Assembly (NCBI GenBank): GCA_900541935.1
Contig: UQLZ01000001.1
Coordinates: forward strand, 19,019 to 83,018
DNA from: an uncultured Prevotellaceae bacterium
GTDB lineage: Bacteria; Bacteroidota; Bacteroidia; Bacteroidales; Muribaculaceae
Length of the DNA stretch: 64,000 bases
Direction: 5' to 3'
In this document: positions 1 through 64,000 of the stretch, in pieces
How the letters are laid out: each line of letters starts with the position of its first letter
How positions within the stretch are numbered: position 1 is the stretch's first letter
Notes under the pieces: generated by a model
What the model was told of the DNA's origin: nothing
Seen by the model: only the letters and a program-made list of their open reading frames with translations
Database searches by the model: none
Position numbers and translations under genes: made by a program

Positions 1-788
1 GCTGATTTGACTCTGGCGAACATGTCAAATTTAAGCCCCATTTTGTTCACCCCAGCCATTACTGGAGCCGAGAAGTCGTTAAAGGCACAGGCACGGCTTT
101 TTTCAGAATCGGCGATAGCCTTTTTTATGTTTGCGTATTGCTCGGGATGTTCGTATTTGAAACTAAGATCTTCAAGTTCTGTTTTGATGGCGAATAGTCC
201 TAATCTGTGGGCGAGAGGAGCGTAGATATAAAGCGTTTCACCAGCAATTTTATATTGTTTGCTTGGTAACATTGATGAAAGAGTTCGCATATTATGCAGT
301 CTGTCGGCCATTTTGATGAGTATAACGCGAATGTCATCAGCCATTGTCAGCAGGAGTTTTCGAAAGTTTTCTGCTTGAGCGGAAGCCTTGTCACCGAAGA
401 TACCGCCAGAAATTTTTGTCAGACCGTCAACAAGAGATGCGATTTTTTTACCGAAGTTCATTTCGATGTCTTCGACAGTGTACTCCGTGTCCTCAACGAC
501 GTCGTGAAGGAATGCTGCGCAGATAGAAGTTGAGCCAAGTCCAATTTCTTGACTAACAATTTTAGCCACAGCGATAGGGTGCAGGATATACGGTTCTCCA
601 GAGCGCCGCCTGATTCCTTGGTGCGCGTTTTTTGCAAACTCGTATGCACGTTTTATTATTTCCACTTTTTTTCGGTGGTTGCTTTTAAGGTATCCGTTAA
701 GGACGTCCATAAATGCGTCGTCAATAAGTTTGTCTTCCTGCTCTTTCGTGAGGTTTAGTGAATTATAATCGCGATTAACGTCTTCCAT
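1..788 (-). CDS. RelA/SpoT-family (p)ppGpp synthetase/hydrolase, N-terminal HD hydrolase domain; the gene continues past the window start
   Basis: Reverse-strand translation from the ATG at 786-788 gives MEDVNRDYNS...HDVVEDT...HNMRTL. The HD motif and RelA/SpoT N-terminal pattern are present. An in-frame TAG lies just upstream of the ATG. Confidence 0.85.
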   Translation of the reverse strand, partial: MEDVNRDYNSLNLTKEQEDKLIDDAFMDVLNGYLKSNHRKKVEIIKRAYEFAKNAHQGIRRRSGEPYILHPIAVAKIVSQEIGLGSTSICAAFLHDVVEDTEYTVEDIEMNFGKKIASLVDGLTKISGGIFGDKASAQAENFRKLLLTMADDIRVILIKMADRLHNMRTLSSMLPSKQYKIAGETLYIYAPLAHRLGLFAIKTELEDLSFKYEHPEQYANIKKAIADSEKSRACAFNDFSAPVMAGVNKMGLKFDMFARVKS

Positions 789-975
789 AATTGTCTAAAA
801 GTAAAGATTGTGCCATTTACAAAATTAGCGATTATTATATGATATAATCAACTTTTTCAGCGAAAAAATTCTGTCGTTTATAAATCTGGCTGTTAAAAGT
901 ATCAAAGATACGAGGGGACAGGTCAAAAATTCATGACTCCGTCCCCTCGTATCTTGATGGTATATGAAATATATG

Positions 976-2685
976 CTATATCATTACTTTGAATTGCTTG
1001 TTGGCTAATGTAACAATATAGAAACCGGCAGGCATGCTTATACTGCTTTCGTGACCAGAGTAAACGAGTTTCCCGTTAACGTCAAAAATGCGTATTGGAT
1101 TATTGCCAGTTGTGCCTGTTACTGTAATTTTGCCTTCCGATGCGATAACTGTTATTGGAGTTGTGATATTTTGTTCTACAGAAGAAAAGTCAGATTCTGA
1201 TAAATTGTTGAATAGGTTCCAGTATTGGTCAGCGGAATATGCTTCTTTTGAGCCAGTTGGCACAAGGACGGAAGTTGAAGAGTAGTGGTTGTTGCTGAAT
1301 GTTGATTGAGATATAGTAGGAGGGACTGTGTTTTTTACTTCGATGGTTTGTAATGCGTTGCAACCGAGGAATGCCTGAGTTTTTATCTTCTTAATGCCGT
1401 TGCCAATTGATATTCTTGTTAGTCCAGAGCAGTCTCTGAATGCTCGTGTTCCAATTTCTGTAACAGAAGCGGGAATGCTAATGCTGTTTAACCCAATGCA
1501 GCCGTAGAAGGCGTAGTCACCAATGGTTTTAACGTCTTCAGGTATTTGCAAGTCAGTAACTTCTTGCCCGTTTACAAACAAATGTCCGGCATGGAATAAA
1601 GGGTTTCCTTCGCCTGAAAAGTTTATTGAGCACCAGCCAGACAAATTTGCAATATCTACTCGATTAAGAGCGTAGCAATGGTAGAATGCGTCGTTTCCAA
1701 TGTTATTTATGTTTTCACCAAAAGACACAGTTTCAATTCCAGAGCAGTTTTTGAAGGCGTTATTTCCGATTTTTGTTACTGAATTGCCAATGCTGAGAGT
1801 TTCAGCATTATAGCAACTTAGGAAAGCGCCAATGCCTATTGTCTGGAGGTTTTCACCAGTTGAAATGTTTCTAATGCTTGTGCAATAAGAGAAAGCGTAT
1901 TGCTTGATTTCTGTTACTGTTGAGGGAATAACAAGGTCTGTGACTTCTTTTCCGTTTAAGAATAAAGAGGCGTATGTTGAAAGCGGGTTGCTTTCACCAT
2001 ATTGAAAATCTATGTTGCACCAAGCGGCCAAGTCGCATATTTCTATTTTTTTAAGTTTTAGACAACCGTAGAAAACGGAATTTCCAAATTTTTTTACTGA
2101 AGCGGGGAAAGATAAGGATTCCAGTTTGGCGCATTGTCGGAAAGCGTAGTTTTTCACTTCAGTCAATGATTCAGGCAATGTTACAGATGTCAGTTCGCCG
2201 CATTCTTGGAAAAGACCTTCTGGAATGATTTTAACATTATCTCCAAAAGTGGCGGTTTTCAGAGTTGTTGAGTAAGTCAACGGTCCGTAGGAGTATTTCA
2301 ATTCTCTGCCGATATATATTTATTCTATAGGGCAGTTGGTGAAAATGCCGCTTTTGTAGTCATTTGAAGAGAAACCGCATCCCAATTTCAAAACGCCATC
2401 ACCTTCAGCAAAAGTGATTTTTTTAGCATTTTTGCATAAGTCGAAAGTGCCGTCAGCAATTGATGCAACTATATAGTTTGCCTGATTTGCCGAGATTGTT
2501 GCCGGGATTGTGATTTCTATAATTGCCGGGTCCTCAATGCTGATAACTTGAGCAGTTCCGTCGTCTTGCAAGGAGTATTTTATTCCGTCAATTACTGTGT
2601 CTGATGCTGAAAGTGCAGAAATAGGAAAAGCGAAAAAGACTGTTGCTAATAGAAACAATCTAAGGAAATTAGTTAGATATTTCAT
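976..2685 (-). pseudogene. BspA-type leucine-rich-repeat surface protein with T9SS C-terminal sorting domain, interrupted by an in-frame TAA at 2320-2322
   Basis: The N-terminal ORF (2320..2685) has a signal peptide (MKYLTNFLRLFLLATVFFAFPISALSA). The body ORF (976..2301) has no ATG; its called M is a TTG. It is in the same frame directly after the TAA (..NCPIE*IYIGRELKYSY..). Both pieces carry LRR_5-like repeats (IGNNAFKNCSGIETV.., AFYGC..L). The C-terminus (..IRIFDVNGKLVYSG...GFYIVTL..) looks like a Por secretion tail. Confidence 0.7.
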
Positions 2686-2768
2686 ATAAAATTCAATTAT
2701 AAAAACGGCTGTAAAGATAGCGAAAAAATGAATTTTTGGAATGCGTCGGCAGACTTTTTTGTAAAAAA

Positions 2769-3389
2769 TCAGTATTTTCCCGAGCGGATTCTGTAAAGCG
2801 TTTCCTTGGTGATGTTTAGGAATGAAGCCAGTTGGGTAAGTGACACAGATTCAAGGATTCTCGGATGCTTTTTCATGACCCATTTGTATCTGTCCTTCGC
2901 CTCCATACGCAGCATAATCATCATGCTTTCCATATATTTTATTTGGTTTACTAATGCTGTTTCTACGAAATGGTGGAATTTTTCGTTGGCGAGAGATGGC
3001 AGTTTTTGGCGGTTGTTTGTGGACGTGAAGCATACTTCAGTGTCTTCAAGAAACTGTACAAACACGTTAAGCCCTCTCTGGCTTTCCGTATATGGAATCA
3101 TAATGAATTCGTCGTCAAAGGAGAATGAGTAGTTGTATTCTTTACCGTTCTCGATATAGTATGTTCTTGCCACTCCTTTGACGATGAAGAAGTGGTTTTT
3201 GAAAATCTCGGTTGTGTCAGTGATTATGTATCCTTTTTCGTAAAGTCTGAATCTAAGGGCATCGAAGATAATCTTCTCTTCCTCAGACGAGATAGAGAAG
3301 AGTTTGCGAATATCGTTAATGAACTTGACCGATTTTGCTTCGTTGTCCTTATAGAGATTCGAGGATGTTGGATACTTTTTGTTTGACAT
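2769..3389 (-). CDS. Crp/Fnr-family transcriptional regulator
   Basis: 206 aa. Central cNMP-binding-like region and C-terminal HTH (SLTQLASFLNITKETLYRIR). The ATG at 3387-3389 overlaps the ispH 3' end by 41 nt. Confidence 0.7.
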   Translation of the reverse strand: MSNKKYPTSSNLYKDNEAKSVKFINDIRKLFSISSEEEKIIFDALRFRLYEKGYIITDTTEIFKNHFFIVKGVARTYYIENGKEYNYSFSFDDEFIMIPYTESQRGLNVFVQFLEDTEVCFTSTNNRQKLPSLANEKFHHFVETALVNQIKYMESMMIMLRMEAKDRYKWVMKKHPRILESVSLTQLASFLNITKETLYRIRSGKY

Positions 3390-4215
3390 TGCTCATTAGC
3401 CATGAAGGGGTTGAGGTTGCACCGCAAATGCCGATAGTAGTAACACCGTTCAGCCATTCCGGGTTAATGTCCTCTTCCGCATAAATAATTTTAGTGTTGC
3501 TGTTAGCCGCCTTGCATTCGTTGAAAAGAATCATGCCGTTGCTGCTTTTCTTTCCGCTAACGAAAAGAATTAGTTCGTGCTCGGTTGCAAATTTTCTTAT
3601 ACGCGGCATTCTGTTTGCTACTTGCCGGCAGATTGTGTCGTGACATTCAAAACCTGATTTCGGGTTCCTGCTTCGTATTTCGTTCTCTATTTGCTTCAGT
3701 CCCTCAAGGGATTTGGTTGTTTGCGAGTATAGAACGATGTCGCGGGAGAAGTCGATATTGTCCACGCCGTCGATATTTTCCACAACAATGGCATTTCCGT
3801 CAGTCTGACCGACAAGACCGTTAACTTCTGCGTGACCTAATTTCCCGTAAATGACAATTTGTGGGTTGTTTGGTTCGTTATATGATTTTTTTATCCGTTG
3901 CTGCAGTTTCAGGACAACAGGGCATGTTGCATCGATAACTTCGATACCGTTTTCTTTTGCAATTCGGTATGTTTCAGGCGGTTCTCCGTGTGCACGAAGC
4001 AGCACTTTGACGTTTTTAAGCGTTTTCAGGTCATCGTGGGTTATTGTTATGAGCCCTTTTCTTTTCAGTCTTTCCACTTCCTGAGAGTTGTGCACAATAT
4101 CGCCAAGGCAGAAAAGTTTTCCTGATTTTTCAAGTTCCTCTTCCGCTTTTTTTATTGCGGAAACAACGCCGGGGCAGAATCCTGAATCTTTGTCAATTTC
4201 GATGCGAACGTCCAT
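3349..4215 (-). CDS. ispH: 4-hydroxy-3-methylbut-2-enyl diphosphate reductase (IspH/LytB)
   Basis: Motifs GFCPGV, DATCPVV, HDTIC and CGATSTP (three Cys ligands of the 4Fe-4S cluster). Start chosen at MDVRIEID (4213-4215), which forms a TAATG overlap with the cmk stop. Confidence 0.9.
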   Translation of the reverse strand: MDVRIEIDKDSGFCPGVVSAIKKAEEELEKSGKLFCLGDIVHNSQEVERLKRKGLITITHDDLKTLKNVKVLLRAHGEPPETYRIAKENGIEVIDATCPVVLKLQQRIKKSYNEPNNPQIVIYGKLGHAEVNGLVGQTDGNAIVVENIDGVDNIDFSRDIVLYSQTTKSLEGLKQIENEIRSRNPKSGFECHDTICRQVANRMPRIRKFATEHELILFVSGKKSSNGMILFNECKAANSNTKIIYAEEDINPEWLNGVTTIGICGATSTPSWLMSNVKQKVSNILESL

Positions 4216-4910
4216 TATAGTTTGGCTATTATAGAGTTGTACAAATCCAAAAGCCATTTGTCTTGTTCCTCGATAGTCATGTTTGAGTTGTCGAGTTCAA
4301 TGGCGTCATCTGCTTTTCTTAGTGGGTTTTCGGCACGGTGCGTGTCGATATAGTCGCGTTCGCAAACGTTTTTGTAAACTTCTTCGTAAGTTATTTCATC
4401 ACCTTTCGCTTTCAGTTCATCGAAGCGTCTTTTTGCTCTTGTTTCAGCAGAGGCGTTTACGTAAACCTTCATTTCTGCGTCAGGGAAAACAACGGTGCCA
4501 ATATCTCTTCCGTCCATTACGATACCTTTATCTTTTCCCATTGCCTGCTGCTGCTTGACGAGTTCACTACGCACGAAAGGCACTGCGGCAACGATGCTTA
4601 CCTTGTTTGAAACAGGCATCTGACGGATTTCCTTTTCAACGTTTTCACCGTTAAGGTAAGTTTCAGACTTTCCGTCGTTGTTGATAAAACGTATTTCGAT
4701 GCCGTCCATCATGGATTGCAGTTTGTCGGTATTTAATTCATTTCCGTTGAATAGGTTGTTTCTCAAGCAGAAAAGAGTGACGGCACGGTACATTGCACCG
4801 GTGTCGATATAAGCGTAACCGATTTTCTTAGCGAGGCATTTAGCCATAGTGCTTTTGCCGGAAGAAGAAAATCCGTCGAAAGCAATAGTTATGAGATTGT
4901 TTTTAGTCAT
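4215..4910 (-). CDS. cmk: cytidylate kinase
   Basis: MTKNNLITIAFDGFSSSGKST P-loop and the Cmk family pattern. The first ATG (4908-4910) was used rather than the upstream TTG-extended ORF. Confidence 0.9.
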   Translation of the reverse strand: MTKNNLITIAFDGFSSSGKSTMAKCLAKKIGYAYIDTGAMYRAVTLFCLRNNLFNGNELNTDKLQSMMDGIEIRFINNDGKSETYLNGENVEKEIRQMPVSNKVSIVAAVPFVRSELVKQQQAMGKDKGIVMDGRDIGTVVFPDAEMKVYVNASAETRAKRRFDELKAKGDEITYEEVYKNVCERDYIDTHRAENPLRKADDAIELDNSNMTIEEQDKWLLDLYNSIIAKL

Positions 4911-5937
4911 TGTTCTTAAATTCGTAAAGATTAGTAGAAAAGTTAACCATAAAAGTAGTTCCACCGATATGGGGTTGAGCAAATGCTATTCCAACTCTCA
5001 GTTTTGAAGTGTTCAGCCCGGCAGCGGCAGAAAAACCTGAAAGGAAATTCCTTGAGTAAGTAGCCATATCGGTTTTTGTTTTGTGGTTATATCCCAAGCC
5101 GATATAGAATTTTTCAGTAGGCGCGTATTCGAGAGCGAAAACCATGTGCCTGAACAGATTGCTGATAAATTTGCTTTTCAGTTCGAGGGCGGAGTTAGGG
5201 TCGTTGTCATCTATTCTGTCGTAGTAAGGTAGTTTCATTTTGCTCAAGTTATGAGCGGTAATTGACAGCCTGAAAGGACTGTTGCCTAAAGTTTGGGAAT
5301 AACCTAATTGGATGTCCCAAGGAAGTCTGTCGTAATGGTCGTTGAATCTTTTTACTTGCCCGCCAAGGTTTTTCGCAACGATAGATAGTGATAAGTCTTT
5401 GTCTGGATTATAATAGTTAAAACCAAGGTCTGCAGCAATTGCCATTGCAGAATATTGCTCGTAACTTGACTGTATGAATTTAAGTGAAATTCCACCACGA
5501 ATCCTGTCGTTAAAGTCGTGTGAATAAGAGCCTGTAATGATGATGTCTCGAGGGTTAAAAGTACCCAATTCCACTCCATTCTCATCTCTGTTAGTCATAG
5601 AGCCATAACCGAAATATTGTATTCCGGCAGCCCACGCAGAATGTTCGCCGGCTTCTTTGCCAAATCTGACAGAAGCGAAGTTGCTTCCGCCGAGGTATCT
5701 CATATAACTTACACCGAGTTGCATGTCAACTTCAGAACCTAAAAGGGCAGGGTTCTGCTCATAGAGGTTAATGTCGTCGTCAATAATTGAAATATTTGTT
5801 CCGCCTAACCCATAGGCGTGTGAAGAGGTTGTGACATTCAGAAAATTATATGCAGTTCTCCCGTCCTGAGCATTGGAGAGCAGGCACACGGCAAATGACG
5901 CAAATGTCAGCAGATATTTTAATAAAAACTTATTCAT
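4903..5937 (-). CDS. outer-membrane beta-barrel protein, PorQ-like (T9SS-associated family)
   Basis: Signal peptide MNKFLLKYLLTFASFAVCLLSNAQ. About 345 aa with alternating beta-strand pattern and a C-terminal aromatic residue. From memory, PorQ-family genes sit beside cmk and ispH in several Bacteroidetes. This is an assignment by recollection, not a computed hit. Confidence 0.5.
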   Translation of the reverse strand: MNKFLLKYLLTFASFAVCLLSNAQDGRTAYNFLNVTTSSHAYGLGGTNISIIDDDINLYEQNPALLGSEVDMQLGVSYMRYLGGSNFASVRFGKEAGEHSAWAAGIQYFGYGSMTNRDENGVELGTFNPRDIIITGSYSHDFNDRIRGGISLKFIQSSYEQYSAMAIAADLGFNYYNPDKDLSLSIVAKNLGGQVKRFNDHYDRLPWDIQLGYSQTLGNSPFRLSITAHNLSKMKLPYYDRIDDNDPNSALELKSKFISNLFRHMVFALEYAPTEKFYIGLGYNHKTKTDMATYSRNFLSGFSAAAGLNTSKLRVGIAFAQPHIGGTTFMVNFSTNLYEFKNND

Positions 5938-6242
5938 AGATAAAATGACATACTGATGCCATAAATAATAACGCAAAAATAGGGATAATAGTGTATAAAT
6001 TCAAAACAAAAGTAATAAGCAATATTATTAATAACATTTAGTAACAGAAAACAGAATGTTCTTAACGGAATGTTTTCTTAAAATATATTTATAGAAAATG
6101 GTGAAAATCAGAATATGAGAGGCTCAAAATGCAAGTATTTTGTGAAAAAAAACAAAACAAATTCAAATTAACACAATTCGATATTATATCTATTGCAGTT
6201 TTGCATTTCAGGCTCTATATTTGCGAAAGATAAAAGCAGAAT

Positions 6243-6683
6243 ATGTGTAAGTCTTTAGGAATATTAACTCTCATCTCTCTGTTAGGGATGCTTGGCTTTG
6301 ACACCTATAGTCAAGTTACGCGAGTTGCAATAGAGAATCCTTGTGGAAAAAGTGCCAATTATATAGACGTATATGAATATGACTATGTTGAAGAGCAGCC
6401 TCAATTTCCAGGAGGTGACCGCGGTTTGATAAATTATATCAACAGTACGCGAGAATATCCTTACGAGGCGTACGAGCACCGCATACAAGGCCGCGTTATT
6501 TGCAGTTTTGTGGTTAATTCAGACGGAACAATCTGCAATATATCAATATTGTCGCGGACACATCCTCTTCTTAACCATGAGGCAGTCCGCATAATCAAAG
6601 GAATGCCGGTATGGCGGGCAGGCAAGATGCATGGAGAGAATGTTCCGGTTCGGTGTATTTTGCCAATAGCATTCCGTCTTTAG
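6243..6683 (+). CDS. TonB C-terminal-domain protein (secreted, standalone)
   Basis: 146 aa with signal peptide. EEQPQFPGGDRGLINYI...YPYEAYEHRIQGRVICSFVVNSDGTICNISILSRTHPLLNHEAVRIIKGMPVWRAG matches the TonB_C fold signature. There is no TM anchor and no Pro-rich spacer. Confidence 0.6.
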   Translation: MCKSLGILTLISLLGMLGFDTYSQVTRVAIENPCGKSANYIDVYEYDYVEEQPQFPGGDRGLINYINSTREYPYEAYEHRIQGRVICSFVVNSDGTICNISILSRTHPLLNHEAVRIIKGMPVWRAGKMHGENVPVRCILPIAFRL

Positions 6684-6893
6684 TATGACCTAATACAAAT
6701 CTTTTTCATAATCTTATATTTTGCCTCCTAACCCGTTGATGGGTGCAGGAGGTTTTTTTATAGTAGGTCGGTAAAAAAGAGATATTATCCTGATTTAATT
6801 TGTAATTTTGCATAATATATGAATCGGGTTGGCTTATTTGCAATAAAATGGTGATTTTTGCGTTATAGGTTTGTATTATATTTATCATTGAAA

Positions 6894-8315
6894 ATGAGGA
6901 GTTTATTAATAATATTTTCGGTGTTGTTCATTGTGGGGTTTGCTTCGTGCATTGAAGATGATTTCACAACGAGCAGTAGTGATGTGCTTGAGTTTTCGAC
7001 AGATACACTCAGTTTTGATACTGTTTTTACAGGTGAAGTAACAGCGACAAAGCGTTTTTTGGTTTATAACCGTCACAAAAAACAATTGAATATAGAGCGC
7101 ATATCGCTTGCTGGAGCACCTGAAGGGGCAAAATTCTATCTTAATGTTGACGGAAGGAGTGGCGAGGCTTTCCAAGATGTTGAGGTTCGAGGAGAAGACA
7201 GTATTTATGTTTTTGTTGAGGCTCGAGTTGAATCAAATAATGAAGATTTGCCGTTTGATGTATTTGATAATCTGAATTTTGTTACAAATGGTGTTGTTCA
7301 GACTGTTGTTTTGCGAGCTGCAGGGCAGAATGCTAATACTCTACGCAGCGTTCGCATTACGGAAAATACGACATTCGACGGAGAGCGTCCGTATAGGATT
7401 ATGGATAGCGTTATTGTAGAGGAAGGGGCTACTCTGACGATTCCAGCGGGAAAGACTGTATATTTCCATGATAAGGCTTGGCTGGAAGTGCGTGGAAAAC
7501 TTATTGCCAAAGGAAGTGTTGATGAAAATATTATTTTCCGTGCAGACCGTCTTGACAAGGTTGCCGGGTCTATCCCCTTTGAACTGATGGCAGGCCAATG
7601 GGGAGGAATAAGGCTGGCAAAAGAAAGTTTCGGCAATGAGTTTGCCTATGTTTACATGCATGGGTCGTCGTTTGGCTTGGAGGCTGATTCTTGCGGAGTA
7701 ACGGATAAGTCAAAGATAAATTTGTTTAATTCAGTACTGCATAATTCATCAGGTTCGGTTTTAAAGGCATCGCATTGTAAAATAGATGCTGTTGGCTGTG
7801 AGTTTTCAGATTGTAAGAATGGAGTTTTGGATTTAACAGGTGGTACATATACATTTAATAACTGTACTTTTGCCAATTATTATCTTTTTGATGCAATAAC
7901 AAGTCCTATTCTAACACTGTCGTATCTGATGCCTGATGATAAGATTTATTCGAATCCGCTAATGGAGGCAGATTTTAATAACTGTGTTGTTTATGGCAAT
8001 TCTTCAGATATCAGTCATGGGGACCTTTTGGGAAGTAAGGTGAGGTTGCGTAATTGCCTGCTTCGCTCACGTGGAGAGGATGACGCTAATTTTATCAACT
8101 GTGTATGGGGTGAAGATCCTCTATATTATACAGTTAGAGAAGACTATATCTTTGATTACCGCCTACGCAACGAAAGCCCGGCAATCGGTAAAGGTTCAAT
8201 CGGTTTGATGCCGGAGAGTGCGCGATATGATTTTTACGGCAACGACCGCAAGTCAGCGACTGGCCTTGATTTGGGGGCTTATGTATGGATTGAGAAGAAA
8301 GAAGAAAAGAAATGA
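6894..8315 (+). CDS. hypothetical lipoprotein, possible right-handed beta-helix repeats
   Basis: Lipobox ..FIVGFASC. Repeated N-C-x motifs (NNCTFANYY, NNCVVYGN, LRNCLLRS) suggest parallel beta-helix repeats. First ATG is at 6894; the upstream M call is a TTG. Confidence 0.6.
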   Translation: MRSLLIIFSVLFIVGFASCIEDDFTTSSSDVLEFSTDTLSFDTVFTGEVTATKRFLVYNRHKKQLNIERISLAGAPEGAKFYLNVDGRSGEAFQDVEVRGEDSIYVFVEARVESNNEDLPFDVFDNLNFVTNGVVQTVVLRAAGQNANTLRSVRITENTTFDGERPYRIMDSVIVEEGATLTIPAGKTVYFHDKAWLEVRGKLIAKGSVDENIIFRADRLDKVAGSIPFELMAGQWGGIRLAKESFGNEFAYVYMHGSSFGLEADSCGVTDKSKINLFNSVLHNSSGSVLKASHCKIDAVGCEFSDCKNGVLDLTGGTYTFNNCTFANYYLFDAITSPILTLSYLMPDDKIYSNPLMEADFNNCVVYGNSSDISHGDLLGSKVRLRNCLLRSRGEDDANFINCVWGEDPLYYTVREDYIFDYRLRNESPAIGKGSIGLMPESARYDFYGNDRKSATGLDLGAYVWIEKKEEKK

Positions 8316-8659
8316 ATACGAGAATTTCAATAACGGTGCGCATGCATGCATATCACGGGGTAATGCCGCAGGAGCGTCAGGTAGGTAATGACTTTGTCGT
8401 TGCATTGACTGTTGACTATCCCTTTGAATCTGCAATGAGCAGTGATGCCCTTGAAGATACTCTGAGTTATGCGGATGTATCTGCTGTTGTTAGTCGAGAG
8501 ATGGCAGAACCGTCACAATTGCTTGAGCATGTTGCCGGTAGAATAATAGGGTCATTGAAACAAGAGTTTCCCAAAATAACAGGAGGTAAGATTAGGATAA
8601 CAAAAGTAAAGCCACCAATAGCGGGAGATGTTGTCGCTGCCGTAGAAGTAGAGTGGTAG
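8312..8659 (+). CDS. folB: dihydroneopterin aldolase
   Basis: HGVMPQERQVGNDFVVALTVDY...SDALEDTLSYADVSAVV matches the FolB signature. ATGA overlap with the upstream gene. Confidence 0.8.
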   Translation: MNTRISITVRMHAYHGVMPQERQVGNDFVVALTVDYPFESAMSSDALEDTLSYADVSAVVSREMAEPSQLLEHVAGRIIGSLKQEFPKITGGKIRITKVKPPIAGDVVAAVEVEW

Positions 8660-8708
8660 TAAATGAACATATAGACACAAACAATTGTTTTAGGAAAAAA
8701 GATTTGTT

Positions 8709-9059
8709 ATGGTATTTCAATGTGCCATCATCTTCGGATGCTTGGCTTTAGGAGAGTTGGTGGTTTGGCTTACAGGCATCAAACTGCCGTCAAGTATTAT
8801 CGGCATGCTATTGCTGACATTCTTTTTGCGAATGAAGTGGATAAAATTGCGTTGGGTAGAAGGCATATCCAATTTTCTTGTAAAGAATCTGGGATTCTTC
8901 TTTGTTCCGCCTGGAGTTGCGTTGATGCTTTATCTTGACGTCATAAAGGCGCAGTTGCTGCCAATTTTAATAGCATCGGTTGTCAGTACTGTTATAGTGA
9001 TAATAGTTACGGGTTGGATTCATCAAGTTGTTAGAAAAATTCAGAATGGAATACATTAA
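8709..9059 (+). CDS. CidA/LrgA-family holin-like membrane protein
   Basis: 116 aa with four predicted TM helices. Typical LrgA size, and it is paired with an LrgB-like gene. Confidence 0.7.
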   Translation: MVFQCAIIFGCLALGELVVWLTGIKLPSSIIGMLLLTFFLRMKWIKLRWVEGISNFLVKNLGFFFVPPGVALMLYLDVIKAQLLPILIASVVSTVIVIIVTGWIHQVVRKIQNGIH

Positions 9060-9741
9060 TAATCCCTATTTTCTACTTGCATTGACATTTTGTGTTTTTG
9101 CGGTAGCACAGATATATCAGAAAAAGTTGAATAGTAGTCTGTTTAATCCTATTTTGATAACGATTTCTCTGATAATTATCTTTCTGCTTGTTTTCGATAT
9201 TCCCTTTGAAACGTATCAGCAGAGTGGCCAGTATATAGACTTTTGGTTGAAGCCAGCAGTGGTTGCGTTGGGAGTTCCATTATATAAGCAGTTATCAACA
9301 ATAAAGAAGCAGTTGCTGCCCATATTGCTGTCTGCTTTAGGCGGTTGTGTGTCAGGAGTTATATCAGTAGTCTTTGTCGCCGAGATGTGTGGTGCATCAC
9401 GCGAGATAGTTATGTCGCTTGCAGCCAAATCAGTAACTACTCCGATTGCAATGGAGGTAACAGAGTCACTTGGAGGTATTCCGTCGCTGACAGCAGCGGT
9501 AGTTGTTGCCGTTGGAATCTTTGGAGGGATGACAGGATTCACAGTAATGCGTTATTCACATGTTGATAGCCCTATCGCACAAGGATTGTCATTAGGCGCG
9601 GCAGCACATGCAGTGGGCACATCACGAGCAATTGGAGTTAGTGACCGTTATGGAGCCTTTGCCAGCCTTGGTTTGACTCTGAATGGAATTTTTACGGCAC
9701 TTCTTACTCCAACAATCTTGAGGTTAATGGGATATTTTTAG
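9046..9741 (+). CDS. LrgB/CidB-family membrane protein
   Basis: About 231 aa polytopic membrane protein immediately after the LrgA-like gene, overlapping it by 14 nt. Confidence 0.7.
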   Translation: MEYINNPYFLLALTFCVFAVAQIYQKKLNSSLFNPILITISLIIIFLLVFDIPFETYQQSGQYIDFWLKPAVVALGVPLYKQLSTIKKQLLPILLSALGGCVSGVISVVFVAEMCGASREIVMSLAAKSVTTPIAMEVTESLGGIPSLTAAVVVAVGIFGGMTGFTVMRYSHVDSPIAQGLSLGAAAHAVGTSRAIGVSDRYGAFASLGLTLNGIFTALLTPTILRLMGYF

Positions 9742-9801
9742 TGCTAAAAATTTGATATTATATATATTTTGCTCATTTTTGCAATAATAAAAATTACTGA
9801 T

Positions 9802-10623
9802 ATGAAAAACTATTTGTTACTGATAGCATTTTTGTCCGTATTGTTAGTTTCATGCGGCAAGGAAGAAAAAAAGGTTGATAATTCTACAAAGTCTGTCTTT
9901 GAAACAATTAGCGAGCGTCACTGCTTTAAAATTAATTTTGCTGACTCAACTTATTATGAGGGACTTGACAGAGAACCTTATTCAGAAATAAAGATGCAAA
10001 TCCTTTGGCCTGAAATGCTTTTGGGCAAGACTCCAGAGCCATTGCAGAAGGAAATACTTGCAATGGCGTTCAGTGATACGATTTCTAATGTTGCCAGTGG
10101 AATAAAGAGTGTTTTGTCAGCACCTATATTCTATGAGGATATTGATGGCGTTACACAGACAGAGGTTGATTCTATTCCGCAGGATTTTTCATCATATCTG
10201 TTTGTAGAAGTTGCACCTGTACACATGGACAATAAGGTTATTTCATACGAAGTAAACACCTCTTCTTATGTTATGGGAGCCGCTCACGGTATGTATTCAT
10301 CACAATATACAAGTTATGATCTAATTAATGGCAAGGTTATAGAGTTGTCAGATTTATTTGTTGACAAGAATAAGTTGTTACCCATTATTAAAGGACAGAT
10401 AGAAGAGCAATATGGAGCAAAGGACAATTGCATAGATTATGACAAGGTGGAAGTTTCTGACAATTTCTATATTGATGGAAATGTTCTGGTTTTCTGTTAT
10501 AATCCATACGATATTGCATGCTATGCGCAAGGAATTGTAAAAGCAGAGGTCCCATTTTTTAATTTGCTTGGTGCGAATAATATAACAGCATATGGACAGA
10601 AGTTGCTGTCATTATGTGAGTAG
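9802..10623 (+). CDS. lipoprotein with DUF4163/DUF3298-like (RsiV/PdaC-like) domains
   Basis: Lipobox LLVSCGKEEKK. Segment ..VISYEVNTSSYVMGAAHGMYSSQYTSYDLINGKVIELSDLF.. is typical of DUF3298. Confidence 0.55.
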   Translation: MKNYLLLIAFLSVLLVSCGKEEKKVDNSTKSVFETISERHCFKINFADSTYYEGLDREPYSEIKMQILWPEMLLGKTPEPLQKEILAMAFSDTISNVASGIKSVLSAPIFYEDIDGVTQTEVDSIPQDFSSYLFVEVAPVHMDNKVISYEVNTSSYVMGAAHGMYSSQYTSYDLINGKVIELSDLFVDKNKLLPIIKGQIEEQYGAKDNCIDYDKVEVSDNFYIDGNVLVFCYNPYDIACYAQGIVKAEVPFFNLLGANNITAYGQKLLSLCE

Positions 10624-10629
10624 TTTCTG

Positions 10630-12414
10630 ATGTTTTATAAGGACAAAATAAGTATATTAGAGCGAAGTTTTCGCGAAAATTATCTCTTGGTCGGAGTATT
10701 CTTGTGCTTCCTTTGGGGAGTAGAGATGCTCCGGCTTCCAGTTTATGGTGCAACATTTATAACGTTGCTAGCGTGTGCTCCTGGAAGTTATGATTTTGTT
10801 GATACCCTTGCCGGTCTGGCAGTTGTCGTTGCCGATGCGTTAGTTCTTTCATTGCCGGCTCTTTTTATTGTCAAGCACAAGTGGATTTTGTTTGTGTTGA
10901 TAGGCTTGTTTGATATTTTTTGCGTCGTTCAGCGGCTTTATGCGGCTGTGTATATGGACTTGATGCCTTTTTCGCATCTGCTACTTTTTGACAATGTCAA
11001 TACAGTGCTGATTGATAGTGCAGTAGGCTTGCTTTCGATAAAAGATTTGCTTGTGTTTATCCCTTTGTTAGCCCTTATTGCAGTTGATTGGAAGTTAAAG
11101 GGTGGAAAACGGTACGGAAAAAAGCCTGTAATCCTCTCTATTGCAGTCGCTTTTGTTGGGTATTTCCTTGCAGGAGTAAATAATGTTTTAGCCATAAGTA
11201 ATGATGATTATTCATTATTACAGCCATATACAACAGTTTATAAGACTCGTGGATATGTTTGTGACAATGGCTTGGTGCCTTATGCTTTATTTTCGTTTGT
11301 TAATGCCGTTCTTCCAGAAAATTTGTCGGAAGAGGAATTAGCAGAGGTTGACAAATTTATTTCAGAGATTCCGAAATATCGTGACAATACTTATTCACAA
11401 GGGGAAAAGAATTTGATAATCGTTGTTGTAGAATCGATGAATTCCTGGCTTTTCAACAGGGAGGTTAATGGAGTGCGTATAATGCCGCATCTTGACAGTC
11501 TAATGCGTTGTGAAGGCACAATTTCCGCGCTTAAGGTGTTTCCACAAGTCAAGGACGGACGCTCAAGTGACGGGCATTTTATCATCAATACAGGGCTATT
11601 GCCTCTCAGCTCTGGATCTGTTGCAACTTCGTATTGCCATCCATATCCGTCGTTGGCGAAAGCGCTGAAGTCAAAAGGATATGCTTCTTTTAATATGGTT
11701 TGTGATGACCGCTTAGCGTGGAATCAGGAAAAACTAAGTTATGCTCTTGGGTTTGATACTATTTATGACAGCACTATTGGCGGAAAAAGGCTTGATGCAA
11801 TTTCAGATGGCGAAATGCTTGGAAATGCTGTGCAAAAGTTAAAGGCAATGCCTCAACCGTTTTTTGCACAGTTGGTAACAATTTCTACTCACCAGCCAGG
11901 GTACAAGACGGAAAAGCCAACAGCCCTTTCTGAGTATAAGATTCAGACAGACCGAGTTATAAATGCTCTTGAAAATTTTCACACACTTGATAGTCAGTTG
12001 TGGAATTTTGTAGAAGAATTAAAGATTAACGGGCTTTATGATAATTCTATAATAATCATTGTTTCAGACCATAATGATGTCAATTATAATGAATTTGCAG
12101 GCATTCCTGAGCATGTTCCGGAAGATACTTATTGCTCGTTTATTGCTTTGAATACTAATTTAAGCAAGTCGCTTGAGAATGTGTATGGGCAGGTAGATAT
12201 TTATCCTACACTTCTTGATCTTATGGGTCTCAATGATTATTGCTGGAAAGGTTTGGGCTACAGTATGCTTAGGGAAGTGCAGCCTAATGTTGCGGCTTAT
12301 TGTGACGGAACGTTTGCCGGAGATTCCCAATCTCCATTTGTGGAGCGATGTAAGCGAGCATGGGATATTTCTTCAATGATAATCAAGGGGAATGTAATCC
12401 CAGCAGGTTGTTAG
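10630..12414 (+). CDS. LTA-synthase/sulfatase-family membrane protein (phosphoglycerol or phosphoethanolamine transferase-like)
   Basis: N-terminal multi-TM region followed by an alkaline-phosphatase-superfamily domain (NLIIVVVESMNSW.., STHQPGY, IIIVSDHND). Confidence 0.7.
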   Translation: MFYKDKISILERSFRENYLLVGVFLCFLWGVEMLRLPVYGATFITLLACAPGSYDFVDTLAGLAVVVADALVLSLPALFIVKHKWILFVLIGLFDIFCVVQRLYAAVYMDLMPFSHLLLFDNVNTVLIDSAVGLLSIKDLLVFIPLLALIAVDWKLKGGKRYGKKPVILSIAVAFVGYFLAGVNNVLAISNDDYSLLQPYTTVYKTRGYVCDNGLVPYALFSFVNAVLPENLSEEELAEVDKFISEIPKYRDNTYSQGEKNLIIVVVESMNSWLFNREVNGVRIMPHLDSLMRCEGTISALKVFPQVKDGRSSDGHFIINTGLLPLSSGSVATSYCHPYPSLAKALKSKGYASFNMVCDDRLAWNQEKLSYALGFDTIYDSTIGGKRLDAISDGEMLGNAVQKLKAMPQPFFAQLVTISTHQPGYKTEKPTALSEYKIQTDRVINALENFHTLDSQLWNFVEELKINGLYDNSIIIIVSDHNDVNYNEFAGIPEHVPEDTYCSFIALNTNLSKSLENVYGQVDIYPTLLDLMGLNDYCWKGLGYSMLREVQPNVAAYCDGTFAGDSQSPFVERCKRAWDISSMIIKGNVIPAGC

Positions 12415-12603
12415 TGCTATATTAGCATTTTTTACAAAGTCTAAGGCTTGTTCTATTTTTTTGATAATACATTGTAATTTAGGGGGATTATAATTTATTG
12501 TTTGCAGAATTCGGTAATTTGGCATTTTTGTTTTGATGATTTTGTGGGAATGAGTTTCCGTTATATCTGGATTTTGCATTTTATCAATTATAACGCATCT
12601 AAA

Positions 12604-12640
12604 AGGGGTTGCATCAAAAATTAAATTTGACACAACCCCT
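12604..12640 (-). terminator. rho-independent terminator for the RND efflux operon
   Basis: AGGGGTTG..CAACCCCT 8-bp stem plus a 5-bp extension, 7-nt loop. Followed by TTTT on the minus strand (12600-12603), 28 nt downstream of the P-II-like gene stop. Confidence 0.55.
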
Positions 12641-12667
12641 CTCGGTTATTAAAAGTTTTGCAAATTC

Positions 12668-12961
12668 TTATATTGCTTGTTCTATGTTCCAGACGAATGC
12701 TCTAAGTCCGAGTTGTGGGCTTTGCTCGTCGAGTTTCTTCAGTTCTCCGAGAAGCGGTTTCACCTTTTCATCGTCAACAACAGTAATGTATGCACTGTTA
12801 AGCGTAGGCCATGCGTGTGACCCCAAGTGCGGTTCTCCTGTTTTGCTTCCAGCACCGATAAGTGTGTCCCAACCTGTGTAACCTTTGATATTCAGGTGCA
12901 TAAATATGGTGTTAATATCCTCAAGGTGAGCCTGATTGAATGAAATGAGTATTGCTTTCAT
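12668..12961 (-). CDS. small P-II-like (GlnB-like superfamily, possibly DUF3240-type) protein, last gene of the RND efflux operon
   Basis: 97 aa, soluble, with TGW and GAGSKTGEPHLG segments. Immediately follows the RND pump with a 2-nt gap. I recall family membership from efflux-operon context. Confidence 0.4.
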   Translation of the reverse strand: MKAILISFNQAHLEDINTIFMHLNIKGYTGWDTLIGAGSKTGEPHLGSHAWPTLNSAYITVVDDEKVKPLLGELKKLDEQSPQLGLRAFVWNIEQAI

Positions 12962-12962
12962 C

Positions 12963-15900
12963 TTAATTTTCGTTTTGCAATTTTTTCAATTCTTTTTTTC
13001 TTTTTCTTCTGATGCCGTTAGCGGCAAAAGCGCCATAAAGAGTAGGAATTATAATAAGAGTAATTAAAGTTGAGAATGAAAGACCGAACGCCACTGACAT
13101 ACCAAGCGGTTTCCACATCTCAGAACCTTCACCAGCACCCATTGCCATAGGCACCATACCGAAAACAGTAGTAAGGGTTGTCATAAGGATTGGGCGAAGA
13201 CGAGATTTTCCAGATGTAACGACTGCATGAGTCAGACCAAGGCCTCTTTCACGACAAAGCATAATGTAGTCGATAAGCACGATACCATTGTTAACCACAA
13301 TACCAACAAGCATTAGAACGCCGAGAATTGCCATGACACTCATTGGAGTTCCAGTTACAAATAGACCGATAAGCACACCTGTCACTGCAAATGGAATTGA
13401 GAACATGATTACGAATGGATATGTAAGAGACTCAAATTGAGAAGCCATGATAATGAATACCATAATTATAATCAATAACAACAGGATACCCATGTCGAAG
13501 AAAGTGTCAGACTGGTCTTCGAAAGTACCGCCATATTGCCAAGAGAAACCAGTAGGAGCAGGATTGTCTGCAAGAATCTTATTAGCGGCAGTTATAACGT
13601 CACTCATAGCGAATCCGTGGGCTACAATACATTTAACGGTAATAAGTCTTTGTCTGTCCTTACGTTCGATAGTAGGAGGCGTTTCAGATTCAACAACCTG
13701 TCCGAGGTCACGAATTTTGATACCTTTCCCTGCTGCGTTGTAGATTGTTATGTTCTCAATATCTTCAACAGTTTCTCTAAATTGGCGGTCATATCTAACG
13801 CGAATGTCGTATTCCTCACCGTCTTCACGGAAATAAGAAGAAACATTACCATTGATTCTGTTTCTAAGGAATGCGGCTGCTGTTGACATGTTCAAGCCGT
13901 TTAGAGCAAGTTTCTCGCGGTCAAAGTCCACTCGGTATTCAGGAGTGTATTCGTCGCGGCTGATGTTGACTTGAGAGCACCCTTCGTATTTTTTCATTGC
14001 GTCGGCAATTAGAGCGGCGTATTTGTCACCTTCATTAAAGTCGTAACCATATATTTCAATGTCAACAGCGGCTTCACCACCGATACCGCCACCGCCACCA
14101 CCGGCAGAAACGTTGAAAGTTCTGATTTCTGGGTATTGCTCAAGGTCAAGACGCATTTCATCACAAATCTGGTTTAGTGATTTCTCTCGTTTTGAAGAGG
14201 TTGTTGTCTTGATATTGAAAGAAAGGATATTGTTACCATTATCCTGCAAGTTGCCGAATACGTTATCCTCACCTGCTTGACCTTCCTGGAAATTGATATT
14301 CAGTATTTCCGGGTATTTTTCCTTGAATTGCTTAACAATTCGGAAACCCAGGTCACGTGTAATTTCCTGTCTCGTTCCTGTAGGGAGATTTATTTTAACA
14401 GAAATTCTCGCATTATCTTGTGAAGGGAAGAATTCAGTCTTAATGAATGGCATAAGAATGAATAGGGAGCCTACAAATAGTGCCAGCATCGATGTAATTG
14501 TTGTTTTCCTGTGTTTAATACACCAGTGTAACAATTTTCCGTATGCAACAGTCATACCTTTTAGGAATTTGTCGAAAGGAACAAATATAATTTTCTGGAA
14601 GGTGTTTTGCTTAGTGCTTAGTTTTAGCATAAGAGCACAAAGTGTAGGAGTCAAAGTGATAGCACCAATTGTTGATACAGTCAAGATAATTGTTACCATC
14701 CAACCTAACTGTCGGAACATAATGCCTGTAATGCCTTCCACCATAGTTAATGGGAGGAATACAGCAATAGTTGTTAAAGTTGAGGCAATAACCGAAATGG
14801 CAACTTCGTTAGTCGCAAACATGGCAGCCTGGCGGGGGCGACTACCTCTTTCGATGTGAGTTGTGATATTTTCAAGTACCACAATTGCATTATCGACAAC
14901 CATACCAATTGCAATAGACAATGCACTCATTGAAATAATGTTCAGGGTATTGCCCGTTGCGAGAAGATAAATCAAAGCGGCAAGCAAAGAAATAGGAATT
15001 GTCAGTACGACAACGAATGTTGCTCTCCATCTTCCAAGGAACATCAAAACAACGAAACTTACAATTAAAAGAGTTGTTAAGATGGTGTCTTGCAAAGAGT
15101 TGATTGTCAAAATGATATTTTCTGATGTGTCAACAATAGGAGTAATCTTGATGTCAGAAGGCAATGTTTTCTCAATTTCTGCAAGTTTTTTGTTGACTGC
15201 TTTTACGATGTTAACAGAGTTTGCGCCTGATTGCTTCTGGATGACAAGCATACCACCTCTCTCACCATTAGTGAAAGATTCTTGCATTCTTTCTTGAGCA
15301 CCGTCGAAAACTCTTGCAACGTCGCGAAGATATACAGGAACTCCATTTGATGTTCCAACAACAAGGTCAAGAAGTTCGTTTGTATTTTTAAATTCCTTTT
15401 GTACTCTTAAAGAATATACATTAGAGCCAACGTCGAAAGAGCCGGCAGGTATGTTTTTGTTTTCAGCACTGATAACGGAACCTATATTCTCGATTGTTAT
15501 ACCGTATGCTTCCAGTTTCAGCGGGTCACAGTAAACTTGAATTTCACGTTCTGGCAATCCGGCAATTGATACTGTACCAACACCGGAAACTCGTGCGAGA
15601 GGAGTTGCAACCTGGTCGTCAAGTATTTTGTAAAGGCCAGAGAATGACTCTTTTGCAGTTACTGAAAGCATCAAAATAGGGATATCTTCAGTACCGAACT
15701 TGAAAAGGATTGGAGTACTTGCACCGTCAGGGAGTGTTGTTGCCCTATCGAGTTTGTCGCGAACGTCGTTTGTCGCAACGTCAATGTCTGTACCGTACTC
15801 GAATTGAAGAGTTACGATTGAAATACCCTCGCGAGATTTAGAAGTAACGTGCTTTAGGTCAGAAACACCATTAAGAACGTTTTCAAGAGGACGTGTGATA

Positions 15901-16085
15901 TTCGTTTCAATGTCTTCCGCACTTGCACCGGAATAAGAGGTCATAACCATAATGTTGTTGGTTTCTATTTCCGGTAGAAGGTCTATTGAAAGACGAGTTA
16001 GAGAGAATAGGCCGAATATGGCTATCCCGAGGAATATCAATATTGTTGTGATCGGTCGCTTGACCGCTGCTTGATATATGCTCAT
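12963..16085 (-). CDS. efflux RND transporter permease subunit (AcrB/CzcA/CusA superfamily)
   Basis: 1040 aa with 12-TM RND architecture and two large periplasmic loops. The second loop carries a glycine-rich insert, SAGGGGGGIGGEAAV. Confidence 0.9.
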   Translation of the reverse strand: MSIYQAAVKRPITTILIFLGIAIFGLFSLTRLSIDLLPEIETNNIMVMTSYSGASAEDIETNITRPLENVLNGVSDLKHVTSKSREGISIVTLQFEYGTDIDVATNDVRDKLDRATTLPDGASTPILFKFGTEDIPILMLSVTAKESFSGLYKILDDQVATPLARVSGVGTVSIAGLPEREIQVYCDPLKLEAYGITIENIGSVISAENKNIPAGSFDVGSNVYSLRVQKEFKNTNELLDLVVGTSNGVPVYLRDVARVFDGAQERMQESFTNGERGGMLVIQKQSGANSVNIVKAVNKKLAEIEKTLPSDIKITPIVDTSENIILTINSLQDTILTTLLIVSFVVLMFLGRWRATFVVVLTIPISLLAALIYLLATGNTLNIISMSALSIAIGMVVDNAIVVLENITTHIERGSRPRQAAMFATNEVAISVIASTLTTIAVFLPLTMVEGITGIMFRQLGWMVTIILTVSTIGAITLTPTLCALMLKLSTKQNTFQKIIFVPFDKFLKGMTVAYGKLLHWCIKHRKTTITSMLALFVGSLFILMPFIKTEFFPSQDNARISVKINLPTGTRQEITRDLGFRIVKQFKEKYPEILNINFQEGQAGEDNVFGNLQDNGNNILSFNIKTTTSSKREKSLNQICDEMRLDLEQYPEIRTFNVSAGGGGGGIGGEAAVDIEIYGYDFNEGDKYAALIADAMKKYEGCSQVNISRDEYTPEYRVDFDREKLALNGLNMSTAAAFLRNRINGNVSSYFREDGEEYDIRVRYDRQFRETVEDIENITIYNAAGKGIKIRDLGQVVESETPPTIERKDRQRLITVKCIVAHGFAMSDVITAANKILADNPAPTGFSWQYGGTFEDQSDTFFDMGILLLLIIIMVFIIMASQFESLTYPFVIMFSIPFAVTGVLIGLFVTGTPMSVMAILGVLMLVGIVVNNGIVLIDYIMLCRERGLGLTHAVVTSGKSRLRPILMTTLTTVFGMVPMAMGAGEGSEMWKPLGMSVAFGLSFSTLITLIIIPTLYGAFAANGIRRKRKKELKKLQNEN

Positions 16086-16087
16086 TT

Positions 16088-17143
16088 TTATTTGTTTTCA
16101 GTCTGTTTTTTGCTATCAATGATTTGAACTTTAGCACCGTCTTTTAGACGAGTCTGCCCTGTAATAACAACAGTTTCGCCAGCATTCAATCCGCTAATTA
16201 TCTCAAATTCATTTCCGAAACGGTCTCCTAATTCAACTTTCCTGTATTCAGCCTTACCGTCAACGATAACGAAAACGTATCTGTCGCCAGAGCCGGTAAG
16301 TTTCTTGATGCAGCGGTCTGCAACAAGTATTTTCTTTGATTTGGCTTGGTTTATGGTCACTCTTGCAAACATACCTGGTCTAACTCTTTCATTTGTGTTG
16401 TCAACTCTAAGTTCAACAGGGAATGTTCTTGTTGCAGGGTCAATTGTAGGGTAAATCAAATGTACCTTTGCCTTGAAAGTTTCGTTGCCGTAAACGTCAA
16501 GTTTGAAGTTTACGTCCATTCCTTTCTTTATTGTTGTAAACATTGATTCAGAGACGTTTACGATTAGTTTTACCGGTCTGATTTTCTCTATTGTGTAAAG
16601 AGGTGTGCCAGCAGAGTACATATCTCCTGAGTCGTAGTTTCTTTTAGTTACTATACCGCTTATCGGGCTTAGTAAAGTTGTGTTTTCAACAATGTTGTTA
16701 TAGTTTCTTTTTGATACGTCGAGGGCGAGTTTTTTAGAATCCCATTCGGATTTTGAAGTTCCCCCTATTTTGTATAGTTCATCCACTCTGTTGAATTCTA
16801 TCTGGTTGTTTTCCATTTGGAGTTTTGCTTGAACAAGCGAAACGTCATCCATCTCGGCAAGTTTCTGACCTGCTTTAACATGGTCACCCACTTCAACGTA
16901 CACTTTTTTGATTCTGCCAGAAGATTGTGGTGCAATGTTATTTGTTATTTCAGCCTCTACAGTGCCAGTGAAAGTGTTGGAGCCTTCGAGTTCCCGTTCA
17001 ACGGATTGAACAACTTCTACTTTAGTGGCTTCTTCTTTTACCTCCGTGTTTTGTTCTTCATTTTTGGAGCATGCTGTTAGCATTAAGGTAGAGATAATAG
17101 CCACAGATGCGCTGAATTTCAGTTTGTTATGTATTCTTTTCAT
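16088..17143 (-). CDS. efflux RND transporter periplasmic adaptor subunit (lipoprotein)
   Basis: Lipobox LMLTACSKNEE. Biotinyl-lipoyl/HlyD-like pattern. Lies between the TolC and RND genes. Confidence 0.85.
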   Translation of the reverse strand: MKRIHNKLKFSASVAIISTLMLTACSKNEEQNTEVKEEATKVEVVQSVERELEGSNTFTGTVEAEITNNIAPQSSGRIKKVYVEVGDHVKAGQKLAEMDDVSLVQAKLQMENNQIEFNRVDELYKIGGTSKSEWDSKKLALDVSKRNYNNIVENTTLLSPISGIVTKRNYDSGDMYSAGTPLYTIEKIRPVKLIVNVSESMFTTIKKGMDVNFKLDVYGNETFKAKVHLIYPTIDPATRTFPVELRVDNTNERVRPGMFARVTINQAKSKKILVADRCIKKLTGSGDRYVFVIVDGKAEYRKVELGDRFGNEFEIISGLNAGETVVITGQTRLKDGAKVQIIDSKKQTENK

Positions 17144-17157
17144 ATTGAGTGGTTTTT

Positions 17158-18579
17158 TTATTCGTTAATAGAGGTTTCATCATATCCCATTGTTTCTTCG
17201 AGAGAAGCCTTTGCAGAAAGGAAGTTGAAAATTGCTTGGTTTGCTTGAAGTTTAGCCCTTGTGAGAGCCAGACGAGAGTCGTCCATTTCGAGGATAGTTC
17301 CTGCTCCTGTGTCATATCGTTTTACAGCAATGTCGTATCCTTTCTGTGCCTGTGCGATACCGGCACGGGCAACATTATGAGATTTTATAGATGTTCTCAT
17401 CTTGTCGGTATAGTTTTTGACAGCGACCATAAGGTTTCGTTCAACGTCGTATTTGTTGAGTTCTATTTCTTCCATATCTATTTTCGCCTGTTTTAGGGCA
17501 GAAAAGCGTTTTCCGCTAGAGAAGATAGGAATTTTTAGGCTTAGTGCTACCATTGAGTACGGGTCCCACTGATAATTTTTGAATTTGAAGTCTTCCGACA
17601 TGGCGTTCCATTTATAGGATATAGATAGTCCGAGGGTAGGGTAGTATTCAGCTTGAGCAGCGTCTTTTGTCTTTTTTAGCATCTTTCTCTGGATGTTAAG
17701 TTGCCTTAAAGAACTGTTGCTGGCAATCAGTGTTGTGTCGATTGTCATATACACTTCTTCCAGTCTGTTTTTATAGTCATGCAGGCTTTCAGTGCATTCT
17801 ATTTTTGTGTCAAGGTTGATTCCCATCAAGGCTTTTAGTTGCCATTTTGCAAGAGCAATAGCGTTTTCTGCTTCGTAAAGGCTTGGTTCAATGTTTTTTA
17901 CAGCAACGTCTGCTCTGATTTTATCGTATTCTGAAACAATGCCTTGGTCAAATTTATTGCTAATGTCAACATAGTTGTTATATGCATTTTGGTATGTTTC
18001 TTTGTACACGTCGTAAGAGTCGTTAGCAAGCATGACTGTGTAGTATGCTTGTTTGACGTTGTTGATGAGTGTAACTTTGGATTGTCGAGATTGCTCAACT
18101 GCGAGTTCAACATTGTCGGCAGTAATGCTTAACTGCTTCCATAGTTGAGGAGCGATAATCGGCATTGAGGCAGAGAAACCAAGAGACCAAGTGTTGTTTC
18201 TACCAACGGCGATACCAGTGTTTTTTGAAGGTTTCTGCTGTTGTTCGGAGTTTTCGCCACCTAGTCCAGGCATTGAGCCACTCATATACATTACTTGCTT
18301 TTTGATTGTTCTGCTGTAGTCAGCACCGAAGTCGATTTGCGGGAACAGAGAGGCGAGTACTCCTTTCCTTGAATATTCCACTTTCTTAACTTCGTGGTTT
18401 GCGATTTTTACAGACGGGCTTTCCGCTAAAGCGATTTCGAGGGCCTTGTTTAGGGTAAGGTCCAAATTCATGCTATCTTTGGGAATAGCAGGGGTGTCGA
18501 GTTGCTGTGCTTTTCCAATAGCCGTTAGCAAGATTATTGCTACTGCCAAAAGAAATTTTCGGGCAATTGTAGTTGTCAT
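17158..18579 (-). CDS. TolC-family outer-membrane efflux protein
   Basis: 473 aa with signal peptide and two repeated halves of long helices. First gene of the TolC-adaptor-RND operon. Confidence 0.85.
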   Translation of the reverse strand: MTTTIARKFLLAVAIILLTAIGKAQQLDTPAIPKDSMNLDLTLNKALEIALAESPSVKIANHEVKKVEYSRKGVLASLFPQIDFGADYSRTIKKQVMYMSGSMPGLGGENSEQQQKPSKNTGIAVGRNNTWSLGFSASMPIIAPQLWKQLSITADNVELAVEQSRQSKVTLINNVKQAYYTVMLANDSYDVYKETYQNAYNNYVDISNKFDQGIVSEYDKIRADVAVKNIEPSLYEAENAIALAKWQLKALMGINLDTKIECTESLHDYKNRLEEVYMTIDTTLIASNSSLRQLNIQRKMLKKTKDAAQAEYYPTLGLSISYKWNAMSEDFKFKNYQWDPYSMVALSLKIPIFSSGKRFSALKQAKIDMEEIELNKYDVERNLMVAVKNYTDKMRTSIKSHNVARAGIAQAQKGYDIAVKRYDTGAGTILEMDDSRLALTRAKLQANQAIFNFLSAKASLEETMGYDETSINE

Positions 18580-18642
18580 ATCCTTAGTCCTTGAGTTAAT
18601 ACAATAAAAAAAGCGACCAACCGTGTTGATTGATCGCTTGAG

Positions 18643-18717
18643 TGGGCGTTGACGGATTCGAACCGCCGACCCTCTGCTTGTAAGGCAGATGCTCTGAACC
18701 AGCTGAGCTAAACGCCC
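18643..18717 (-). tRNA. tRNA-Val (anticodon TAC)
   Basis: Reverse complement GGGCGTTTAGCTCAGCTGGTTCAGAGCATCTGCCTTACAAGCAGAGGGTCGGCGGTTCGAATCCGTCAACGCCCA. Acceptor stem 7/7 bp; D, anticodon (CT-TAC-AA) and T arms all fold. Confidence 0.9.
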
Positions 18718-19123
18718 TTTAGTTTTCTAAAGCGATGCAAAGGTACGCCAATTTTTTTAATTTGCAAACTTTTTCGCAAAAAAAATTTTTAGAAAAGTGA
18801 TTTTTGGCGATTTTTTTACCCTTTTCAACTTGCTGGGTACAAATTTATAATAGGTGTAGTATATAGAATATGATATTTATCATATATTTTTTTAGGTTTA
18901 CAAAAAATTGAGAATATTAACTTTTGTAATGAAAATATGGATATTAGGTAAGGAAAAATGAATGCAATGAAAAATAATGTTTTTTACTGCATTGAAGTCA
19001 GTGTATTTATAATTTTTTTGTATAGTTATGGCTCTGTTATAAAATATTTTAAATTTTAGATTCACTTTTTTAGAGTTGAGGGCAAAGTGCTATCTTTACC
19101 GTCAAATAAACTATAATAAAACT

Positions 19124-20857
19124 ATGAGAAGAATTGGAAGAATAATTGTATCTGTGGTGTTGCTTCTATGCGGAATGCTGCAGGTAGAAGCGGTTGCTCC
19201 AAAGTATGAGCATCGCAGTATGTGGGTAGCGACTGTTTCCAATATTGACTGGCCGACCAGCCGTGGCTCAAGTCAGGCTGCGGCAGAGATTCAGAAGAAA
19301 GAGATGATTCGTATTCTGGATGATCTCCAGAGGGCGAATTTTAACGCCGTGAATTTTCAGATACGCCCGATGGCAGATGCTTTGTATAATTCTGCGTATG
19401 AGCCGTGGTCGTATTATGTATCCGGGCAAAGAGGCAAGGCTCCAGCCTATGATCCGTTGGCTTTTGTTGTGGAAGAGTGTCACAAGCGTGGCCTTGAATG
19501 CTATGGTTGGGTTAATCCGCTTCGCTTTTCCAATGGCTCCAAGTATGGTACGCCAAATGATGTTCAGATGCAGAATGACGGGTGGATAATCTCTCACGGT
19601 GGCAAAATGATTATGAATCCTGCTTTACCGGCAGTTCGCCAGCGAGTCGTTGACGTATGTAAGGATATTCTTTCAAAATATGATATAGATGGTCTCGTCT
19701 TTGATGACTATTTCTACCCGAGTGGTATCCCTACCAATTCCAGTGCAGGGGATTATAATCAGTGGAAGGCTTCCGGTACGTGAGATTTTGGAGACTGGCG
19801 TCGTGCGAATGTCAATACTCTTATTAAAGAAGTTTATGAAATGATTCAGTCATATAAACCTTATGTCAGATTTGGTATGAGTCCACGCGGTATTGCTTGT
19901 ACGGATGCTTCTGTGGCTGAGTCGCATGGCGTTGACCGTTGCCTTTCTGGTTATGATTCGCAATATACTCAGATCTTCTGCGATCCTGTTCAATGGTATG
20001 AGGATCGTTCAATTGACTTTATGTCGCCTCAAATCTATTGGGCTCGCGGTTATAATCTCGGTGACTTTTCTATCTTATGTCCCTGGTGGGCAAAAGTGGC
20101 CAAAAAGTTCGGGCGCCATTTCTATACTTCACACAGCCTTGAGTACTTCAAGGATTCAAACAAGACTACCCGTGAGCAGGATTTTGCCGGGATGGCAGCC
20201 CAGGCGCAGATGAATAGAGACGAGTCGCTTGACGGGGCTCCGGGGGCAGTTTTCTATTCATATACTTGTCCAGGAGCGAGAACGGAAGATGGAAAGGATT
20301 TCTTTGACTATATGCGTGTCAATGCATTTGAGACAAAGGCTCTTCAGCCGGCAATGACATGGAAGAACGCTCCAACACAGGGTACAGTTCAAGGGTTGCG
20401 AGTTTCTAATGGCAATTTAACTTGGGAAAAGGTTGAAAATGTTAGATATGCCGTTTATTTGCTACCTAAAAATTCTGAGCATTCCGCAAAGGGTTTGACA
20501 GCGCAAAATCTGAAGGCTCACACCTATTATAATATATATACTATACCGGAGGGTTGTGAGGATTGTGAATTTGCTGTTACTATTGTTGACAGATATGGCA
20601 ATGAGTATGAAGCGGCGTGGCTTTCTCTTTCTTCCGGAGGCGTTGAAGACGTAGAGGAGGAAACTGTTGAAGTGGCTGTAGGGCAAGACGGCGTTTCATT
20701 CAGCAGCTGCGTTGATGCGTCGCTCTATGATGTATCCGGCAGGTTGCTTGTAAAGGTTGAGGATTCCTGCTTTATGCCTGTTGGTAGTTATTGTGGGGTG
20801 GCTGTTCTTAAGTATAAAGAAGGTGATTCTGTTAAAACCAAAAAGTTGGTTTTTTAA
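19124..20857 (+). pseudogene. GHL10-family (glycoside-hydrolase-like 10, PF02638-type) secreted protein with T9SS C-terminal domain, interrupted by an in-frame TGA at 19781-19783
   Basis: The two ORFs (19076..19783, 19841..20857) share one frame. Across the stop the protein reads ..DYNQWKASGT*DFGDWRRANVN.., which aligns with the intact paralogs ..GGGTLSQADWRRENVN.. with Leu at the stop position. Signal peptide present. The C-terminus looks like a Por tail. Confidence 0.7.
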
Positions 20858-21190
20858 GATAGTGTCCCAAAATAAAATAGGAGAACCGTGCAGGTTTAAA
20901 AATGTGTTTATAATATTTAATTATTCTTTATATCATCAAAAAAAAGTCATAAAGAATTATGTAATTAAAAAAAAAGATGTAGTTTTGTATGAATTTAGTT
21001 GAATAAAAGTATTCTCGATGCGAAACTGTAAAGAACAAAGGTTCAGCGGTTTAACAAAGAATTGGCAAAGCGGTGTTTTATTTGTTAAAATTTGGCTTTT
21101 ATGTGACTAAATTTATGACAAGGAGTGTTAAAACAAATATAAGCCTAATATAAACTAAAAACCTTGAACATAAACAAACAAAAAGTAATT

Positions 21191-24100
21191 ATGAGAAAAC
21201 AGTTATTGCTTCTGTTATTTTCCCTCTTTGCGGTTGTGGGTTATGCTCGCACTGTATCGGGTGTTGTTACTTCAGCTTCAGACAAGGAGCCATTGATTGG
21301 CGCAACAGTCAAAGTTGTAGGAACTCCGCGCGCTACAGCCACCGATTTTGACGGAAAATATACAATCGAAGCCGGGGACAATGATGTCCTGGAGGTTTCT
21401 TACATCGGTATGACAGCATCCAAGATTAAAGTTGGAGGTCGCGATGTCGTGAATGTAGAGTTGCAAGAGAACTCACAGGTTCTTGACGAAGTCGTAGTAA
21501 CAGCGATGGGTCAGACTCAAGAAAAGAAGAAATTGAACTTCGCGGTTCAGTCATTGGATTCAGATGACGTAACAGCAGGTAGCTCTGCTAACTTTGCAAA
21601 CAGTTTGCAAGGTAAGGTGTCTGGTTTGCAGGTATCAGCAGGCGGTAGTTCACCAAACTCATCAACACAGGTTATTATCCGTGCGATTTCATCAATCAAC
21701 CCGGCACAAAGTAACGAGCCGTTGATTATTATTGACGGTATGCCAGTTCGTGGTGCAGGTACAAGCCTTGGTGACCTTAACCCTAACGACATTGAGAACA
21801 TGAGTGTCTTGAAGGGTGCTGCAGCATCTGCCCTTTATGGTCAGGAAGCAGCAAACGGCGTTATCATGATTACAACAAAGAAAGGTCAAGTTGGTCAGAT
21901 TAAGGTGACAGCGCAAGGCAGTTGGGAAATTAACACAACAATGCGTGAGCCAAAATTGCAAGATCAATTTGTTGGCGGTACTGCTGGCTTCTATAAGGAG
22001 AATTCAGTTGGTGGTTGGGGCCCATATTTGAAAGAAGGAGATCGCGTTTACGACAACCTTGGCAACTTCCTCGGAACAGGTTTCATGCAGAAGTATGACT
22101 TGTCTATTTCTGGTGGTAGCGAAAAATTCAGCGCTTATGCATCAGCAGGTTATATGAATAACGAAGGTGTTGTTCCAAATGACTTCAGAAACCGTTTGAA
22201 CGTTTTTGTAAAGGGTGAATACAATCCTTCAAAGCAAGTTTCAATTCAATTGTCAACAAACTTTATCAATAGCAAGAGCCGTGGTTTCGGTAACTCAATG
22301 TCAACAATCTATGGTTGGTCAATCAACCGTGATATGGCAGATTATGTAACAAAAGAGGGCCGTCCAAACTGGTCAAACCGTTACGATAACTGGGATGTTT
22401 TGTTGGATGATCAAAAGATTGATGCAGTTGTTTCTCCATACTTCGGAAGATATATGGACAAGTCAGAAACGCAATCTACTCGTATGATCATTAACGGTCA
22501 AATTAAGTATGAGCCAATCAAGAACCTTGTATTTACAGGAAAATTGGGTTATGAGAAGAGCTTCTCAACATACGAGTCTTATAGCGTTCCACGCTTTGTA
22601 GACAGCGATTTTAAAGATCCAAACAACTCAGCATTTGCAGACTATAAGTATAAATTTGGTGCGTTTACGTTCCAGCCATCAAATAATACACAGTTTACAG
22701 CACAAATCTTAGGTACATATAATGTGACATTTGCAGATGATTATACATTGAATATTCTTGCTGGTGCAGATTATAAGGAAAGCAATGGTGCTGAAGCTTC
22801 TCTTGCTGGTATGGAGTACCAACTTGATGGAGACTTCTATTCATTTATGAATACAAACCCTATCTTGTACTCTACACCTCACCCTGATTATCCAATTTCA
22901 TTGTATCACTCAAGCAGAAACAAGTTTGGATATTTCGGAGAACTTCGTTTTGACTATAGGGGTATGGCACAATTGTCAGTAACAGCACGTTATGACGGTT
23001 CATCAACATTGAAACAAGTTGACTGTACATACTTCTACCCATCTGTAACTGGTGGTATCATTTTCTCAGAACTATTCAAACTTCAAAATGACTGGTTCTC
23101 TTACGGTAAGATCCGTGGTAACTGGGCGAAGGTAGGTAAAGATGCACCTGGATACCGCTTCCAAAAAGCATTTAAGAACTGGGAAGTATTCCCTGACGGT
23201 GGTTGGGGTATTGATGCAACAGCTGCACCTGCAATTATGCTAGAGCCAGAGATGACAAACTCTTGGGAAGTTGGTGCTGACTTGCGTTTCTTCGATTCAC
23301 GCACTCGTTTGGACGTTGCATGGTACTCAACAACAGTTGATAACCAAATCGTACAGGTACGCGTGTCTCCAGCATCAGGTACGATTTTACAAACACGTAA
23401 TGAGGGTTCTGTAGAAAATAAGGGTCTTGAATTGACACTTAGCCAGGATATCCTCCGTATGAAGGATTTCTCATGGACAGCAACAGCAAACTTCTCATTC
23501 AACCGCGGTAAGGTGAAATCATTGCCAGAAGATGTTTCTCAATTGGCAGGAACACAATATGGTGATATCTATACAGCAGCATATCTCGGACAATCAACAA
23601 CAGGTTTGTCAGGTAAGGATTATGAAAGAACACCAGACGGACAAATAATTGTTAACCAGGATGGTTATCCTGTAATTAGTGCTGTTAAGACAAATTACAT
23701 CGGTAACCGCGAACCAGACTTCTTGTTAGGTTTGGGTTCAACATTCACATGGAAAGACCTTTCAGTTAGTTTCTTGATTGACGGCCGTTGCGGTGGTGAT
23801 GTAGTAAACGTAACACGTCGTGGTTTGGTAGGAAACGGTATGGAAAATCTTCTTACAAAATACCGTAACCACGAAGTTGTAGTAAACGGTGTTGTAAAAC
23901 AACCAGACGGATCATACGCTCCTAACAAGACTCCAGTATTGTTTGATAGTAAATTTATTAGCGACTACTATAGTTCAGTATCATCAAACTTTATAGAAGA
24001 CGGTTCTTATATCCGTTTGAGCCACTTGACAATTGGTTATGACTTCTCTAAGTTGCTTGCAAAGAACTGCCCAGTCAAGGGCTTGAAGTTAACAGCAACA

Positions 24101-24250
24101 GGCCGTAACTTATTCTTGCTAACCAAGTACACAGGTTCAGATCCACAAATCCTTGGCGGAAATGGTGGTGGCACAGGTTCTGCCGGTGTCGATAACTATA
24201 GTGTACCTTCAACACGCAGTTTCAACTTCACTCTTAGTGCAACTTTCTAA
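21191..24250 (+). CDS. susC: SusC/RagA-family TonB-dependent outer-membrane transporter
   Basis: Signal peptide, CarboxypepD_reg-like N-terminus (TVSGVVTSASDKEPLIGATVKVVGT), TonB box, plug plus 22-strand barrel length, C-terminal F. Followed by susD. Confidence 0.9.
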   Translation: MRKQLLLLLFSLFAVVGYARTVSGVVTSASDKEPLIGATVKVVGTPRATATDFDGKYTIEAGDNDVLEVSYIGMTASKIKVGGRDVVNVELQENSQVLDEVVVTAMGQTQEKKKLNFAVQSLDSDDVTAGSSANFANSLQGKVSGLQVSAGGSSPNSSTQVIIRAISSINPAQSNEPLIIIDGMPVRGAGTSLGDLNPNDIENMSVLKGAAASALYGQEAANGVIMITTKKGQVGQIKVTAQGSWEINTTMREPKLQDQFVGGTAGFYKENSVGGWGPYLKEGDRVYDNLGNFLGTGFMQKYDLSISGGSEKFSAYASAGYMNNEGVVPNDFRNRLNVFVKGEYNPSKQVSIQLSTNFINSKSRGFGNSMSTIYGWSINRDMADYVTKEGRPNWSNRYDNWDVLLDDQKIDAVVSPYFGRYMDKSETQSTRMIINGQIKYEPIKNLVFTGKLGYEKSFSTYESYSVPRFVDSDFKDPNNSAFADYKYKFGAFTFQPSNNTQFTAQILGTYNVTFADDYTLNILAGADYKESNGAEASLAGMEYQLDGDFYSFMNTNPILYSTPHPDYPISLYHSSRNKFGYFGELRFDYRGMAQLSVTARYDGSSTLKQVDCTYFYPSVTGGIIFSELFKLQNDWFSYGKIRGNWAKVGKDAPGYRFQKAFKNWEVFPDGGWGIDATAAPAIMLEPEMTNSWEVGADLRFFDSRTRLDVAWYSTTVDNQIVQVRVSPASGTILQTRNEGSVENKGLELTLSQDILRMKDFSWTATANFSFNRGKVKSLPEDVSQLAGTQYGDIYTAAYLGQSTTGLSGKDYERTPDGQIIVNQDGYPVISAVKTNYIGNREPDFLLGLGSTFTWKDLSVSFLIDGRCGGDVVNVTRRGLVGNGMENLLTKYRNHEVVVNGVVKQPDGSYAPNKTPVLFDSKFISDYYSSVSSNFIEDGSYIRLSHLTIGYDFSKLLAKNCPVKGLKLTATGRNLFLLTKYTGSDPQILGGNGGGTGSAGVDNYSVPSTRSFNFTLSATF

Positions 24251-24261
24251 AAACAGAAAAT

Positions 24262-26181
24262 ATGAACAAACTGAAATTTATAGCAATGTCGTTACTGCTT
24301 GGAGGACTTGGACTTGCAGGTACAACAAGTTGTGTCGATATTCTTGATGATAATGAAAATCCGGACAAGCCGTCAACAATCAGTCCGGAGGTTGGTTTGC
24401 CTGTAGTAGTTTTCTATTCTGCGCAGACCAATTATGACCACGCTGAATACAATATCTACTTGTCACAATGCTTGACAACAACAGGTATGTCGCAAACAGG
24501 TTCTTATGGCTATAAGAGCGGATGGGAGATGTTGACAATGAACCGTCACCCGCAGTGGCGTCGTCACTTCTATGACTTGGGTGAGAATATTAATATTCTT
24601 CTTAAGAATGCAGAAGATTACAAGACTCCTAACTATGGTTTGATAGCACGTACAATTCGTTTGATGTCAACACAATTGACAACAGATGCATTTGGTGACA
24701 TGCCACGTTCAGAGGCATATAAGTCAAATTCACCGAAGTATGACTCTCAGGCAAGTATTTATAAATGGATGCTTGAAGAAGCAGATGCTTTGATTGCAGA
24801 CTATGAAAATCCTGAGTTGACAGAATGTCCGACAAACAGGATTATAACAATCAAGCAAGACCGTGTTTATGGCGGTGACTTGAAGAAATGGAAAGGTTTG
24901 GTATATGCTATTAAGGCACGTATCCTTTTGCGTAATATTCCTAACATTGATACATCAGCAAAGACTTGCCAGGCTATCTATGATGCTGCAGCAAAGGCAG
25001 TTGAGATTTGGAGAAGCGATGCAACATACGGTGACTTTTTCGGATGTGAGCCACGTTACAAATTCGACGGAGGTTCTCAGCAGAAGAATGCACCATGGAG
25101 TATTGCTCAACCAATTATCAACTCTTGGGAGTCACGTAAGAACTTGTTGACAGAAGCCGTACCTTCTAAGTTTATGCTTGAAGACTGTATGGGTGTCTTT
25201 AAAAAGAGTGATGAGGTTAACGGAGGAGCATTCGTGGTAAACCGCGGATGGGCGGATGACCCACGTGCAATTTTGTTGTTCACCCCTCGTACAGGTCCAG
25301 CATCTGCAACAAATACAACAGCAAAAATAAAACTTCGCTGGTTGGAAAATAATATTGGTTGCGGTACATCATTTAAGGCTGCTAACTTCCCAGATCTTTA
25401 CTCAGGTGCATACGCTTATGACACTAAAGCATACGTTCCTTTGTTTACAATGGAAGAACTTTACTTTATCCAAGCAGAGGCTAAGTACTGGATGGGTGAT
25501 AAGGTAACAGCATGTCAGTTGGCAAAAGATGCTACACGTGCAAATATCGAGCGTCACCTTGCAGCATTCCAGGAAAAGTATCCAGATGTTATGTATCCTG
25601 GTAATGTTACAGACAAGGGTTTCCAAAAATTTGACCCGAGAGAGGTTTCAAAAGAAGGTGTTTTCACTTTGTCAGAAGCACGTTGGGATGCAACAGTAGA
25701 AGCATTCCTTAATAATGCGGACCAAGAGGGTGAAAAACTTGCTCCAGTAAAAGGTGTTACAGATTCAAAGACTCCGGGTAACCATCGTTGGTACTTCAAT
25801 GAGTCGGAGTTCTCATTGAGTGACTTGATGATGCAGAAGTATGTGGCAATGTACATGCAACCAGAGCAATGGACTGATATGCGTCGTTATCACTTTAGCA
25901 ACGAGCGTAACAAATATGGTATTGGTCCTAACCAAGAAATCGTATATGAGGGACTTCGCCGTCCGTATAACTTGTATGCGCCATATTGGGTAGATGGTTT
26001 GACAGAGGAGCAAAAGGAAAATACTTGGATCCAACGTATTAACTATGACCCAGAAACAGAGGAAAGATACAACAAGGCTGAGTTGGAAAGACTTGGTGCT
26101 TATAAGAACTATAAGTGGTTGCAGAAGCCGATGATCTGGGCTGAGAAAGCAGGAGTTCGTACATCATTGACAGCAGAATAA
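24262..26181 (+). CDS. susD: SusD/RagB-family nutrient-binding outer-membrane lipoprotein
   Basis: Lipobox GTTSC. 639 aa, TPR-like SusD architecture, immediately downstream of susC. Confidence 0.85.
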   Translation: MNKLKFIAMSLLLGGLGLAGTTSCVDILDDNENPDKPSTISPEVGLPVVVFYSAQTNYDHAEYNIYLSQCLTTTGMSQTGSYGYKSGWEMLTMNRHPQWRRHFYDLGENINILLKNAEDYKTPNYGLIARTIRLMSTQLTTDAFGDMPRSEAYKSNSPKYDSQASIYKWMLEEADALIADYENPELTECPTNRIITIKQDRVYGGDLKKWKGLVYAIKARILLRNIPNIDTSAKTCQAIYDAAAKAVEIWRSDATYGDFFGCEPRYKFDGGSQQKNAPWSIAQPIINSWESRKNLLTEAVPSKFMLEDCMGVFKKSDEVNGGAFVVNRGWADDPRAILLFTPRTGPASATNTTAKIKLRWLENNIGCGTSFKAANFPDLYSGAYAYDTKAYVPLFTMEELYFIQAEAKYWMGDKVTACQLAKDATRANIERHLAAFQEKYPDVMYPGNVTDKGFQKFDPREVSKEGVFTLSEARWDATVEAFLNNADQEGEKLAPVKGVTDSKTPGNHRWYFNESEFSLSDLMMQKYVAMYMQPEQWTDMRRYHFSNERNKYGIGPNQEIVYEGLRRPYNLYAPYWVDGLTEEQKENTWIQRINYDPETEERYNKAELERLGAYKNYKWLQKPMIWAEKAGVRTSLTAE

Positions 26182-26200
26182 TTTAAAACAGATAATTATT

Positions 26201-27262
26201 ATGAAATTACAATATAAATTAGGGGCCATTGCATTATCAGTAGTTGCTTTGTCATCCTGTGAAATGAACGATCCATATGGAGACGTTGTAGAGGTTGGCC
26301 AGCCGGTGCCAACAGTTTCATGGGAACTTGGAGGATCAGTAGCAACTGCAGGTGACTCTGTTTCATTCCTTGGAAAGTATTATGCTGAAAAGGGAAGAAC
26401 AATTGATCATTCAGAAGTGTGGGCTCTTGTTTCAAAGGAAGAATCATGTGAGGCAACATTGAGGTTGTCATCTTCATTGGCATATACCAAGTCAGTTGGT
26501 TTTAGTGATACAATTCGCATGAGCCAAAAGGTTAGTGAGTATCCTCATTCACAAGCAGAGTGGGATGGCTATGAGTTCGTATTGAACGCAAAGTTCCCAA
26601 CTTCACAAACATTGAAAACCTTGATTTGGCAGAATATCCCGAAATGGGATGCTGATAAATTTGCAGCATATTTCCCACAAGGATTCAAAGAGGAGTTTGT
26701 TGAGCATGTGCTTGGTGAAATGGTAAAGGATGCATGTTATAATGACCTCCGTCACGTATATATCAACTATGATTTTTCAGTAGACCAATTCCAGTCAGTT
26801 ATTGCTAAGCATGCAGAATTAGATGCTGCTATTCTTAACAAACTAGCGTTGGTAGACGCTGGTGAGAAATCAGATGCATGGTATACAGATGTAGAGAAGG
26901 TGGTTGGCAAATACTATAAGACAGTAGATGCAGAAGGAAAGACTGTATATAATGAAGTAGGTCTCGATTTCAATGATCCGAACATTCCAGTATATAATGT
27001 TTACGAGTCTTCAGCATGGGTTTTCTGTCGTTATGACGATGACCAAGGTAAGATTTTGACATCAGTTCGTCCTGAGTATATTCCGTTCTTTAAGGATTTG
27101 ATTACTCTTATTCCTTTCCAAGATTGGATTTACAATGTTGGCGAAAAGCAATATGCAGTATCATTCAAGAGATCTTATGGATTAGGTGTTGTATTCAAGG
27201 TTTATGATACTGATGGCAATGTTGGTTATACAACAGAACCCAAAAAGGTTAGTCTTAACTAA
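26201..27262 (+). CDS. hypothetical surface lipoprotein (SusE/F-position gene)
   Basis: Lipobox ALSSCEMND. Positioned after susD. Confidence 0.6.
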   Translation: MKLQYKLGAIALSVVALSSCEMNDPYGDVVEVGQPVPTVSWELGGSVATAGDSVSFLGKYYAEKGRTIDHSEVWALVSKEESCEATLRLSSSLAYTKSVGFSDTIRMSQKVSEYPHSQAEWDGYEFVLNAKFPTSQTLKTLIWQNIPKWDADKFAAYFPQGFKEEFVEHVLGEMVKDACYNDLRHVYINYDFSVDQFQSVIAKHAELDAAILNKLALVDAGEKSDAWYTDVEKVVGKYYKTVDAEGKTVYNEVGLDFNDPNIPVYNVYESSAWVFCRYDDDQGKILTSVRPEYIPFFKDLITLIPFQDWIYNVGEKQYAVSFKRSYGLGVVFKVYDTDGNVGYTTEPKKVSLN

Positions 27263-27276
27263 TTAATTGAGAAAAA

Positions 27277-28989
27277 ATGAAGAAGTTATTAAAAAATATT
27301 TGTTTATTCAGCGCTTTGCTTTTCGCTTTCTCTTCATGTGTTGAGAGTGATCCGGAGTACACAGATTTCCCATCAAAGGATGTTGATTTTAGGTATTCAG
27401 TTGCACCTAACGCCGAAGGCGAAGTAGAGTTTGCGTTGGATTATTATGTTGTATCTACAATTCAATTTACAAATACTTCTGCAAAGTCAGGTAAATTGAC
27501 TTGGGATTTTGGTGACGGTCAGACTTCGAACGAGGCAAATCCGTTGCATAAGTATGAAAAAGCAGGTACTTACAAGGTTGCATTGACAGTAGAAGGTGTA
27601 GGTACTCGCACATATCCTATTATGATTTATGATATCGCACCAGTCCTTTCAATTAAGGATAAGAGTGCAGATGTTGTATTGGCTAATGAGGTGACAGTTG
27701 ACTTGGGAATTTTCCTACCGAATCCGGAAAAGTTGAAAGTCGAATATGAATTGTTCTTCCCAGAAGGTGCAATTAATAAAGATGGCGCAGAGATTACAGA
27801 ACCTATCAAAATCATCGAGGAAAACGGTAAGGTTCAATTCCCGGAAGGCATCAAGTTCCGTAACATTGGATCACAGAAGGTTCTTGTAAAGACAACATTC
27901 GATGTTGATGGAAACCCAAGAAAATTGGAAGATTCTTACGTAAATGTTCAAGTTGGTTCGCCAATCGAGGCTCCTACACTATATTATGCAGTATATGGAG
28001 GCAATATTATGGCTTATAAGTTATTGGATGAAACAAAACTTCCAGAAGGAACAAAGAATCTTCCATTCGATATGGGAGTAAATAGTGGAACAACACCAGT
28101 ATGTCTTGTATTCGCTGACGGTGTTGGTGAGGAAGGTCAATCAGGAACAATTTATATCCTTGACCCAGGAAAACAATACACTTATATTAATGACGAAAAT
28201 AATGTCTTGGGCGATGGTAAGATTTCTGTTATGAATCCTGACGGAACAGGTGTTAATGTATTTGTTACAAATGTTGGTCAAGGAGCGTTCTTTGACCCAT
28301 TCTATGGTGCCGTTGACGGAAATAACTTGATTTACTCAGACCGCAACACTGGTCTGCGCAAGACAGACCTTAAGGCTCGTGGTGAGAAAGAGAAGAATGA
28401 TTACCTTGTTCAAAATGACTATCTTGCATACTATAGCCGCACATCTTTGGCATACGGTGCAATCAGTTGTACAATCTTGAAGGACAGTAAGGGTAACTAC
28501 TGGTGGGGCAAGTGCTTCAACGGTAATGGTATCTTCCGTTTCAAGGCTGAAAACATTGGCTACTACAAGGATAACAAGGTACTTCCAAATAAGGTTATCT
28601 TGGAGAATAGAAACTTGAAGTCATTTATGATAGACGAAGGAAGAAGCGGTTTGTATGTATTCCGTACAAAAGATGCAGATACTGGTTTCTATGCTTATAC
28701 ACTTCCAGGTGACTTTGAAGATGTTTCTGCACCAGTTGCAAAATTCAGCATAGAAGCAGATCCTATGAATACATCAGCAGATGAAGGTTTGTATGTTACA
28801 CAAATGGCTCTTGATAAAGAAACCGGTTATGTTTACTTTGGATTCAACAAGGCAGCGACAGACAATTCAGCTTATGCAACAGGTATGCTTTACTACAATC
28901 CAGACAGCAAGAAGTTGCACTCTGTAGATGTAATTAAGGATAAGATTCTTGGCGTTGTTGTCAACGATCATAAGACAAATTTATTCTAA
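27277..28989 (+). CDS. hypothetical lipoprotein with PKD domain
   Basis: Lipobox FSSCVESD. PKD signature TWDFGDGQTSNEANPLHKYEKAGTYKVALTV. Confidence 0.65.
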   Translation: MKKLLKNICLFSALLFAFSSCVESDPEYTDFPSKDVDFRYSVAPNAEGEVEFALDYYVVSTIQFTNTSAKSGKLTWDFGDGQTSNEANPLHKYEKAGTYKVALTVEGVGTRTYPIMIYDIAPVLSIKDKSADVVLANEVTVDLGIFLPNPEKLKVEYELFFPEGAINKDGAEITEPIKIIEENGKVQFPEGIKFRNIGSQKVLVKTTFDVDGNPRKLEDSYVNVQVGSPIEAPTLYYAVYGGNIMAYKLLDETKLPEGTKNLPFDMGVNSGTTPVCLVFADGVGEEGQSGTIYILDPGKQYTYINDENNVLGDGKISVMNPDGTGVNVFVTNVGQGAFFDPFYGAVDGNNLIYSDRNTGLRKTDLKARGEKEKNDYLVQNDYLAYYSRTSLAYGAISCTILKDSKGNYWWGKCFNGNGIFRFKAENIGYYKDNKVLPNKVILENRNLKSFMIDEGRSGLYVFRTKDADTGFYAYTLPGDFEDVSAPVAKFSIEADPMNTSADEGLYVTQMALDKETGYVYFGFNKAATDNSAYATGMLYYNPDSKKLHSVDVIKDKILGVVVNDHKTNLF

Positions 28990-29018
28990 ACATCAGTTTA
29001 ATATAAATTCATGATTTT

Positions 29019-29066
29019 ACAAGAGCCACACTTCTCCATAAGGATGGTTGTGTGGCTCTTGTTTTA
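29019..29066 (+). terminator. strong hairpin (13-bp perfect stem ACAAGAGCCACAC/GTGTGGCTCTTGT) followed by TTTT; intra-locus terminator or attenuator
   Basis: Perfect inverted repeat 30 nt after the PKD-lipoprotein stop. It overlaps the GTG-extended ORF start of the next gene. Confidence 0.5.
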
Positions 29067-29072
29067 ATAGAT

Positions 29073-31763
29073 ATGATGAAAACTAATTTATTCCGATATA
29101 CAATACTCCTTTTATTAGTGATAGCGTCGTTGCCGGCTTCCGGCAATAAGCGAGAGCAGCGAGCAGCGTGGATGTCAGGCTTTGTCAGTGACTGGCCATC
29201 ATCTGCAATCACGACAGCAAATGCGGAAACGCACAAGCGTCAATGCCAAGAGCATCTTGATACGATGCAAAGGGCGAATTTTACAACAGTCTATTATCAC
29301 GTCCGCACAATGTGCGATGCTATGTATGACTCAAAATATGAGCCATGGTCGAGTTACGTTTCCGGAACCAGAGGAAAAGCACCGGCATTTGACCCGTTTG
29401 CTTATATCCTTGAGCAGGCGCATGCCCGCGGTTTGGAGGTTTATGCGTGGTTGAACCCGTACAGGTATATCAATTCCAGTTATTCCAGTGGATATGGAAA
29501 TGCCGGGGGAGACAAGAATTATGAGAACAGTCATCCAGAATGGCTTATAGAATGGAATAACGGAGGAACAACATGGACAATTCTAAATCCTGCTTTACCC
29601 GAGGTTAAGCAGAGAATTGTAGATGTTATCGCCGATATAATGAGCAAATACGATATCGATGGTGTCATTTTCGATGACTATTTCTATCAGAATGGTCTTC
29701 CAGAAAGTTATGATGCTGCCGATTACACAAAATATACAGAAGGCGGAGGCACGCTTTCACAAGCCGATTGGCGTAGAGAGAACGTTAACGATATGGTAAG
29801 AATGGTAAATGCCTATATCAAATCCACAAAGCCGTGGGTTCGTTTTGGTATTGGTCCAGCCGGCGTAGCGGGAAAACCAGAAGTTACAGCCAAGTACGGA
29901 TTGCCTGCTTGTCCAGGAAGTGACTGGCAGTATAATGGCATCAGTTCAGATCCTTTGGCATGGCTTGCGGAAGGCTCGATAGATTTTATCTCTCCACAGG
30001 TCTATTGGAATATAGGAAATGAAAATTCGGATTTTGCGAATATCACTCCATGGTGGTATATGGCTTGCAAGAAGTTTAACCGCCATTGCTATATTAGCCA
30101 AAGCCTTACAGGAAATTTCGGAAAGGCGGGCAGTCTTGATGAGTTTGTCAACCAAGTTGAGATGATACGAGCATCAAACGAGCAGGAGGCTTGCGGGTAT
30201 GTGTTCTTCCCGTGGAGGTTCTGCAAAAACTATACAAAGGAAATTAATGGAGTTAAGACAAATATTCCGACCTATTTTCGACGCAATGTCTATGCGCATA
30301 AGGCACTTTCTCCCGTTGTTACTTGGATGCCGTCAAAAGCATTTGGAAAAATAAGCAATTTGACCAGAAATGGAAGAAAGTTGACATGGACAGGAGAAGA
30401 TAATGTCAAGTATTCTATCTATGCTGTTCCAAAGAGCGTCAAGCAGTCTGAATTCCGCAAGGAGCAGGAGTATTTGATGGGAATCAGTTATGAAGCGTCA
30501 TACAGTATTCCAGAGACAAATCCGAAATACCCGGAGCAAGGCGTTTCAGATGCTGATTTGGACAAATATAATTACGCCGTTTGTGTTCTTGACCGCTATG
30601 GGAATGAGTATGCTGCGTTCTTTACAGATCCGGAAGCGGCAGATGCAAAGGCTCCGGTATTGACTTATCCTACAAATGGAGTTGAAACGCCGTCGTTCTT
30701 TAACTTTAAGTGGGAAGGCAATGGCCAGAATTATGAGTTGGTAGTTGCAGAGGATTCAGAATTGAAAAATATTGTATATAAAACAGAATTGTCAGACCAG
30801 TATAAGTTTTCGGCAGATGTCTATGGCTTTGAGGCAGGAAAAACATATTATTGGAGAGTCAGTTCAAGGGCAAACAATGTTGGAGAGTTGAAATCAGAAG
30901 TCCGTTCCTTTAAGGTAGATGAGTTTAGAGTAAAAACACCTATTGAAGGAAGTGATGCTGTTGCAGACAATCCAGAAATATCCTGGTCAGTTGTTGAAGG
31001 GGCAGATAAATACAAACTTGAAATATCCAATTCTAAATTATTTAAGAAAGTTACTGTTGTCAGAGAGGTAAAAGAGGCTAAGTGCCAAATTGAGCCTTAT
31101 CTCTTGTCAGGAAATACCACTTATTATGTTAGAGTAAGCACAGAATTCAATGGCAGGTCGTTTGTTACGAAAGAGTCAAGTTTTAGGACAGTATTGATAG
31201 AAGGAGTAAAGCCCGAAATTGTCAGACCTTTAGAAAATGGTCAGACATTGTACTCAAACAATACAGTAGGTGTAGCCCCACAGAGGGGAATCACTGTCTT
31301 GAAGATAATGATTAGTCCAAATGAAAAATTCTCCGCACGTTCATCTTACAACGGCACATTTACGCAGTTTGAGACTTCCACGCCAGAGTTGTCAACAATC
31401 AAGGTTGGTTCGTCTAAACTTGCAGATGGCAAGACTTACTATGTCCGTGCACAGGTTTCTTATATTGGAGCCGAGGGAGGAACAGTGACCAGTGAATGGT
31501 CAGATGTAAAGACTTTTGTTTACAGTTCAGAGCAGGGTGGCGTTTCTTCAATTACTGGAGCAGCACTCCATTATGCAGATGGCATTCTTATGACGGGAAT
31601 GCCGGGTGCTTCAGTGGCTGTTTACGGCATTTCGGGTGCATTGGCAGGAAGTTATACATCTGACAGAGCCGGCAATGCTGATTTGACAAGCCTGCCTTCA
31701 GGTGTCTATGTTGCCAAAGTTATAGATGGCATAAAAGTTGAGAATATTAAAATAGTAAAATAA
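29073..31763 (+). CDS. GHL10-family putative glycosidase with FN3-like repeats and T9SS C-terminal sorting domain
   Basis: Signal peptide. TIM-barrel-like GHL10 core (YYHVRTMCDAMYDSKYEPWSSYVSGTRG...DIDGVIFDDYFY...FISPQVYW), about four FN3/Ig-like repeats, and a C-terminal Por tail (..GVYVAKVIDGIKVENIKIVK). Confidence 0.75.
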   Translation: MMKTNLFRYTILLLLVIASLPASGNKREQRAAWMSGFVSDWPSSAITTANAETHKRQCQEHLDTMQRANFTTVYYHVRTMCDAMYDSKYEPWSSYVSGTRGKAPAFDPFAYILEQAHARGLEVYAWLNPYRYINSSYSSGYGNAGGDKNYENSHPEWLIEWNNGGTTWTILNPALPEVKQRIVDVIADIMSKYDIDGVIFDDYFYQNGLPESYDAADYTKYTEGGGTLSQADWRRENVNDMVRMVNAYIKSTKPWVRFGIGPAGVAGKPEVTAKYGLPACPGSDWQYNGISSDPLAWLAEGSIDFISPQVYWNIGNENSDFANITPWWYMACKKFNRHCYISQSLTGNFGKAGSLDEFVNQVEMIRASNEQEACGYVFFPWRFCKNYTKEINGVKTNIPTYFRRNVYAHKALSPVVTWMPSKAFGKISNLTRNGRKLTWTGEDNVKYSIYAVPKSVKQSEFRKEQEYLMGISYEASYSIPETNPKYPEQGVSDADLDKYNYAVCVLDRYGNEYAAFFTDPEAADAKAPVLTYPTNGVETPSFFNFKWEGNGQNYELVVAEDSELKNIVYKTELSDQYKFSADVYGFEAGKTYYWRVSSRANNVGELKSEVRSFKVDEFRVKTPIEGSDAVADNPEISWSVVEGADKYKLEISNSKLFKKVTVVREVKEAKCQIEPYLLSGNTTYYVRVSTEFNGRSFVTKESSFRTVLIEGVKPEIVRPLENGQTLYSNNTVGVAPQRGITVLKIMISPNEKFSARSSYNGTFTQFETSTPELSTIKVGSSKLADGKTYYVRAQVSYIGAEGGTVTSEWSDVKTFVYSSEQGGVSSITGAALHYADGILMTGMPGASVAVYGISGALAGSYTSDRAGNADLTSLPSGVYVAKVIDGIKVENIKIVK

Positions 31764-31779
31764 TAAAACCATTAGAAAA

Positions 31780-34464
31780 ATGAAGAAAATTTGTCTATTC
31801 TTAATGACAGCCGTTCTCTTCCTTGCCAATTCGTTGGAAACATCGGCGGTTAAGAGAGAGCAGCGGGCAACGTGGATGTCAGCATTTACGCAGTGCTGGC
31901 CAACAAGTCCTATTACGGCATCAACAGCGAATACACATAAGCGTATTTGTATCAACAACCTTGACTCATTGCAGAAGAATAACATGACAACAATTTATTA
32001 TCATGTTAGGACAATGTGTGACGCAATGTATGATTCAAAGTATGAACCTTGGTCAAGTTATGTTTCAGGCACTCGTGGTGAAGCCCCAATTTTTGACCCG
32101 TTTGCATATCTTATCGAGAATGCTCATGCCCGTGGTATTGAGGTATATGCATGGTTGAACCCGTATCGTTATCTTAATAGCATCTATGCTGATAACTATG
32201 GCTCTGAGGGAGGTGACAAAAACTATGAAAACAGTCATCCGGATTGGTTGATAGAATGGAAAAACGGCGACAGAATGTGGACAATTCTTAATCCGGCATT
32301 GCCAGAGGTTAAGCAGCGCATAGTTGACGTTGTAGCAGATATTATGTCAAAATATGATATTGACGGTATTGTTTTTGATGACTATTTCTATCAGAAAGGT
32401 TTGCCATTGAGTTATGATGCTGCAGATTACGAAAAGTACAAGGCTGCAGGCGGAACCTTGTCACAAGGCGATTGGCGACGTGAAAACGTTAACGATATGG
32501 TCCGCAAGGTTAATGCCTACATCAAGTCAACAAAGCCATGGGTTCGCTTTGGTATCGGTCCTGCCGGCGTTGCTTGCGGTACTAACTTGAAAGCCGTTGC
32601 CGACAAGTATGGAATCGAGCCGTGTCCTGGTAGCGACTGGCAGTATAATGAAATTTATTCCGACCCTATCGCATGGTATAAAGAAGGTTCTATCGACTTT
32701 ATGTCACCGCAGGTTTATTGGGTTATTAACGGAACTAACGACTATAGAGCAGTCTCTACATGGTGGTATAAGGTAGCGGCAAAATTCAACCGTCACTGCT
32801 ATGTTAGTCAGGATTTGTCAAATTCTGCAAGTGGAGTAGCATCATTCAGCGAATTCCTCAATGAGATTGATGTTACTCGTACAGCCGATGAGATGGATGC
32901 TCCTGGAACGGTTTATTTCCCATGGAAGAGCCTCAAGGCAAGAACGCAGAGAGTAAATCGCAAAAATCAGTTCTTGTTGAATTATTTGCGATATAATGCT
33001 TTTCAATATAAAGCCTTAACTCCAGCCGCAACATGGATTAATACAGAGTGCCCTGGACAAGTATCTTCAGTTAAGCGTAATGGCAGAAGTCTTACTTGGA
33101 ATGGACCGTCAAATGTCAAATACACAATCTATGCAGTGCCAAAGGATATTGCATTTGCAAACTTCCACAAGGAAGAAGAGTACTTGAGGGCAATATCATA
33201 TACATCGTCATGGGAAATACCGGCATACGACAGCAATTATGCTAATTTCGGCATATCAGATGAAGATTTGGATAAGTATAACTACGCAGTCTGTGTGCTT
33301 GACCGTTATGGCAAAGAGTATAGTGCTGTTTTTGAAGGGGCAACAGTCGTTCCCTCAGAGAAGCCTGTAATAACATATCCAGCCAATGGAAACAAGGCGG
33401 CGGCCGTCTTTGATTTTAAGTGGACAGGCAAGGCTTCAACATTTGAAATTGCGATAGCGACAGATGCCGCAATGAAAAATATTCTGGTTAAGAGAGAAGT
33501 AAGCGGCAATTATGTAAAGTCGTCAGATGTTTATGATTTTGAGGCAGAAAAGACTTACTACTGCACAATTACAGCAAGAGACAATAATGCAACTGAGACA
33601 CGTTCTGACGTAGTTTCATTTACAGTAGATGTATTGCGTATCACTTCACCATTAAATGAAGCAACAGGCTGTGAAGATAATCTTACAATTTCATGGTCAA
33701 CAGCAACACCTGGAGCCGTTCTACGCATTGCTTCAGATTCTTCAATGGAAACTGTTGTCTATGAGGCAAAGACGGATAAGGATTCTCATAAGATACCTGA
33801 ATTTACATTGTGTGGCAATTTAACATATTATGCCCAGGTAGTTGCAGGAGAGATGGCAACGAAAGTTGTTAGTTTCACTGTTAAGAATATGGTTCCTTCA
33901 GTTCCTGTATTTACAAATCCAACAGTCAACGGTCAGACAATTTATTCAAATCATCGCATTTGCTTGGAGCCGGAACGTGGAATCTATTTGACAAGAATAG
34001 AGGTTTGTGCAACTCAGTCTTTTGGAACTCGTTCTTCCTATATATTCAACGGCAAGGACTTTACATTCATGACACCAAATTTATCAGAGGTAAGGGTTGG
34101 TCCGTCAACAAGTTCTCCACTTCTTACTGACGGAAAGACATATTATGTTCGTGCCAAGTACACTTATTATAACGAAGCAGGCAAGTCAGCAGATACCGAG
34201 TATTCACCTGTAATGTCATTTGTTTATAATAAGGACGCGGGCATCCAGTCACTTGAAGTTGCCGATGTTATAATTACAAATGATGTATTGCAGACAGAGG
34301 AAGCCGATGCTTCAGTAAATGTATTTACGCTTGACGGCAAACTTGTAATGACAACAGTTACAGATTCAAATGGCGACGCATCGCTTGAAGAACTGGAAAG
34401 CGGTTCATATATTGTAACAGTAGTTGTTGGAGGTAAGAAGCATTCTTTGAAGTATATCAAGTAA
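31780..34464 (+). CDS. GHL10-family putative glycosidase with FN3-like repeats and T9SS C-terminal sorting domain (tandem paralog)
   Basis: Roughly 70% aa identity to the preceding gene across the catalytic core. Same domain order. C-terminal Por tail (..GSYIVTVVVGGKKHSLKYIK). Confidence 0.75.
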   Translation: MKKICLFLMTAVLFLANSLETSAVKREQRATWMSAFTQCWPTSPITASTANTHKRICINNLDSLQKNNMTTIYYHVRTMCDAMYDSKYEPWSSYVSGTRGEAPIFDPFAYLIENAHARGIEVYAWLNPYRYLNSIYADNYGSEGGDKNYENSHPDWLIEWKNGDRMWTILNPALPEVKQRIVDVVADIMSKYDIDGIVFDDYFYQKGLPLSYDAADYEKYKAAGGTLSQGDWRRENVNDMVRKVNAYIKSTKPWVRFGIGPAGVACGTNLKAVADKYGIEPCPGSDWQYNEIYSDPIAWYKEGSIDFMSPQVYWVINGTNDYRAVSTWWYKVAAKFNRHCYVSQDLSNSASGVASFSEFLNEIDVTRTADEMDAPGTVYFPWKSLKARTQRVNRKNQFLLNYLRYNAFQYKALTPAATWINTECPGQVSSVKRNGRSLTWNGPSNVKYTIYAVPKDIAFANFHKEEEYLRAISYTSSWEIPAYDSNYANFGISDEDLDKYNYAVCVLDRYGKEYSAVFEGATVVPSEKPVITYPANGNKAAAVFDFKWTGKASTFEIAIATDAAMKNILVKREVSGNYVKSSDVYDFEAEKTYYCTITARDNNATETRSDVVSFTVDVLRITSPLNEATGCEDNLTISWSTATPGAVLRIASDSSMETVVYEAKTDKDSHKIPEFTLCGNLTYYAQVVAGEMATKVVSFTVKNMVPSVPVFTNPTVNGQTIYSNHRICLEPERGIYLTRIEVCATQSFGTRSSYIFNGKDFTFMTPNLSEVRVGPSTSSPLLTDGKTYYVRAKYTYYNEAGKSADTEYSPVMSFVYNKDAGIQSLEVADVIITNDVLQTEEADASVNVFTLDGKLVMTTVTDSNGDASLEELESGSYIVTVVVGGKKHSLKYIK

Positions 34465-34486
34465 TAAGAATATCATATCATTAGCT

Positions 34487-34532
34487 GCGCCAGTCTCTAC
34501 GGATAACCGTATAAGGCTGGCGTACTTTTTTT
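34487..34532 (+). terminator. rho-independent terminator after the GHL10 tandem
   Basis: GCGCCAG...CTGGCG stem followed by TACTTTTTTT. Confidence 0.55.
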
Positions 34533-34614
34533 GAGGGTTTTAAGTTAAAAAGGGTTTTTCTCTGTCAGAATAGAGATTAAATAACTATCTTCGCATTTTG
34601 AAGAGAATTAAAGG

Positions 34615-36108
34615 ATGGCAAAGAATACAACATCGTTGGTACAGGAGCAAAAACAGGTACTGCGGCAGTCGCCACAGCAGATAATGCTTGGGAAACTGCT
34701 GGAGATGAATGGTATTGAACTTGAGGAAAAAGTCCGTAACGAACTTGAAGTTAATCCAGCCTTGAAATCTTCAGAAGAAACAGAAGGCGATTATTCCGGA
34801 AATGAAAGTTCAGCAGGCGCGGAATATGAAGACGGCGAAGGACTTGAGCAACCGTACAAGCAGGAAACAGCAGAAGAGATGCAAAAGAATGATTATCGTT
34901 CAGAAGACGATATTCCTTCTTATCGCCTTGAGGCAAAGAATTATAGCGTAAATGATGAGTTCTATATTCCAGAAGCGGTAGAGGAAAGCACTTTGTCAGA
35001 TTATCTCTTAGAGCAGATGTCAGAGCGTGAACTAACCGAAAAGCAGAAGGCTATTGCTGATTACCTTATAGGGAGTATCGATTCCAACGGCTATATGCTT
35101 CGCAGCCTTCAGGATATATCCGATGACCTGATTTTGTCAGAAAATATAGATGCATCAGTATCTGAGATAGATGATGTTTTCCAGATTATACGCAGTTTTG
35201 ATCCGGCAGGTGTTGGGGCGGTAAATCTCCGTGACTGCCTTCTTTTGCAACTTGAGCGGCTGAAGGGGACCTTGAAAAATCGTCGTGCATACGAGATTAT
35301 CGACAAATATTTTGATGCGTTTTCAAAAAAGCATTATGATAAGATAATAGAGTCGATGCAACTAAGCCGAGATGAGTTTGAAGAAGCCTATGAAGCAATC
35401 CTGCCACTCAACCCCAAGCCGGGAAATGAATATTCAGGAGGGGCAAGTGACAACTCGCAGCATATTAATCCCGATTTCAGGGTTGAGGTGCAAGACGACC
35501 GTAGCATAACACTGACACTGCTAAACAGAGTTCCAGATTTGCAGATAGAGGAATGCTTTGAAGCCGAATACGGAAAGTTGCAGGAGCAGAAGTATCTTAG
35601 CCGGAAGGAAAGGGAGCAGAACCGTTTTATAATAGATAAATATGAGTCGGCAGAGGCATTTATCAATGCCCTGAAGCAGAGGCAGAAAACGCTTTACAGT
35701 ATTGGTATGGCTATAGTAAAGTGGCAGTCAGATTTTTTCTTTACGGAAGATGAAATGGATTTGCGTCCGATGGCATTGCGTGATATTTCAGAAATAACAG
35801 GCTTTGACCAGTCTGTAATATCTCGTGCAACGGCAAAGAAATATCTTGAGACAGAGACACTCATCTATCCGTTGAAGACATTTTTTGTAAGCAAGATAAC
35901 CAATGAAAGCGGAGAGGATATTTCTTCTCGTGAAGTACAGGCTATATTGCGAGAGATTATTAATAACGAAAACAAAGACAAACCATATTCAGACGAGCAG
36001 TTGGTTCATCTGCTGAAGGCACAGGGTTACGATATAGCCCGTCGGACAGTAGCAAAGTACCGTGACAAGATGCAGATACCAGTAGCCCGACTACGCAAAG
36101 AATTGTAA
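34615..36108 (+). CDS. rpoN: RNA polymerase sigma-54 factor
   Basis: N-terminal Gln/Leu-rich activator-interacting region, acidic region, and C-terminal RpoN box ARRTVAKYR. Confidence 0.9.
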   Translation: MAKNTTSLVQEQKQVLRQSPQQIMLGKLLEMNGIELEEKVRNELEVNPALKSSEETEGDYSGNESSAGAEYEDGEGLEQPYKQETAEEMQKNDYRSEDDIPSYRLEAKNYSVNDEFYIPEAVEESTLSDYLLEQMSERELTEKQKAIADYLIGSIDSNGYMLRSLQDISDDLILSENIDASVSEIDDVFQIIRSFDPAGVGAVNLRDCLLLQLERLKGTLKNRRAYEIIDKYFDAFSKKHYDKIIESMQLSRDEFEEAYEAILPLNPKPGNEYSGGASDNSQHINPDFRVEVQDDRSITLTLLNRVPDLQIEECFEAEYGKLQEQKYLSRKEREQNRFIIDKYESAEAFINALKQRQKTLYSIGMAIVKWQSDFFFTEDEMDLRPMALRDISEITGFDQSVISRATAKKYLETETLIYPLKTFFVSKITNESGEDISSREVQAILREIINNENKDKPYSDEQLVHLLKAQGYDIARRTVAKYRDKMQIPVARLRKEL

Positions 36109-36111
36109 GAT

Positions 36112-36759
36112 ATGAATACAAATGAAGTAATAATAAGTTTTGAGCAGAAAGCAATGCGGGTTATCCACTATGTATCCGTGTTTTTCTCAACTTTGTTGAC
36201 GCCTTTAATGATGCCCACTTATGGTATTATAGTGTCGTTGTGGATGTCGAGTCTGCTTGTGTTGACCTTGCCGACAAAGATGACCGTTCTTGGAGTTGTT
36301 TTTCTAATAACTGGTGTGGTTCCGGTCCTTTCGTTTATACTTTTGAAATATCTTAAAATAATAGATGATATCCATTTAAATGGTCGCAAAGAGCGATTGT
36401 TGCCCTATGTTATAATGATAGTCTGCTATGTTTCAACAGCCATCTATCTCTTTATGATAAATGCTCCCGAATGGATGTGGATGTTTATGTTTGGAGGCGG
36501 TTGTGCTGCACTTGTTTCTCTGATAATCAATTTTAAATGGAAAATCAGCGCACACATGGCAGGAATCGGAGGGCTTATCGGACTTTTATGCCGCATTAAT
36601 GCCGGTGGAGACGGGGCATTTGACCTGTTGCCGGTTATTTGTGCAACTATTTTCATAGCAGGCATCTTGGGGACCTCCCGCGTGGCTATGGAGCGTCACA
36701 CCGTAATGCAAGTCCTTGCAGGTACGGTAAATGGATTTGTTTGGGTATATTTCTTATAA
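36112..36759 (+). CDS. PAP2-superfamily membrane phosphatase-like protein
   Basis: Six TM segments. Degenerate PAP2 motifs (RKERLLP, SAH, SRVAMERH). Confidence 0.45.
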   Translation: MNTNEVIISFEQKAMRVIHYVSVFFSTLLTPLMMPTYGIIVSLWMSSLLVLTLPTKMTVLGVVFLITGVVPVLSFILLKYLKIIDDIHLNGRKERLLPYVIMIVCYVSTAIYLFMINAPEWMWMFMFGGGCAALVSLIINFKWKISAHMAGIGGLIGLLCRINAGGDGAFDLLPVICATIFIAGILGTSRVAMERHTVMQVLAGTVNGFVWVYFL

Positions 36760-36771
36760 AAGCAATACAAT

Positions 36772-37275
36772 ATGAAACCGTTGGTAAGTATAATCATGGG
36801 TAGCACCTCCGATTTGCCAATTATGGAAAAGGCAGCGAAGTTGCTTGATGAGTTTGAAATTCCTTTTGAGATGAATGCGTTGTCTGCACACCGCACACCT
36901 GTTGAAGTGACAGAATTTGCGGTAAATGCAAAGGCACGCGGCTTGAAGGTTATTATAGCGGCTGCTGGTATGGCTGCTCATTTGCCTGGCGTTATCGCGG
37001 CGCAAACAACAGTTCCAGTTATCGGTGTTCCAATCAAGTCAACATTTGACGGTATGGACGCATTGCTTGCAATCGTTCAGATGCCTCCGGGTATTCCAGT
37101 GGCAACAGTTGGCGTTAATGCCGGTATGAATGCGGCAATTCTTGCCGTTCAGATGCTTGCCGTTTCGGATGAGGCTATTGCAGAAAAATTGGCACAGTAT
37201 AAGGCTGATTTGGCTAAGAAGATAACAAAAGCAAACGAAGAATTAGCAAGAATAAGTTATAAATACAAAGTGTAA
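36772..37275 (+). CDS. purE: N5-carboxyaminoimidazole ribonucleotide mutase
   Basis: SIIMGSTSDLPIMEKA..SAHRTP..VIIAAAGMAAHLPGV signature. Confidence 0.9.
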   Translation: MKPLVSIIMGSTSDLPIMEKAAKLLDEFEIPFEMNALSAHRTPVEVTEFAVNAKARGLKVIIAAAGMAAHLPGVIAAQTTVPVIGVPIKSTFDGMDALLAIVQMPPGIPVATVGVNAGMNAAILAVQMLAVSDEAIAEKLAQYKADLAKKITKANEELARISYKYKV

Positions 37276-38975
37276 TGACATCGATTTTCAATTATCGTCG
37301 CCGTCGTTCGTCGGAGGTTGAAATCGGTAACGTTCCACTTGGAGGCGGCAACCCAATTCGCATACAGTCAATGACTTCCACATCAACAGATGATGTTGAG
37401 GGTAGTGTGGCCCAGAGCAAGCGAATTTTTGATGCTGGGGCAGACTATGTCCGCTTGACGGCGCAAGGCGTTAAGGAAGCCGAGGCAATAGGCAGAATCC
37501 GTGAAGAACTGCATTCGGCGGGTTATTGTAAACCGCTTGTTGCAGATATTCACTTTAATCCTCGTGCGGCATTTGCTGCTGCGGAGGTGACAGATAAGGT
37601 GCGTATCAATCCGGGTAACTTTGTTGATGCGGCAAGGACGTTCAAGAAATTGGAGTTTACCGATGAGGAGTATCAGAAGGAAATAGAGCGAATCAGAGAG
37701 AAATTTATCCCGTTCCTTGAAATATGTAAAGAGCATAAAACGGCTATCCGTCTTGGCGTTAACCACGGTTCTCTATCCGACAGGATTATGAGCCGCTATG
37801 GCGACACTCCTTCTGGTATGGTCGAGTCTGTAATGGAGTTTCTGCGAATATGCCGTGAGGTTGATTTCAAAAATGTTGTTATCTCAATCAAGGCATCGAA
37901 TACGGTAGTAATGGTGGAAACCGTTCGCCTGCTTGTTTCAACGATGGATTCGGAATGTATGTCATATCCTTTGCATCTTGGCGTTACAGAAGCCGGAGAT
38001 GGCGAGGACGGACGTATTAAGTCGGCTGTTGGCATCGGGGCGTTGCTCTCGGAAGGTCTTGGAGATACTATCCGAGTATCGCTCAGCGAGGAGCCGGAAT
38101 TGGAAATCCCTGTTGCAAAGAAACTTGTTGACTATATTGCTTGCCGCGAGGATCATACTGAAATAAAAGGAGATTGCTATCCTGGTTACAATCACATTTG
38201 CCCGGAGCGCCGTCCTACTGATGCAGTTGGTATTATAGGCGGTACAAACCATCCGATTGTTGTATCCTCAATTTCTGCTGAAGAGGTTGCTGAAGAGGAG
38301 TTTACTCCTGATTTCCATTGCGGGGATTCAGTTTTTGTTGAGGCAAATGCTTCCGAATGCGCTGCAGAAGTTGCTTCAAGGGCAGAAGGAAAGGTGATTC
38401 TATTGCGTTCTCACCATGTGAATGCAGTAGGCGAGATTCAGGCGTTTATCCACGCATTGACAGCAATAGGAAACCGCACGCCGATTGTCGTTGCGATGAG
38501 TTATGATGATACCGACGAGGAAGACTTGCAAATCAAGTCAGGAGCTGATTTTGGAGTACTCCTTCTTAACCGCTTAATCGACGGTATTATGATAGATTCT
38601 CCTAAAGTTGCAGTGCCGTCAATATCCGTACGTTATTCATTTGCGATATTGCAAGCCGTCCGCCAACGCATAAGCAAGACCGAGTTTATCTCTTGCCCGA
38701 GTTGTGGGCGTACCCTTTTCAATTTGCAAGAAACCGTCAAGACTATCAAGGCGGCAACCTCTCACCTTAAAGGATTGAAAATCGGTATCATGGGTTGCAT
38801 TGTTAATGGTCCTGGAGAAATGGCAGACGCTGATTATGGCTATGTCGGAGCAGCTGCAGGAAAGGTGAGCCTATACAGAAATAAAGAATGTATAGAGCGT
38901 AATATTCCTCAGGAGCAGGCGCTTGAGCGACTTATACAGATTATCAAGGAAAACGGTGACTGGATTGAAAAATGA
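37275..38975 (+). CDS. ispG: 4-hydroxy-3-methylbut-2-en-1-yl diphosphate synthase (IspG/GcpE, long form)
   Basis: GcpE TIM-barrel N-domain. C-terminal CPSCGRT...GC..NGPGE 4Fe-4S motif with the large inserted domain typical of Bacteroidetes. TAATG overlap with purE. Confidence 0.9.
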   Translation: MTSIFNYRRRRSSEVEIGNVPLGGGNPIRIQSMTSTSTDDVEGSVAQSKRIFDAGADYVRLTAQGVKEAEAIGRIREELHSAGYCKPLVADIHFNPRAAFAAAEVTDKVRINPGNFVDAARTFKKLEFTDEEYQKEIERIREKFIPFLEICKEHKTAIRLGVNHGSLSDRIMSRYGDTPSGMVESVMEFLRICREVDFKNVVISIKASNTVVMVETVRLLVSTMDSECMSYPLHLGVTEAGDGEDGRIKSAVGIGALLSEGLGDTIRVSLSEEPELEIPVAKKLVDYIACREDHTEIKGDCYPGYNHICPERRPTDAVGIIGGTNHPIVVSSISAEEVAEEEFTPDFHCGDSVFVEANASECAAEVASRAEGKVILLRSHHVNAVGEIQAFIHALTAIGNRTPIVVAMSYDDTDEEDLQIKSGADFGVLLLNRLIDGIMIDSPKVAVPSISVRYSFAILQAVRQRISKTEFISCPSCGRTLFNLQETVKTIKAATSHLKGLKIGIMGCIVNGPGEMADADYGYVGAAAGKVSLYRNKECIERNIPQEQALERLIQIIKENGDWIEK

Positions 38976-39760
38976 AAACGCCAGTTGAAGTAATAGAGGC
39001 CGCTTCGAATGCTGGAGCATCGAAGGCTGCCCTTTCTGATAAAGGTGGCGGACGCTTTTGGCTGCTGGCTGTCCTGGCTGGAATCTATGTTGCAATGGGA
39101 GGTACGCTTTCTGTTATCTTGGGATATGGTTTCCCGGAGATAACTGCTTCCAATCCTTCGCTCCAAAGACTGCTTAGCGGAGCTGCTTTCCCTTTGGGTC
39201 TGATACTTGTCGTTATCCTCGGGGCAGAACTGTTTACGGGTAATAATGCCGTATTGATGCCTTCTGTGCTTTCTGGGAGAATCTCTGCCTTTTCAGTGCT
39301 GAAAAACTGGGTGCTGGTTTATTTTGGCAACTTTCTCGGAGCACTGTTTTTTACGACGGTATTTGTATATTTTAGTGGCTTAACGTCATCCGAACCATAT
39401 CACGGAGCCGTTCAGCGCATAGCAGAGGCTAAAGTGTCGATGCCGTGGGGAGTCGTGTTCATAAAGGGAATAGCGGCAAACTGGTTTGTCTGCCTTGCAG
39501 TGTGGCTTGCCACAACGGCAACAACTATGCCAGGCAAGATGATAGGCTGCTGGTTTCCCGTGATGACCTTTGTCGCTCTCGGTTATGAGCACTCCATTGC
39601 GAATATGTTCTTTATTCCAATAGGAATAATGGAGGGGGCAAGAGTGACTATTCACCAGTTCCTAATCGACAATCTCGTTCCTGCAACGATAGGCAATATC
39701 GTGGGCGGTGCGCTCTTTGTCGGAACAGTTTATTGGTATATAAACAAAAAAACTAAATAA
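38972..39760 (+). CDS. formate/nitrite transporter (FNT) family protein
   Basis: 262 aa, six-TM, FNT signatures (LFTGNNAVLMP.., GYEHSIANMFFIP). Confidence 0.8.
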   Translation: MKTPVEVIEAASNAGASKAALSDKGGGRFWLLAVLAGIYVAMGGTLSVILGYGFPEITASNPSLQRLLSGAAFPLGLILVVILGAELFTGNNAVLMPSVLSGRISAFSVLKNWVLVYFGNFLGALFFTTVFVYFSGLTSSEPYHGAVQRIAEAKVSMPWGVVFIKGIAANWFVCLAVWLATTATTMPGKMIGCWFPVMTFVALGYEHSIANMFFIPIGIMEGARVTIHQFLIDNLVPATIGNIVGGALFVGTVYWYINKKTK

Positions 39761-39768
39761 AACCAACT

Positions 39769-40632
39769 ATGAAAAAATTAATTTTATCACTATGTGCAAT
39801 GTTTATGTTGCTGAGTGCGTCAGCAGCAAAAAAGTCAGTTAAGATAATGACTTTCAACGTCCGTTGTGTAGTAGAAGCCGACGGATTGAACCAATGGAAA
39901 AACCGTAAGGATTATGCGGTTAATCTGTTGAAATTCTACAAGCCTGACCTTTTTGGAGTTCAGGAAGCCACACACCAGCAGATGGTTGATATTCAGGCAG
40001 GATTATCAGATTATGCCTATGTTGGAGTTGGCCGCAGTGACGGCAAGACGGGAGGCGAGTATTCTGCAATCTTCTATGAAAAAGCCCGTTTTGAAGTTAA
40101 GGATAGCGGAACATTCTGGCTTGCCGAAGGCGAAAAGGCTAATATCCCAGGTTCTTTAGGCTGGGATGCCGATTATCCTCGCATTGCAACGTGGGCTATA
40201 TTTAAAGACAAGAAGACAGGCAAGAGTTTCTTTTATTTGAATACACACCTTGACCATATTGGCGTTCAGGCTCGTCACAATGGAGCAAAATTGCTTCTTG
40301 ACTTTGCGAAGAGCCATTCAAAAGGTTTGCCTGTTGTTATGACCGGCGATTTCAATGCAGAGCCAACAGATGACCCTATTCTCGTTTTGACGCAACCGGA
40401 AGACAAGTCATTTGTCTTGACCGACAGCAAGAGCGTTTCAAAACTTGTCTATGGTCCGGAAGGAACATTCCACGATTTTGGCAGAATAGAGTTTGAGAAA
40501 CGTCCGCGATTGGACTACATTTTCATTAACGGCAAGATGTCAGTTAAATATCATGCCGTACTTACTGATAATTTGGGTAAGTTGTATCCGTCGGATCACC
40601 ACCCTGTAATTGCAAAAATAGAATTTGAATAA
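39769..40632 (+). CDS. endonuclease/exonuclease/phosphatase (EEP) family protein, secreted
   Basis: Signal peptide. EEP motifs (IMTFNV, GDFNAEP, SDHHPV). Confidence 0.75.
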   Translation: MKKLILSLCAMFMLLSASAAKKSVKIMTFNVRCVVEADGLNQWKNRKDYAVNLLKFYKPDLFGVQEATHQQMVDIQAGLSDYAYVGVGRSDGKTGGEYSAIFYEKARFEVKDSGTFWLAEGEKANIPGSLGWDADYPRIATWAIFKDKKTGKSFFYLNTHLDHIGVQARHNGAKLLLDFAKSHSKGLPVVMTGDFNAEPTDDPILVLTQPEDKSFVLTDSKSVSKLVYGPEGTFHDFGRIEFEKRPRLDYIFINGKMSVKYHAVLTDNLGKLYPSDHHPVIAKIEFE

Positions 40633-41968
40633 TGAGATTAAGCGTATATAAGAAACACATAAAATCGATATTAAAATTAGGATTCCCTATTATTGTAGGG
40701 CAGTTTGGCGTAATTGTTGTAGGCTTTGCCGATACGTTGATGGTGGGCCATTACAATACTTCCTCACTTGCGGCAGCATCGTTTGTCAATAATATAATGA
40801 ATCTGGTAATTGTGCCGATAATGGGATTTTCTTACGGAATAACGCCGATAGTAAGTTCCTTAAATGCGCAGGGTAACAGTTCGGAAGTGGGGCGTAAGAT
40901 GCACGACGCCTGCTTGCGAATATGCTGTTTACGGGGCTTTTGATAGTTGTGATGATTGTCCTTTACTTCTTTCTTGACAAGTTGGGACAGCCTGATGAGT
41001 TATTGCCGCTAATCCGGCCTTACTACATTATCAGTTTGATATCCATAGCATTTGTAGCAATATTCAATGTTTGCCGTCAGTTTGCCGACGGATTGACTTT
41101 TACTTCAATAGCGATGTGGTTACTGATAGGCAGTAACGTGTTTAATATCGTTTTCAACTATCTTCTTATATACGGAAAACTGTTTTTTCCGGAACTCGGT
41201 CTCGTTGGGGCGGGATTGAGTACTCTTGGAGCAAGGGTGCTTTCTGCTATTGTTTTCATTTTTATCATTCTTAGAGCAAATCGGTTTAAGAAATATGTTG
41301 ACAGTTACCGCCTTAGTCATAGCAATGCCAAATCCATAATGGATATAACAAAGGTTTCGTTACCAATCTCGCTTCAATTGGGAATGGAGACAGGTACTTT
41401 TACATTCAGTTGCGTTATGGTAGGCTGGATTGGAGCCTTGCAGTTGGCAAGTTATCAGGTAATGGTAACGATAGGCACACTTGGTTTTATGATCTATTAC
41501 GGCATAGGTGCGGCCATGGCAATCCGAGTTGCCGCATATATGGGCACGAAGGATTTTGTTAATGTCCGCAGGGCAACTTATGCTGGACATATAATACTTA
41601 TGGGGCTTGCACTATTGGCATCTCTTGCATTTTTCTTTGCTGGAGAAACCCTTATCCGTTTCTTCACAAGTGATGCAGCGGTAATAGCAATAAGTATGAC
41701 CCTTATACCGCCACTCATCCTTTATCAGTTTGGCGATGCAACGCAGATATGCTATTCCAATGCGCTTAGAGGCACGTCGCATGTGGTATCTATGATGTGG
41801 ATTGCCTTGTTTAGTTACGTTATTGTCGGCTTGCCGTCTGGTTATATTTTGGCATTCCCTATGGAACTTGGCGAAGTGGGTGTATTCTATGCGTTCTCGG
41901 TATCATTATTCCTTGCCGCAGGGCTATTCCTCTGGCAGTTTATGAAAAACTCAAAAAGGGCAGAATAG
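40632..41968 (+). pseudogene. MATE-family efflux transporter, disrupted by a frameshift near 40900-40925
   Basis: ORF 40632..40943 ends ..VGRKMHDACLRICCLRGF*. The +2 frame continues as DARRLLANMLFTGLLIVV.. (40898 onward), which is typical MATE helix 3-4 sequence. An apparent 1-nt indel lies in CACGACGCC. Confidence 0.65.
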
Positions 41969-42026
41969 ACAAGTTACTTAGAAATTTAAACAGGGTGCGT
42001 TCATTATGTGTCGCACCCTGTTTCTT

Positions 42027-42659
42027 TTATCTAAATTCACCCCAATCAGTGTAACTGCAACGGTATATCCATTTCAAGTTTTCCGGATTTGAAACACGGA
42101 AAGGAGTATAGGTAGTAAATTCGAGTGGTTTTCCGTTTTCATCATATCCTATTTCATCCAAAATCGTTTGCATATCATATCTGGAATTTTGAATGTATTG
42201 GTATGAATAGCCATTTTGTTTCGTATCATTTGGGTGTAAGCCAGTAGGAAAGTCTTTTGGGAAGTCAGACTGGTCAGGTATGTTAAAGGTATTGTATTCT
42301 GTAGGAATTGATACCACTTTTGAGAAAATACACCTATTGGCAATATAAACTTTGTCCGTTTTCAGTCTGCTGTCAGCGGGTTGCTCAACAAAAGCGACCT
42401 TATATGAAGGCAAGTAAGATTTCTTGGTAAAACCTTCTACCGTAAATTTCTCGCTTTTGTTTTCTGTCGCTAAGGCTTTGTTTTGCTTTTCGGAAATAGG
42501 GAGACCCTGAGCATTAAGATACACTATCGGGTTGTTTCTCAAAGATTCGGCAACTGCGGATATGTTATTGCCATTATAGATAACATCATCAGAATAAACA
42601 TCATCCTTACAAGAGAATAAAAACAATAACGGAAGCCCCAATAAATAAATGTTTTTCAT
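42027..42659 (-). CDS. hypothetical lipoprotein
   Basis: Lipobox LFLFSCKDDV. First ATG is at 42657-42659. Confidence 0.6.
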   Translation of the reverse strand: MKNIYLLGLPLLFLFSCKDDVYSDDVIYNGNNISAVAESLRNNPIVYLNAQGLPISEKQNKALATENKSEKFTVEGFTKKSYLPSYKVAFVEQPADSRLKTDKVYIANRCIFSKVVSIPTEYNTFNIPDQSDFPKDFPTGLHPNDTKQNGYSYQYIQNSRYDMQTILDEIGYDENGKPLEFTTYTPFRVSNPENLKWIYRCSYTDWGEFR

Positions 42660-42760
42660 TTTGACTAATTTTAGTTTATGCAAAAATGATCAGAAAATCT
42701 GATTAATGCAATAATTGCGGACTAAATTTAGAGAATTGAGAAAAATTTTAAAGAGTTCTG

Positions 42761-43480
42761 TTAGAACCAGAGGGAGAAATGCTGGACTGGGAGTTTGGGG
42801 TTGCAGACAACGACACCAAACTTTCCGTTTGAGAAACTCATTCCTCCGGTTAGTTTTGACTTCGTTTCTTCCCAAATTGCTTCTCCTAATTCCTTTTTGC
42901 AAATGCAACTGACTATAATCGTGCATTTGCTCGAAATGAATTTGTCGATAAGGCGGGAAGCATATTGATAAGAAGTGTCGTCAATATCGTTTATAACAAT
43001 AAACGGCATATCGGCAGAGTTGCTGTAGTTTTCTATGCAATGCTCGGCAGAGGAGAATTTGTTAATTCTGTCAGCCATTTTTTCTGTTGACTTTGCGAAA
43101 AAATCGAATTGCGAAGGCTGGATATTGCAGATGTTCAGTTTAGATTTTGAGGACACGGAGAGCAGGGCAACGGTAGAAATGCCATAGTTCGTTCCAATCT
43201 GAAGTATCTCTTTCGGGTTAAAGAAATTAGTTATCCTAAACATCATCCTGGCGTCTTTCAATGACATAATCTTTGGATGCTTTATCCCTCTTTCTTTTGA
43301 CATTGCCTTTATTTCCTTATGGCAAGCGTCTATTCTCTCGTATGCGTAGTAGGGTAGCCTTTCTTTCAGAACTTTGAGCACAAAACGGAAAGCAAAGGGT
43401 GAGTGAATGCCAAACCCTCTGCTTTTCCTTATTCTGTTTAGAGCAGTATAGTATCTTTTAATATGTTTGCTCTTTTTCAT
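42761..43480 (-). CDS. putative class I SAM-dependent methyltransferase
   Basis: LQIGTNYGISTVALL glycine-rich SAM-binding-like motif. Start at MKKSKHIKRYY (first ATG). Confidence 0.45.
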   Translation of the reverse strand: MKKSKHIKRYYTALNRIRKSRGFGIHSPFAFRFVLKVLKERLPYYAYERIDACHKEIKAMSKERGIKHPKIMSLKDARMMFRITNFFNPKEILQIGTNYGISTVALLSVSSKSKLNICNIQPSQFDFFAKSTEKMADRINKFSSAEHCIENYSNSADMPFIVINDIDDTSYQYASRLIDKFISSKCTIIVSCICKKELGEAIWEETKSKLTGGMSFSNGKFGVVVCNPKLPVQHFSLWF

Positions 43481-45968
43481 TCTCTTCAGGCTTCTTGTAT
43501 AGCAGAACAGCAGCAATCATAGCGAGGTATATTGCCGCTATTGCAACGAATGCAATGGTTTGAGAAGTTTTTGTAGATTGCGGGTCGAAGCGGAAAATTA
43601 TCTCATGCTTTCCAGCCGGCACGTTCAAAGCCCTTAGAACATAGTTTACGCGTCCTATTTCAGCCTCTTTGCCGTCGATGGTAGCATTCCAACCCCAAGG
43701 GAAGAAAATCTCTGAGAATACAGCCAAACCGCCGTTTTTTGAAACAGAAGTATATCGCAACTCGTTTGGCTTATATGAAGTTTCATAGATTGTGTCGCCT
43801 GGAGATTTTGTAATAGCCTTTCCGAGAACGCCCTCAAAAGCCTTGTCTGCAACTGCACGGTTTGCCGGCTTCAAAGTAGATAGGGCATCCATTTCCTCTT
43901 TTGCTCCGTTAACGTAGTTCAATGTGTCAACAAACCAGCAGTTGCCAAGAGCTTCAGGGTTTTGCTGTACTGTTGTATCGTTGAAAATGAAGTATTTAGC
44001 ATTAAGCATATTAAGAACCTCAAAATTGTTTTTCTCAATCTGATGAGAGATGAGGTCTTGGTATCTTGTCAACTTTGCAGCGTGGTAACCGCCAATGCAC
44101 TTATGGAAATAAGACGGCATTGCATCGCCGAAGCGAGAAACGTCCATCACCCTGTAGTTCGGGTCCTTATCTTTCAAAATCATAAGGTCAGCCGGTCTTG
44201 GGTCAATTTGGTTCGCTGTTGATAGAGGCTTTGGAGAGAAAGAGTTGGTGTTGAGGTAGCGTTTGTTGATTGCAAACATATCGAAGATAACGATAGCAAT
44301 CATACCTGTCATAAATACCTTTGTCTTTATCTTGTTTTTGAAAAGGAGGAAGAATGCACTCAACCCAAGAGCAAGGAATAGGAGAGACCTTGCAGCATCT
44401 GATTGAATCATACCGAGTCGGGCTTGTTCCAACTCGTAGAAGATGGCAGATAAGTCGTAGCCTTGGCTTTCATATCCAGATTTCAAATCAAGTTCCTCCG
44501 GTGTGATTACGTTACCAAATATTGTTGGTGAAATAAGAGCGATAAGGCAGAAGAAAACTGGCACCCCGAATGCGAGGAAGAATTTTGCGGAGTTCTTCTT
44601 GAAGAAGTCAGGAGTGTCGATAATCTTTTGCAATGCAAGTATAGCCAACAGTGGCATTGTAAATTCCGCTATGACAAGAATGCTTGAAACTGTTCGGAAC
44701 TTGTTATATAGAGGGAAATTATCTATAAACCAGTTAGTAAACCACATCATGTTGTGACCCCACGCAAGGAAAAGAGATAGCACGGTAACAACCACCAAAG
44801 CCCATTTGACAGGACCTTTGACAATCATAACCCCAAGCAGGAATAGTGCGAAAATGATAGCGCCAACATATATAGGACCGTTTGTCATAGGCTGGTCGCC
44901 GAAATATTGCGGGAACATTTTCAGGTTTTCGGCTGTATTGTAGTCAATTTCACCTTTCATAGCCTTTTCCTTAACAGACGGCAGGTCCCCCACGCTTGTA
45001 GGAATGTTTCTGCCGTGAGTAGGGATGATTGTTGCACCACCTTTAACGTTAGGGATTAGCAAGGTAAATGATTCGCTTTTGCCGTAACTCCAAGCCGTAA
45101 TATAGTCCTTGTCAAGACCTCCCTTAGTTGAGTTAGGAGTGCTTGTAGCGAGTTCGGAGTGACCGCCTCGCATAGTGTATTTGCTATATTCGTATGTGTT
45201 ATAAAGGCTTGGCAAGTTTGCAGCAACGGCGAGAACAGCGGCAATTGCGAGGAAGCCAGTTGCCGTTCCCCATTGCTTAACTTTTTTCTCTTTGTAGAGC
45301 TTGCAGAAGTATGCAATCACTAAAGCTATGATAACGAAAAGGAAATAGTACGTCATTTGCGGGTGATTTGCAGCGAGTTGCAACATACCGAAGAAAGCCG
45401 CGAGGGCAGTTCCTGCAAGGAACCTTCCTCTGTAGCAGAGAACAATACCAGCAATTGTTGGCGGAACGTAGGCAAGAGTGGCGAATTTCCATATATGTCC
45501 TGCGCCGATAATGATGAAGAAGTATGTTGAGAAACCGTAAGCCAACGCGCCTAATATTGCGAGATACCATTTTACTTTGAAAGCGAGCAGTAGTATATAG
45601 AATCCGAGCATCATAATGAAAACGAGGTTTGCCGGGTTCGGCAACCAGAGGCTGTATGCTCTTTCGATTGCGGTTATCCATTTGTTGCTTTCATAGGAAG
45701 GTGAGATTTGGAAGGTAGGCATACCCGAGAAAAGGGAGTTTGTCCAACGTGTTGTTTCACCTGTTTCATCTTCAAAAACCTGAGCCTCATGTCCGTTTGA
45801 GATACCTTGAACGGTATCGTGCTGGCGGAGAACATTCCCTTCAAAGACATCAGGATAAAAGTACGCCAATGAAATAACAAGGAAAACCGCTACGCCCAAA
45901 AAAGGGAGTAGGAATTGTTTGCTTTGTATATTTTTCAATATCTCGTTGTTTTTCAGCCTTTCTAACAT
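43458..45968 (-). CDS. YfhO-family membrane protein (putative glycosyltransferase-like)
   Basis: About 837 aa polytopic membrane protein with N-terminal multi-TM domain and C-terminal periplasmic domain, the YfhO pattern. First ATG at 45966-45968. Confidence 0.65.
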   Translation of the reverse strand: MLERLKNNEILKNIQSKQFLLPFLGVAVFLVISLAYFYPDVFEGNVLRQHDTVQGISNGHEAQVFEDETGETTRWTNSLFSGMPTFQISPSYESNKWITAIERAYSLWLPNPANLVFIMMLGFYILLLAFKVKWYLAILGALAYGFSTYFFIIIGAGHIWKFATLAYVPPTIAGIVLCYRGRFLAGTALAAFFGMLQLAANHPQMTYYFLFVIIALVIAYFCKLYKEKKVKQWGTATGFLAIAAVLAVAANLPSLYNTYEYSKYTMRGGHSELATSTPNSTKGGLDKDYITAWSYGKSESFTLLIPNVKGGATIIPTHGRNIPTSVGDLPSVKEKAMKGEIDYNTAENLKMFPQYFGDQPMTNGPIYVGAIIFALFLLGVMIVKGPVKWALVVVTVLSLFLAWGHNMMWFTNWFIDNFPLYNKFRTVSSILVIAEFTMPLLAILALQKIIDTPDFFKKNSAKFFLAFGVPVFFCLIALISPTIFGNVITPEELDLKSGYESQGYDLSAIFYELEQARLGMIQSDAARSLLFLALGLSAFFLLFKNKIKTKVFMTGMIAIVIFDMFAINKRYLNTNSFSPKPLSTANQIDPRPADLMILKDKDPNYRVMDVSRFGDAMPSYFHKCIGGYHAAKLTRYQDLISHQIEKNNFEVLNMLNAKYFIFNDTTVQQNPEALGNCWFVDTLNYVNGAKEEMDALSTLKPANRAVADKAFEGVLGKAITKSPGDTIYETSYKPNELRYTSVSKNGGLAVFSEIFFPWGWNATIDGKEAEIGRVNYVLRALNVPAGKHEIIFRFDPQSTKTSQTIAFVAIAAIYLAMIAAVLLYKKPEENEKEQTY

Positions 45969-46020
45969 ATTTGTAAATTTAAATTTGGTTGTAAAGGTAC
46001 GCAAAATGAGCGTTATAAGC

Positions 46021-46060
46021 AAACCCCCTTGGCGGTGTATTTTTAATCGCAAGGGGGTTT
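46021..46060 (-). terminator. palindromic hairpin AAACCCCCTTG/CAAGGGGGTTT downstream of the Lrp gene
   Basis: Perfect 11-bp inverted repeat with an 18-nt loop. No strong U-tract on either strand. Confidence 0.35.
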
Positions 46061-46082
46061 GAGATGGGTTTTATGAATAATT

Positions 46083-46553
46083 TTATTCTTCTTCTATTTG
46101 CTGGATGGGTATTTCTCTATTCATGCTTTGCTCAAGGGAAATCAAAGTTTCGGTTTCCTTAACGCCGTGAATCATCTGGATTTTGCTGTTAAGCAATTCC
46201 ATAAGATGTTGGTTGTCACGAGCGTATAACTTTATTAGCATAGTGTATGGTCCAGTTGTAAAGTGGCATTCAACAACTTCTGGAATTTTCTCCAATTCTG
46301 GAACAACATTCTTGTACATGGAACCTTTTTCCAAATTGACACCGATATATGTGCAAGTAGTGTAACCTAAAACTTTTGGGTTAACATGATAACCAGACCC
46401 GGTTATAACATCAGTGTCAATCATTCTTTGGATTCTCTGGTGAATTGCAGCACGAGATACTCCACAGACAACGGCAACGTCTTTTGAAGGAATGCGTGCG
46501 TTTTTCATCACGATTTCCAATATCTTTCTATCTAAATTATCTATTTTTTCCAT
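46083..46553 (-). CDS. Lrp/AsnC-family transcriptional regulator
   Basis: N-terminal HTH (DRKILEIVMKNARIPSKDVAVVCGVSRAAIHQRIQRM) and C-terminal RAM domain. Confidence 0.85.
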   Translation of the reverse strand: MEKIDNLDRKILEIVMKNARIPSKDVAVVCGVSRAAIHQRIQRMIDTDVITGSGYHVNPKVLGYTTCTYIGVNLEKGSMYKNVVPELEKIPEVVECHFTTGPYTMLIKLYARDNQHLMELLNSKIQMIHGVKETETLISLEQSMNREIPIQQIEEE

Positions 46554-46790
46554 AAAGAAATATTCTTGTTGCAAAGATATATCTTTTTTGGTGAAAATCA
46601 TAGAATAATGGTGAATAATCTTGATGTTTTGATAGAAAAATGCTATTATTTATATGAAATTCTGTCATTTTCGTATTCTTTGCTTACTTTTTGATGAATT
46701 TGTAAATCGGTATTTTTGCGAACAAAGGACTTTTTTACTGTATAATTTTGCGGTAGAAAAAGTTTTGGGATAACATTAAATTTATTTATC

Positions 46791-47162
46791 ATGGAAAAAG
46801 AAAAGAAAGAAGAAATGTTGGTCGAAGAACCGGCTCAGAAAGAGTTGGAAGAGGCAGTATTAAAGTATTTCGCGGACTGTCATCCTGATGATGCTGAGAG
46901 TTTTGAATCAGTAATAGGTTTGTTGCAAGGTTTTGGTAGTGCTCCGAAAACTGATTTGCTGCAGGCTGTATATAAGGGACTGAAGTATGATGCCGATGTA
47001 GAGACTGCGCGTCATGAGGGGTATGTGAGCGGTGCTAATGAAAGTATCGACAATGAGAAGCTCCGACTGCAACCTATGCCGATTGATGACGGTGGAGTGA
47101 AAACCTCTGCTGAAGATTTGCCGCTACTTTCGTACGTTAGGCGAAGTGTTTGGGAATTGTAA
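46791..47162 (+). CDS. hypothetical acidic protein, first gene of the orphan two-gene cassette
   Basis: 123 aa with acidic N-terminus (MEKEKKEEMLVEEPAQKELEE). Good coding periodicity. No recognisable motif. Confidence 0.5.
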   Translation: MEKEKKEEMLVEEPAQKELEEAVLKYFADCHPDDAESFESVIGLLQGFGSAPKTDLLQAVYKGLKYDADVETARHEGYVSGANESIDNEKLRLQPMPIDDGGVKTSAEDLPLLSYVRRSVWEL

Positions 47163-47199
47163 ACCGACAGATAATCTATTAACCATAAATCTAAAGACT

Positions 47200-48570
47200 A
47201 TGAACGAATTTAAAATTGATTACAAAAAATTGTTTTTTATCGCACTTGGTGTTATTGCATTAATGCTATTTATAAGTGTTGACAGTTGCTCTGTTCTTGC
47301 AATGCCGTTGGTAGCCGGCATCGCCGGTGGAAAGCATGTCATAAATGAGCCGCTGACAGTAACGCGAAGTAAGGAAGCGTCGCCAGATTTGCTTGTTAAT
47401 GAAATAGACCGACGCATTGTCAAGATTCGCCCAATGGCGACACCGATTGACCAATTGTCGCGATGGGCAGGAGCGAAGAAGGCTGGCAGTATGATTGTTG
47501 ACTATTATTCTGTAGATACCCGTCCAACATCATCTGTTACTACCGAGGAATTTTCTGGGGCAACGAGTAGTTCCTTTCTTCCGTTGTCTAAAACAGCTGA
47601 GTTGACGCTGAAAGATGCAACTTCGTTTGAGCCGTCGGAAACAATTCTTGTGAAGGATGTTAAGGGTTATAAGTCCGACGGAAAGACTCCTGACAGTCAG
47701 GATTTGGTTATGTATATCCTAAGCAAAGACGGTAATGCTATCACCTGTAAGGCGATTAACGGACCTAAGAATCCCGAAGACGGTGAAATTCACGTTCCGA
47801 GTATTCCGTCCGGTTCGGTAATTGTCAGAATGGGTAGGGCTGCAGCGGAGTTAGACGTTCAGACGCCGCAGTTTGAGGCATTGCCAGTCAAGGAGCGTAA
47901 TTATTGTCAGATTTTTAAGATGCAGATTGAGCAAAGCACTCTTCACAAGATAGCCAACAAGGAGGTTGGCTGGACTTTCACAGACCAGGAGGAGGCTGCC
48001 ATTTATGATATGCGTCAGGGAATGGAGAAAAACTTCCTTTTCGGCGTAAAGGGCAGAGTGTTTGACCCGGCAAAAAATGAGGATATTCTGCTTACTGGTG
48101 GTATTTGGTCACAGGCAGGTGGCGAGTATAAGTACAGCGTTGGAAAGTTGGATACAAATGGAGTTATCTCAATGATGCGTGCAGCTTTCACTGGCAATGC
48201 CGGCAATAAGCGAAAAGTTCTTATCGGCGGTTCGGGACTTATTGAGCAGTTGAACAAGTTGGAATCTACAAAAATGGTACTTGCAGGCGAGAATATCGTT
48301 AAGTGGGGTATTGATTTTTCCGAAATAAGTTCCAAGTTCGGTAAGTTGTATGTGCTCTTGTCTGAGATTTTTGATGAGTGCGGAATGGAGAATAACGGTA
48401 TGATTATCGATCCTGAATATTTGCAGAAATATAGCCATATACCGTTTACGACAGAGGAACTCAATCTAAAGGTTGCTGGTGTTAGAAATACCGATGCCCT
48501 TGTTCTTACCGAGGCTTCTTGCATGGTTCTCCGCTATCCGAAAGCACACTTGAGAATCATCGGAGCATAG
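47200..48570 (+). CDS. hypothetical protein, faint lambda-gpE-like major-capsid resemblance (unverified)
   Basis: 456 aa. N-terminal hydrophobic segment (LFFIALGVIALMLFISV). Weak local resemblances to lambda gpE (VKGRVFDP versus GKYTMTGEAFDP; AGGEYKY versus SGGTEWSK; LRYPK versus ARYPK). No enzymatic motifs. Confidence 0.5.
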   Translation: MNEFKIDYKKLFFIALGVIALMLFISVDSCSVLAMPLVAGIAGGKHVINEPLTVTRSKEASPDLLVNEIDRRIVKIRPMATPIDQLSRWAGAKKAGSMIVDYYSVDTRPTSSVTTEEFSGATSSSFLPLSKTAELTLKDATSFEPSETILVKDVKGYKSDGKTPDSQDLVMYILSKDGNAITCKAINGPKNPEDGEIHVPSIPSGSVIVRMGRAAAELDVQTPQFEALPVKERNYCQIFKMQIEQSTLHKIANKEVGWTFTDQEEAAIYDMRQGMEKNFLFGVKGRVFDPAKNEDILLTGGIWSQAGGEYKYSVGKLDTNGVISMMRAAFTGNAGNKRKVLIGGSGLIEQLNKLESTKMVLAGENIVKWGIDFSEISSKFGKLYVLLSEIFDECGMENNGMIIDPEYLQKYSHIPFTTEELNLKVAGVRNTDALVLTEASCMVLRYPKAHLRIIGA

Positions 48571-48724
48571 CCGATATAACTATCTAAAAGGAGGTGCGCA
48601 TTTTGACACACCTCCTATCTACATAGACAAAGCCTCGTTCAATAATTTGGCCAAAAGTCTGCATTCCAATCGGATATTTCATAATTCACCTGTTTTTGAA
48701 TTTTATAAGTGTAGATAAAAACTG

Positions 48725-48762
48725 AAAAAAAGAACTGCCTGGTGGAAACCAAACAGTTCTTT
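48725..48762 (-). terminator. rho-independent terminator for adk
   Basis: AGAACTG..CAGTTCT stem followed by TTTTTTT on the minus strand, about 30 nt after the adk stop. Confidence 0.55.
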
Positions 48763-48786
48763 GTGTTATATATAAGGTGATTTTTC

Positions 48787-49368
48787 TTATTTATTGCATT
48801 TCTCCTTGATAGATGCCTTGATTCTGTCGAAGATATCGTCAACAGAACCAGTGCCCTTGATTGGCAAGTATTTGCCTTCTTCAATGTAGAAGTCTTGCAA
48901 AGGTTGAGTCTTAGAGTGATATTCAACGAGGCGTTTTTTAATAGTCTCAAGATTGTCGTCGTTTCTTCCAGAATCGATACCGCGCTTTATAAGGCGGTCG
49001 ATGAGTTCCGGTTCGTCAACTTCCAGACCGATAACAGCATCTACTTGAGCATTTTTTTCAGCAAGCATAGTGTTAAGGGCTTTAGCCTGGTCGATAGTTC
49101 TTGGGAAACCGTCGAAGATAACGCCGTTTTTAGCCTCTGGAGTTGTGTCAAGGATTGATGACAGGATGCTAATCATCAAGTCATCAGGAATCAAGTGACC
49201 CTCAGAGATATACTTGTCAGCGATTTTTCCTAATTCAGTTCCGCGAGCAATGTGGTCGCGAAGCACTTCTCCTGTAGAGATGTGGAATAGTCCATAGTGG
49301 GCTATTAGATTTTCGCTCTGAGTACCTTTGCCGGAACCCGGAGCACCAAAAATTACAATATTAAACAT
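48787..49368 (-). CDS. adk: adenylate kinase
   Basis: MFNIVIFGAPGSGKGTQS P-loop with LID and NMP-binding patterns. Confidence 0.9.
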   Translation of the reverse strand: MFNIVIFGAPGSGKGTQSENLIAHYGLFHISTGEVLRDHIARGTELGKIADKYISEGHLIPDDLMISILSSILDTTPEAKNGVIFDGFPRTIDQAKALNTMLAEKNAQVDAVIGLEVDEPELIDRLIKRGIDSGRNDDNLETIKKRLVEYHSKTQPLQDFYIEEGKYLPIKGTGSVDDIFDRIKASIKEKCNK

Positions 49369-49407
49369 CTTTTTTACCTTTCTTTTACAAGACGGCTTTT
49401 CGGATAC

Positions 49408-49950
49408 TTACAGGTTACTTTCTAATATATAAATATCCTTAAGGTTTCTTGCCTTTTCATCAAGGTCAAGACCGTAGCCAAGAATAAATTTTGATGGGAT
49501 TTGGAAGCAGCAGTAATCAACTTTAACGTCAACTTTTGCTGAATCAGGTTTTTGAAGCAGAGTGGCAAATTTTATTTCTGCCGGATTGAGTTTCTTTAGT
49601 TCTTCAATCAATTGGACAGCAGTGTAACCAGTGTCAACAATGTCTTCAACGATAATAACCGTTCTTCCTTCAATGTCAACATCAAAGCCCAAAAGTTGCT
49701 TTACGCTACCCGTTGATTCAGTGCCACAGTATGATTTGAAGCGCACGAAGGTTATTTCAGCGTCAAAGTCAATTTCTCTGAAGAGGTCGGCGGCAAAAAT
49801 GAAAGCCCCGTTGAGGACGCCAATGAATAGCGGCGTTTTTCCGTCGCAGTCGCGTTTTATTTCTTTAGCAACTTCTTTTATCCTCTCTTGAATTCTTTCC
49901 TTCGTAATGTAAGGTACAAAAGTCTTTTGGTCTATTACAATTTTGTCCAT
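49408..49950 (-). CDS. hpt: hypoxanthine phosphoribosyltransferase
   Basis: PRPP-binding motif [13 protein letters not shown]. 180 aa. Confidence 0.85.
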
Positions 49951-50045
49951 ATCGGTTTAAATAATTGTGCAAATTTAGTAATTTTTGCTTAGTGTTACAA
50001 TATAAAGGCCGTTTTTATGCTAAAAATTAGCCCAAATATGTGTAT

Positions 50046-51278
50046 TTATTTTACCAGCCGGTGGTGCATTGCTATTGCTGTTGCCTGTGAAGTTAGAAAT
50101 CCAACGGCTGCAACGATGCCGATAATGGCGATGACGTCGGTCCATTCAACAATGACTGGATAGGCGTCGATAATAAGCGCTTGGGCATTGGTGCTCATCT
50201 TTATTATGCCTGTATATTGCTGTACCAGACAGAGTATTAGTCCGATAATAATTCCGCTGATTGCTCCAAAGAGGGATATCAGCCAGCCTTCAATGACAAA
50301 TATTCTTGAAATCATTTTGTTGCTGGCACCTAATGAGCGGAGCGTTGTTATGCTTTCATCTTTTTCGGTAATGATGATTGCGAGTGTGCTTATAATGTTA
50401 AATGACGCAATAATAAGGATGAAGCCGAGCAGGAGCAGGGTTATCCATTTTTCGGCGTTAATCATTTTCAGGGAGTGGCTGTGCTGCATGAGCCTGTTTT
50501 GTACGATGTATTGTGAGCCTAGCGCAGAAGATATTTTTTGCATTAGGGCATCAATATTTGTGCCGGGTGCTGTCTGTATGTCAATGGAGGTTGCTTCGCA
50601 TTTATCGTAGTCAAAGAGTTCTCTTGCGAGGTCTATATCTATAATTACGTGTTCTGTATCGTAGTCTTGCTGCTGGACTTCGAAAACCCCTGATATATAT
50701 GTTGATTTAGAGCGGAATGCAGTTGTCGGGTTTGCTGGGTTTACTGCTCCCTTTCTCTTTGGGGTGTATATTTCAAAGGTGTTGAAATATCCAGGATGCG
50801 CATTCAGCGATATCGCCACGCCAACGCTGATAACGGAAAAATACTGATTCCCCTTTGACAGAATGTATTGTCCGTCCTCTTTGACGAGGTCGCTGATGTT
50901 TGTCATCTTGGCAAAATCAGGAGTGACGCCTTTAACGGTTATCGGTATTTGCAGACCGTTATATGTGGCGAGTGCCCTGCTTTCGATTGATGGTGCAACG
51001 TAAAGAATGTTGCCACATTGTTTTACGGCGGTAATGATGCTGTCGGCGTTTGATATGTAGTTCGTGTTAGCGGCGGTGATTTTTATTTCTGGGTCAATTT
51101 GCGACAGTTTGTCGTTGACCAGTCCGCTAAACCCGTTAAAAACCGAAAGCACGCAAATCATAGCCATTGAAGTTACCGCTACCGCACAGATGGAAATCGC
51201 CGAGATGATATTCACCGCGGAATGAGATTTCTTGGAAAAGAGGTAGCGGAATGCTATCTTCAGAGGCAGGCGATTCAT
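50046..51278 (-). CDS. FtsX-like ABC transporter permease (LolC/E family)
   Basis: 410 aa. N-terminal TM, large periplasmic loop, three C-terminal TM helices. Confidence 0.8.
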   Translation of the reverse strand: MNRLPLKIAFRYLFSKKSHSAVNIISAISICAVAVTSMAMICVLSVFNGFSGLVNDKLSQIDPEIKITAANTNYISNADSIITAVKQCGNILYVAPSIESRALATYNGLQIPITVKGVTPDFAKMTNISDLVKEDGQYILSKGNQYFSVISVGVAISLNAHPGYFNTFEIYTPKRKGAVNPANPTTAFRSKSTYISGVFEVQQQDYDTEHVIIDIDLARELFDYDKCEATSIDIQTAPGTNIDALMQKISSALGSQYIVQNRLMQHSHSLKMINAEKWITLLLLGFILIIASFNIISTLAIIITEKDESITTLRSLGASNKMISRIFVIEGWLISLFGAISGIIIGLILCLVQQYTGIIKMSTNAQALIIDAYPVIVEWTDVIAIIGIVAAVGFLTSQATAIAMHHRLVK

Positions 51279-51282
51279 TAGG

Positions 51283-51633
51283 CTATTCTTGAGAGTCTTC
51301 TTGCTTGAGAAGGTTGTCGATATGCTCGATATAGTCCAAAGAGTCGTCGATGAAGAACGTAAGTTCCGGCATTTTTCTCAATTGGTGGCGAACTATTTTT
51401 GCCAATTCGTAGCGAATGCTCTTTGCTGAGTTGTTGATGTTTGTGAGAATTTCTTCCGAGCGGTTAGAAGGGAAGATGCTCAAGTAGCCTCTCGCAACGC
51501 TGAGGTCTGGCGACACTCTAACGGCGCTGACGCTGACGATAACTCCACCCAGAGCAGCCGTTTGACGGCGGAAAATTTCGCTGAGTTCCTTTTGGAGCAG
51601 TCTTGCTATTTTTGCTTGTCTTGTACTTTCCAT
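51283..51633 (-). CDS. rbfA: ribosome-binding factor A
   Basis: MESTRQAKIARLLQKELSEIF...VRVSPDLSVARGYLSIF matches the RbfA pattern. Confidence 0.85.
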   Translation of the reverse strand: MESTRQAKIARLLQKELSEIFRRQTAALGGVIVSVSAVRVSPDLSVARGYLSIFPSNRSEEILTNINNSAKSIRYELAKIVRHQLRKMPELTFFIDDSLDYIEHIDNLLKQEDSQE

Positions 51634-51672
51634 ATATTTGTTATTTGTTATGTTGTTTGCAAAGTTAACTTT

Positions 51673-52344
51673 TTAAGGCTTTGTTGCGCGGAGGATTTCT
51701 CTTTTTCCGTTTGGCGGACCAGGGAGTCTCTCTACGGTGAAGCCTATCTGCTGCATCATTCTTCTGACAACGCCTTTTGAGCAGTATGTTGTAAGTATTC
51801 CGCCGCTTGACATCGACTGGAATATCCTTGTGAACAGTTCTTCGCTCCACATTTCCGGTTGCTTTTCCGGTGCGAAGGCATCGAAATAAACGATGTCGAT
51901 ATTGCTTGGCAGTTCAACTGTTTGGTCCGTCAGGTCGCATTCCAGTTTGCAGATGTTGAAGTTTTCGGCTATCGTATGCAATTTTCCCCACGGTGCAGAG
52001 TGTAGTGCCTCTATTGTACCTGTCTTGTCGAGGGCGAGGTATCCTGCCTCTTTGATAGTCGAGAGAGGAAGCGGATATAACTCAGTTGTGTAATAGTTTA
52101 TTTTCTTTTCTGTGCAGAGCGTTGCGGTGAGGAAAGCGTTTAAACCTGTTCCGAAACCTATTTCAAGGATGTTGACAGAATCTTTTTTGCATGCTTTTGT
52201 TCCGCATTCAATGAAGATATGCTTCGATTCGGTCATTGCCCCTTTGACGGAATGGTAGTGTTCGTCCATTTCCGGGAGGTAAAGGGTAGGGCTGCCGTCG
52301 GCTGTTGATTGGGCTATCCTTGTGTAGTTCCGCTTTTCGGTCAT
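51673..52344 (-). CDS. tRNA mnm5s2U-pathway methyltransferase-like protein (MnmC C-terminal-less / MnmD-like SAM MTase)
   Basis: About 223 aa. ILEIGFGTGLNAF SAM-binding motif and DIVYFDAFAP motif, characteristic of the MnmC methyltransferase domain. Confidence 0.65.
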   Translation of the reverse strand: MTEKRNYTRIAQSTADGSPTLYLPEMDEHYHSVKGAMTESKHIFIECGTKACKKDSVNILEIGFGTGLNAFLTATLCTEKKINYYTTELYPLPLSTIKEAGYLALDKTGTIEALHSAPWGKLHTIAENFNICKLECDLTDQTVELPSNIDIVYFDAFAPEKQPEMWSEELFTRIFQSMSSGGILTTYCSKGVVRRMMQQIGFTVERLPGPPNGKREILRATKP

Positions 52345-53613
52345 TTATTCGATAACTTTTTTCTTTCGAACCTCTTCAACTGTTTTCCAAACAAACATTT
52401 TGTCGCTTGGGCGGACTTTTTCATCTACGCGGATAGAGAATCTGTCGCCTTTTACAGCCTTTTCAACAGGTTCCAGGTCAACGCGAATTTCTTCAACTTT
52501 CATTATAACAGCGCCTGTTGTAGGACCAGTTATCACTATTTCGTCGCCAACGTGCAGTTCTCCGTTTTCCATAAGAAATTCGGCTACCTTGATGTTGGAG
52601 AAGTATCTTACGCCCTTAGCGGCATATATTTTAACGCGTTGAGCAGAAGAGCCGTACTTGCTTGTCCATTCTCCGAGACGCTGACCCAGATAGTAACCGT
52701 TCCAGAAACCGCGGTTGAATACTTTTGCGAGTCGCTCGTCCCAGCCGGCGATTTTTTCTTCGCTATATGTTCCGTCGATACATGAGTTGATAGCCTCGTT
52801 GTAGCAGGAAACAACAGTTCTAACGTACTCAGCACCTCTTGCGCGGCCTTCAATTTTGAATACTCTGACGCCTGCATCTATCATCTTGTTCATGAAATGT
52901 ATAGTCTTGAGGTCCTTTGGCGACATGATGTATTTGTTTTCGATAGCGAGTTTGTCACCAGTGTCGAGGTCGGTAACCTCATATCCGCGGCGGCAGATTT
53001 GAGTGCATGCACCTCTGTTTGCCGATGAGTTCATCTCGTGCAGGCTGAGGTAGCATTTCCCGGAAACTGCCATGCATAAAGCACCGTGGCAGAACATTTC
53101 AATACGGACTTTTTCTCCGTGAGGACCGCAGATGTTTTCTGACTGTATTTTGTCAAAGATTTCAGAAACCTGAGTAAGGTTCAATTCTCTGGCAAGAACA
53201 ACAACGTCGGCAAATTGGGAATAGAACTGAAGTGCTTTGTAGTTTGAAACGTTCAATTGAGTTGAAATATGCACTTCAACGCCAATTTCGCGAGCGTAAA
53301 GGATTGCAGCCATATCTGATGCGATAATGGCTGAAATTTGTGCTTCCTTAGCGGCTTCGATGATGCTTTTCATCAGTTCAATGTCTTCGTTATAGACAAC
53401 GGTATTTACCGTAAGGTAGCTTTTCAGTCCGTTTTCCGAGCAGATTTTTGCAATGTTGTGCAAGTCGTCGATAGTGAAGTTTATCGATGATTTGGCACGC
53501 ATGTTAAGTCCCTCGATGCCGAAATAGATGGCATCTGCTCCTCCTTGTATAGCCGCGTAAAGCGATTCGTATGACCCTACCGGGGCCATTATTTCAAATT
53601 CTTTTCTGTTCAT
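52345..53613 (-). CDS. peptidase U32 family protein (collagenase-like, PrtC/YhbU-like)
   Basis: MNRKEFEIMAPVGSYESLYAAIQGGADAIYFG N-terminus like U32 proteins. The upstream in-frame ATG at 53694 lies inside a terminator hairpin, so 53613 was chosen. Confidence 0.8.
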   Translation of the reverse strand: MNRKEFEIMAPVGSYESLYAAIQGGADAIYFGIEGLNMRAKSSINFTIDDLHNIAKICSENGLKSYLTVNTVVYNEDIELMKSIIEAAKEAQISAIIASDMAAILYAREIGVEVHISTQLNVSNYKALQFYSQFADVVVLARELNLTQVSEIFDKIQSENICGPHGEKVRIEMFCHGALCMAVSGKCYLSLHEMNSSANRGACTQICRRGYEVTDLDTGDKLAIENKYIMSPKDLKTIHFMNKMIDAGVRVFKIEGRARGAEYVRTVVSCYNEAINSCIDGTYSEEKIAGWDERLAKVFNRGFWNGYYLGQRLGEWTSKYGSSAQRVKIYAAKGVRYFSNIKVAEFLMENGELHVGDEIVITGPTTGAVIMKVEEIRVDLEPVEKAVKGDRFSIRVDEKVRPSDKMFVWKTVEEVRKKKVIE

Positions 53614-53676
53614 TCTCAATAATTTCGAGGTGCTATTTATATTTGCTTTGCAAAGGTACAAAAAAATAACAAGAAA

Positions 53677-53709
53677 ACGGCAGAGAAATGCCATTCTCTG
53701 CCGTTTGAT
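53677..53709 (-). terminator. rho-independent terminator for the TrpB-like gene
   Basis: AAACGGCAGAGAA/TTCTCTGCCGTTT 13-bp stem with 6-nt loop, followed on the minus strand by UUCUUGUUAUUUUUUUG. Confidence 0.65.
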
Positions 53710-53731
53710 AACAAAATAATCTATATATTCA

Positions 53732-55099
53732 CTAAATTAACTTTTCAAGGTCTTTAGTGTTCCGTTGCACTTGCTCGTCAGACACTTGGAAGTTGGCAAG
53801 GTCTCCTGAGAGGAACATGTCGTAAGATGCCATGTCAATAAGCCCGTGGCCGGAAAGGTTGAATAGAATAACTTTCTTTTCTCCAGACTCTTTGCATTTG
53901 TTTGCTTCTCGAATTGCGGCTGCTATTGCGTGTGATGATTCCGGAGCGGGTATTATTCCTTCTGCTTGTGCGAAAAGCGTTGCTGCAGAGAATGTTTCGA
54001 GTTGTCGGATGTCAACGGCTTCCATGAAATTGTCGATAAGCAGTTGGCTGACAATCGAGCCGGCTCCGTGGTATCTCAGCCCTCCTGCGTGGATATTTGC
54101 AGGAGCGAAGTTGTGTCCGAGAGTGCGCATCGGGATGAGTGGGGTGTATCCTGCTTCGTCGCCGTAGTCATATTGGAATACGCCTCTTGTAAGTTTTGGG
54201 CAGGATTCCGGTTCTGCCGCTATGAAGCGGGTTTTCCTTTCTCCGTTTATTGTGTGACGCATAAACGGGAATGAAATTCCGGAGAAGTTTGAGCCGCCAC
54301 CGAAGCATCCGATAACGATATCCGGATATTCGCCTGCTTTTTCCATCTGCTTTTCTGCTTCCAGACCGATAACAGTTTGATGTAGTGATACGTGGTTCAT
54401 TACTGAGCCGAGAGTGTATTTACAGTTTGGAGTTGTTCTGGCAAGTTCCACAGCCTCAGAAATCGCGGTTCCGAGAGAGCCTTGGTGATTTGGGTTTGCT
54501 GTAATGATGTTTTTACCCGCTCTTGTTGACATGCTTGGAGAGGCTATAACTTCTGCCCCGTAAGTTTGCATTATTGAGCGTCGGTAAGGTTTCTGGTGGT
54601 ATGATACTTTTACCATATAAACGGCAAGTGATAGCCCAAAATGCTTTGCGGCAAGAGATAGAGCCGCTCCCCATTGCCCGGCACCGGTTTCTGTTGTAAT
54701 GTTGGTAACTCCCTGCTTTTTGCAATAGTATGCTTGCGGAATTGCGGAATTTAATTTGTGCGAACCAACGGGACTTACGCTTTCGTTTTTGAAATATATG
54801 TGTGCGGGAGTGCCCAAAGCCTTTTCAAGTCCGTATGCTCGGACAAGTGGCGTTGGTCTCCATATTTTGTACATGTCGCGGACTTCTTCTGGTATTTCTA
54901 TCCATGAATCAGTTGTATTAAGTTCCTGACGTGCAGTTTCTTCTGAGAATAACTCTGATAAGTCGCTTTCTGTAATCGGCTTCTTTGTTATCGGGTGAAG
55001 CATCGGCCTTGGTTTTGTAGGCATGTCAGGAATTATATTGTACCACCTTTCTGGTATTTCGTTTTCTGTAAGGATAATTTTCTTGGATTTGCTATTCAT
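53732..55099 (-). CDS. TrpB2-type tryptophan-synthase-beta-like PLP-dependent enzyme
   Basis: 455 aa. PLP lysine context GSHKLNSA, long N-terminal extension, GGGSN-like loop (GGGSNFSG). No other trp genes nearby. Confidence 0.8.
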   Translation of the reverse strand: MNSKSKKIILTENEIPERWYNIIPDMPTKPRPMLHPITKKPITESDLSELFSEETARQELNTTDSWIEIPEEVRDMYKIWRPTPLVRAYGLEKALGTPAHIYFKNESVSPVGSHKLNSAIPQAYYCKKQGVTNITTETGAGQWGAALSLAAKHFGLSLAVYMVKVSYHQKPYRRSIMQTYGAEVIASPSMSTRAGKNIITANPNHQGSLGTAISEAVELARTTPNCKYTLGSVMNHVSLHQTVIGLEAEKQMEKAGEYPDIVIGCFGGGSNFSGISFPFMRHTINGERKTRFIAAEPESCPKLTRGVFQYDYGDEAGYTPLIPMRTLGHNFAPANIHAGGLRYHGAGSIVSQLLIDNFMEAVDIRQLETFSAATLFAQAEGIIPAPESSHAIAAAIREANKCKESGEKKVILFNLSGHGLIDMASYDMFLSGDLANFQVSDEQVQRNTKDLEKLI

Positions 55100-55393
55100 A
55101 ATTATAAATTATATTATAAACTTTATGCAAATGTAATAATTAAAAAGGCATTTGCAAATTTTTTTGAAATAAAATATTGATTTTTTGCTAAAATATTAGC
55201 AAACTTTGTGGAAGTTAACCTATTTCGGTATAAATATACACAAATAGACAAATGAAAGATGTTGAATAATATTTAATTGTTGTGGAGTGATAAGTATAAT
55301 GTAAGGTTTGTATAAAGATTAAATAAAGTAAAAACGGAGTTTTGGTTAACAAAATCCCGCGGAAATTGTTAATTTTGTGGCATATATGGAATT

Positions 55394-56359
55394 ATGGATA
55401 AAAACGAATTGATAATATCTTGGAAAAAGGCACCGGAACAGCCTACTGAAGCAAATCCACACAGGTTCGGAGAGGCTTTGGATAAACACGGTAAAATCCT
55501 TGGTACAGCACCGGAATTGGAACTTGATGATGAGTCGAAGAAACGTACAGTTCTCGACTATTATGATTTCAGAAAGATGGTTCCTTTCTTCGACGGTAAG
55601 CCGAAATTGGTTCATTTCTTGATGAATATGCTTGGAATGGATAAGGTTAATTACTTGCACCATAGAAATCTAGACACCCCAGGTGCAGATTTTGTTCGTG
55701 GACTGCTTGATGACTTCCATATTACAAGGCGTATTGATAACGCGTCAGTTCTTGAAAATCTCCCTGAAGGTGCGTTTATTACAGTTTCTAACCACCCGTT
55801 TGGAGCTCTTGACGGTATTATGCTTATAGATTTGCTTGCAAGTCGCCGCAGCGACTATAAGGTTATGGTGAATATGATTCTTAACGCAATTCGTGGTATG
55901 CGTCCTAACTTTATTGCGGTTGACCCACTTGCTTCAGATAATCCCGAAAAGCGTGCGGCAACGATGCGCGGAATTAAGGAGGCCATGCTTCACGTTAAGA
56001 GAGGCCATCCGCTTGGGTTCTTCCCGGCAGGGGCGATGTCGAAGATGAATATTCACGGAGATGTTGAGGACAGGGAATGGCAGCCGAACATTATCCGATT
56101 GATACAGCAATTGAAAGTCCCTGTTATTCCAATATATTTCCATGGACGCAACAGTATGATATTCCAAATTTTGGGTATGATTGACTGGAGGCTAAGAACT
56201 CTTCGTTTGCCCCGTGAGGTATTCTCTCATTGTGGAGAGACTTACCATATATCCGTTGGAAATATAATAACAGTTGAAGAGCAGGCTAAATACCAGAGTG
56301 TGGAGGAGTTTGGTAAGTTCTTGCGGAATGCAACATACTCTATGAAGGAGAGAAAGTAG
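55394..56359 (+). CDS. lysophospholipid/glycerolipid acyltransferase-family protein
   Basis: HxxxxD motif (NHPFGALD) and FPAG-like motif (FFPAGAM). Confidence 0.65.
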   Translation: MDKNELIISWKKAPEQPTEANPHRFGEALDKHGKILGTAPELELDDESKKRTVLDYYDFRKMVPFFDGKPKLVHFLMNMLGMDKVNYLHHRNLDTPGADFVRGLLDDFHITRRIDNASVLENLPEGAFITVSNHPFGALDGIMLIDLLASRRSDYKVMVNMILNAIRGMRPNFIAVDPLASDNPEKRAATMRGIKEAMLHVKRGHPLGFFPAGAMSKMNIHGDVEDREWQPNIIRLIQQLKVPVIPIYFHGRNSMIFQILGMIDWRLRTLRLPREVFSHCGETYHISVGNIITVEEQAKYQSVEEFGKFLRNATYSMKERK

Positions 56360-56381
56360 AAATAAGGTTAATTTCGTTAAA

Positions 56382-59354
56382 ATGAAGAAATTCAGTTTTA
56401 TATTGTTGGGAATGGCTGTTGCTTCAGGAGCAATGGCACAAACACCGACAACAAATACCGGGTCAGAAGGGTATTTGAGTCGTAGTGCGGTAATGTTCTA
56501 TGACAAGAACTATACTGGAACGATAGACCAGGCAAGGCATGCAATAGAGTTGGGGTTGTCAGATCGGAATGAGGATGCTGATTATTTTATAGCACTGTCA
56601 AGTTACAAGCGAGGAGAAGGCGTTGATGCTTTGTTGGCGTTTATTAATAAGTATCCGTCATCAGTTAGAAAGACGGATGCGTGGTATAATGCAGGTAATG
56701 GGTATTTCGCTGCCGGTAAGTGTAAAGATGCACTGTTGGCGTATGAAAAAGTCAACTCATCTTCGATGCTTGCCGATGATTCTGAAGACTACATATATCG
56801 TAAATCGTTCTGTCTTTTGAAAATGGCGGAATTTGAAGAAGCAAAGGCAGGTTTCGACAGGTTGAGAGGCAGTAAGAGATATGGAGAATGTGCTGTTTTC
56901 TATGACGCTTTCGTTAAGTACTCAACAGGTGAGACAGATGCTGCAGAACAGGGGTTCAGAAAGATTCGCAATACCGGTTATTTGTGGAATGAGGCTCAGT
57001 TCTACATTGCGCAGATTCGCTTTACAAAAGAGGATTATTCTTCATCACTTGCAATCGGCAATTCTTTATTGAATTGTGATTTTCCAAAAGATATGAAAGC
57101 CGAACTTTATAGGATTGTTGGTGAAAGTGAATACCATTTGGGAAATAACGAAAGGGCAGTTGAGCTTTTGAAAAAATATGTTGCGGAAATCGAAGGCACA
57201 CCGCAGCGGTCTTCTTTATATATCCTTGGTGTTGCGGAATTTCGTGACGGTAACGATACAGAAGCAATACATTGTTTTACAGACGTTGTAGGCGAGCCTG
57301 ACTATATGTCACAAAGTGCGTTTCTATATTTAGGTCAGGCATATTTGCGAAGTGGCAATATGAATGGAGCGGCAATGGCTTTTGAAAAGGCATATAAAAT
57401 GGATTTGGACAAGGATGTTACCGAAACGGCTCTTTATAACTATGCTATTGCCCAGAGCAATGGAGGAAGGGTTCCATTCTCTAATTCAGTGAAATTGTTT
57501 GAGGATTATCTCAACAGGTTCCCAGGGTCAAGAAATGCGGCACAGGTAGAGGAATATATCATCGGTTCATATATGACAGACCGAAATTATGTCAATGCGC
57601 TTGAAACTATTGAGGGATTGACATCCCCGTCGGCTCGTATGCTCAAGGCAAAGCAGAATATATTGTATCACCTTGCTGTTTCACAAATGAATAGTGATCA
57701 ATTGTCAGTTGCAGTTAAAAATCTTGAAAAGGCAGCCGCATTATCTAAATATGACAGTCAGACAGCCGCAGAAACGTATTTGTGGCTTGGTGAGGCATAT
57801 TATGATTTGGGAAAATATAAAAAGTCATCAGACGCTTACCGCAATTATTTTTCTTGTAAGGGAAGGTTGACGATAAATGAGGTAATGGCAAACTATGGAT
57901 ATGGATATGCCCTCTTCCAGCAGAAAAGGTACAAAGAGGCAAAGTCGGTATTCAGTTTGATAGTTGACAAGGTTGCAAAGAAGTCATTAAAGAGCGACGT
58001 CCTCAATCGTATAGGTGACTGCTTTTATTTTATGAGGTCCTATGGTTCTGCCGAGGATTATTATCAGAAGTCTTTGGATCTTGGCGAAGGTCATGGAGAT
58101 TATGCTTTGTTCCAGAAGGGATTTATGCTTGGGTTGCAACGCCAGCATAAGGAAAAGATTTCAGTGATGGATGATGTTGTTAGACGATTCCCTTCATCGG
58201 TGTATGCTCCAAAGGCTTTATATGAAAAGGCGCAGGCTTATATATCTATGGACGAAATTTCATCGGCAGAGAAAGCAATTGAAACGCTCATGAAAAAATA
58301 TCCAGGAACAGCCGATGCCCGTAGCGGTGAATTGCAGTTGGCAATCTTGCTGAATAATTCAGGTAAGAAATCAGAGGCAAAGCGTCACTATAAGAGTCTT
58401 ATAAACAAGTATCCTACCAGCGATGAGGCTAAGACAGCCGCTGAAGATTTGAAGGTTATCTATGCAGATGAGGGTAATCTTGCCGAGTATTCACGATTTA
58501 TGCAGGGCATTGACAGCAGTTTCAAAATGGATGAAAATGAAATTGACCGTCTTACTTTCCATGCGGCAGAGAATGAGTACATTGCAGAAGGAAATGTTGC
58601 AAAACTTAAATCATATATAATAGCAGTTCCTGACGGCAAGTTTGTTGGACAGGCATCATATTATATTGCAGAAGGCGAGAATAAAGCAGGAAATAGTGCA
58701 AAGGCTCTTGAATATGTCAATAAGGCACTGACTGTAGGCCCGGATGCTGCGTATGCCGAATCGGCATTGGCGATGAAGGCTGGTTTGCTGATGAAATCTG
58801 GAGATAGGGAAGAAGCGAAGGCAACTTATGAGAAATTGCTCAAAAAGGCTTCAAATGAAGACAGTAAGGCGTTGGCTATGGTTGGCTTGTTGAGATATTA
58901 TCATTCTTTGGGAAATTCAAACAAGTCGATAGAATATGCTAATGAGATAGCTGGATTGCCATTGGATAGGGCTACCAAAGAGGAAGTTACTTATATTAAG
59001 GCTTTTGCATATAGTAGCAAGGGCGATAAGGAGCAGGCTGTTGCTGAATACAGCAAACTAACTTCTCACCTAACAAGCCTATATGGCTCAAAGGCTGCCG
59101 TTGAACTTGCAGAAATTTATTTCGCACAGGGCAAACTCGATTCGTCAGAAAAACTGTTGAATAAGTTGATTGAATCAGGTTCTTCTTATCAATATTGGGT
59201 GGCTCGCGCATTTATCACAATGTCGGACATTTACAAGAAGCGTGGCGACAAGTTCCAGGCAAAGGAATATCTTGAAAGTTTGAAGGTTAACTACCCGGGA
59301 ACTGAAAAAGATATTTTTGAAATGATTGATTCTCGGCTTAATGAACTAAAATAG
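56382..59354 (+). CDS. tetratricopeptide-repeat protein (secreted)
   Basis: Signal peptide (..ASGAMA-QT). TPR-like repeats across 990 aa. Confidence 0.8.
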   Translation: MKKFSFILLGMAVASGAMAQTPTTNTGSEGYLSRSAVMFYDKNYTGTIDQARHAIELGLSDRNEDADYFIALSSYKRGEGVDALLAFINKYPSSVRKTDAWYNAGNGYFAAGKCKDALLAYEKVNSSSMLADDSEDYIYRKSFCLLKMAEFEEAKAGFDRLRGSKRYGECAVFYDAFVKYSTGETDAAEQGFRKIRNTGYLWNEAQFYIAQIRFTKEDYSSSLAIGNSLLNCDFPKDMKAELYRIVGESEYHLGNNERAVELLKKYVAEIEGTPQRSSLYILGVAEFRDGNDTEAIHCFTDVVGEPDYMSQSAFLYLGQAYLRSGNMNGAAMAFEKAYKMDLDKDVTETALYNYAIAQSNGGRVPFSNSVKLFEDYLNRFPGSRNAAQVEEYIIGSYMTDRNYVNALETIEGLTSPSARMLKAKQNILYHLAVSQMNSDQLSVAVKNLEKAAALSKYDSQTAAETYLWLGEAYYDLGKYKKSSDAYRNYFSCKGRLTINEVMANYGYGYALFQQKRYKEAKSVFSLIVDKVAKKSLKSDVLNRIGDCFYFMRSYGSAEDYYQKSLDLGEGHGDYALFQKGFMLGLQRQHKEKISVMDDVVRRFPSSVYAPKALYEKAQAYISMDEISSAEKAIETLMKKYPGTADARSGELQLAILLNNSGKKSEAKRHYKSLINKYPTSDEAKTAAEDLKVIYADEGNLAEYSRFMQGIDSSFKMDENEIDRLTFHAAENEYIAEGNVAKLKSYIIAVPDGKFVGQASYYIAEGENKAGNSAKALEYVNKALTVGPDAAYAESALAMKAGLLMKSGDREEAKATYEKLLKKASNEDSKALAMVGLLRYYHSLGNSNKSIEYANEIAGLPLDRATKEEVTYIKAFAYSSKGDKEQAVAEYSKLTSHLTSLYGSKAAVELAEIYFAQGKLDSSEKLLNKLIESGSSYQYWVARAFITMSDIYKKRGDKFQAKEYLESLKVNYPGTEKDIFEMIDSRLNELK

Positions 59355-59356
59355 TT

Positions 59357-61177
59357 ATGACAATGAAAACTATTAATAGACAAAATATTTTAGCAGTCTG
59401 TGCTCTTGCATTCTGTTTTGCAGGATATGCGCAGAATGAAAAGGAGTTGAACAAGACTATTGTTGTTGAAAAAGAGTTCGTTCCTGTTGAGGTGAAAGTA
59501 ACCAAACAAGCAACGGATATTGAGGAGGCTCCTTTGAAAGTGGAGAAAGTAAAACTTAAATATAGCGATTGGGCTCTTCCTGCAAGCATTTCTTCTATGA
59601 TGGTAGCACAATCTCCTATCCTGTATAAGGACGCTTCATTGGAGGAGTTTAGAAAACGAGGTTATGCGTCGTTTGCAATGGGTAACTATATGAATATCGT
59701 CGGTAGTGCCGGTTATCGCATTGTTGATAATGCAAAGACTACTTTAGGGGCGTGGTTCCAGCATAATTCGACAAATGGCAAAATTACTGATGACGGGGAT
59801 TTGGAAGGCTTTAAAGACAGTTATGACAAGCAATTCATTGTTGATGATAAGTTTGGACTTTATTTCAGCAATGCTTTTGAGGCGGGAGAATTAACTATTG
59901 ACGCTGATTATCAGTTTAGTAAGTTTAATTATTTCCGTTACTTGCCTATGGGCGATAATTTGTTGATATATCCTAACGAGAGAAAACAAAAAGTTAATAA
60001 TTTCGGTTTTAAAGCCGGATGGGCGAATGGTGAGGATAGCGAATTTCAGTATAATTTAGGAATTGGCGTTGGCTATTTCAATTCAGACTACCGCTTTTGG
60101 GTAGAGCCGCTCCCTTCTAATAACTTTGACGGTATGAAGGAATTCGGCTTGTCGGTAAATGGAGGAGTGAGCCAGCGATTTGCCGAGGATTCTTATATAG
60201 GCTTGGACTTGAAGTTTGACTATTTCAAGCGCTCAAACCTTATGACATTTAATAATATCAGGGAAGATGGTGCTTTAAAAACTGTTTTTTCACCTATCGA
60301 CAACCATTCTTTCGGAATGCTGACAGTTAAGCCTCATTACAGCAAGGAAACAGGCCGAATGAACTTTAATGTTGGCGTTAATGTTGATGTGTCGTTTAAT
60401 AATGGAACAACTTTCCGCATTGCACCTGATGTGAGGTTTGACTATGCTTTCACAAAGAACATAGCATTGGCTCTTTCTGCAGTTGGCGGTAATAAGATAA
60501 ATACTTTCCGTAATACATTCGCAGAAAACAGATACTTGAATCCTTCTCTTGAACTCCCGACAACATATACGCTTGTAGATGCCGAGGCGGCAATCAAATT
60601 TGGAGCGTTTAAGGGATTTCATTTTGTGCCGTTTGTGGGTTTCAGCGTAACTAAAAACAATATGGTTCCTTTTCTTTACCAGAATATAGGCTTCTTTGCC
60701 GCTGGAAATACATTCTATAGAGGAATGGATATGAAAGGCTTTAAGGCTGGTGTTGAATTGGGGTATAAGTTTGGCTCGTATGTTGATTTGGCTGCAAAAT
60801 ATACATTTGCTCCGCAAAACGAAGAAGACGGCTATGTCGTTACTCCAGACTGTGCAGAGCATAATGTTGATGCGATGCTGAAGGTTTCTCCAATAAAGAA
60901 ATTGGATATTGCTTTGTCTTACAATTTGAGAGCGTTAAGAACTCTAAGAAAGTCATTGCCAATGACAACAAATGTTCCGGGTGAAATTGTGGAGCATTTA
61001 AGTTGTGACCGAATGTCTAATATCTCAAACTTAAATGCTTCTGCATCATATCGTATAAATGATATGTTCTCTGTGTTCTGCCAGGCTAATAACCTTTTGG
61101 GCAGAAATTATCAAGTATATAATAGTATTACAGCACAGGAATTTAATATCCTTGGGGGCATATCTGTAAAGTTTTAG
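59357..61177 (+). CDS. outer-membrane beta-barrel protein (hypothetical)
   Basis: Signal peptide, alternating amphipathic strands, C-terminal ..GGISVKF. The start lies 3 nt after the TPR gene stop. Confidence 0.65.
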   Translation: MTMKTINRQNILAVCALAFCFAGYAQNEKELNKTIVVEKEFVPVEVKVTKQATDIEEAPLKVEKVKLKYSDWALPASISSMMVAQSPILYKDASLEEFRKRGYASFAMGNYMNIVGSAGYRIVDNAKTTLGAWFQHNSTNGKITDDGDLEGFKDSYDKQFIVDDKFGLYFSNAFEAGELTIDADYQFSKFNYFRYLPMGDNLLIYPNERKQKVNNFGFKAGWANGEDSEFQYNLGIGVGYFNSDYRFWVEPLPSNNFDGMKEFGLSVNGGVSQRFAEDSYIGLDLKFDYFKRSNLMTFNNIREDGALKTVFSPIDNHSFGMLTVKPHYSKETGRMNFNVGVNVDVSFNNGTTFRIAPDVRFDYAFTKNIALALSAVGGNKINTFRNTFAENRYLNPSLELPTTYTLVDAEAAIKFGAFKGFHFVPFVGFSVTKNNMVPFLYQNIGFFAAGNTFYRGMDMKGFKAGVELGYKFGSYVDLAAKYTFAPQNEEDGYVVTPDCAEHNVDAMLKVSPIKKLDIALSYNLRALRTLRKSLPMTTNVPGEIVEHLSCDRMSNISNLNASASYRINDMFSVFCQANNLLGRNYQVYNSITAQEFNILGGISVKF

Positions 61178-61190
61178 GAAATAGAGATAA

Positions 61191-61228
61191 TATTTTGAGG
61201 GACCGTCAAATTCGTTTAGGCGGTTCTT
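61191..61228 (+). terminator. terminator-like hairpin plus T9 after the outer-membrane-protein gene
   Basis: GGACCG..CGGTTC imperfect stem followed by TTTTTTTTT. Confidence 0.45.
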
Positions 61229-61516
61229 TTTTTTATTGATGGTGCTAATCTTGGAAGCATCTTGCAATCGCGGACACTCAGCAGAGTGTCCCTACAGTGG
61301 TGTGTTAGTAACATATTAATAATCAGCCAACTGTAGAAACGAAATGTATTTCGTCCGCCGTGGGCAATGGCGTATGCAAAAACAGTACCAACCACGGATA
61401 CCCTACAGTAAATGGGTTGAACTTCAATGCTTTGTAGGGGCGATTCCCGAAATCCCTGCCTCGTGTAACAAGGAAATCCCCGTAAACGTCCACGCACAAA
61501 AAACATTCTTCTTAAA

Positions 61517-61550
61517 AAATAACCCACTCAAATTTGATTTGAGTGGGTTG
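61517..61550 (-). terminator. rho-independent terminator for pgi
   Basis: AACCCACTCAAAT..ATTTGAGTGGGTT stem. On the minus strand it is followed by ATTTTTTAA. Confidence 0.6.
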
Positions 61551-61580
61551 CTTGTCTTATCTAAGTTTTATTGAAATATC

Positions 61581-62915
61581 TTATTTCAATTTTGCTTGGA
61601 TTGCTTTAGTTGCTTCTTCGTAACCTGGTTTTTCGAGGAGGGCAAACATGTTTTTCTTGTAAGCCTCTACGCCCGGTTGGTTGAATGGGTTAACGTCAAG
61701 GATATAACCGCTGATACCGCAAGCCTTTTCGAAGAAATAGATAATTTCACCGAGGTGGTACTCGCTAAGTTCCGGCAAAGTGATGTGGATATTTGGCACA
61801 CCGCCGTCAACGTGTGCGATAACAGTACCAAGTTCTGCCATCTTGTTAACTTCGTCGATACGCTTGTTTGCGATATAGTTCAAACCGTCAAGGTTTGCCT
61901 CGTCAGAAGGGATGCGAACTTCGTGTTGTTGCTTGGCAACAGAGATAACAGTTTCGAAGATAGTTCTTTCGCCTTCTTGAATCCATTGACCCATTGAGTG
62001 AAGGTCTGTTGAGTTGTCAACAGATGCTGGGAAAATACCCTTATTCTCTTTACCTTCGCTTTCGCCGTAGAGTTGTTTCCACCATTCAGCGAGGAAGTGG
62101 AGTTTCGGGTTGTAGTTAACAAGGATTTCGATTTTCTTGCCAGAGTTATAAAGAGCGTTACGAGTCTTGGCATATTCAACGGCGATATTGTCGTCAGCAT
62201 TGATAGTTGCCATTTCCATATTTTTAGCACCTTCGATAAGTTGGCGGATGTTGAATCCGGCAATAGCGATAGGAAGCAAGCCAACAGGAGTCAATACAGA
62301 GAAACGGCCGCCGATATTGTCTTCGATAACGTATGATGTGTAGCCTTCTTCGTTGGCAAGAGTGCGTAGTGCACCTTTTGCAGCGTCGGTAACTGCAACG
62401 ATGTGCTTAGAAGCAAATTCCTTTCCTTCTTGCTTTTCGAGCATTTCCTTAAGGATGCGGAATGCAATTGCCGGTTCAGTTGTTGTTCCTGATTTTGAAA
62501 TAACAACGATACCGAATTTCTTGCCGTTAAGTAGGCTGATTAGTTCGCTCATGTAATCTTCGCCGATGTTCTGTCCAGCGAAAAGAACGCGAGGACCGTT
62601 TGCCGGCTTGAGGGCAGCAAATGAGTCGCTTAGCGCTTCAATAACTGCTTTTGCACCGAGGTAACTGCCGCCGATGCCGATGGCAACAACATATTCGCAG
62701 TCGTTGCGAAGAGTGGCAGCCGTATTTTCGATGCTGCTAACCAATTCTTCATCAAGAGATGATGGCAAGTGCATCCAGCCGAGGAAGTCGTTTCCTGCAC
62801 CTGAGCCTGTTTCCAACTTTTCGATAGCCTCTGCTGCTTTTGCCTGCAATGCATCGATGTCGCTCGCACTTACTGTCCCAAGAACGTTGCGATTGTCTAA
62901 TTTAATAGAATCCAT
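61581..62915 (-). CDS. pgi: glucose-6-phosphate isomerase
   Basis: 444 aa bacterial short-form Pgi (..[14 protein letters not shown].., SKSGTT..). Confidence 0.9.
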
Positions 62916-63018
62916 AAGTTAAAACTTTATTAATCATTTAATACTTTGCGAAGTTACTTTAATTTCACCGTAGAAAAAAGAAAAATATCTTTTTTCTTTC
63001 ATTTATTGGCGATTGCGT

Positions 63019-64000
63019 TTATGCCTGCAATTTGTCAATGTTTGCAAAGAGTTCGTCAATGTCGCTCTCTTTTGTTGCCCAGCAGGTAACGAAGCGTACT
63101 GCCGTTTCCTTTTCGCCGCGGTTGCCCCAAACTTCAAATGATGCAAATTCGCGGATCTTGTCCATCATTCCGTTTTCGAGGATAAAGAACTGCTGGTTTG
63201 TTGGCGAGTCAATATATAGTTTGCAGCCTCTTTGGGTAAATCCTTCTTTCAACTTCATTGCCATTTTTATGGCGTGTTCAGAGATTGAGTAGTAAAGATT
63301 ATTGCTGAAAAGAGTGAGGAACTGCAAGCCGAGAAGGCGACCCTTTGCGAGTAATGCTCCGTGTTGTTTTATGATAGTCTTGAAGCGGGGAAGAGCTGTT
63401 TTGTCGGGTATAACGACAGCCTCTCCGAATAGAGCGCCAACCTTTGTTCCGCCTATATAGAAAGCGTCTGCAACTGTTGCAAGGTCGTTCAGTGTCAAGT
63501 CGCCGTTAGCGGCAAGCCCGTAGCCGAGTCTTGCTCCGTCGATATATAGAGGGAGTCCGTATTCCTTGCAAACTGCCTTGATTTCTTTTAGTTCATTCAG
63601 CGAATAAAGAGTGCCCAATTCAGTAGGATAGGAGATATAGACCATTCCCGGTTCAACCATGTGTACCCATGTTTCATCGTTGAAGAAGTCAGACAGATAC
63701 TTTTGTAGGTCCTTAGCCATCAGTTTCCCGTCGCATCCAGTGATAGTTATAACCTTATGGCCGAAAGCCTCAATTGCTCCCGCTTCGTGGACGTTGATAT
63801 GCCCGGTACCGATAGTTATAACGCCCTGATGAGTTCTGAGTAGCCCGTCGATAACGGTAGCATTTGTCTGCGTGCCGCCAACAAGGAAAAACACGTCAGA
63901 ATCATTTGGGTTTAGTCCGCAGGCGTTTAGAATAGCAATCTTTGCCTGTTCGGTATAGTTGTCAAAACCGTAACCAGGCGTTTCCTCGAGATTAGTTTCA
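63019..64000 (-). CDS. low-specificity threonine aldolase family protein (partial; N-terminus beyond window end)
   Basis: The frame stays open to position 64000 (..ETLNLEETPGYGFDNYTEQAKIAILNACGLNPNDSDVFFLVGGTQTN..), matching the beta-eliminating-lyase/LtaE pattern. Confidence 0.75.
   Translation of the reverse strand, partial: ETNLEETPGYGFDNYTEQAKIAILNACGLNPNDSDVFFLVGGTQTNATVIDGLLRTHQGVITIGTGHINVHEAGAIEAFGHKVITITGCDGKLMAKDLQKYLSDFFNDETWVHMVEPGMVYISYPTELGTLYSLNELKEIKAVCKEYGLPLYIDGARLGYGLAANGDLTLNDLATVADAFYIGGTKVGALFGEAVVIPDKTALPRFKTIIKQHGALLAKGRLLGLQFLTLFSNNLYYSISEHAIKMAMKLKEGFTQRGCKLYIDSPTNQQFFILENGMMDKIREFASFEVWGNRGEKETAVRFVTCWATKESDIDELFANIDKLQA

Follow-up and report, generated by a model that had tools for sequence, protein, structure and literature searches.

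Positions 19124 to 34532 of the window (the whole 64-kb stretch of DNA that was analyzed) carry, on the forward strand and in this order, a GHL10 paralog, susC, susD, the genes of two surface lipoproteins, a hairpin, a tandem pair of GHL10 genes, and a terminator. With profile HMM searches and translations of the window, we recovered the gene content and gene order given in a preliminary description of this DNA. The genes are co-directional and closely packed, and the locus lies between housekeeping genes: upstream, those of an RND efflux system and of tRNA-Val; downstream, rpoN, purE, and ispG. Its features, preceded by one gene of the type IX secretion system (T9SS) that is included for context only, are as follows.

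4903..5976, minus strand: PorQ, T9SS (NF033711, 367 bits; cut-off, 220)
19124..20857, plus strand: GHL10 paralog, 577 codons, with PF02638 matches in both halves
20858..21190, plus strand: AT-rich intergenic region upstream of susC (sequence inspection)
21191..24250, plus strand: SusC/RagA-type TonB-dependent transporter, 1019 aa from ATG (TIGR04056, 658 bits)
24262..26181, plus strand: SusD-like outer-membrane lipoprotein, 639 aa (PF12771, 86 bits; PF12741, 69 bits)
26201..27262, plus strand: p353, surface lipoprotein of 353 aa in SusE/F position (no Pfam or NCBIfam match)
27277..28989, plus strand: p570, surface lipoprotein of 570 aa with an N-terminal PKD domain (PF18911, 46 bits, residues 60 to 106)
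29019..29066, plus strand: intra-operon hairpin (29019..29062) with a GC-rich stem of 13 bp and UUUU behind it (-30.5 kcal/mol; z, -4.35)
29073..31763, plus strand: GHL10_A, 896 aa from ATG (PF02638, 182.3 bits; TIGR04183 C-terminal domain [CTD], 23.4 bits)
31780..34464, plus strand: GHL10_B, 894 aa, tandem paralog of GHL10_A (PF02638, 184.1 bits; TIGR04183, 29.3 bits)
34487..34532, plus strand: intrinsic terminator at the operon end, a GC-rich stem followed by U7

The adjoining susC-like and susD-like genes, the latter starting 11 nt downstream of the former, make the locus Sus-like. SusC contains the CarboxypepD_reg, Plug, and TonB_dep_Rec barrel domains of Pfam and bears the TIGR04057 signature, and its orthologs at the same position in related loci are 57 to 83% identical to it; an STN domain, reported earlier as lacking, was indeed not matched by the Pfam profiles. 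The SusD lipobox reads ...TTSC. The operon promoter presumably lies in the AT-rich region upstream of susC, where a promoter search returned generic sigma-70-like matches only and no Rfam family was matched; across the entire locus, no riboswitch or leader family of Rfam was matched either. With rpoN as the first gene beyond the locus, and with sigma-54 activators encoded after the locus in two relatives (L007 and L008), the region upstream of susC was also checked by eye for a sigma-54 promoter, but no GG-N10-GC match was seen, and we consider the adjacency of rpoN to be coincidental. No HTCS, SusR, or ECF sigma/anti-sigma gene was found between approximately 19 kb upstream and approximately 29 kb downstream of the locus, which extends to the flanks the earlier statement that the locus itself holds no regulator; neither a linked sensor nor an STN domain accompanies the transporter.

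Both lipoproteins that had been placed in SusE/F position, one of them with a PKD domain, were confirmed. Their lipobox cysteines are conserved, with Cys21 of p570 invariant, and orthologs of p570 occur in 70 related loci. Their likeness to SusE/F consists of locus position and lipoprotein signal only, PF16411 (SusE/SusF) matching neither protein, and NCBIfam holds no name for p353, p570, or the GHL10 domains. For p353, no relatives were detectable outside Muribaculaceae, and by sequence comparison it constitutes a Muribaculaceae-specific family; its structural model consists of two beta-sandwiches with a helical insert between them, and the fold matches of this model were generic Ig/FN3 sandwiches only. 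We presume that p353 binds glycan. In p570, the PKD domain is followed by some 450 strand-rich residues to which no domain was assigned, and in a profile search of the PDB the PKD part alone found matches.

The intralocus hairpin, likewise part of the preliminary description, was not equaled in folding by any of 200 shuffled sequences. Lying where the transport/binding genes give way to the enzyme genes, it probably acts as a partial terminator or stabilizes RNA. In roughly 40 of about 65 relatives examined (counted by eye, not by script), this junction likewise holds a strong hairpin, of unrelated sequence. A GTG at position 29052 falls inside the hairpin, and the ATG at position 29073 is the likely start of GHL10_A. 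At the end of the operon, the folded stretch containing the terminator (34455..34620) has a z score of -3.81.

As claimed earlier, GHL10-family proteins are the sole enzymes that Pfam and NCBIfam profiles link to this importer, and no CAZy-type glycosidase was recognizable by profile search in or beside the locus; a 2017 report states that GHL10 was not yet in CAZy (PMC5765458). GHL10_A and GHL10_B, alike in architecture and 64% identical in their catalytic domains, match PF02638 across the TIM barrel (profile positions 3 to 294 of 311; cut-off, 27.9 bits). In the AF2 model of GHL10_A, numbered by the 903-aa reading from the GTG at 29052, a signal peptide is followed by a GHL10 TIM barrel (residues ~35 to 415) with the (beta/alpha)8 fold of the Cwp19 type, five beta-sandwiches, and a type-A CTD of the T9SS. 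Of the GHL10-FN3-CTD architecture proposed before, the GHL10 domain and the CTD are upheld, but no Pfam FN3 model reached its threshold. Both proteins combine a Sec signal peptide with a type-A CTD (TIGR04183/PF18962; cut-off for TIGR04183, 23 bits), the features of T9SS cargo; the presence of a T9SS in this organism is supported by the porQ gene.

Cwp19 of Clostridioides difficile, whose structure has been solved and which is a lytic transglycosylase of peptidoglycan (PMC6016235, PMC5765458), was the only sequence match in the PDB (E, 1.3e-65), and the window enzymes are 36 to 39% identical to it; the second-best fold match was the poly-GlcNAc hydrolase domain of PgaB. Of the 13 active-site residues of Cwp19 listed in its description (PMC5765458), 9 are kept (W36, W127, R132, D195, D196, Y197, Q295, Y297, and F367), the adjacent Asp-Asp pair among them, while the remaining 4 (Q77, S250, G328, and S368) are changed, with Q77H and G328S fixed in the clade of this polysaccharide-utilization locus (PUL) and S250G and S368P frequent. 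The catalytic core appears to be kept, with differences at substrate-lining positions. A further family member, DigH (YddW) of Escherichia coli, matches PF02638 with 453 bits and, as a divisome-localized glycosyl hydrolase, acts specifically on denuded peptidoglycan glycans (PMC12288456). The earlier remark that GHL10 has no defined substrate consequently does not hold: Cwp19 and DigH act on peptidoglycan (PMC6016235, PMC12288456), and a distant member of GHL10, DogH, has been reported to act on starch (PMC9967864).

Three GHL10 proteins had originally been taken to be exported by the T9SS. Two are intact and have a CTD, but the third, encoded upstream of susC, is interrupted by a stop codon, and its CTD-like tail matched no CTD HMM at an E value of ≤0.01. 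Besides this tail, the upstream paralog comprises a signal peptide, a TIM-barrel domain, and one beta-sandwich, and its two halves match PF02638 with 136.5 and 36.2 bits. Translation places an in-frame TGA at 19781..19783 (codon 220). Since the truncated 219-aa product is encoded identically on at least five independent contigs from different samples, we regard this TGA as a real nonsense mutation, and since it interrupts the reading frame, the paralog is probably a pseudogene; in one related locus (L014), the ortholog found upstream of susC is intact. Recoding of the TGA was rejected because every other gene in the window uses TGA as an ordinary stop, and it is also disfavored by the position of the stop, in a variable loop.

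Although a comparison across Prevotellaceae had been suggested, the relatives of this locus are found in Muribaculaceae (Limisoma, Sodaliphilus), and the taxonomic placement given here is based on them. Among these relatives, 55 of 56 genomes (those whose loci had at least 8.2 kb of upstream sequence) have all five genes of the cassette susC-susD-p353-PKD570-GHL10, with its order kept at protein identities of 40 to 57%, and it is nearly universal across Muribaculaceae of human, rodent, poultry, and ruminant guts. In the closest species representative, identity amounts to 57% in GHL10 and 83% in SusC, and tandem GHL10 duplicates are confined to the closest clade (L003, L004, L010, L013, and L016). 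The genes upstream of orthologous loci vary; these loci often add a GH20 beta-hexosaminidase, one to three NAGPA-type GlcNAc-1-phosphodiester glycosidases, CotH, CutC, and a C10 protease, and none of these accessory genes (c5, NAGPA, CotH, CutC, C10, and GH20) had a tblastn match in the window. The GHL10 enzymes of Sodaliphilus have dockerins in place of T9SS CTDs. In sum, the locus is one operon-like PUL of a human-gut Muribaculaceae bacterium and the local version of a family-wide cassette. It had been conceded that the locus might prove to be common and already described: common and conserved it is, within Muribaculaceae, but our literature search found no description of a GHL10 PUL, nor of a characterized peptidoglycan PUL, and the cassette is best read as a conserved PUL for which no published characterization was found.

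The completeness of the cassette in 55 of the 56 related loci speaks for a functional linkage of its genes, and the resemblance of its only enzymes to two known peptidoglycan-cutting enzymes, Cwp19 and DigH, points to peptidoglycan. We therefore propose, with confidence that is evenly balanced, that the locus serves to cut a glycan at the cell surface, most likely that of peptidoglycan and alternatively a related HexNAc polymer, and to import the fragments through SusCD. The GHL10 enzymes would be exported by the T9SS and anchored on the cell surface, where they would cleave a polymer backbone of beta-linked N-acetylhexosamine, the likeliest target being the MurNAc-GlcNAc glycan strand of peptidoglycan shed by other gut bacteria. 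The resulting oligosaccharides would be captured by p353, p570, and SusD and imported by SusC, and genes at other places in the genome would supply the enzymes that finish their breakdown. Behind p570, the hairpin probably either reduces read-through into the enzyme genes or stabilizes the upstream transcript, in which case transporter and binding proteins would outnumber the enzymes. More tentatively, the locus may represent the first dedicated Sus-like peptidoglycan-feeding system, in which T9SS-anchored muramidases or lytic transglycosylases of GHL10, a family outside CAZy, would release glycan strands from the walls of other bacteria, and Muribaculaceae-specific surface proteins and SusCD would take these up.

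A HexNAc-containing target is favored by the GH20 and NAGPA-type enzymes of the relatives, both of which act on HexNAc; wall teichoic acids are joined to MurNAc via phosphodiester-linked GlcNAc. Several observations count against peptidoglycan as this target. The proteins of the locus showed no recognized LysM, SPOR, SH3b, or CW_binding domain, and no amidase, peptidase, MurQ, MurK, NagZ, or NamZ was found in the window. PULs are statistically depleted of the classical families that target peptidoglycan (PMC6499787), and the starch activity reported for DogH makes GHL10 a functionally mixed family (PMC9967864). Four active-site positions set the clade apart from Cwp19 and DigH, so its specificity could differ as well. 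It is possible, if rather unlikely, that the same surface GHL10 and SusCD mechanism is directed at another HexNAc glycan, be it host N-glycan or mucin, chitin, an exopolysaccharide such as poly-GlcNAc, or a phosphoglycan resembling teichoic acid. Q77H and G328S mark a separate subfamily at a distance from Cwp19, the poly-GlcNAc hydrolase domain of PgaB ranks next in fold, and the GH20, CutC, and NAGPA of the relatives would also fit foraging on host glycans such as N-glycans or mucin, while peptidoglycan-binding modules and muropeptide-processing genes are missing nearby. Yet both well-characterized close members of the family act on the peptidoglycan backbone, and a PUL directed at host glycans or chitin normally contains enzymes of CAZy families like GH18, GH20, GH29, GH33, and GH84, all five of which are absent here. 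An alpha-glucan or other HexNAc-free polymer is a far more remote candidate. It is brought into play by DogH (DR2412), annotated as GHL10 and reported to convert soluble starch to maltose, but DogH is only ~21% similar to Cwp19 (PMC9967864), whereas the window enzymes are much closer to Cwp19 and keep its Asp-Asp pair. The neighbors in relatives are, moreover, HexNAc directed. Cwp19 itself was reportedly inactive on starch, pullulan, maltose, and cyclodextrins in Benedict's assays, which counts further against alpha-glucan.

Cwp19 and DigH both act on the peptidoglycan of their producer (PMC6016235, PMC12288456), and by analogy the GHL10 proteins could be housekeeping autolysins with SusCD as an unrelated neighbor; this we consider very improbable, given the tight, co-directional genes and the order conserved in relatives, the T9SS CTDs (or dockerins in Sodaliphilus) that would place the enzymes outside the outer membrane and away from the periplasmic sacculus of the cell itself, and a 500-aa array of beta-sandwiches typical of surface glycan-degrading enzymes. 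Somewhat less improbable, though still unlikely, is a bacteriolytic weapon, with surface or released GHL10 lysing neighboring Gram-positive cells and SusCD scavenging the products. All evidence for peptidoglycan feeding applies here too, the two readings differing in ecology and not in biochemistry, and the C10 cysteine protease and phosphodiester glycosidases of relatives could strip wall polymers from intact cells; however, the locus encodes neither an immunity protein nor a toxin domain, and no system for contact-dependent delivery, and the preference of DigH for peptide-free glycans suggests debris rather than intact walls (PMC12288456).

Because PUL catalogues rest on CAZy families, a locus with GHL10 as its only enzymes has probably been entered in them as a mere susC/susD pair and escaped notice. 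Its near universality in Muribaculaceae points to a nutrient niche that is important but unassigned. Should the substrate be peptidoglycan, Bacteroidota would forage on bacterial cell wall via Sus machinery, the amount of NOD-stimulating muropeptides available to the gut could be affected, and the enzymes would offer biochemists a secreted GHL10 subfamily that is tractable to study. If the system is indeed dedicated to peptidoglycan feeding, a prevalent gut family would be a major processor of the pool of muropeptides and denuded glycans, and a new class of GH activity would be present inside PULs. If the substrate is another one, the locus still marks an uncharacterized pairing of glycan and enzyme with a clear experimental route.

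Among known systems, Cwp19 (PDB 5OQ2/5OQ3) provides the founding structure of GHL10/PF02638, the family shared with the window enzymes. However, Cwp19 is an S-layer autolysin of a Gram-positive bacterium, anchored by CWB2 repeats and directed at its own wall, whereas the window enzymes have a T9SS anchor, are encoded in a SusCD operon, carry five beta-sandwich domains, and have His, Gly, Ser, and Pro at positions Q77, S250, G328, and S368, respectively. DigH, the second PF02638 member with a demonstrated peptidoglycan-backbone substrate, is 32% identical to GHL10_A over the barrel (E, 6e-52) but is a 439-aa periplasmic lipoprotein with a role in cell division and without accessory domains or a link to a transporter. 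The C-terminal domain of PgaB (GH153), a poly-beta-1,6-GlcNAc hydrolase, is of a different family, with only 15% identity, and PgaB, unlike the window enzymes, acts within a periplasmic exopolysaccharide export system. From canonical Bacteroidota PULs, the locus differs in that none of its enzymes belongs, as far as can be determined, to a CAZy GH, PL, or CE family; that it has no exo-acting or periplasmic enzyme; that HTCS, SusR, ECF/anti-sigma, and the STN domain of SusC are all lacking; and that p353 is without detectable relatives outside Muribaculaceae. With these PULs, a comparison class that includes T9SS-linked examples such as the chitin locus of Flavobacterium johnsoniae, it shares the SusC/SusD pair, lipoproteins in SusE/F position, surface endo-acting enzymes, a co-directional operon, and an internal hairpin separating the transport genes from those of the enzymes.

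ORF listing and HMM scans established a co-directional block on the + strand and bore out the coordinates of the preliminary description.

Features of the Sus-like locus (window coordinates), with porQ added
19124..20857, + strand: GHL10 paralog (HMM scan)
21191..24250, + strand: SusC/RagA (TIGR04056, 658 bits), with CarboxypepD_reg, Plug, and barrel domains
24262..26181, + strand: SusD-like lipoprotein (HMM scan)
26201..27262, + strand: p353, a 353-aa lipoprotein without family match
27277..28989, + strand: p570, a 570-aa lipoprotein with a single PKD domain
29073..31763, + strand: GHL10_A (PF02638, 182 bits; TIGR04183, 23.4 bits)
31780..34464, + strand: GHL10_B (PF02638, 184 bits; TIGR04183, 29.3 bits)
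34487..34532, + strand: canonical intrinsic terminator, closing the block
4903..5976, - strand: PorQ (367 bits)

The HMM scan bore out that SusC carries no STN domain. SusD, p353, and p570 each have an invariant lipobox cysteine, and homologs of p353 form only 126 clusters, each unnamed or labelled Muribaculaceae, across which no Pfam domain was found. Both tandem GHL10 proteins exceed the 23-bit cutoff for the type-A sorting domain of the type IX secretion system (T9SS; TIGR04183), and the presence of a PorQ gene in the window indicates that the organism has a T9SS. Near porQ, the products of 976..2301 (- strand; a BspA-type surface protein with leucine-rich repeats, a weak T9SS C-terminal domain [CTD], and a DUF6383 tail) and 6858..8315 (+ strand; a 485-aa ORF whose sole match is a weak choice-of-anchor Q) may be additional T9SS cargo.

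The proposed GHL10-FN3-CTD architecture held for its first and last parts (PF02638 and TIGR04183), but no Pfam FN3 model scored above threshold; in the AF2 model of GHL10_A (pLDDT 78), a TIM barrel (residues ~35-415) is followed by five beta-sandwich domains, with the CTD at 838-903. Public automatic calls disagree on the start of this protein (products of 903, 895, and 817 aa); a GTG at 29052 lies inside a hairpin, and the signal peptide fits the ATG at 29073. Folding confirmed this intralocus hairpin, located between p570 and GHL10_A (29019..29062; 13-bp GC-rich stem followed by UUUU; -30.5 kcal/mol, z -4.35). Of the ~65 relatives examined, roughly 40 have a strong hairpin of unrelated sequence at this junction (a hand count from printed folds), a positional conservation that would fit a role as partial terminator or stabilizer.

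Of the three T9SS-exported GHL10 enzymes originally proposed, only two are intact. The upstream paralog is interrupted by an in-frame TGA (19781..19783, codon 220), located in a variable loop directly 5' of the conserved DWRR motif, leaving a truncated 219-aa product and a separate 338-aa ORF. Since the identical arrangement is seen in different samples, on at least five contigs, this is a real nonsense mutation, and assembly error is excluded. An intact ortholog is present upstream of susC in one related locus (L014). The C-terminal tail of the interrupted paralog looked CTD-like by eye, without HMM support.

An alignment of GHL10 homologs, used as the pattern in a scan of 185,579 species genomes, picked out 387 relatives. 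The best 80 of these were all Bacteroidales metagenome-assembled genomes of Muribaculaceae type (e.g., Candidatus Limisoma and Sodaliphilus); their sources were human, chicken, mouse, and ruminant guts. Prevotellaceae, the comparison group suggested initially, was not represented among these 80. Gene order was compared by ORF clustering and by searching these loci with the window's proteins (tblastn): susC-susD-p353-p570-GHL10 was intact in 55 of the 56 loci whose upstream sequence reaches 8.2 kb or more, with identities to the window of 57-83% (SusC), 38-67% (p353), and 39-57% (GHL10). L017 is the only true exception; in five other loci, the order looked broken in the clustering owing to ORF-calling artefacts, which the tblastn comparison resolved. 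The tandem GHL10 duplication is limited to the closest clade (L003, L004, L010, L013, and L016). The corrected picture is one of a near-universal Muribaculaceae locus with a testable substrate hypothesis.

Most other members carry accessory genes in addition to the cassette. The commonest, c5, encodes a ~460-aa secreted protein of unassigned family (one to three copies, 54 loci; e.g., L072 12467-13858 and L007 13020-14465), with no Pfam domain except the anchor. It is missing both in the window and in the tandem-GHL10 clade, as though displaced by the second GHL10 copy. NAGPA-type phosphodiester glycosidases (PF09992) were found in 38 loci and CotH in 28; more rarely, the upstream side has a gene for a GH20 beta-hexosaminidase and the downstream side genes for CutC and a C10 cysteine protease. 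The window has none of these accessory genes. As a separate observation, a type-I dockerin (PF00404) forms the C-terminal end of every secreted protein of the Sodaliphilus/rumen-type loci (L083 10001-22043; L061, L070, and L072), namely GHL10, c5, CotH, NAGPA, and a SusE/F-like protein, whereas the same position is taken by a T9SS CTD in the window (29073..34464) and in Limisoma-type relatives, making the anchor clade dependent. Sodaliphilus genomes reportedly carry 63-107 dockerins each (PMC10872696).

GHL10 had been described as having no defined substrate, which proved incorrect. The sole PDB sequence match (5OQ2; E 1.3e-65) is Cwp19 of Clostridioides difficile, a lytic transglycosylase active on peptidoglycan (PMC6016235), and E. 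coli K-12 DigH/YddW (453 bits against PF02638; 32% identity to GHL10_A, E 6e-52) degrades denuded peptidoglycan glycans (PMC12288456). Judging by the catalytic-domain alignment with Cwp19, for which putative active-site residues were given with its structure (PMC5765458), both GHL10_A and GHL10_B retain W36, W127, R132, D195, D196, Y197, Q295, Y297, and F367 but differ at Q77 (His), S250 (Gly), G328 (Ser), and S368 (Pro). The His at Q77 and Ser at G328 are fixed in all 16 homologs examined from the polysaccharide utilization locus (PUL) clade; the interrupted paralog retains Gln and Ser, like Cwp19 and DigH. A TIM barrel with an adjacent Asp-Asp pair is also found in GH84. By analogy, the pair in GHL10 would fit substrate-assisted catalysis on a 2-acetamido sugar, which might explain lytic transglycosylation as well. 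Starch hydrolysis has been reported for DogH of Deinococcus, a distant member (PMC9967864), so the family is not uniform; starch is nevertheless an unlikely target here, as that reading depends on a homolog of only about 21% similarity.

Taken with the enzymes' signal peptides and CTDs, the lipobox cysteines, the transporter pair, and the conserved synteny, all seen directly, these data suggest a model in which the T9SS would place GHL10_A and GHL10_B on the cell surface, where they would cut a HexNAc polymer in its backbone; the likeliest polymer is the glycan strand of peptidoglycan that other bacteria shed. Fragments would be bound by the lipoproteins and SusD and imported via SusC, later catabolism and regulation presumably being encoded elsewhere. 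We give even odds to a peptidoglycan glycan being cut at the surface and imported through SusCD. Both GH20 and NAGPA target HexNAc, and wall teichoic acids are joined to MurNAc through GlcNAc-1-phosphodiester bonds; the accessory-gene context therefore fits a Gram-positive cell wall, and equally some host glycans. The same system acting on a different HexNAc glycan is a less likely possibility. That the GHL10 proteins are housekeeping autolysins, finally, is unlikely, being contradicted by their extracellular anchoring and the strict synteny.

The remainder of the 64-kb window holds housekeeping genes (upstream, an RND efflux system and tRNA-Val; downstream, rpoN, purE, ispG, and others) and no other glycosidase. 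It includes a lone SU10 phage major capsid protein homolog (47146..48570, + strand; PF17236, E 2e-48) flanked by genes for an AsnC-type regulator and for adenylate kinase, with no further phage genes obvious nearby. The sigma-54 gene rpoN (34615..36108, + strand) lies directly 3' of the locus, and a sigma-54-dependent activator follows the orthologous locus in L007 (14574-15926) and L008. No sigma-54 promoter was seen by eye upstream of susC, and the adjacency of rpoN is probably coincidence.

As far as established, no CAZy-classified enzyme is present, in agreement with the preliminary description; this rests on the CAZy status of GHL10 as of 2017, when the family was explicitly outside the classification (PMC5765458). 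Within PULs, CAZy families that target peptidoglycan show a statistical depletion (PMC6499787). Our literature search found neither a GHL10 PUL nor an experimentally defined peptidoglycan PUL, but most subscription journals were outside its scope, and this absence is not proof. Unlike PULs with a linked regulator, the locus has none, as noted before; HTCS, SusR, and ECF/anti-sigma genes are all absent from the 64-kb window. It is nonetheless PUL-like in its working, and has in common with PULs the susC/susD pair by which they are recognized.
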